Below, in pieces: positions 1 to 64,000 of a DNA stretch of 64,000 bases. The DNA is from Sphyrna mokarran (taxonomy: Eukaryota). The notes beneath the pieces are model-generated. The model made no database searches. It saw only the letters and a program-made list of their open reading frames with translations, and had not been told where the DNA came from. The DNA is taken from contig JAGIQG010000043.1 in the NCBI GenBank assembly GCA_024679065.1, positions 1,364,001 through 1,428,000 on the forward strand. The letters run 5' to 3'. The position numbers and the translations under genes were made by a program. The first letter of the stretch is position 1, and each line of letters begins with the position of its first letter.

Positions 1-708
1 CTTAGTAGTCTTGATGAACAGAGGGATCTTGGTGTGTATGTGCATAGATCCCTGAAAGTAGGCAGTCAAGTCGAGAAGGTTGTTAAGAAGACATATGGCG
101 TCTTAACTTTTATTTGTAGGGGGATTGAATTTCGGAGCCGCAACGTCATGTTGCAATTGTACAAATCTCGAGTGCGGCTGCACTTGGAGTATTGTGTGCA
201 GTTCTGGTCCCCGCATAATAAGAAAGAAATGGAGGCATTGGAGAGGGTACAGAGGAGGTTTACCAGGATGTTGCCTGTTATGGAGGGCAGGTCTTATGAA
301 GAGAGGCTGAGGGATTTGAGGTTGTTTTCGTTAGAAAGGAGGCGGCTAAGAGGGGACCTAATCGAAACATATAAGATGATTAGAGGTTTAGATAGGGTGG
401 ACAGTGATAGCCTTTTTCCTAGCATGGAGAAAGCTAGCACGAGGGGACACAGCTTTAAATTAAGGGGTGATAGTTATAGGACGGATATCAGAGGTAGGTT
501 CTTTACCCAAAGGGTGGTTCGGGAGTGGAATGCCCTGCCTGCAGCAGTTGTAGATGCGCCAAGTTTGGTGGCGTTTAAGAGGTTAGTTGATAAGTATATG
601 GAAGAGAAGGGAATGGTTTAGTTTGGAGGGGCATTGCTTTTTATATTGGTCGGCGCAACATCGAAGGCCGAAGGGCCTGTTCTGTGCTGTAATGTTCTAT
701 GTTCTATG
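1..708 (+). mobile_element. CR1 LINE 3' end (young subfamily)
   Basis: ORF2 C-terminus (HLEYCVQFWSP, RRRLRGDLIE, RFFTQRVV), 3' UTR, (TTCTATG)n tail. Confidence 0.95.
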
Positions 709-1267
709 TTGCAACTACAAAACTCTAGTGCGGCCGCACTTGGAGTATAGTGTACAGTTCTGGTCCCCGCATTATAAGAAAGATGTGGAGGCATTGGCGA
801 GGGTACAGAGGAAATTTACTAGGATGTTGCCTCGTATGGAGGGCAGGTCTTATGATGAGAGGCTGAGGGATTTGAGGTTGTTTTCGTTAGAAAGAAGGCG
901 GCTAAGAGGGGACCTTATTGAAACATATAAGATGATTAGAGGTTTAGACAGGGTGAACAGTGATCGTCCTTTTCCTAGGATGGAGAAAGCTAGCACGAGG
1001 GGACATAGCTTTAAATTAAGGGGTGGTGATTATAGGACGGATGTCAGAGGTAGTTTCTTTACCCAGAGGGTGGTTCGGGTATGGAATGCCCTGCCTGCGT
1101 CAGTTGTAGATGCGCCATCTTTGGTGGCGTTTTCGAGGTTAGTTGATAAGTTTATGGATGAAAAAGGAATGATTTAGGTTAGAGGGTCATTGTTTTTTTC
1201 TTAATTGGTCGGCGCAATGTCGAGGGCCGAAGGGCCTGTTCTGCGCTGTAATGTTCTATGTTCTATG
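709..1267 (+). mobile_element. Second CR1 3' end, in tandem with the first
   Basis: ORF 587..1177 reads from the first tail into another ORF2 C-terminus with its own tail. Confidence 0.95.
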
Positions 1268-2810
1268 TAAAATACTCCCAACAGGGTGGCCTCTTCTCTC
1301 CTGTTTCTAATCTCTGCCCATACTACCTCAACAGACAAGTCCTCATCAAACTTCCTTTCTGTCACTGCGATACAGTCTTTGACTAATAATGCCACTCTAC
1401 CCCCCCCCCCCTTCTACGTCCTTCTCTACTCTGACTCCGGAACCTGCAACAACCATTACTGTCCTTGCTCTATCCAAGTCTCTGAAATGGCCACAACATC
1501 AAAGTTCCAGGTACTGATCCAAGCTGCAAGTTCATCCACCTTATTGTGAATACTCATTGCATTAAAGTACACACATTTCAAACCATGCTTTACTCCACCC
1601 ATATGATGCTGTGCTTTACAGTCCTCATTTATGACCCCCCTATTCTCATCCTTCTTAACATCCGAGCTACTCAGGATCCCACCCCCCTCCCTCTGAATCA
1701 GTTTAAACCCCCTTGCATAGTCTTTGCAAATTTCCCCGCCAAGATATTGGTTCCCCTCTGGTTCAGGTGTAGGCCATCTCTCTTGTAGAGGTCCCACCTA
1801 ATCCAGAATGAGCCCCAATTGTTTACGAACCTGAACCCCTCCATCCTCTTCGCCACGAGTTCAAACATTCCCTATCTCTGTTCTTCTCTAAACTATCCCG
1901 TGGCACAGGCAATTGTCCAGAGGTAACCACTCTGTTTGTTCTGGCCCTAAGTTTCCACCCCAAGTCCATAAATTTCTGTTTACTATCCCCTTCCCTTATC
2001 CTACCTATGTCATGTGTCCCTACATGAACTATGACTTGGGGCTGACTCCTCTCTCCCTTAAGAATCTTGAACACCTGCTCCGAGATGTCCCGGACCCTGG
2101 CGCCTGGGAGGCAACACACCAGCCCTAAGTCCCGTTCATTACTATTGACTCTCCTATCTGTCCCCCTAACTATGGAGTCCCCAATCACCAGGCCCAATCT
2201 TTTATTTCCCCTACCCACCTGAGCATTCACAGCAAGCTCACCTCCAGAGATCTGCTCCCTTTGGATATCTCCAGTTGATTCTTCCTCAACTGTAGCCTCC
2301 AGGACAGAAAACTTATTTTGGAGGGGAACAGCCCTGGGTGATTGTCTCCCCGATTGCTTCTTACCCTCTTCCTAGCAGTTACCCAAGAATCTCTTTTAGG
2401 AGTGACTACCTCTTTGTAACTCCTGTCAATATCCGCCTCAACCTCCCGAATTATCCGGAGTTCCTCTAATTCCAGCTCCAGCTCCTTAACACGATCCTCA
2501 AGGGGCTGCAAATGGGCATACTTCCTGCAGGTATAATCAGCAGGAACACTACTGGTGTCCCTCACCTCGTACATACCGCAGGAGGTACAACGTACTGCCT
2601 CTCTGTACCAATTTATAGGGTAAGAGAGAGAAACTACAACTACCGGTAAGCCTCCTTATGACGACTTCCGGTTTCCAGTTAATTTTAAAAAAACGGTAAG
2701 ACTACCACCGCTCGCTACTTCAACAAAAAAGAAAATGTTAAAAGTTACCTTAAACTCGAACTCTACACTCGCCCAAATCATTGCCTCTCCGTGCTGCTCC
2801 ACAGGAACAA
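1268..2810 (-). mobile_element. CR1 LINE 5' part: 5' UTR, ORF1 (Zn-finger/coiled coil + SGNH esterase) and start of ORF2 APE endonuclease, degraded
   Basis: ORFs 2227..2574 (YTCRK..LEDRVKELELEL), 1823..2230 (IGDSIVRG..HVGTHD) and 1456..1797 (YFNAMSI.NK..AISETW). Confidence 0.9.
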
Positions 2811-3035
2811 TGAGCTTCTCTGTGACTTTTGGGCGGCCTATAGAAAACATCCAGCAAAGTTACCGACCCCTTGTTATTCCTAACTTCCACCCATAAAGAC
2901 TCAGCAGACAGTCCCTCCACGGCGTCAACTTTCTCTATAGCCGTACACTGTCCCTGATCAACAGTGCCACTTCGCCAGCTCTTTTGCCTCCCTCCCTTTC
3001 CTTTCTGAAACATCCAAATCCTGTTCTATGTTCTA
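2811..3035 (-). mobile_element. CR1 endonuclease fragment
   Basis: ESLWVEVRN..VFYRPP in ORF 2750..3013. Confidence 0.8.
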
Positions 3036-3889
3036 CGTGCCTGTTTGTGTGCGTGTTGTGTGCATCTGAGTGTATGCCTGAGACTGCGAGACAAAGAAAC
3101 TGTTGGCAGTATACTTGGGCCATGCTCACCTAAAAGCAAAAGATTCCTGCTGGACTCAATGGGCCTCTTTCACATCCTGCCCGTTTGAATTCAAGCGGTG
3201 GGCGGGATGGGAAAATTGCTGCTTATGTATTGTGGGAATGGTTGTAACTGCCTGATTACCTTATTTTGAGACTTTATGAGTGCTGCTACGCATTGGCTGC
3301 GTGTATGCATATGTGATTGCATGAGTATGCATGTTTCAGTCTCTGTAGGTGTGAGTGAGAATTTGTTTTTCTGTGTGGGTGGATCAGTGTTCTCTCGAGT
3401 ATTCTGGTCGATAATTAATCCGTCACTAAACATCTAGAAATGTAACAAATTAGCTGTGTCATTATTTAATTGTTCCTTACTGGGGGTCACACTCTGTGCA
3501 AAGGTATTGTCGAATTTGCTACGTTATATTTGGTGAACATAATTTAACAAACCGCTGTCAACGAGTAAGGGTGTAAGCACCTCATGAAAGAAACAACGAA
3601 ATTACACTGCGGTTGATGTGTGAGATTCACTGTTTGGTTTGATATTTGAAGTTTTAAGATAATAAACATGACTTTAATATTTGTGTAAAGGGTTGTTACC
3701 TACGAGGCCACGGATTGCGTGCTGGACAGTAGGATTGAAATAGACGGCGACGTTTCTGACCGGCAGAGACATGACGGGGGAATGGCCTCGTTATATGCCC
3801 ATTCTATCCTTTTGTAGTGCCACGACATTTCCTTGTTTTTAACTGGTTGTGAGGGGTTTGTTGAAAAGATCGACAGCGTCACAATCATT

Positions 3890-4195
3890 AGATATTTTCG
3901 TCACCATGCCAGGTACCCGAGTTTGATTCCTTGAGCAGCTGCCTGTGTGGAGTTTCCATTATTGCACCGTGTTTGCGGGAGTTTCCACCAGGTGGTCGGT
4001 CTTCCTCCCACAGTATAAAGATGTGTAGATGAGTTAGTCCTTAGTCTCCCGATATGTGTAAATAGATTAGCCTTTGTCTATTTGTCGGGTTGCAGGGATA
4101 GAATGGGGGCCAGGCCTGTAAAGATACTCTGCCATAGAGTCCGTGCTGACTTGATGGGCTGAATGGCCTCATTCTGCACTGTATGGATTCTATGA
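3890..4195 (+). mobile_element. tRNA-derived SINE, HE1/V-SINE-like (family A), degraded
   Basis: B-box-like GTTTGATTCC, the GTGTGGAGTTT..CTTCCTCCCACAGT core and a LINE-like tail. Confidence 0.75.
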
Positions 4196-4320
4196 TACCT
4201 GAATGGGGCTTGATAAGAAAGATGCTGAAAGGCTGGTCAGGGAATTTTGAACAAAGTATTGTTATCAGCAATTCCTACGTTAAGTCGCTTTCTAACTTGT
4301 TCTACTTTTTCACTTTGTTA

Positions 4321-5246
4321 TTTCAGTCAATTCCTGCCTGTAGGAGTTGGATCGCTGTGAATGTTCAAGGCTGAAACAGATAGGTTCTTAATCAGTTTGA
4401 GAATGAAGGGTTATGCTAATAATGTGGGACAATCGAGTTGACAATTGTCACGTTGGAACAGCCATAAACTCATTGAATGGCAGAGCAGGCTCGATGGGCA
4501 GAATGGCCTACTTTTGCTCTTGTGTCTTATGGTCTTGGGATGGTGTGATCTGTATCATCCGTGGACACATTCAGCCACTAATTCTCAAACTGTGATAGAA
4601 GCTAATGGAAGCGCATTGAATAGACACTTTCAAAAGGAAATGGGATGAGTACTTCTTTTGGAAAGACCATTGCTGACAATTTTGGGGAAATTTAAAGTGA
4701 AGCTTGAACTAAATGAGAGGCGATGGCCCAGTGATATTATCTCGCGACTAATAGTCCCATACTTAGCTAATATTCTGGGGACACTGCGTTGGACTTGTGC
4801 CATGGCAGATGGTATAATTTGAATCCAATAATTAATATTTGTGATTAAGAATCTACCGATGACCAGGAAACTATTGTCAATTATCAGGACAGCCAGTTGT
4901 CTTGTTCAGTAAAACCCTTTAGGGAAGGAAATCTGCCGTCCATGTTTGGTCTGGCCTACATCCGAATCCAAAGCCATAACAATATAATTGACTCTCAACT
5001 GCCCACTGAACAAAGATAACTGGTGTGAGTAATAAATGCTGGTCAGCTACAAAGGAATAAAACCCAAAATCCAACTTATATTCAATTGATCGAATAATAT
5101 CCTTCAAAGCTGTGTCATTCCATGATTTCATGTAATGTATTTGAAGTTCAGGATAATCTTAAATACGTATGGGCCTACGCCTGCTTCGGCACTACAGAAA
5201 ATGTATTAATATAAATGATGATTCTATGATTTGTGAATATTTCAGA
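4321..5246 (+). pseudogene. Inverted, deleted remnant of a paralogue of the VJ-C1-TM gene
   Basis: 4538-4560 matches the TM exon start at 21/23 nt (GWCDLYHP vs GWCDLEHP). Its acceptor (ctgtag, 4338-4343) is split off by a LINE tail. About 4590-5246 is colinear with 8085->7457, including a 24/24 match (5223-5246) to the last-exon acceptor. Confidence 0.65.
4716..5060 (+). mobile_element. tRNA-derived SINE (family B) with CR1-like tail
   Basis: GAGGCGATGGCCCAGTG head and AGGGAAGGAAATCTGCCGTCC core; homologous copies at 6430, 7650 and 25800. Confidence 0.75.
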
Positions 5247-6429
5247 ATTGAGCTCTGGCTCTGAGATTTTTGTTTTTCTTGTGGGAGGGAAATCCGAGAG
5301 AGTGGGGCGGGGGTGCGCGAAGACGTGGGGACTGATTGAAGTTAGTAAACTATAAGTGGCATTGATATGTTGGATGGGAAATAATTTTTTCTTTGGTAAA
5401 GGAGATTATAGGAAATTATATGTTCATAGAAGATGTGAGGAAAAGCTTTTTCGTCCACAGGATGATGGAAATCAGGAACTCACTGTCTGAGAGGATGGCA
5501 GAAGTGCAAACTTGCCACATTTAATAAGCATTTCGATGATTACGAAAAACGCCTTAACATACAAGATAACGGGGAAAGTGTTGGAAAATGGAATGAGAAT
5601 AAATGGATGCTTTTTGGCTGGCGTGAACATGATGGGCCGAAGATCGTCTTTCTGTGCGATGACATGATATGACTATAAATGGTTGAACTGAACAATATCA
5701 AATTATGAGATGTAATTTATGTAGAAATTTATTTTTCTTGTGGGTCCTTTCAATTCGGTTATCTTCTGATGCTCTGGTTCACATTAGCTGTGTGTCCCCT
5801 GTTCATCAATGGCTAGAAATAGCTGATTCCAATTGCTTTCTTGAGAGCGATAATATCCTACTGGTCACATTTCCTGCTGTCCCCGGACGGACTCTCTTGT
5901 GTCAATTGTTCGAGACATCATCGCCTTTTTTTGACAATTTTATGAAGTCTTAAGATGAAGATATTTTTTTTTTTGTCCAATTATTTTAGGTAGTGGGAGT
6001 ATGTAGTCAAACGAGTGTCCTCTGAATTTTTGCTTATTGTTACGCGTTCCTCTCTTCCCTTTCTCACACTGCATCTGATTATATTGTTGCAAAGCTGTGC
6101 AACACTAGAACTGGCAGAATAGAAACATCTATATGGATAAAAAGGAACAAATGCATTGCGATTGCATCCGTCTATTGCGATAATAATACACATACATATA
6201 TTTATATTTGATGTTCATAGGAAAGGACCATCATTTGTTGTGCCTCCCTTGTTGTCCTTCAACTTGAGCGGATTGATAGGCCTTTTCAGAAGCCGGTTGA
6301 GAGCTAACCACATTGAGACACATAGAATCATACCGCGCAGAAGAGGCCCCGAGGTACGTCGAGTCAGCAGTCACACGCGAGCAACGCCTGAACTCCCACC
6401 TCATCCCATTTTCCAGCACTTGGCCCGTA

Positions 6430-6668
6430 GCTATGTAGGCCAGACCAGATAAGCTGGGCAGATTTCTCCCGCTGAAGGGTCATTAGCGAATCGGATGTGT
6501 TTTCCAACAATTGGCAATTCTCATAATTGTGCAATTCTCAATTCGATTTTTTTTTCTGAGTTCAAATTGAAAACTGTTGTGGCGGCAATCGGTGCCAAGT
6601 CCCCAGAACATTATTTGAGTGTCTGGATTAGTCGTCTCGCGATAATACAACCAGGCCATCGTCTCCTT
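6430..6668 (-). mobile_element. SINE family B
   Basis: Reverse complement of the 4716-5060 element head and core. Confidence 0.7.
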
Positions 6669-7382
6669 TAATAATTAGAGTACTATTAATCAGGGGCAGA
6701 AGTGGCGAGGAAGTGACAAGGGGTGACAAGGAAATCCAAATGATGCAGAAAACATGCATCGAAATTTGTTTCTTCTTCCTTATTCTATTAGTATGAAATG
6801 CGTGGTTAATGATAAATGCAAAGCTAAATAAGTTTAAAATTAGGATGATAACATTGGAAAATGTATGCTTCGATGTCTGTTCAGCCTCTAATTGCGTTCT
6901 AATTGTATAAATGGTCAAAACTCTCACAACTCAAGCAATGACACACATCTAAATGTTTGAGTGATATTGTCAGCTCCACAGAAATTTAAGAATCATAAAG
7001 TTTATACTTAATTATAAGCGTGTTATTGATGAAGTTCAACACAATTCATCGTTATTACATTCCAATAATTAATTGATATTCACAGGTCAACAAATGCACA
7101 GAAAAATTATCTAGTTCCTGTGAGTATACAATCAGCAGAATATTTTCAGAATACCTCCAGAAATCCTCTCACCATTGCTCAACATTTCACATTTGATTAA
7201 TACGGTTCCAATGGAATATCCCGAACTCAAAGTCCAAAAATTTACAGTGAGCCAATCTTTGGCGAATGCGCTGGGAAATTTCAGCTGTTTGAAATGAGAC
7301 TCCTTGGATCCTTGCTTACTTGCATTGATGCTTTGAGATTCTTGGGCAGCCATGTATTCTCCAGAATTCATCATTCAGACTC

Positions 7383-7457
7383 TCATTTCCGACCTGCCTT
7401 CTTTTTTCTTTTCTTTTCCAGAGCGACCAGATCCAGGGAGGCGTAGACAGGTCCACT
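7383..7457 (-). pseudogene. Exon 8, terminal coding exon (SGPVYASLDLVALEKKRKKKAGRK*)
   Basis: atatttcag acceptor, phase 0, YxxL motif typical of immunoreceptor tails, TGA at 7383-7385. Confidence 0.8.
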
Positions 7458-7649
7458 CTGAAATATTCACAAATCATAGAGACATTGCAGTGAATCGTAG
7501 AAGTCCGCCAGTGCTGAAGGAGAACATACAGCATATAGATATTTAAAATCACCCTCAACCTCAAACATGTGACATAAAATCATTCGACACAAATTAAGAG
7601 GTAACTAAGCTGCCCATTGTATCCGTGTTGGGTCTTTGAAAGGTCTATC

Positions 7650-7985
7650 CATTTTTATTTTATTCATTCTTGGGACATGGGCTTCGCCCAAACCGAATTT
7701 TCTTATTCGAAGGCAGCTGAGGGTCAATCACATTGTTGTGGTTCCGGAGTTACATGTAGGCCAGATCAATTAAGAATGACAGATTTATTTCCCGTAAAAA
7801 GATAATTGAAGAAGATGGGGTTTTCTGACAATAGTTTCATGGTCATTAGAAGATCATTAATTGCAGATTTTGTTTCACTGAATAAAAATTCAACCATCTG
7901 TCATGTGAGATACGAACTTAGGCCCCTGGAATATAAGCTGAGTATGTAGGTAAATAGTCTTGCACCAAGACGACTAGGTCATCAC
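7650..7985 (-). mobile_element. SINE family B
   Basis: Same core (ACATGTAGGCCAGA..CAGATTT..) and tail. Confidence 0.7.
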
Positions 7986-8097
7986 TTTAACTTTCTGCAT
8001 AATACTCAGCTCTGATCATTGTAAAGATTGGTTATTCTTTCGGCAGTGGCTATTAAATCTGCTTCCATTGGCCTCTACCTCAATTGGAAACATAGCA

Positions 8098-10875
8098 AGA
8101 CCTAATGTTGTGGCCATTTCAGAGACATGGATAAAGCAGGGACAGGAATGGTTGTTGCAGGTTCCAGGGTTCAAATGCTTCAGTCGGAGTAGAGAAGGAG
8201 GTAGAAGGGGGGGAGGAGTGGCATTATTAGTCAAAGACTGTATCACAGTGACAGAAAAGAAGTTTGATGAGGACTTGTCTTTTGAGGTAGTATGGGCTGA
8301 GATTAGAAACAGGAGAGGAGAGGTCACCCTGTTGGGAGTCTTTTATAGACCTCCTAAAAGTTCTAGAGAGGTAGAGGAAAGGATTGCAAAGTCGATCCTG
8401 GACAGCAGTGAAAGTAATAGGGTAATTGTTATGGGGGACTTTAACTTTACTAATATTGATTGGAATAGCTATATCTCTAGCTCGTTAGAGGGGTCAGTTT
8501 TCGTACAAAGTGTGCAGGAAGGTTTTTTGACTCAGGATGTAGATAGGCCAACTAGAGGTGAGGCTACATTGGATTTGGTGCTGGGCAATGAGCCAGACCA
8601 GGTGTTAGGCTTGGAAGTTAGTGAACATTTTGGGGATAGTGACCACAATTCGGTTACGTTCACCTTAGTGATGGACAGGGATAGGCATGAAGCTGGGGGC
8701 AGTAGTTATAGCTGGGGGAAGGGTAATTATGAGGCCATAAGGAGAGAATTAGAGTGCATAGGTTGGACTAGGAAACTACAGGGACTGGGAACATCTGAAA
8801 TGTGGAGCTTATTCAAGGAGCAGATACTGCGAGTCCTTGATAAGTATGTCCCTGTCAGGCAAGGAGGAAATGGTCGAGTAAGGGAACCATGGTGTACGAA
8901 AAAAGTTAATTCGCTGGTTAAAAGGAAAAAATGAGGCTTATGTCAGGATGAGGCTTGAAGGCTCAGTTAGTGCAATGGATAGCTATAGATGAGCCAGGAG
9001 GGAGCTAAAGAGTAAGTTGAAGAGAGCTAAAAGGGGACACGAGAAAACTTTGGCTGATAGGATCAAGGAGAATCCTAAAGCTTTCTTTAAATATGTTAAG
9101 AATAGAAGATTGGTTAGGGCAAGATTAGGGCCAGTCAGAGACAGCAGTGGGAAGTTGTGCGTGGAGCCTGAAGAGATTGGAGAGGCACTGAACAAATATT
9201 TCTCTTCGGTATTCACGCAGGGAGATGTAAATGTAGTTGTGGAGAACACTGGGATGCAGGGTTGCAAACTGGAAATTATGGAAGTAGATAAGGAGGATGT
9301 GCTAGATATTCTTGAGGGTTTGAAGTTAGATAAGTCCCCTGGGCCGGACGGGACTTACCCTAGGAGTCTCTGGGAGGCGAGAGAAGCGATTGCAGAGCCT
9401 CTGGCTCTGATCTTCAGGTCGTCGTTGGTTACGGGTATCATGCCGGAAGACTGGAGGATAGCGAATGTGGTCCCATTGTTCAAGAAGGGGAAGAGAGACT
9501 TTCCGGGGACTTATAGGCTGGTGAGTCTTACTTCTGTTGTGGGCAAAGTATTAGAGAGAATTATTAGGGATAGGATTTATAGTTATTTAGAGAGAAATGA
9601 ATTGATTGGGGATAGTTAGCATGGTTTTGTGATGGGTACGTCGTGCCTTACTAACGTTATCCAGTTTTTTGAAAAAGTGACCAAAGAGGTGTTTGGGGGT
9701 AAGGCAGTTCATGTGGTATATATGGACTTTAGTAAGGCGTTCGATAAGGTGGCCAATGGAAGGCTTCTGCAGAAAATGCAGATCTATGGGATTGAGGGTG
9801 ATTTAGCTAATTGGATTAGGAATTGGCTAGCAGATAGAAGACAGAAGGTGGTGGTTGATGGAAGATATTCATCGTGGAGTTCGGTTACAAGTGGTGTACC
9901 ACAGGGGTCTGTTTTGGGGCCCATGCTGTTTGTAATTTTTCTATATGATCTGGATGAGGGTATTGAAGGATGGATTAGTAAATTTGCGGATGACACCAAA
10001 GTCGGAGGAGTGGTAAATAGTGAAGAGGGGTGTTACAGTTTGCAGAGAGACTTGGACAAGTTGCAGAGCTTGGTCGAGATGTGGCAAATGGAGTTTAATG
10101 CGGAAAAGTGTGAGGTAATTCACTTTGGCAGGAATAACAAATGTGTAGAGTATAGGGCTAATGGTAGGACTCTTAATAGTGTTGATGAACAGAGGGATCT
10201 TAGTGTATATGTGAATAGATCCCTGAAAGTTGGCAATCAAGTCTATAAGGTTGTTAAGAAGGCATCCGGAGTCTTAGCTTTTATTGTAGGGGGATTGAAT
10301 TTCGAAGCCGCAACATCATGTTGCAACTGTGCAAAACTCTAATGCAGCCGCACTTGGAGTATTGTGTGCAGTTCTGGTCCCCGCATTATAAGAAAGATCT
10401 GGAGGCATTGGGGAAGGTACAGAGGAGGTTTACCAGAATGTTGCCTGGCATGGAAGGAAGGTCTTATGAAGAGAGGCTGAGGGATTTGAGGTTGTTTTCG
10501 TTAGAAAGAAGGCGGCTAAGAGGAGACCTTATAAGATGATTAGAGGTTTAGATAGGGTAGACAGTGATAGCCTTTTTTCTAGGATGGAGAAAGCTAGCAC
10601 GAGGGGACATAGCTCTAAATTAAGGGGTGGTGGTTATAAGACGGATGTCAGATGTAGGTTCTTTACCCAGAGGGTGGTAAGGGTATGGAATGCCCTGTCT
10701 GCGTCAGTTGTAGATGCGCCAAGTTTGGTGCCGTTTAACAGGTTAGTAGATAAGTTTATGGACGAAAAGGGAATGGTTTAGGTTGTAGGGTCATTGCTTT
10801 TTCCGAATTGGTTGGCGCGACATCGAAGGCCGAAGGGCCTGTTCTGCGCTGCAATGTTCTATGTTCTCTGTTCTA
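8098..10875 (+). mobile_element. CR1 LINE, near-complete ORF2 (EN+RT) with stops and frameshifts
   Basis: ORFs 8068..10781 contain [26 protein letters not shown] and FADD; ends in the tail. Lies in the last intron of the VJ-C1 gene. Confidence 0.96.
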
Positions 10876-11254
10876 AAGGACAGGAACAAAAGCTGGCCAT
10901 TCAGTCCATCGTATCTGCTCCCCCAATCGAGTTCATGACGATTCTGATATGAGAGTCATCAACTTCACGTTCCATATTTATTCCCAAAATCCTTTACTTC
11001 CTTACTGTTTAAGAATCTGTTCATCTCAGCCTTCAAAGTGTTTAACGTCCCAACGCGTATAGAGTGACAAAGAAGCAGAATTTGAAAACCAACTTAACAA
11101 AGGCATCACTAACATTTATTCAGAAAACTATTTTAATGAATCTATCAATTCGATTGGTGTTACACAGACAAAACAATTACCATGTTTCTCCGTATGTTAT
11201 GTTCAAAGTTCTTTGACCACGTCTCCGCATTTATCAACTCAATTCCCTTCAGAA

Positions 11255-13582
11255 TCATAGAATCCCCATGGTACAGAATGAGACCATTCATCAAATCGAG
11301 ACTGTACGGACTCTCTAAGGGTCACTCTTCTCCAGGCCTGCTAATCAACCCTATTCCCATAACCCATAATTGGTGTACGAAAAGAGTTGATTTGCTGGTT
11401 AAGAAGAAAAAGGAGGCTTATGTCAGGATGAGGCTTGAAGGCTCAGGTAGTGCAATGGATAGTTATAGATTAGCTAGGAAGGAGGTAAAAAGTGAATTGA
11501 GGAGAGCTAAGAGGGGACACGAGAACATGTTGGCTGATAGGATTAAGGAGAATCCTAAAGCTTTCTTTCGATATGTTAAGAATAGAAGATTGGTTAGGGC
11601 AAGATTAGGGCCAGTCATAGATAGCAGTGGGAAGTTGTGCGTGGAGCCTGAAGAGATTGGCGAGGCACTGAATAAATATTTCTCTTCGGTATTCACGCAG
11701 AGTGCTGGGAATGTAGCTGTGGAGAGCACTGAGGTACAGGGTTGCAAATTGGGGAGTATTGGAGTAGATAGGGAGGATGTGTTAGAAATTCTCGAGGGTT
11801 TGAAGTTGGATAAGTCCCCTGGGCCGGACGGGATTTACCCTAGGATTCTCTGGGAGGCAAGAGAGGAGATTGCAGAGCCTCTGGCTCTGATCTTCAGGTC
11901 CTCGTTGGTTAGGGGTGTGGTTCCGGAGGACTGGAGGATAGCGAATGTGGTCCCATTGTTCAAGAAGGGGAAGAGCGACCTTCCAGGGAATTATAGGCCA
12001 GTGAGTCTTACTTCTGTTGTGGGCAAAGTATTGGAGAGAATTATTAGGGATCAGATTTATAGTTATTTAGAGAGAAATGAATTGATTGGGGATAGTCAGC
12101 ATGGTTTTGTGAAGGGAAGGTCATGCCTTACTAACCTCATTGAGTTTTTTGAGAAGGTGACCAGAGAGGTGGATGGGGGTAAGGCGGTTGATGTAGTATA
12201 TATGGACTTTAGTAAGGCTTTTGATAAGGTGGCCCATGGAAGACTTCTACAGAAAATGCAGATGTGTGGAATAGAGGGTGATTAGCTAATTGGATTAGAA
12301 ATTGGCTGGCAGATAGAAGACAGAGGGTGGTGGTTGATGGGAGATATTCATCGTGGAGTTCGGTGACGAGTGGTGTGCCTCAGGGGTCTGTTTTGGGGCC
12401 CCCGCTGTTTGTAATTTTTATAAATGATCTGGATGAGGGTATTGAGGGATGGATCAGTAAATTTGCAGCTGATACTAAAGTTGGTGGTGTGGTAGATAGT
12501 GAAGAGGGGTGTTTTAGTTTACAGAGTGACTTGGACAAGTTGCAGAGCTGGGCCGAGAGGTGGCAAATGGAGTTTAATGTGAAAAGTGTGAGGTAATGCA
12601 CTTTGGCAGGCACAATAAATGTGTAGAGTATAGGGCTAATGGTAGGGCTCTTAATAGTGTTGAGGAAACGAAGGATCTTGGTGTATGTGTCAATAGATCC
12701 CTGAAAGTAGGCAGTCAAGTGGATAAAGTTGTTAAGAAGGCTTATGGAGTCTTAGTTTTTATTGGTAGGGGGATTGAATTTAGGAGCCGCAGCATCATGT
12801 TGCAGCTGTACAAAACTCTAGGGCGGCCGCACTTGGAGTATGGTGTGCAGTTCTGGTCGCCACATTATAAGAAAGATGTGGAGGCATTGGAGAGGGTACA
12901 GAGGAGGTTTACTAGGATGTTGCCTGGTATGGAGGGCAGGTCCTATGAAGAGAAGTTGAAGGATTTGAGGTTGTTTTCGTTAGAAAGGAGGCGGCTAAGA
13001 GGGGATCTTATTGAAGCATATAAGATGATTAGAGGTTTAGATAGGGTGGACAGTGATAGCCTTTTTCCTAGGATGGAGAAAGCTAGCACGAGGGGACACA
13101 GCTTTAAATTAAGGGTTATGAGTTATAGGACGGATATCAGAGGTAGGTTCTTTACTCAAAGAGTGATTAGGGAGTGGAATGCCCTGCCTGCAGCTGTTGT
13201 AGATGCGCCAAGTTTGGTGGCGTTTAAGAGGTTAGTGGATAAGTATATGGATGAGAAGGGAATGGTTTAGGAGGAGGGGCATTGCTTTTTATTTTGGTCG
13301 GCACAACATCGAAGGCCGAAGGGCCTGTTCTGTGCTGTATTGTTCTATGTTCTATGTTCTAACCCCAAACATTAAACACGACTAATCCATCTAACCTGCA
13401 CATCTTGGGATACTAAGAGTCGGTATAAACTACACTTGGGAGGGAACAATTGCACCCAGAGGAAACCCACATAGATAAGATGAGAGCATGCAAACTCCAC
13501 ACAGACTCTCATCCAAGGAATTGAACTCGGGTTCCTGGCGCTGTGAAGCAGCCATGCTAACCACTGTGCCACCGTACCGCCG
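11255..13582 (-). mobile_element. HE1-like SINE split by the CR1 insertion (11255-11370 and 13361-13582)
   Basis: Head GGCGGTACGGTGGCACAGTGGTTAGC at 13582->; tail resumes at 11370->11255. Confidence 0.8.
11371..13360 (+). mobile_element. CR1 LINE, 5'-truncated, inserted into a SINE
   Basis: RT motifs in ORFs 11182..13270; a short TAACCC repeat occurs near both junctions. Confidence 0.96.
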
Positions 13583-14159
13583 TTGATCCTTGTGTTTTCC
13601 CACTATAATCAAAATCAGCCACTTACAATCAAATATCTTGGCGCTATTGAACTACATGGCAGATAAAGCAGAGAAAGAGGGCATTCCCCATCATACCTGT
13701 GCTATCCAGAAAGCTCGCTGTCTATTCCAATCCATAGTCAGCATCTAATCTGTAGCTTGTGCATTGTACATGGGGATTCAAGTCCCATTTATCACTCATT
13801 AAAATTCCACTATCGAAAATAAACAGCTAATTTGAAACACCAGCCACCGTGCAATAATTACGTATCTTACTTGTGTAAACACTTCATCGTTGACAGCCAC
13901 TTGTTGAAATTGTATTCATCGAATTTAATATAGTAAATGTGGCAGCGCCTTTTCAAACAGTATGATCCCAGAAGGAAAATATTATTAGTGACCGGGTCAC
14001 ATTGTTGCATTTTTAGATCTTTGTTGATGGTGTAAATATCAGCAAGAACACTGAACCACAAGCACGGGCAGAATTATTCTCACTTCCAACCACACAGGCA
14101 CAGAAAGACATACACGTGCAAACACAGGCACACAGACAGAGACAGAAATTCAAATGCAC

Positions 14160-14166
14160 ACGCCCG

Positions 14167-14200
<34 letters not shown>
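14160..14200. repeat. (CG)n(CA)n microsatellite
   Basis: Direct reading. Confidence 0.95.
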
Positions 14201-14261
14201 ATTTTCTAACCGAAGCATTAACTCAATCGCTGTATAATTAGTTGGAAGACCCGCCGAGATA

Positions 14262-14810
14262 CATAGAACATAGAACATAGAACATTACAGCGCAGTACAG
14301 GCCCTTCGGCCCTCGATGTTGCTCCGGCCAGTGGACCCTCTAACCTAAACTATTCCAATATCATCCATGTGCCTACCACCGAACATTTGAATGCCCCCAA
14401 AGTAGGCGAGTCCACAACTGCTGCAGGCAGGGCATTCCACGCCCTCACCACCCTCTGTGTAAAGAACCTGCCTCTGACATCCGTCCTATAACTACCACCT
14501 CTTAATTTAAAGTTATGTCCCCTCGTGTTGGTCATCACCATCCGAGGAAAAAGGCTCTCAGTATCCACCCTATCCAATCCCTTGATCATCTTAAACGCCT
14601 CAATTAGGTCACCGCGTAACCTTCTTCTCTCTAATGAAAATAACCTCAGGTTCCTAAGCCTTTCCTCATAAGGCGTTCCCACCATACCAGGCAACATCCT
14701 GGTAAACCTCCTCTGCACCCTTTCCAATGCTTCCACATCTTTCTTATAATGTGGCGACCAGAACTGTACGCAATACTCCAAGTGCAGCCACACCAAAGTT
14801 TTGTACATAT
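14262..14810 (-). mobile_element. CR1 3' end (second subfamily)
   Basis: ORF 14350..14907 C-terminal motifs; (CATAGAA)n tail. Confidence 0.93.
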
Positions 14811-14965
14811 TCTGGTAAAATATGTTTTCATTCACATGTGGATGCTTCAGGCAGTGAAACTGCTCTCTGATAGCCACAAGAAACGTCCAGCATGGAACAT
14901 CCTGCACCTTATACCAAAACCCGGAAATTGTCTATACTGTATTGGAATATTTGGAAAGCACTTAC

Positions 14966-15015
14966 CTGAACTGCACCGGCTTTTGTTCCCATTCCATATG
15001 TTTGGCGGCAATTGT
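14966..15015 (-). pseudogene. Exon 7, cytoplasmic (DNCRQTYGMGTKAGAVQ)
   Basis: ctttgttacacag acceptor, consensus CAG|GTAAGT donor, 50 nt, phase 1->0. Confidence 0.72.
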
Positions 15016-15439
15016 CTGTGTAACAAAGTGGAAGATTGCAATATAAACATAATCCTCTACCGGCTAAGTTATGATTAATTTGAGACAAGTGCACAAATGA
15101 TTTCCTGTTGAACCAATGCATCGATTGACCAAATGCCTCAATGGGTGTCAATCCAAAGAAGTTCCTCACGTACCCCAGTGTTATCCTAATACATACACGC
15201 TCCTTCAGTACATCAACTGCCAAGAAATACTTCAATGGACCCCAGTCCACCAATGGATGGAGAAGGCATATCTATCCCACATGCCGTCTATTGCCCCACT
15301 GACATTTCAGTGCTAAAAGTGAGAGGCAAATGTGTACTTTTCTATGGGAGCAGCAAGGGATTAATTGAGAAACAGTTTGCGGGCTGGAACTACACTTAAT
15401 TTCTTCCATTTTAGCATTTCTTTGTCACACCACCAAGGA

Positions 15440-15915
15440 CCCATATTAAATTCCACAGTTAGGTTATTGCCTGTGTGAAATGTGCACTTCGTCCCTTGTA
15501 CCTGCGTGGATTTCCTCTAAATGATTCCATTTCCTTTGAGTCCTCTGGTTTTCTCTCACGGTCAAAAGATGTATAGGTTAGGTTGGTTGGCCAAGCTAAA
15601 TGGCCCTTGACTCCTCAAATATTAGCAGGTTAGATGAAATGGCTATGTCGAATTAAATCATAGTGTCAAAAAATGTGCAGTTTAGGTGGATTGACCATGC
15701 TGAATTGTCCCTTAGTGTCCAATAGTGACCAGAATAGTTGAACTGGCCAGATTCCTGGTTGTAAATGCCCAAACATTTGCAGGTAAATTGGATTGGCTAT
15801 GTTGAATTGCTCCTTAGTGTCCACAGATGTGCAGGGTTACGTGGACTGATCATTCCCAATTTTCCCTTACTGTCATGGGATGTGCCATGCGCTCGTTAGC
15901 GTCAGGGTTACGGGG
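15440..15915 (+). mobile_element. HE1-like SINE with an internal ~52-bp tandem expansion
   Basis: About six degenerate copies of GATGTGCAGGTTAGGTGGATTGGCCATGCTAAATTGCCCCTTAGTGTCCA at 15567-15880. Confidence 0.75.
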
Positions 15916-16043
15916 TTAGGGGGTGGCTGTGATTGTTACCACCTTATTCTCAATAGACCAACTGTCCTCCTTCTGTGCTGTTAGGATTCTGATATGTATA
16001 TTCAATGATGCTGAACCTGTGCCAATATTTGAATGCAACTTAC

Positions 16044-16096
16044 CCGTTTGTCTGTCTGTTTGCACCCCTCTGTGTGATGTCTCTCTCAAGCTAAAA
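16044..16096 (-). pseudogene. Exon 6, cytoplasmic (IFSLRETSHRGVQTDRQT)
   Basis: Polypyrimidine tract plus ccag acceptor (an alternative in-frame AG lies 6 nt further in), G|GTAAGT donor, phase 2->1. Confidence 0.72.
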
Positions 16097-16269
16097 CTGG
16101 ATAAGGCAATAGAAAAAAGAATAAGCAAGAGGCACATCTGGCAAATCCTGGCCGAGAAGCCAGAAGTGCACCAGCAGAAGTACGCCAGTGGGGTTGAATT
16201 GGACTGAACACAGTATTTAATAGACAGATAGTATTTGGGGTGAATTTTGTAAATGGTTCGGTTACTCAC

Positions 16270-16300
16270 ATTTCATTGCAGCCTCTCTTAGCTCGCTTTT
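16270..16300 (-). pseudogene. Exon 5, cytoplasmic (EKRAKRGCNE)
   Basis: cttgtttcag acceptor, GTGAGT donor, 31 nt, phase 1->2, open frame. Confidence 0.72.
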
Positions 16301-16398
16301 CTGAAACAAGACACCATGACCAACAGTAGATAAATATATGAGGAAAATCAATTCAATGAATAATGCTGATATTATCCCTCCTGAAAATTAATCCTTAC

Positions 16399-16500
16399 CG
16401 GTTCTGCTTTTTTTCCAAATGCAAATGGAAAAGAGCAGCCAGAATAGAATCGCGATCGCCAGGACAGTGATGGCAATGGGATGTTCCAGATCACACCATC
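16399..16500 (-). pseudogene. Exon 4, connecting peptide and transmembrane segment
   Basis: ttttttccctctgtag| GWCDLEHPIAITVLAIAILFWLLFSICIWKKSRT |GTAAGG; phase 1-1; uncharged 21-aa TM followed by basic stop-transfer residues. Confidence 0.87.
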
Positions 16501-16944
16501 CTACAGAGGGAAAAAATATTGAAACTGTTGCTAGGTCAAGTCATTTTTTTCTGTGCTTGAAAGATGTCAAACTGAACACAGGCAGAGTGAACCCTTGAGA
16601 TTCAATGTTGTTTTTTTTTGCCATCACCGAATCTCCTATGATGGCTATAAGTTCATTTTAGAGCTGGGATTCCTGCGGAGGAACTCACTATCTGACTCCA
16701 CCAAACTTGTCCACTGTCTGCAAAGCATCGTTCAGGATTGTGATGGATTACTTCTTATTTGCTTACTTGGGTGCATCTCCAAAAACACTCAAGAAGCATG
16801 GCACTACCCAGAATATAAAAAAAACACGTGTTTGGCACCACACCCACTTCTGCCACTACTCAACACTCAGAAGCGTCAGTGTGCACCATCTGCGAGATGT
16901 GCTGCATTTGTTCAGCAAAGATACGTAAATAGATTATAATACCA

Positions 16945-18355
16945 CTAGACCATCAAACCATAAGGCATAGCAGAAGAATGCGGCCTCTCGTTCCATCGAG
17001 TGTTCTCCGCTATTCAATCATGGCTGATATTTTTTCTCATCCTCATTCTCCTCCATTCATCCCATCTCTGTCTTAAAGATGCTCAGTGACTTGGCTTCCA
17101 CAGCCTTCTTCGGGATATAGATCCATAGATCCGCCAGTCTCCGGCTGAAGAAACTCCGACTTAACTTTGTTTTAAAGGATTGCTCGTTTAGCCTGAAGTT
17201 ATGGTCTGTGATTCTAGTTATTTTTTTTCTACTAGTGAAACTTCCTCGCCACGTCCACTCTATCCAGACCTCGCTGAATCCAATAAGTTTCAATAAGATC
17301 ATCCACCCACCCCCATCCTCCTAAACTCCAATGAGTACATACCCAGAGTCCTCAACCATTCCTCAGATGACAAACTTTTCATCCCAGGGATCATTCTTTC
17401 TTCAAGGTCTGCAAATAGTTCCTTAGATGAGGGACCAAAGTCTGTTCATGATATTCCAAATGTTTTCCGACCAGAGCCTCATACATCATCAGAAGTACAT
17501 CCCTGCTATTGTACTCTAGCCCTCTCAACTTGAATGCTAACATTGCATTTGACATCCTAGCTACCGATTGAACATGCACGTTAACCTTAAGAGAATCTTG
17601 TACGCTGGTAGCCCCTGGCGCCATTACTTCTTGAAAGATCACCACTAATGCCTCCACAATTTCATAAACTATCACCTTTAGAGTATTGGTCTGTAGTCCA
17701 TCTGGTCTAGGTTATTCACCTGCATTCACAACATGCAGTTTTCCAGAACCTTGTTTTTAGCGAAGGCCATTACATTCAACTGTGCCTGTTGACTGCCCTG
17801 GAGCCCTAGCATCCCCCTGGTGTTTTTCCCAGTGAATGCTGATGCAACGTAACTATTCAGTTCGTCTGCCACTGCTTTCTTTCCTATTATTACTTCCGAG
17901 CCTCATTTTCGAATGGCACAATAGTGACTATTTTTGCCTCTGTCATACTGTTTAAAACATTGAAAAAAACGCTCTTCCCATTTCTTCTATATTATTAGCA
18001 AGCTAAATTTCCTCTTCTCCCCTCTTATTGCTTTCTTATCTGTCCACTACTCGCTTTTAAAGGCTTCCAAATGGTCTGGCTTCCCAATAATGTTTCAATA
18101 GTCATCGTCACTTTGTATGTTTTCATTTGCTTTTATACTGCTTTGACTTCCCTCGTCAGCCATGGATGCCTCGCCATCATCTGACCATGTTTCCTCTCCG
18201 TTGGAATGAATTTCTGTTGTTTTTCCCGAATAATTCTCAAAAAACTCTTGCCATTGCAATTCCACTGTCTTCCCTGCTAGGCTCCGTTTCCAATCAACTC
18301 TGGCCGCTGCTCCCTAATGGGTTTTAGTTCCCCTTACTCAAGTATAATGCCGTTA
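16945..18355 (-). mobile_element. Old degraded CR1 fragments
   Basis: ORFs 17057..17302 and 17391..17675 carry eroded RT C-terminal motifs; continues at about 19556-20250. Confidence 0.75.
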
Positions 18356-19555
18356 CATAGAACATAGAACATAGAACATTACAGCGCAGTACAGGCCCTT
18401 CGGCCCTCGATGTTGCGCCAGCCAGTGGACCCTCTAACCTAAACTATTCCAATATCATCCATATGCCTATCCACCGAACATTCGAATGCCCCCAAAGTAG
18501 GCGAGTCCACAACTGCTGCAGGCAGAACATTCTACGCTCTCACCACCCTCTGTGTAAAGAACCTGCCCCTGACATCCGTCCTATAACTACCACCTCTTAA
18601 TTTAAAGTTATGTCCCCTCGTGTTGGTCATCACCATCCGAGGGAAAAGGCTCTCACTATCCACCCTATCCAATCCCTTGATCATCTGATACGCCTCAATT
18701 AGGTCACCCCGTAACCTTCTTCTCTCTAATGAAAATAACCTCAGGTCCCTCAGCCTTTCCTCATAAGGCCTTCCCATCATACCAGGCAACATCCTGGTAA
18801 ACCTCCTCTGCACCCTTTCCAATGCTTCCACATCTTTCTTATAATGCAGCGAACAGAACTGTACGCAATACTCCAAGTGCGGCCGCACCAAGTTTTGTAC
18901 AGTTGTAACATAACCTCACGGCTCCTAAATTCAATCCCTCTACCAATAAAAGCTAACACACCGTACGCCTTCTGAACAACTTTATCAACCTGGGTGCCAA
19001 CTTTCAAAGAGCTATGTACTTGTACCCCAAGATCCCTCTGCTCGACAACGCTATTAAAGGTCCTTCCATTAACCCTATATTTCATATGCCTGTTATTCCT
19101 ACCAAAGTGAATCACCTCACACTTATCCATATTGAATTCCATTTGCCACCTCACGGCCCAGCTCTGCAACCTATCTATGTTCCTCTGCAAACTGTAACAT
19201 CCATCCTCGCTATCTACAACTCCCCCCACTTTGGTATCATCAGCAAATTTACTAATCCAACCCCCTACACCCTCATCTAGGTCATTTATAAAAGTAACAT
19301 ACAGCAGTGGCCCTAAAACAGATCCTTGAGGTACACCACTTGTAACTGCACTCCAGGTTGAATATTTCCCATCAACCACCACCCTCTGTCTTCTATCAGC
19401 TAGCCAATTCCTAATCCAAACTGCTAAATCACCTTCAATCCATGCATCTGCACTTTCTGCAGTAGCCTACCATGGGGAACCTTATCAAACGCTTTGCTAA
19501 AATCCATATACACTACATCAACTGCCTTACCCTTATCTACCTCTTTGGTCATCTG
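18356..19555 (-). mobile_element. CR1 3' part (second subfamily) nested in an older CR1
   Basis: ORFs 18532..19382 ([19 protein letters not shown]) and tail. Confidence 0.94.
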
Positions 19556-20251
19556 ACTCCAGCTTCTCCTGTTCAAACTGGAAGACAAATCCTATAACAT
19601 TGTCGCCACTGCTCCCTAAGGTTTCCATCACCTTGAGCTCCCTAATCAAGACTGCTTTACTTCATATCGCTAAGTCTAGAATTGCCTATTCTCTAGTAAG
19701 CTCTGTACAAGCTGCTCGAAACAAAATCTCTTTGACATTTCACAAATGTATTTTCTTGGGATCCATTACTTACCTAATTTCCCCAGTCCACCTGCATATT
19801 GAAGCCCCCCACCCATGATTATTGTAATATTGCTATTGTTATATGCCTTTCCGATCGCCTGATTTATTGTCTGCCCCACATTCTGACTATTGCGAGGGAA
19901 CCTGTACATAACTCGCTTCAGAGTCTTTTTTTTAACCTTAGAGATTCTTCAGTTCCATTTTTTTTGGTCCTATATCACTTCTCGTATAGAGTTTACTTCG
20001 TTCCTTACAAACAATGCAAGTTTGACAAGTCCTGCCATTTGAATCTGACACATATCATTGGGTATTTAGATATCAGCCCTGAACTCATTGCAGCCATACC
20101 CTTGTCCACATTGTATCAGCCAATTTCAATGTGTGCAACAAGCCTATTTACCTTGTTCCATGCAGTGCATGGATTTAGGCATGAGACCTTCTGTCTTGCA
20201 TTGTTCACCTCCCGTCGCATACTAGTCGCTTGTTATACTCTGGCTGAGGTT

Positions 20252-21862
20252 AGATGGACATTAAGAAAGAAGATGTTTTGGAACTTTTAAATTGCATCAA
20301 GGTAGATGAATCGCCAGGACCGCATGGGATGTATCCCAGGTGAGGGAAGAGACTGAAGAGCCTCTGGCGATGAGCTTGGCGCCGTCGATGGGGACAGGAG
20401 AGGTTCCGAAGGACTGGAGGATGTGGATGTTGTTTCCATTTTCAAGAAAGTGAACAGGAATAGCTCGGGAAATTACCGACTGGTAAGTCTGGCCTCAGCT
20501 GTTGGTAAGTTGATGGAGAGGATCCCAGGGAAAGGATTTATGAACATTTAAAGAAGTTTAGCATGATCAAAAGTTGTCAGCATCGCTTTGTCAAGGACAG
20601 GTCGTGTCTGAGAGCTTAGTTGATTTTTTGGAAAATGTGACTAAACACTTTGAAGAAGGAAGAGCGGTGGATCTCGTTTATATTTTTGATAAGGTCCCCC
20701 AGGCAACATTTGAAAGACATGGGATCCCAGGGGCTGTGGGTCCACAACTGGCTTGCCTGCAGAAGGTAGAGAGTTGTTGTGAATGGGTCTTCTCTGCATG
20801 AAGGTCGGTTACCAGTGGAGTGCCCCAGGGATCTGTTCTACGACCCTTGCTGTTTGTTATTTTCATAAATGACCCGGATGAGGAAGTGGAGGGGTGGGTT
20901 TGTAAGTTTTCCGATGACACGAAAGTTGGTTTTGTTGCGGATAGTCTGGGGGAATGTCAGATGTTGCAGGGAGACATAGATCGGATACAAGACTGGGCGG
21001 AGAAGTGGCAGATGGACTGAGTGCAGATCTGGGATCCTTACTACTCGAAAGATGTGGAAGCTATTGAAAAGATGCACAGGCGATTTACAGGGATAGAACA
21101 TAGAACATAGAACATTACAGCACAGAACAGACCCTTCGGCCTTCGATGTTGCGCCACCAATATAAAAAGCAATGACCCTCCAAACTAAACCATTCCCTTC
21201 TCTTCCATACACTTATCAACTAACCTCTTAAACGCTACCAAACTTGGCGCATCTACAACAGCCGCAAACAGGGCATTCCACTCCCTAACCACCCTTTGGG
21301 TAAAGAACCTACCTCTGATATCCGTCCTATAACTATTAACCCTTAATTTAAAGCTGTGTCCCCTCGTGCTAGCTTTAAAGCTGTGTCCCCTCGTGCTAGC
21401 TACTCGTGGATGTTCCCTGGATTGAGTGGCATGCCTTATGAGGATAGATTGAGGGAGCTAGGTATTTTCTCCCTGGAGAGACGAAGAATGGGATGTGACC
21501 TGATAGAGGTTTATCAGTTGTTGAGAGGAATAGCTAGCGTGGATTCTCAGAGGCTATTTCCCAGATCTGAAATGGTCGTTACGAGATGACTCATATTTAA
21601 GGTGCTGGGGACTAGGTACAGAGAAGACGTCAGGAGTAAGTTTTTCACTCAAAGGGTGGTGAGTGAGTTCAATCGTCTGGATAGTGGAGTTAAATTTGCT
21701 GGGTTCTTTTAAAGGACTTCTGAATGAGTTCATGGGATGCAATGAGACTGAGTGATATAGAAAGGCCTGCTAGGTAGGGATATGTTCGGCGCAACTTGTG
21801 GCCCAAAGGACCTGTTAATGCTGTAGTGTTCTATGTGCTATGTTTAATGTTTTATATGTTCT
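20252..21862 (+). mobile_element. Degraded CR1 ORF2 with a nested minus-strand young CR1 3' end (about 21094-21400)
   Basis: RT motifs at 20574-21020 and 21410-21750; inverted tail insert with a duplicated AAAGCTGTGTCCCCTCGTGCTAGCT. Confidence 0.88.
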
Positions 21863-23514
21863 AGATTGCTGCCAGTTACTGTACTCTATTTTATTGCGTG
21901 GTCTGCAAAGTTTACTACCTTCACTGGAGCCCTCAGCTCCACTAAACTGCACTTCCTCCCTGTCCATTAACTTCGATTTTTTTAGCCCCATCTCCACCCC
22001 AAATTATACGAATCACCAGGAATCTGTTCCCAACACAATTCAGATGAAGACCATTCCACCTGAACAAGTCCCCTCTTCTCCGATAAAGGCGTCAATGTCC
22101 CATGAATTCAAATCCACTTTTTTTCCCTCCAATCATTGTCGTACACATTTACCTCCTTAATCTTATTGACCCTGTGCCAATGCTCAGGTAGTAATCGAGC
22201 GATTATTACCTTCTTGGTTCTGCTTTTTTCTTAGCTCCTAGATGTTCATGCTCCCTAAGCAGAAATGTTGTTCTTGTTCTATCTATGTTATTGGTACCAA
22301 AGTGGTCAACGACCACTGGGGCCTGTATCCTTCCACTGCAAGTACCTTTGCAGCTCAGCGGATGTGACATGATCCCGAGCACCAGGCAGCCTACACAACA
22401 TTCAGATTTCTTGATTCTGGTCACAGAGGGCAGTGTCAATGTCTCTTACTGTACAATCCTAAATTCGGACTACATTTTGTTTCTCCCACGACTTGAATGG
22501 CACCGTCCCAAACCTACAATCATGTCCATCTAGAAGGACAAGAACAGCAGATACCTGGAAACACTACCACATACAAGTTCCCCTCCGACCTTTTCACTAT
22601 ACTCACTTGGAAATATTTCAGCCATTCTTTCGCAGTCTTTTGGTAAAGATTCTAATATTTCCTATCTAACAGCTCTGCAAGTCAACCTACTACTCATGGA
22701 CTATAGCGGTTTAAGAATGCAACTCACCACTATCTTCTGAAAGGCGACTAAGAATAGGAAATAATTGCTGGCGTAGCCAACGACCCATGTGTGGCGCGAA
22801 TACCGTTGAAAAGTGGTACCCATATACTCGGGAGTGAAATAAAAATATGCAATACACGGAATAGCTGGCAATCTGTGAATGAACAGGATGGAATGAATGA
22901 CATTACTCTTACGAGTAGGGATCAGTAATTTGACAGGCCTGACAGGATAGTTCCACATTCAGTGTGTATCAGATTGTATGATAACAGCAACACACCAACA
23001 CTTATTTGAAAACTGAATCATAGAACTATACAGGCCTATGGTGTCCTCGCTGAAAGATCTGTTGAAATTTTGCTACTCTACATATATTTTTCTCACAGCC
23101 TTGTACATTTCTCTGCATCGAGTCCAGATGCAATTCCAGTTGTTACACTTATTGTTACATATGCTTCCATTGGCCTTTCATAACACCGTATCGAACAGCG
23201 GGAAATAATCTAAAAATCCAAAATCTGTAAAGCTTTTCTCCTGACATTGGAGTGCAGGTATTAGCAATTATAAATTATACAGGTATCAGATGGAAACTAA
23301 GGATTGTGAAGTGAGGTTCTGGGAAATTGAGCTGATGCCTCATAGAGAGAAAAAAAATAACAACTCCTGTTTGTTTTCTGAACGCAAAGTGTATCCGGAT
23401 AGGAGTTATCCCAATTCAATTCCGAAATCCATTGTCTAAAACGGGCCGTTGAAGCAGATTCAACAATAACTTTTAACAAGGAAAACAGAGAATTTTATGT
23501 TGATTGAATGGTGT

Positions 23515-23803
23515 ACTGTAGGTTTGCATTAACACGGCAACATCAGCAATGTTGTAAAGTCCAATAGTGTGAAAATCCCCTAAACGCCACACTCTAGCGC
23601 TTGCTCAGGTACACTAGTGGAAAATTTGTCGAAGCAAATGCACCTAGACAGCATGCCTTTCGCACTCTTGGAGGAAACAGGAGCAACCGATGAAACCCAC
23701 ACAGACGTGGGAAGAACATGCAGTGAACCAAGTCTGGAATTGAACTGTAGTAATAGGCGCTGTGAGACTGCAGTGCTAACCACTGTGCTACAGTGCTGCC
23801 CAT
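23515..23803 (-). mobile_element. HE1-like SINE
   Basis: Head GCACAGTGGTTAGCACTGCAGTCTCACAGCGCC on the minus strand. Confidence 0.8.
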
Positions 23804-24048
23804 ATTGCGACTTGAAGGGGAAATGTTTAAAGTTTGAAGTTATAATTTAGTTTCACAAGGCGGCTTACATGAACACTGTCATGACGTTACTGTGAAATTC
23901 CCCAAGATCCGGTTATAGGGATAAAATAGTTAAAATTGGAGGTTTCTATCAGTCAATTCACAATCTTCAGTATCTTAGTATGTGATATATTGCCCCCAAC
24001 TGAACAGGAGTTGAATTCAAAACACAGTTGTGAAATTTACCAACTCAC

Positions 24049-24366
24049 CCGCTGCTTTGGAGAACGATACACTCTTTCTCCAGTATTTTCCTGGAATCCC
24101 CAGTTGAACAATGCAAGTACAGACAGTACCGCTTCTCCAAACGTCCGCTGACACCATTATATGACTTTTGATGCTGCAGGTTTCGTCTTCTTCCCTTGTC
24201 CCGGGATCACTCGATCCCTCAGTGAGCTGGCCGGAAATATTCCAGAAAATAACAATCTGGTTGGAGGAAACTCCACTCACCAAACACACTAAGGGCACGG
24301 TATCATTCACATCCACCTTAGCCAGCGGGATAAACACCTGCAAAGCCGTCTTCGTGGTAGAACTGT
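24049..24366 (-). pseudogene. Exon 3, C1-set Ig domain
   Basis: DSSTTKTALQVFIP...VPLVCLVSGVSSNQIVIFWNISG...VSADVWRSGTVCTCIVQ...KSVSFSKAA, with C1 hallmarks LVCLVSG, W and WxSGxxxxC. Donor G|GTGAG. The in-frame acceptor reads ctgtccGG instead of AG at 24367-24368. Confidence 0.92.
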
Positions 24367-24447
24367 CCGGACAGATTGGGACAAAGTTATTTTACACAAA
24401 ATGCTAATGCCCTGCACAATCTGAATTAAGTACACTTGCTCTCTTAC

Positions 24448-24780
24448 CTCCAACCAGGAGTGTGTGTCCATTCGGGAACGGTGTAGTCCCAGCTATATCG
24501 AAACAGTAGTATGTACCTGAGTCATTCTCGTGGACATTGCGAATTCTCAGAAGAAAAGCATTTGCTGGCTTGCCTTTTTCAGAAATATATTTGCAGCCGG
24601 CCCCAGTACAAGATGCAGTCTTTACTCGCATCGGGGCTTCACCCAAACGCTGTTTGTACCAAACACAGTGTAACACCAAAAACACTTCAGAAGTCTCATA
24701 GTAGAACTATTCCACTGTCTGGCCCACTTCAGTTGTTCTTGTGAAGGGAATTTGAGACAGAGAGGAGTCGGATTCTGTAA
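24448..24780 (-). pseudogene. Exon 2, germline-joined VJ-type Ig domain
   Basis: Acceptor ctttctag and donor G|GTAAGA. Translation FTESDSSLSQIPFTRTTEVGQTVE*FYYETSEVFLVLHCVWYKQRLGEAP...LLRIRNVHENDSGTYYCFDIAGTTPFPNGHTLLVG contains WYKQ, DSGTYYC and a J-like F-x-x-G-x-x-L-x-V. TAG at 24707-24709; the expected B-strand Cys reads TAC (Tyr) at 24701-24703. Confidence 0.92.
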
Positions 24781-24869
24781 CTAGAAAGATTGTTGTTACA
24801 TTACCACCGATTTTGAAATACCTGAAGCGGTCTCTTCAAAAAAAAACTCGCCTGTATATAAAGCTTATC

Positions 24870-25140
24870 TTTTTCTTTACACAAGGAGGCTTACATGAAC
24901 ACTGCAATGAAGCTGTGGTGAAAATCCCCCGGTCGCCACACTTGGACGAATATTCAGGCACACGGACGGAGAATGTAGCACGGCCAATGCACCATCAATG
25001 CACGCCTTTCAAACTGTGTGCACCCGCAATAAACACACACAGATGATGTGGACCCGCACAGGCAGTGGCCCAAGCCGGGAATTGAAACTCGATTCCTGTT
25101 GCTGTGAGGGATAAGTGCTAAGCAGTGTTGCACCCTACGG
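24870..25140 (-). mobile_element. HE1-like SINE in intron 1 of the VJ-C1 gene
   Basis: Degenerate head, B-box and TTCATTGCAGTGTT tail. Confidence 0.7.
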
Positions 25141-25351
25141 CTCAATCTCATTGTTGTTTGTCATTATTGTTGGTTAAATGTATTCTTCATTTTCTGTCTT
25201 TGCCTTTTATCAGTAGAAGCAGAAAATGAATCCATATTCTCTGGTCAAATTCCTTCATCTGATCACTGGTTCACGTTTTCTCCTTAGGCAAGTCTCCTTT
25301 CTGGTTTGTAAAAGTGATATTGCTTAAAATTCCCTCCCATTTCTTACTTAC

Positions 25352-25406
25352 AGTGAAGCCATGCTACTCGGAAAATGAGTATCACAGATAAGGAGACTTC
25401 CATCAT
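25352..25406 (-). pseudogene. Exon 1, signal peptide MMEVSLSVILIFRVAWLH
   Basis: ATG at 25406, hydrophobic 18 aa, phase-1 donor T|GTAAGT at 25351. Confidence 0.8.
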
Positions 25407-25736
25407 CGTGAGACAGATTCTCTTGTATTCTGTTTGATCGGGTTCCCTCTGCAAGTACAATGGCTGCAAACTGACTTGGTATGAATCGCATTGAGTTGGG
25501 CTTGTTTCAAATTAGGTGGAAATTATGACGAGCTCTGCTGTGGAAATTATGACACCATTGTGGTGAAGTGTTCGGTTGAATACAATAGTCACATGACGTA
25601 TCTCACTGTTTGTGTGACCCGATTGGTATTATACAGATCAATAACTTTTTTTTGGAAAATAGGTCACAGTATGGCTGGGCGGATGTATGCTGAATCCTCT
25701 CGATAATACCCAACTCGGTATTAAATATTTGTAAAT

Positions 25737-25773
25737 CGTGTGTGTGTGTGTGTGTGTATGTGCTCGCGCGCGT
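25737..25773. repeat. (TG)n microsatellite
   Basis: Direct reading. Confidence 0.9.
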
Positions 25774-25799
25774 ATAATTATTAATGGATATAACCATGG

Positions 25800-26110
25800 T
25801 GAGATATTACCATTCTTAGCTGCCCAAGGACAGTTGAGAGCCAACCACATTGCTCTGGCTCCGAGGTCACATATAGGCATTACCTGCTAAGACGGCAGGT
25901 TTCCTTCCCTAAAGGGCATCAGTAAACCAGATGGGCTCTCCCTCGGTAATCGAGAAAAGCTCCATGATCATCAGTAGGTTCTTAATTCCATTTTTTTTTT
26001 ATTTTTTATTTAATTCAAATTCCATCATCTGCAAGACAAGATTCGAAACCATTGGCTGAGTTTCTCGATTAATACTCTAACGATAGTAACACAAGGCCAT
26101 CGATTCCCCA
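25800..26110 (-). mobile_element. SINE family B
   Basis: Same core as 4716-5060. Confidence 0.75.
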
Positions 26111-26484
26111 TAAATCGAAAATCAACACTGAGATGATGCTGCTGATTCAATTTTTCACACATTTATTCTGTCACCTCCCGGTCTTGTAAAATGAGCCCCA
26201 GCCTGCTTTATCCTTCCTGTGATTTATGACTTCTCAGTGCAGCTGTCCTCCTTAGAATCCTGGTTGCACCAATTCTTGTGTTACAATTTCTCTTTGCACT
26301 ACGGAAGGGTGCAGACGTGGACAGTTATGCCACTTTCGAAACCAGACGTTCTATATCAAAAAAAAACTTATCTGTTTTACATCTATATTCCCCTGCTGAT
26401 GGATTGTATTTTTCCAGTGAATTGAAGCAGCAACTTCATCAAAAACAGTCGTGCGTCAAAAAGATTCACTACAAATACACCAAC

Positions 26485-26755
26485 AGGGCGGCACAATGAT
26501 TAACAGTGCTGCCTCACAGCGCCAGGATCTAAGTTCAATTCCTGCCTTGTGTCAGTGCGGAGTTAATATGTTTTCCCCGTGTCTGCGTGGATTTCCTCCG
26601 GATGCTCCAGTTTGCTACTATAGGCCTAGTCTGGTGCATTGACAGTGTTTAAATGCGCCCTTCGTGTACCCGAAAAGGCGCCGGAGTGTGTCGATGAGAG
26701 GATTTCACAGTGACTTCATTACAGTGTTAATGTAAGCCTAATTGAGATACAAATA
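26485..26755 (+). mobile_element. HE1-like SINE
   Basis: GGGCGGCACAATG..GCTGCCTCACAGCGCCAGG head, core and tail. Confidence 0.8.
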
Positions 26756-26775
26756 TTTTTTTAAAAAACTAAATG

Positions 26776-28738
26776 CTTATGTCAGGATGAGGCTTGATGA
26801 GGCTTGAAGGCTCAGGTAGTGCAATGGATAGCTATAGATTAGCTAGGAAGGAGGTAAAAAGTGAATTGAGGAGAGCGAAGAGGGGACACGAGAAGATGTT
26901 GGCTGATAGGATTAAGGAGAATCCTAAAGCTTTCTTTCGATTTGTTAAGAATAGAAGATTGGTTAGGGCAAGATTAGGGCCAGTCATAGACAGCAGTGGG
27001 AAGTTGTGCGTGGAGCCTGAAGAGATTGGTGAGGCACTGAATAAATATTTCTCTTCGGTATTCACGCAGAGTGCTGGAAATGTAGCTGTGGAGAGCACTG
27101 AGGTACAGGGTTGCAAATTGGGGAGTATTGTAGTAGATAGGGAGGATGTGTTAGAAATTCTCGAGGGTTTGAAGTTGGATAAGTCCCCTGGGCCGGACGG
27201 GATTTACCCTAGGATTCTCTGGGAGGCAAGAGAGGAGATTGCAGAGCCTCTGGCTCTGATCTTCAGGTCCTCGTTGGTTACGGGTGTGGTTCCGGAGGAC
27301 TGGAGGATGGCGAATGTGGTCCCATTGTTTAAGAAGGGGAAGAGAGACCTTCCTGGGAATTATAGGCCAGTGAGTCTTACTTCTGTGGTGGGCAAGGTAT
27401 TGGAGAGAATTATTAGGGATAGGATTTATAGTTATTTAGAGAGAAATGAATTGATTGGGGATAGTCAGCATGGTTTCGTGAAGGGTAGGTCATGCCTTAC
27501 TAACCTCATTGAGTTTTTTGAGAAAGTGACCAGAGAGGTGGATGGGGGTAAGGCGGTTGATGTAGTATATATGGACTTTAGTAAGGCTTTTGATAAGGTG
27601 GCCCATGGAAGACTTCTACAGAAAATGCAGATGTGTGGAATAGAGGGTGATTTAGCTAATTGGATTAGGAATTGGCTGGCAGATAGAAGACAGAGGGTGG
27701 TGGTTGATGGGAGATATTCATCGTGGAGTTCGGTGACGAGTGGTGTGCCTCAGGGGTCTGTTTTGGGGCCCCTGCTGTTTGTAATTTTTATAAATGATCT
27801 GGATGAGGGTATTGAGGGATGGATCAGTAAATTTGCAGATGATACTAAAGTTGGTGGTGTGGTAGATAGTGAAGAGGGGTGTTTTAGTTTACCGAGTGAC
27901 TTGGACCAGTTGCAGAGCTGGGCCGAGAGGTGGCAAATGGAGTTTAATGTGGAAAAGTGTGAGGTAATGCACTTTGGCAGGAAAAATAAATGTGTAGAGT
28001 ATAGGGCTAATGGTAGGGCTCTTAATAGTGTTGAGGAACAGAAGGATCTTGGTGTATGTGTCAATAGATCCCTGAAAGTAGGCAGTCAAGTGGATAAAGT
28101 TGTTAAGAAGGCTTATGGAGTCTTAGCTTTTATTGGTAGGGGGATTGAATTTAGGAGCCGCAGCATCATGTTGCAGCTGTACAAAACTCTAGTGCGGCCG
28201 CACTTGGAGTATTGTGTGCAGTTCTGGTCGCCACATTATAAGAAAGATGTGGAGGCATTGGAGAGGGTACAGAGGAGGTTTACCAGGATGTTGCCTGGTA
28301 TGGAGGGCAGGTCCTATGAAGAGAGGTTGAAGGATTTGAGGTTGTTTTCGTTAGAAAGGAGGCGGCTAAGAGGGGATCTTATTGAAGCATATAAGATGAT
28401 TAGAGGTTTAGATAGGGTGGACAGTGATAGCCTTTTCCTAGGATGGAGAAAGCTAGCACGAGGGGACACAGCTTTAAATTAAGGGGTATGAGTTATAGGA
28501 CGGATATCAGAGGTAGTTTCTTTACTCAAAGAGTGATTAGGGAGTGGAATGCCCTGCCTGCAGCTGTTGTAGATGCGCCAAGTTTGGTGGCGTTTAAGAG
28601 GTTAGTTGATAATTATATGGATGAGAAGGGAATGGTTTAGTTAGGAGGGGCATTGCTTTTTATTTTGGTCGGCACAACATCGAAGGCCGAAGGGCCTGTT
28701 CTGTGCTGTATTGTTCTATGTTCTGTGTTCTATGTTCT
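26776..28738 (+). mobile_element. CR1 LINE, 5'-truncated, young (562-aa RT ORF, one frameshift near the end)
   Basis: ORF 26794..28482 with full RT motifs; CTAAAT at both ends; nearly identical to the 11371-13360 copy. Confidence 0.97.
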
Positions 28739-29879
28739 AAATTACAATCTCGTTGATGTGGAAACTACGCATGAGTTTAATGTTATTGACGTTTATAAAG
28801 TCAGGAAGGGCTTAGATGAGGTGACCAGCCAATGAGTTCTACTCAGAGTGGGAACGTTCAAAACTCGAGGGCAGAGGATGAACGTGAGAGGGAAACAATT
28901 GTAAACGGACGTGAGAGGAAACCTCCTCAGGCAGAAGGGAATGGTAATGTGGAAAGAGTTGCCAGAAAAGGTTGTTGGGGCAGAGATAACGACAACATTT
29001 TGATCAGGTATGTGAATGGGAAAGCTTTAGAGGGATCTGTGACAAACGCAGGCAAATGCGGCTACTTCAGCTTAAAAAAAAGCTGGTCGGCATCGAAGCC
29101 TGTTTGCTGTTGGCCGAAGGGCTTGTTTGCGTGCCGTATCTCTTTCTCTAATTGCGCAGTGACCTTTGCTCTATTTTTGGCAATCTACCCCAGGCTGCAG
29201 ACACTCCTCAATCTGCAATTTATAATAAATCTGACCGCAGCAAGCAACTTTGGACCTGAAGTGCCTCTACTCTTAAAACATGAAAGCCACTGTTTGCTTT
29301 TGACGACAGAATCATTTTCAATCTGAAGCATGAGGCGGTGAAGTGGTCAGAATTTTAACCAGCCATCTGCGCCCCGTAATGCGTTGTGCAGAGCCTCGAA
29401 TGGGCTGTGGGGAAGGATGTTTAGTCACTCATAGTCACAGTCAGGGCAATGCATCTCTTTGCAGCCGAGCCCTGATCTTTGTTGTTGCTTCTCCTGACTC
29501 CCTTCTTCAAGATCAAACAATGCTGCAAAATAGACAGTTGGCAAGGCTCGAAACTGTCAGCTCAATTGTGACAATGTAATTGGTGCAAAGGCAATTTCTA
29601 AGATTGTTTTTTTGTTGTTGTTCTTTGAGGCCATTTTGTCATTAACACCTTGCACCAGGCACTGCCATTCAGATTAATATAGCTCATTAATTTTGGGGAG
29701 TAAACCTCTCACCCACTTGCTGGGATCGCACTGTGTGATACCTATACATTCACACGGTAATATTTTTAACAAGGTTGCAACCTGCTAGAAATAGTTGGCA
29801 GGGGCAGAGGGGTCATGCGAATGCCAAGATATTTCCTCGGACGGTAATGGCTAACAGGAGGGTACATAGCTTTAAATTG

Positions 29880-32800
29880 AGGAGTGGTAGTTAAATTTAA
29901 ATACGGAAGCAGGAAGCAGTTTTTGCAAAGGGGCCTGGGTATTTTTTGCCCTCAACATAAATTGGATTGGTGAGGAATCCCGTTACTCTACATAGGTAGA
30001 GTATCCCATCGTCCCCCCTCCTCTAATTTAAAAATAAGATAGAGAGAGAGAGACTCAGCAAGAGCAGGTAAGTTTGTTTTTGTTTTTTGTTTGGTGAGAT
30101 GTAAGGGCTTTGGCTCTCAGGGTTTAAGCAAAAGGGTGAGGCAGGGTAAGTTTATAAGTTTTTTTTTAATTACCTTTTTCGCTCCTATATTTCTGAAAAG
30201 AGGCAATTATGATTGTGAGGCCAATATATTGTAGCCAGTGCAATAAGTGGGAGGTCCTGGAGGCTCCTGGTCTCCCAGACATCCATGTCTGTGCTCGGTG
30301 TGAGGAGCTGCGGATCCTAAGGGACCAGGTTAAGGAATTGGAACTGCAGCTCGAGGACCTTCCTCTCATTAGAGAGAATGAGAAGGCAATTGACAGGAGC
30401 TATCAGCAAGTAGTCACACCAGGGCAACGGGAGGAAGGCAAGGGGGTAACTGTTAGGAAGGGGAAAGGTGGTGTAATGGAGAGCACCCCGGTGGATGACC
30501 CCCTTCTTAGCAAGCACTCGTGTCTGAGTACTGCTGGAGGGGACAGCTCACCTGGGGGAGGCAGCAGTAGCCGCGTCTCTGGAGCTGAGCCCGACCCAGT
30601 AGTACCAAAAAGTAAAAAAAAGAAGGGCCGTGTTAATAGGGGACTTCATAGTGAGGGGGTCAGACAGGAGTTTTTGCGGAGGCAGACAGGAGTCACGGGT
30701 GGTGGTCTGCCTCCCTGGAGCTGGGATCCGCGATGTCTCTGGATGCAAACCAGATATCTTGAAAGGGGAGGGGGAGACGTCAAAGGTTGTGGTCCATATA
30801 GGGACCGCTGGTGTAGGTAGGAAGAGGGAAGGGGTCATGAAAAGGGATAATAGGGAACTGGCTAGATAGCTGAGAAAGAAGAACGCAAAGGTAGTAATCT
30901 CAGGATTTCCGCCTGCACCACGGGAAAGTGAGAGCAGGAATAGAATGACGTGGAGGGTGAATGTGTGGCTGAGAGATTGGAGCAGGGGGCAGGGGTTCCG
31001 GTTCCTGGATTATTGGGACCTCTTTAGGGGCAGGTGTGACCTGCACTTAAATCCCAGGGGTACCAGTATCTTGGCGGGAAAGCTGGGTAGGACTTCTGAA
31101 GGGACTTTAAACTAGAAAGGTTGGGGGGGAGGGAATCGAGATGAGTGCCTGGGAGCGAGGAGGTTAGCTCCCAAGTAGAGAGGATTATAGTCAATATGAG
31201 GGGGAGGTTAGACAGGTGATGGAGAAGGGAAGTGCTCAGACTGAGGGTCTGAGGTGTGTCTATTTTAATGCCAGGAGCATAGTGAATAAAGTGGATGAGC
31301 TCAGGGCCTGGATTGCTGCTTGGGAATGTGATGTGGTGGCCATTACAGAGACTTACATGTCTCAGGGACAGGACTGGGTACTTCAGGTGCCAGGATTTAG
31401 ATGCTTCAGGAAGGACAGGGACGGAGGGAAAAGAGGTGGGGGAGTGGAACCGTTGATCAGGGACAGTGTCACAGCTGTAGAGAAGGAGGATGCTGTGGAG
31501 GGACTGTCTACGGAGTCTCTGTGGGTGGAAGTTAGGAACAGTAAGGGGCCGAAAACTTTGCTGGGTGTTTTTTTTAAATTTGCTGCCCAATAGTGACAGG
31601 GATGTTGAAGTGCAAATAGGGAAACAGATCCTAGAGTGATGTAGAAATAACAGAATTGTCGTGATGGGAGACTTTAATTTCCCAAATATCGACTGGAATG
31701 TCCTCAGGGTAAGGAGTTGGGATGGTGGGGAGATTGTTAGGTGTGTTCAGGAGGGTTTGCTGGCACAGCACGTGGATAAGCCTACGAGAGGAGAAGCTGT
31801 ACTTGACCTGTTGCTGGCTAATGAACCAGGATGGGTGTCGGATCTCTCGGTAAGAGACCATCTCGGGAATGGTGATCATAATTCTATCTCCTTCACAATA
31901 GCATTGGAAAGTGATAGGATCAGGCAGGATAGGAAAGTGTTTATCTGGAGTAGGTGGAAATATGAAATCATTAGGCAGGAAATTGGAAGAGTAAACTGGA
32001 AGGAGGTGTTCTTGGGGAAAAGTACTGAAGGAAAGTGGCGAATTTTCAAGGAATGTTTGTCTGGAGCTCTGCACGACAATGTTACAGTGAGACAAGGAGG
32101 TTTTGGTAGGTCAAGAGAACCGTAGTGCACAAAAGTTGTGATGAACCTAGTTAGGAAGAAAAGAAAGTTGTACAATAGATTCAGGGAACTAGTGGATTTT
32201 AAGGATCTAGAGACATATAAGACTTGTAGAAGGGAGCTTAAAAAGAAAATTAGAAGAGCCAGAAGGGATCACGAGAAGGCTTTGGCGGGTAGGAATAAGG
32301 AGAATCCCAAGGCATTCTATAAATATGTGAAGAGTAAAAGGGTGAGAAGAGAAGGGATAGGACCTCTGAAAGGTGAAGGAGGAAAAGTCTGTGTGGAACC
32401 AGAAGAAAGGGCAGAGGTGCTTAACAAGTACTTTGCCTCAGTATTCACAGTGGAGAGTGATCTGGGAAGTTGTACTACAGGAATGTGGCAAACTGAAAAG
32501 ATTGAGTCTGGGGACATTAAGAAAGAGGAGATGTTGAAACTGTTAAATTCTACCAAGGCAGATAAATCGCCAGGTCCGGATGGGATGTACCCCAGGTTAC
32601 TGTGGGAGGTGAGGGAAGTGATTGCAGAGCCCCTGGCGATGAACTTTGCATCGTTGATGGAGACGGGAGAGGTTCCAGAAGATTGGAGGATTGCGGATGT
32701 GGTGCCTATTTTCAAGAAGGGGAATAGGGATAGCCCGGGCAATTACCAACCAGTGAGTCTGACCTCAGTGGTCAGTAAGTTGATGGAGGGGATTCTGAGA

Positions 32801-33338
32801 GATAGGGTTTAGAGAAATTCAATATGATCAGGAATAGTCAACATGGCTTTGTTAAGGTCAGATCATGCCTTACGGGCCCAGGTGAATTCTTCGAAAATAT
32901 GACTGAACACATTGACGAAGGAAGAGCAGTGGACGTGGTTTACATGGATTTCAGCAAGGCATTTCATAAGGTCCCGCATGCAAGACGTCTTGAGAAGGTG
33001 AGAGGGCATGGGATCCAAGGGGCTTTGGCCTTGTGGATCCAGAACTGGCTTGCCTGCAGCACTGCATTTGCCTGAGGAAGACACAGAGTGTTGAAAGCTC
33101 GCGTTTTTACTATCAAATAAATCAGTTGGATTATAAATTGGTGTTGCTAAATTCTTACTGAGTTCTTGCCTGCAGAAGGCAGAGAGTAGTTGCGGATGGG
33201 TCTTCTTCTGCATGGAGGTCGGTCACCAGTGGAGTGCCCCAGGGATCTGTTCTAGGACCCTTGCTGTTTGTCATTTTCATAAATGACCTCAATGAGGAAG
33301 TGGAGGGATGGGTTAGTAAGTTCGCCAAGAATACAAAG
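29880..33338 (+). mobile_element. Near full-length CR1 (5' UTR, ORF1 Zn-finger/esterase, ORF2 EN-RT), degraded, distinct subfamily
   Basis: ORFs 30209 (CSQC..HVCARC..LRDQVKELELQL), 30630 (IGDFIVRG..HIGT), 31216 (YFNARSIVNK), 31661 (MGDFNFP), 32138 and 32824. Confidence 0.93.
33060..33164 (+). mobile_element. Penelope-like element fragment with a minimal hammerhead-like motif, inserted in CR1
   Basis: CTGAGGA-hairpin-GAAAGC followed by AATAAA and GTTGGATTATAAATTGGTGTTG; 11-bp duplication CTTGCCTGCAG at 33049-33059 and 33165-33175. Confidence 0.7.
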
Positions 33339-33401
33339 GGCGTTCAAATGGTCAGTGGATAGGTATATGGATAACATTGGAATAGTTTAGGTAAGAGGGT
33401 C

Positions 33402-35265
33402 ATAGAACATAGAACACAGAACATAGAACATAGAACATTACAGCACAGAACAGGCCCTTCGGCCTTCGATGTTGCGCCGACTAATATAAAAAGCATTGCC
33501 CCTCCAAACTAAACCATTCCCTTCTCTTCCATATACTTATCAACTAACCTCTTAAACGCCACCAAACTTGGCGCATCTACAACTGCTGCAGGCAGGGCAT
33601 TCCACTCCCGAACCACCCTTTGGGTAAAGAACCTACCTCTGATATCCATCCTATAACTATCACCCCTTAATTTAAAGCTGTGTCCCCTCGTGCTAGCTTT
33701 TTCCATCCTAGGAAAAAGGCTATCACTGTCCACCCTATCTATACCTCTAATCATCTTATGTGTTTCGATTAGGTCCCCTCTTAGCCGCCTCCTTTCTAAC
33801 GAAAACAACCTCAAATCCCTCAGCCTCTCTTCATAAGACCTGCCCTCCATACCAGGCAACATCCTGGTAAACCTCCTCTGTACCCTCTCCAATGCCTCCA
33901 CATCTTTCTTATAATGCGGGGACCAGAACTGCACACAATACTCCAAGTGCGGCCGCACTAGAGTTTTGTACAGTTGCAACATGACGTTGCGGCTCCGAAA
34001 TTCAATCCCCCTACCAATAAAAGCCAAGACTCCATATGCCTTCTTAACAACCTTCTCGACTTGACTGCCTACTTTCAGGGATCTATGCACATACACACCA
34101 AGATCCCTCTGTTCATCAAGACTACTAAGAATCCTACCATTAGCCCTATACTCTACACATTTATTATTTCTGCCATAGTGCATTACCTCACACTTTTCCA
34201 CATTAAACTCCATTTGCCACCTCTCGGCCCAGCTCTGCAACTTGTCCAAGTCCCTCTGCAAACTATAACACCCCTCTTCACTATCTACCACTCCACCGAC
34301 TTCAGTGTCATCTGCAAATTTACTAATCCATCCTTCAATACCCTCATCCAGATCATTTATAAAAATTACAAACAGCAGGGGCCCCAAAACAGACCCCTGA
34401 GGTACACCACTTGTCACCGAACTCCAAGATGAATATCTCCCATCAACCACCACCCTCTGTCTTCTATCTGCTAGCCAATTCCTAACCCAATTAGCTAAAT
34501 CACCCTCTATCCCATACATCTGCATTTTCTGCAGAAGTCTTCCATGGGCCACCTTATCAAACGCCTTACTAAAGTCCATATATACCACATCAACCGCCTT
34601 TCCCCCATCCACCTCCTTAGTCACTTTTTCAAAAAACTCAATGAGGTTAGTAAGGCACGACCTACCCTTCACAAAACCATGCTGACTATCTCCAAACAAT
34701 TCATTACTCTCTAAATAACTATAAATCCTATCCCTAATTATTCTCTCCAATACTTTGCCCACAACAGAAGTAAGACTCACTGGCCTATAATTCCCTGGAA
34801 GATCTCTCTTCCCCTTCTTGAACAACGGGACCACATTCGCTATCCTCCAGTCCTCCGGAACCACACCCGTAACCAACGACGACCTGAAGATCAGAGCCAG
34901 AGGCTCTGCAATCTCCTCTCTTGCCTCCCAGAGAATCCTAGGGTAAATCCCGTCCGGCCCAGGGGACTTATCCAACTTCAAACCCTCGAGAATATCTAGC
35001 ACATCCTCCCTATCTACTTCAATACTTTCCAGTTTGCTACCCTGTACCTCAGTGTTCTCCATAACTACATTTACATCACCCTGCGTGAATACCGAAGAGA
35101 AATATTTATTCAGTACCTCTCCAATCTCCTCAGGCTCCACGCACAACTTCCCACTGCTGTCTATGACTGGCCCTAATCTTGCCCTAACCAATCTTGTATT
35201 CTTAACATATCTAAAGAAAGCTTTAGGATTCTCCTTAATCCTATCAGCCAAAGTCTTCTCGCGTC
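33402..35265 (-). mobile_element. Young CR1, 5'-truncated, uninterrupted 580-aa RT ORF, nested in a plus-strand CR1 tail (33339-33401 and 35299-35378)
   Basis: ORF 33509..35251; the host tail resumes at TCCACTGATCGGCACAACATCG. Confidence 0.97.
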
Positions 35266-35704
35266 CTCAGATTCGTTCATTAGATTCATTAGATTCGTTC
35301 CACTGATCGGCACAACATCGAGCGCCGAAGGGCCTGTACTGTGATGTAATGTTCTATGTTCTGCGTTCTATGTTCTACATCCAATTGCCAACCCGATAAC
35401 ACTCCACACTGAGTACACTGCCATGGTTAGCACTGCTGCCTCACAGCGACAGGGGCCTGGATTCGATTCCCGGCTTGGGGCACTTTCTGTGAAATGTTTG
35501 CATATCTCCCCGTATCTGCGTGGGTTCCTGAAATCAATGACAATAAATCAGCCATTGATTACTGCAAATAAATAAATCATGAGATTGGAATGTTAACCGC
35601 ACAAACCAGAAATGACCGCGGAAATTGTTGCAAGGCTATATACCATGGGAATAGTTTTGGGAATGAACTGATTTTGAGATGGTCTCAAACATAAAGAGAC
35701 TATA

Positions 35705-63244: not shown

Positions 63245-63813
63245 TAGACACAGAGGCAGAGACTCAGGTTGAGACAGAGAATACCGTCTCCCACCAGCGT
63301 TGGCAGGAAGTAAGAAACGAAGCTAAAACTTGGAATGTTTTTCTATAACTCTCTGTCCCTAGCTACATGACAGAAAATGTCAACCACCTCCAATCAATCT
63401 CCATCCAGCAATCCAGGAGATATTGAAACCACATAATTATGCATCAGTTCAAATTAAAATCAACAATTGTTCCACAATCCTGCTGCAGACAACACGATGC
63501 TGAGAAATTGCCAGGAACTGCAAAGACATCTTGCTGAAAAAAAATACAACTAAAATATGTTTCGTAAAGACACAGTATCATCTGAGGATGGGCAATAACG
63601 TTGGCTTAGGCAGCCATGCCAAAAATTATAAATGAAATAAATTGAGACAAATAATCATGTAATCCCTCTTAATGTCAGAGCCGAGGGACAGTGAGGTAAA
63701 TAGTGAGAATAGCATTAACGAGGGCAATACGATTGGACAGCTGTTTCATTCTGAAAAGGAATAAGAATGATTGTATCAAATAATTTATGTCTCATATACT
63801 GTTTATTCTCCAG

Positions 63814-64000
63814 CTGGCTTACCCAAACCTTCCTTGATTCTGGATCCACATTCCGGAATCTTTCTACCAGGAGAAGATTATTCACTCATCTGCCACTTCC
63901 CCCTCACGCGCTGCAATGTGGAATTGTACAAAGATTTCAAGGTCAGAGTCTTGTCCTTGAATGATGCCAACTACACGGCCATCTTCAGGTTTAGTGCGAT
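63814..64000 (+). CDS. LRC-type (LILR/KIR/IGSF1/A1BG-like) C2 Ig domain exon, runs off the window
   Basis: gtttattctccag acceptor, phase 1. Open frame AGLPKPSLILDPHSGIFLPGEDYSLICHFPLTRCNVELYKDFKVRVLSLNDANYTAIFRFSA...; LPKPSL-x-P...GE-x3-L-x-C and LYKD are typical of LRC-family domains. Confidence 0.8.

Follow-up and report, generated by a model that had tools for sequence, protein, structure and literature searches.

A probable pseudogene of a non-rearranging VJ–C1 receptor-like family with two chain types in the shark Sphyrna mokarran

Introduction

Among the described systems closest to the locus reported here, PRARP1 and PRARP2 are reportedly a gene pair in chicken, and the amphibian VJC1 genes are said to be non-rearranging, with a joined VJ and a C1 domain. 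The tails of PRARP/VJ-C1 proteins carry either an ITIM, the consensus of which has a hydrophobic residue two positions before the tyrosine, or a switch motif, and the genes are located in a human 1q21–23-like region. T cell receptor (TCR) chains have a stalk cysteine too, and the ectodomain of SIRP is V–C1–C1. To our knowledge, few NK-type paired receptors have been found in sharks, and we know of no NITR, SIRP, NKp30 or KIR/LILR-type receptors that occur as two alternating chain types. Joined VJ is described for NITR, SIRP and NKp30 (PMC11599192). The best-studied pre-RAG receptor candidates are UrIg and UrIg2, which have been presented (PMC12227049) as elasmobranch genes with a non-rearranging single-exon VJ followed by C1 (three C1 domains in UrIg, nine or more in UrIg2, each being one gene), auto-annotated as Ig light chain (IgL) and sited in the MHC or the IgH/TCRαδ complex; their products, which come chiefly from liver and gill, form disulphide-linked homodimers.

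Here we analyse a window (that is, the whole stretch of 64,000 nucleotides from contig JAGIQG010000043.1 of S. mokarran) that probably holds a broken type-A copy of a non-rearranging VJ–C1 family, the intact members of which are likely to be germline-encoded inhibitory receptors.

Results

An eight-exon copy with two lesions

On the minus strand, from 25406 to 7383, eight exons sum to 1017 nt (338 codons plus a stop).

25352..25406, minus strand: exon 1, leader, 55 nt, with ATG and GT donor; kept in paralogues
24448..24780, minus strand: exon 2, V domain with joined J-like end, 333 nt; Pfam V-set E 1.2e-05, just under the cut-off, for a match covering the part 3' of the stop
24707..24709, minus strand: premature in-frame TAG stop at codon 43, in V
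24367..24447, minus strand: V–C1 intron, 81 nt, acceptor GG, not AG; AG in 33 of 34 type-A copies
24049..24366, minus strand: exon 3, C1 domain, 318 nt, open frame; Pfam C1-set E 2.9e-08; family clade 99/95
16399..16500, minus strand: exon 4, stalk cysteine (GWC) and uncharged transmembrane segment; conserved in paralogues
16270..16300, minus strand: exon 5, tail, 31 nt; kept in paralogues
16044..16096, minus strand: exon 6, tail, 53 nt; acceptor and donor conserved in 7/7 aligned copies
14966..15015, minus strand: exon 7, tail, 50 nt; kept in paralogues
7978..13270, plus strand: two LINE-type retrotransposons, both decayed, within the last intron; Pfam endonuclease and RVT_1 matches
7383..7457, minus strand: exon 8, the last one, carrying the GPVYASL tyrosine motif, followed by a basic end and the stop; kept in paralogues

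The nearest paralogue, 74% identical in exon 2, has colinear matches to all eight exons, and exons 1–5, 7 and 8 as well as the 53-nt exon 6 are conserved in other paralogues; an extra exon was sought between exons 7 and 8 and not found, the conserved blocks there being non-exonic. As the preliminary description had stated, V and the J-like end occupy a single exon, with eight residues between the second cysteine and the phenylalanine of the V/J-like end, although that end (FPNGHTLLVG) has no clean FGxG. No RSS-like site lies near this V, whereas six of seven rearranging-type V segments used as a control have one after YYC. The C1 domain, the GWC stalk, the uncharged transmembrane segment and a tail of roughly 75 residues from four small exons were likewise read correctly, the tail comprising 74 residues.

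The same description called the chain complete, and here it stands only for the eight exons and 338 codons, given the TAG at codon 43 and the GG acceptor before C1. The 81-nt intron ends in CCGG instead of CCAG, use of the next AG (4 nt on) gives a frameshift into a stop, and among the alternative acceptors examined no in-phase AG restores either V or C1 in full, such that this copy lacks the open frame and canonical splice sites throughout that a functional gene would have. The V domain has the extra cysteine pair typical of type A and lacks the B-strand cysteine; as six other in-frame type-A V exons also lack the latter, we treat its loss as a sub-lineage trait and not as damage peculiar to this copy. 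Given that 13 of 14 splice sites remain canonical and that dN/dS against the nearest paralogue in V and C1 (0.62) is close to the family values (0.46–0.59), the death of this copy appears to be recent, and judging by the sequence it is likely to be a recent pseudogene that is unable to encode a receptor.

A cluster of alternating A and B units

Joined-VJ and C1 units number 73 within 2.2 Mb (34 of type A and 39 of type B), and 53 of them have no lesion in V or C1. Neighbouring units switch between A and B at 53 of 72 steps, compared with 36.3 ± 4.2 in shuffles, a value that none of 20,000 shuffles reached. Strands and spacing of neighbours vary, five of eleven divergent neighbour pairs are A/B, and scaffold C894 carries one lone divergent A/B pair. 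Alternation of this kind is also expected from tandem duplication of any adjoining pair, without binding between the products. V–C1 introns measure 81–185 nt in all units except two, compared with roughly 4 kb in the germline-joined IgL copies of the same genome. The interior of the cluster also holds an Ig light-chain C relic.

With regard to the human 1q21–23-like location of PRARP/VJ-C1 genes, DAP3 and PRCC lie on C1016, which begins with a type-B gene and has a putative join to C1027, and nicastrin lies on a separate, unlinked scaffold; an ORF scan of C1027:0.40–0.61 Mb and C894:2.33–2.43 Mb recognized no framework genes.

Both types have the stalk cysteine and a tyrosine motif in the last exon, which reads P-x-Y-A-S-L in shark type A and T-x-YARL in type B. 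Members from a ray and from Heptranchias, and most of those from bony vertebrates, have a hydrophobic residue at −2 from the tyrosine, whereas shark type A does not, so that shark type A departs from the ITIM consensus at this position; the motif of many members outside the sharks is canonical. In some members, a transmembrane arginine goes with the lack of a tyrosine motif: in database type-A proteins, the YASL tail is present in 14 of 18 with an uncharged transmembrane segment, and all four with arginine have a short tail without it. The earlier proposal of signalling without CD3-like adaptors would thus not hold for the whole family. Three type-A copies with an arginine near the start of the transmembrane segment nevertheless retain the tyrosine exon.

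Sequence entropy is 1.2–1.7 bits in the CDR-like loops compared with 0.6–0.9 in most framework parts, and averaged dN/dS exceeds 1 solely at the CDR3 of type A (1.10). In FR2, 20 of 21 type-A sequences have proline where 20 of 23 of type B have methionine or isoleucine, a contrast that corresponds to the VL and VH interface pattern. The J of type B is a clean FGNG.

Relatives and comparison with known receptors

In the C1 tree, in which the TCR C domains are only TCRβ-like and UrIg-like labels were assigned by resemblance, the family groups as a single clade that reaches from sharks to turtles and lies outside IgL, IgH and TCRβ (99/95); UrIg-like C1 domains fall outside it, as does one SIRP- or tapasin-like C1, the sequences included containing no certain SIRP. 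A single clade of type A and IgL was rejected (p-AU 0.0006). The V tree gives a different picture: the family is not monophyletic and its V domains are intermixed with those of TCR, shark A grouping with chimaera, lungfish, paddlefish and one tetrapod type (94/96) and B joining a second tetrapod type weakly (89/82) in a group that includes TCR V. Nesting within a rearranging IgL or TCR clade, which the preliminary description had set against its own reading, is not seen for C1 with regard to IgL and TCRβ; its view of an innate-type receptor built from antigen-receptor parts suits the family and not this broken copy.

Database proteins include relatives in bony fish, amphibians and reptiles. 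A and B occur side by side in sharks and a ray (on scaffolds of equal length in Heterodontus, Cetorhinus, Mustelus and Carcharodon, and with consecutive accessions in Mobula), and a caecilian and a turtle each have two types. Relatives in other sharks are already modelled, labelled as Ig kappa or lambda light chains, the very mislabelling that had been anticipated, and models of 334–343 aa link C1 to the same transmembrane segment and tail. AlphaFold modelled a Heterodontus type-A chain weakly (pLDDT 57.5); Foldseek matched only Fab chains, mostly light chains, at 18–27% identity, and the best 60 PDB sequence matches were all antibody chains.

The layout, with V and J in one exon without RSS and a single C1 followed by stalk cysteine and transmembrane segment, agrees with the suggestion that PRARP/VJ-C1 genes are the nearest match, as does the clade shared with reptile, amphibian and fish V–C1 proteins. 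PRARP/VJ-C1 genes likewise comprise two linked types with a tail tyrosine motif of ITIM or switch type, which the shark motifs resemble, that of type A with the departure at −2 given above; PRARP is reportedly a chicken gene pair, whereas the shark family has about 73 units, many pseudogenes and arginine-bearing transmembrane variants. The family fits these genes as a candidate member; no named PRARP was among the 120 of 213 entries listed. A literature search found no described shark VJ–C1–TM cluster; Fu 2019, Ohta 2019 and Flajnik 2023 may list members.

UrIg/UrIg2, Ig light chain and TCR chain were rejected as identities. The family shares a non-rearranging single-exon VJ followed by C1 and IgL auto-annotation with UrIg and UrIg2 (PMC12227049), yet there is one C1 here rather than three or more, in a separate C1 clade. 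TCR chains and the germline-joined shark IgL lambda have the same V–J–C1 layout; an Ig light chain is excluded by the C1 position, the rejected A and IgL clade and the presence of a transmembrane segment (which IgL lacks), and a TCR chain by the absence of RSS, the mostly uncharged transmembrane segment, the long tyrosine-motif tail and the separate C1 clade, in a tree with only TCRβ-like C domains. NITR, SIRP, NKp30 and KIR/LILR-type receptors form birth-and-death clusters with inhibitory tails beside short-tailed arginine forms, as here, but in NITR-like and NKp30-like proteins V is not followed by a C1 domain (computed for the NITR-like P0171), and SIRP has two C1 domains where this copy has one.

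Discussion

We infer A–B pairing, a disulphide-linked dimer and a signalling role. Intact A and B chains would each fold as V–C1 and the stalk cysteine would join them into a TCR-shaped dimer (A–B being preferred and homodimers possible), the two V domains of which would bind varied ligands. Once phosphorylated, the tyrosine of the last exon, which lies in an ITIM-like motif in A and a TxYxxL switch-like one in B, would recruit SH2 proteins (for example, SHP-1/2), and the minority with transmembrane arginine and no tyrosine motif would activate through an ITAM adaptor. The cluster would evolve by birth and death, with this copy among the dead.

Whether this copy is dead at all bears on the first alternative, in which the lesions stem from errors in the assembly or from a null allele carried by a single individual, and the gene is intact in the species. 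We consider this very unlikely, despite the soundness of every other splice site and frame and a dN/dS that shows no relaxation. A 579-nt short-read contig from run X1 spans both lesions with only two differences, one of them at 24834, and may therefore depart from the assembly at one lesion at most; at least one lesion is thus not an assembly error, although only one is certain to be present in this contig, and X1 may come from the source individual. The lesions are also two independent substitutions, and about 20 of the 73 units are likewise broken.

The pairing of A with B is more open to dispute. A and B each possess a tyrosine motif and arginine variants of their own, the two are unequal in number, and the variable arrangement of neighbours, including the few divergent A/B pairs, would suit receptors that work independently, as single chains or homodimers in the manner of SIRP or NITR, and alternate only through duplication of a neighbouring pair; we regard this as somewhat unlikely, as both types have been retained together in sharks and a ray, with two types in the caecilian and the turtle, and their FR2 residues are complementary, VL-like in A and VH-like in B. 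Descent of the family from an Ig light chain or TCR gene that was joined in the germline and acquired a transmembrane segment and tail, as opposed to descent from a pre-RAG precursor, is improbable in our view: the separate C1 clade, the rejection of A with IgL and the short V–C1 introns argue against such an origin, even though the Fab-only fold matches, the IgL C relic, the clean FGNG of type B and the mixing with TCR V would accord with it. A variant, descent from a very early rearranging gene, may also be considered.

With this copy probably a dead gene, the interest rests with the non-rearranging VJ–C1 family. Many ‘Ig kappa light chain-like’ database entries of shark, turtle and lungfish would be non-antibodies. 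Tentatively, and as an idea that we ourselves think rather unlikely, sharks may keep a germline-encoded two-chain TCR-shaped system in which either chain comes in an inhibitory and an activating form. On this view the A/B split would be of the same age as the jawed vertebrates, and the cluster, which still carries an Ig light-chain locus, may retain the heterodimeric condition from which rearranging receptors arose. If true, about 25 type-A and 28 type-B chains would combine into hundreds of V–V binding sites without RAG. With a VJ–C1 family this large, in two types and with variability of a CDR-like kind, it can be tested directly whether V domains paired as heterodimers, and whether on/off signalling took place, in the absence of rearrangement.

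Structure of the window gene and its lesions

The gene under study is a real but broken type-A member of a large shark family, in which two classes of non-rearranging joined-VJ plus C1 units (types A and B) alternate. Its eight exons sum to 1017 nt (that is, 338 codons and a stop), in agreement with the length proposed in the preliminary description, and all eight have colinear matches of 80–91% identity in the nearest paralogue.

Exons of the window gene
25406-25352, minus strand, leader exon
24780-24448, minus strand, V exon
24366-24049, minus strand, C1 exon
16500-16399, minus strand, stalk/TM exon
16300-16270, minus strand, tail exon
16096-16044, minus strand, tail exon
15015-14966, minus strand, tail exon
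7457-7383, minus strand, tail exon

V-set and C1-set domains were assigned by Pfam. A loose scan detected no RSS near the V, as the preliminary description had stated, and the same scan placed an RSS-like site after YYC in six of seven rearranging-type control V segments; weak, scattered RSS-like matches occurred in 14 of 75 family units, none of which followed YYC in an intact V. The claim that the gene is complete did not hold: codon 43 is TAG (24709-24707), and the 81-nt V–C1 intron ends in CCGG, leaving GG at the C1 acceptor where 33 of the 34 type-A units have AG at the same place. The next AG past this acceptor shifts the frame and leads to a stop, the earliest in-phase AG that keeps C1 open costs 26 C1 residues, and in-phase AGs that avoid the TAG cost at least 32 V residues. 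A contig from short-read run X1 covers 24331-24909 with two differences from the assembly, one at 24834; one or both lesions are therefore genuine in the X1 sample, possibly the animal from which the assembly was made. We consider it very probable that this copy is a pseudogene; its 13 other splice sites are canonical and comparison with the nearest paralogue gives a dN/dS of 0.62, which suggests recent loss. Most of the window's long ORFs are LINE-type reverse transcriptase frames (26791-28482, plus strand; 33509-35266 and 18777-19466, minus strand).

A cluster of alternating units

Searches with C1 and V exons, together with 1.29 Mb of DNA from C1027 (the contig carrying the window, at 1364001-1428000), yielded 73 V–C1 units (34 type A, 39 type B) at 0.61–2.85 Mb; these counts are lower bounds from which copies on small contigs are excluded, and assembly duplicates may inflate them, given that some V proteins are identical (21 of 25 are distinct in A and 23 of 27 in B). 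V and C1 were free of lesions in 52 units at first count, and in one further B unit once its C1 had been read. Type switches between neighbours in 53 of 72 cases, against 36.3 ± 4.2 expected from shuffles. Type-B chains have FGNG in J and a stalk Cys, and their last exon encodes TLYARL. At C1027:1171536-1219805, a type-B V–C1 (1.219 Mb) lies 46 kb from its closest same-strand TM exon, with a complete opposite-strand type-A gene in between, for which a nested gene and an inversion breakpoint are candidate readings. Six in-frame type-A V exons lack the B-strand Cys (C1027: 1010654, 1043501, 1143607, 1158937, 1308634 and 1651073); the type-A V alignment contains a further pair of conserved Cys residues in the C'–C'' region, which may replace the lost disulphide in such domains.

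Two other loci lie elsewhere in the genome. A lone divergent A/B pair, head to head and 20 kb apart, occupies C894:2351060-2387535, on a 26.5-Mb scaffold apart from the main cluster, and its B chain is of a divergent subtype common to catshark and manta ray. Locus L156 (C1548:107523520-107525789), an outgroup in the analysis, holds two tandem single-exon VJ domains that we take to resemble NKp30.

Phylogenetic position

The C1 tree, built on 74 rows and 106 columns, puts the 53 family rows together on one branch (99/95), outside which lie the IgL, IgH, TCRβ-like, MHC and UrIg-like domains. The V tree (66 rows) places shark A beside chimaera, lungfish, paddlefish and one of two tetrapod types (94/96), and B weakly with the second tetrapod type (89/82). 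Outgroup labels in both trees were presumptive, given by resemblance, and neither tree includes TCRα/γ/δ C domains, a certain SIRP or a named PRARP. As to nesting within a rearranging clade, raised in the preliminary description, C1 stands outside IgL and TCRβ-like domains; the V domains do not form a single clade, and a TCR V sits in the same group as B. A C1 group of type A with IgL was rejected (p-AU 0.0006) in a topology test of the preliminary hypothesis done once the tree had been seen.

Loops, interface and signalling

Entropy in type A is 1.2–1.6 bits in the loops versus 0.6–0.75 bits in the framework, and in type B 1.6–1.7 bits versus 0.85–0.9 in FR1/FR3, with FR2 at 1.3; averaged dN/dS exceeds 1 solely in type-A CDR3, and positive selection is therefore not demonstrated. 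The FR2 interface position is Pro in 20 of 21 A and Met or Ile in 20 of 23 B. Such a Pro is a trait of VL-type interfaces, and by this analogy the FR2 residues would fit an A–B dimer; that the dimer is obligate or preferred we propose only tentatively, at slightly less than an even chance.

A TM is present in 22 database type-A proteins; it is uncharged in 18 (14 of these with the YASL motif), and the other four have Arg close to the TM start and a short tail without YASL. Of 29 type-A TM exons in the S. mokarran genome, 26 encode an uncharged segment and three have Arg with the tyrosine exon kept; Arg lies 6 or 7 residues past the stalk Cys in 5 of 22 type-B TM matches.

Type-B TM exon matches with Arg
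C1027:622516
C1027:1057873
C1027:1325974
C1027:1987251
C1027:2678941

Two of these five have no tyrosine exon in 9.5 kb of fully covered DNA, coverage for the other three being incomplete, and no V or C1 belonging to 622516 was found in the DNA examined. The type-B chains with Arg are candidate activating chains, and from TM charge and tails the family would consist mostly of inhibitory receptors with some activating partners.

Genomic setting

The start of scaffold C1016 carries type-A-intron-like DNA and a broken type-B gene, with no further family members up to 180 kb. DAP3 is located on C1016, as is a weak match to PRCC over 29 residues (E 5.9e-4); in human, DAP3 and PRCC are 1q22-23 genes. 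By contrast, nicastrin is not linked, lying on another scaffold.

At 42712-43035 (plus strand), 17 kb from the window gene, lies the relic of an IgL C exon; its acceptor reads GG and it carries a frameshift. A second fragment of the same C (15 codons) occurs at 41224-41268 (plus strand), and a J-like stretch that ends in a GT donor at about 42390-42421 (plus strand), about 290 nt before the relic, with no RSS found upstream of it; no V belonging to the relic was found in the 64-kb window. Its best match is whale shark IgL P0170 (68% and 56% identity over two parts), which is sigma-related in the C1 tree, and a genome search with P0170 gave no C match above 50% among the matches listed. P0170 and the whale shark type-A protein P0025 are on scaffolds of equal length (10,821,110), which suggests that an IgL isotype is linked to the cluster and that this linkage is conserved.

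Distribution and standing of the family

Database searches gave 30 type-A and 15 type-B proteins from many shark species, called Ig kappa, lambda, heavy chain-like or uncharacterized; mislabelling as Ig light chains had been foreseen in the preliminary description. Full-length type-A models among them (334-343 aa) are predicted to link V and C1 to a TM and to the same YASL tail, in line with the proposed C1-to-tail linkage. A profile search (30 named matches) recovered relatives in rays, chimaera, bichir, sturgeon, paddlefish, gar, eel, coelacanth and lungfish, and among tetrapods in caecilian, frog, turtles, lizard and alligator, with no mammal or bird among the named members; turtles have two types in several copies on a single scaffold.

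PMC12227049 describes UrIg2, and a term search of it found neither PRARP nor ITIM; PMC11599192 lists PRARP among joined-VJ receptors. We found no description of the cluster in the literature; Fu 2019, Ohta 2019, Flajnik 2023 or their supplements may list shark members. Orthology of the family to PRARP is likely. The significance of these observations rests on the family rather than on the window copy: the shark family is large, modelled in databases and apparently little described, and most likely works like PRARP-type receptors.
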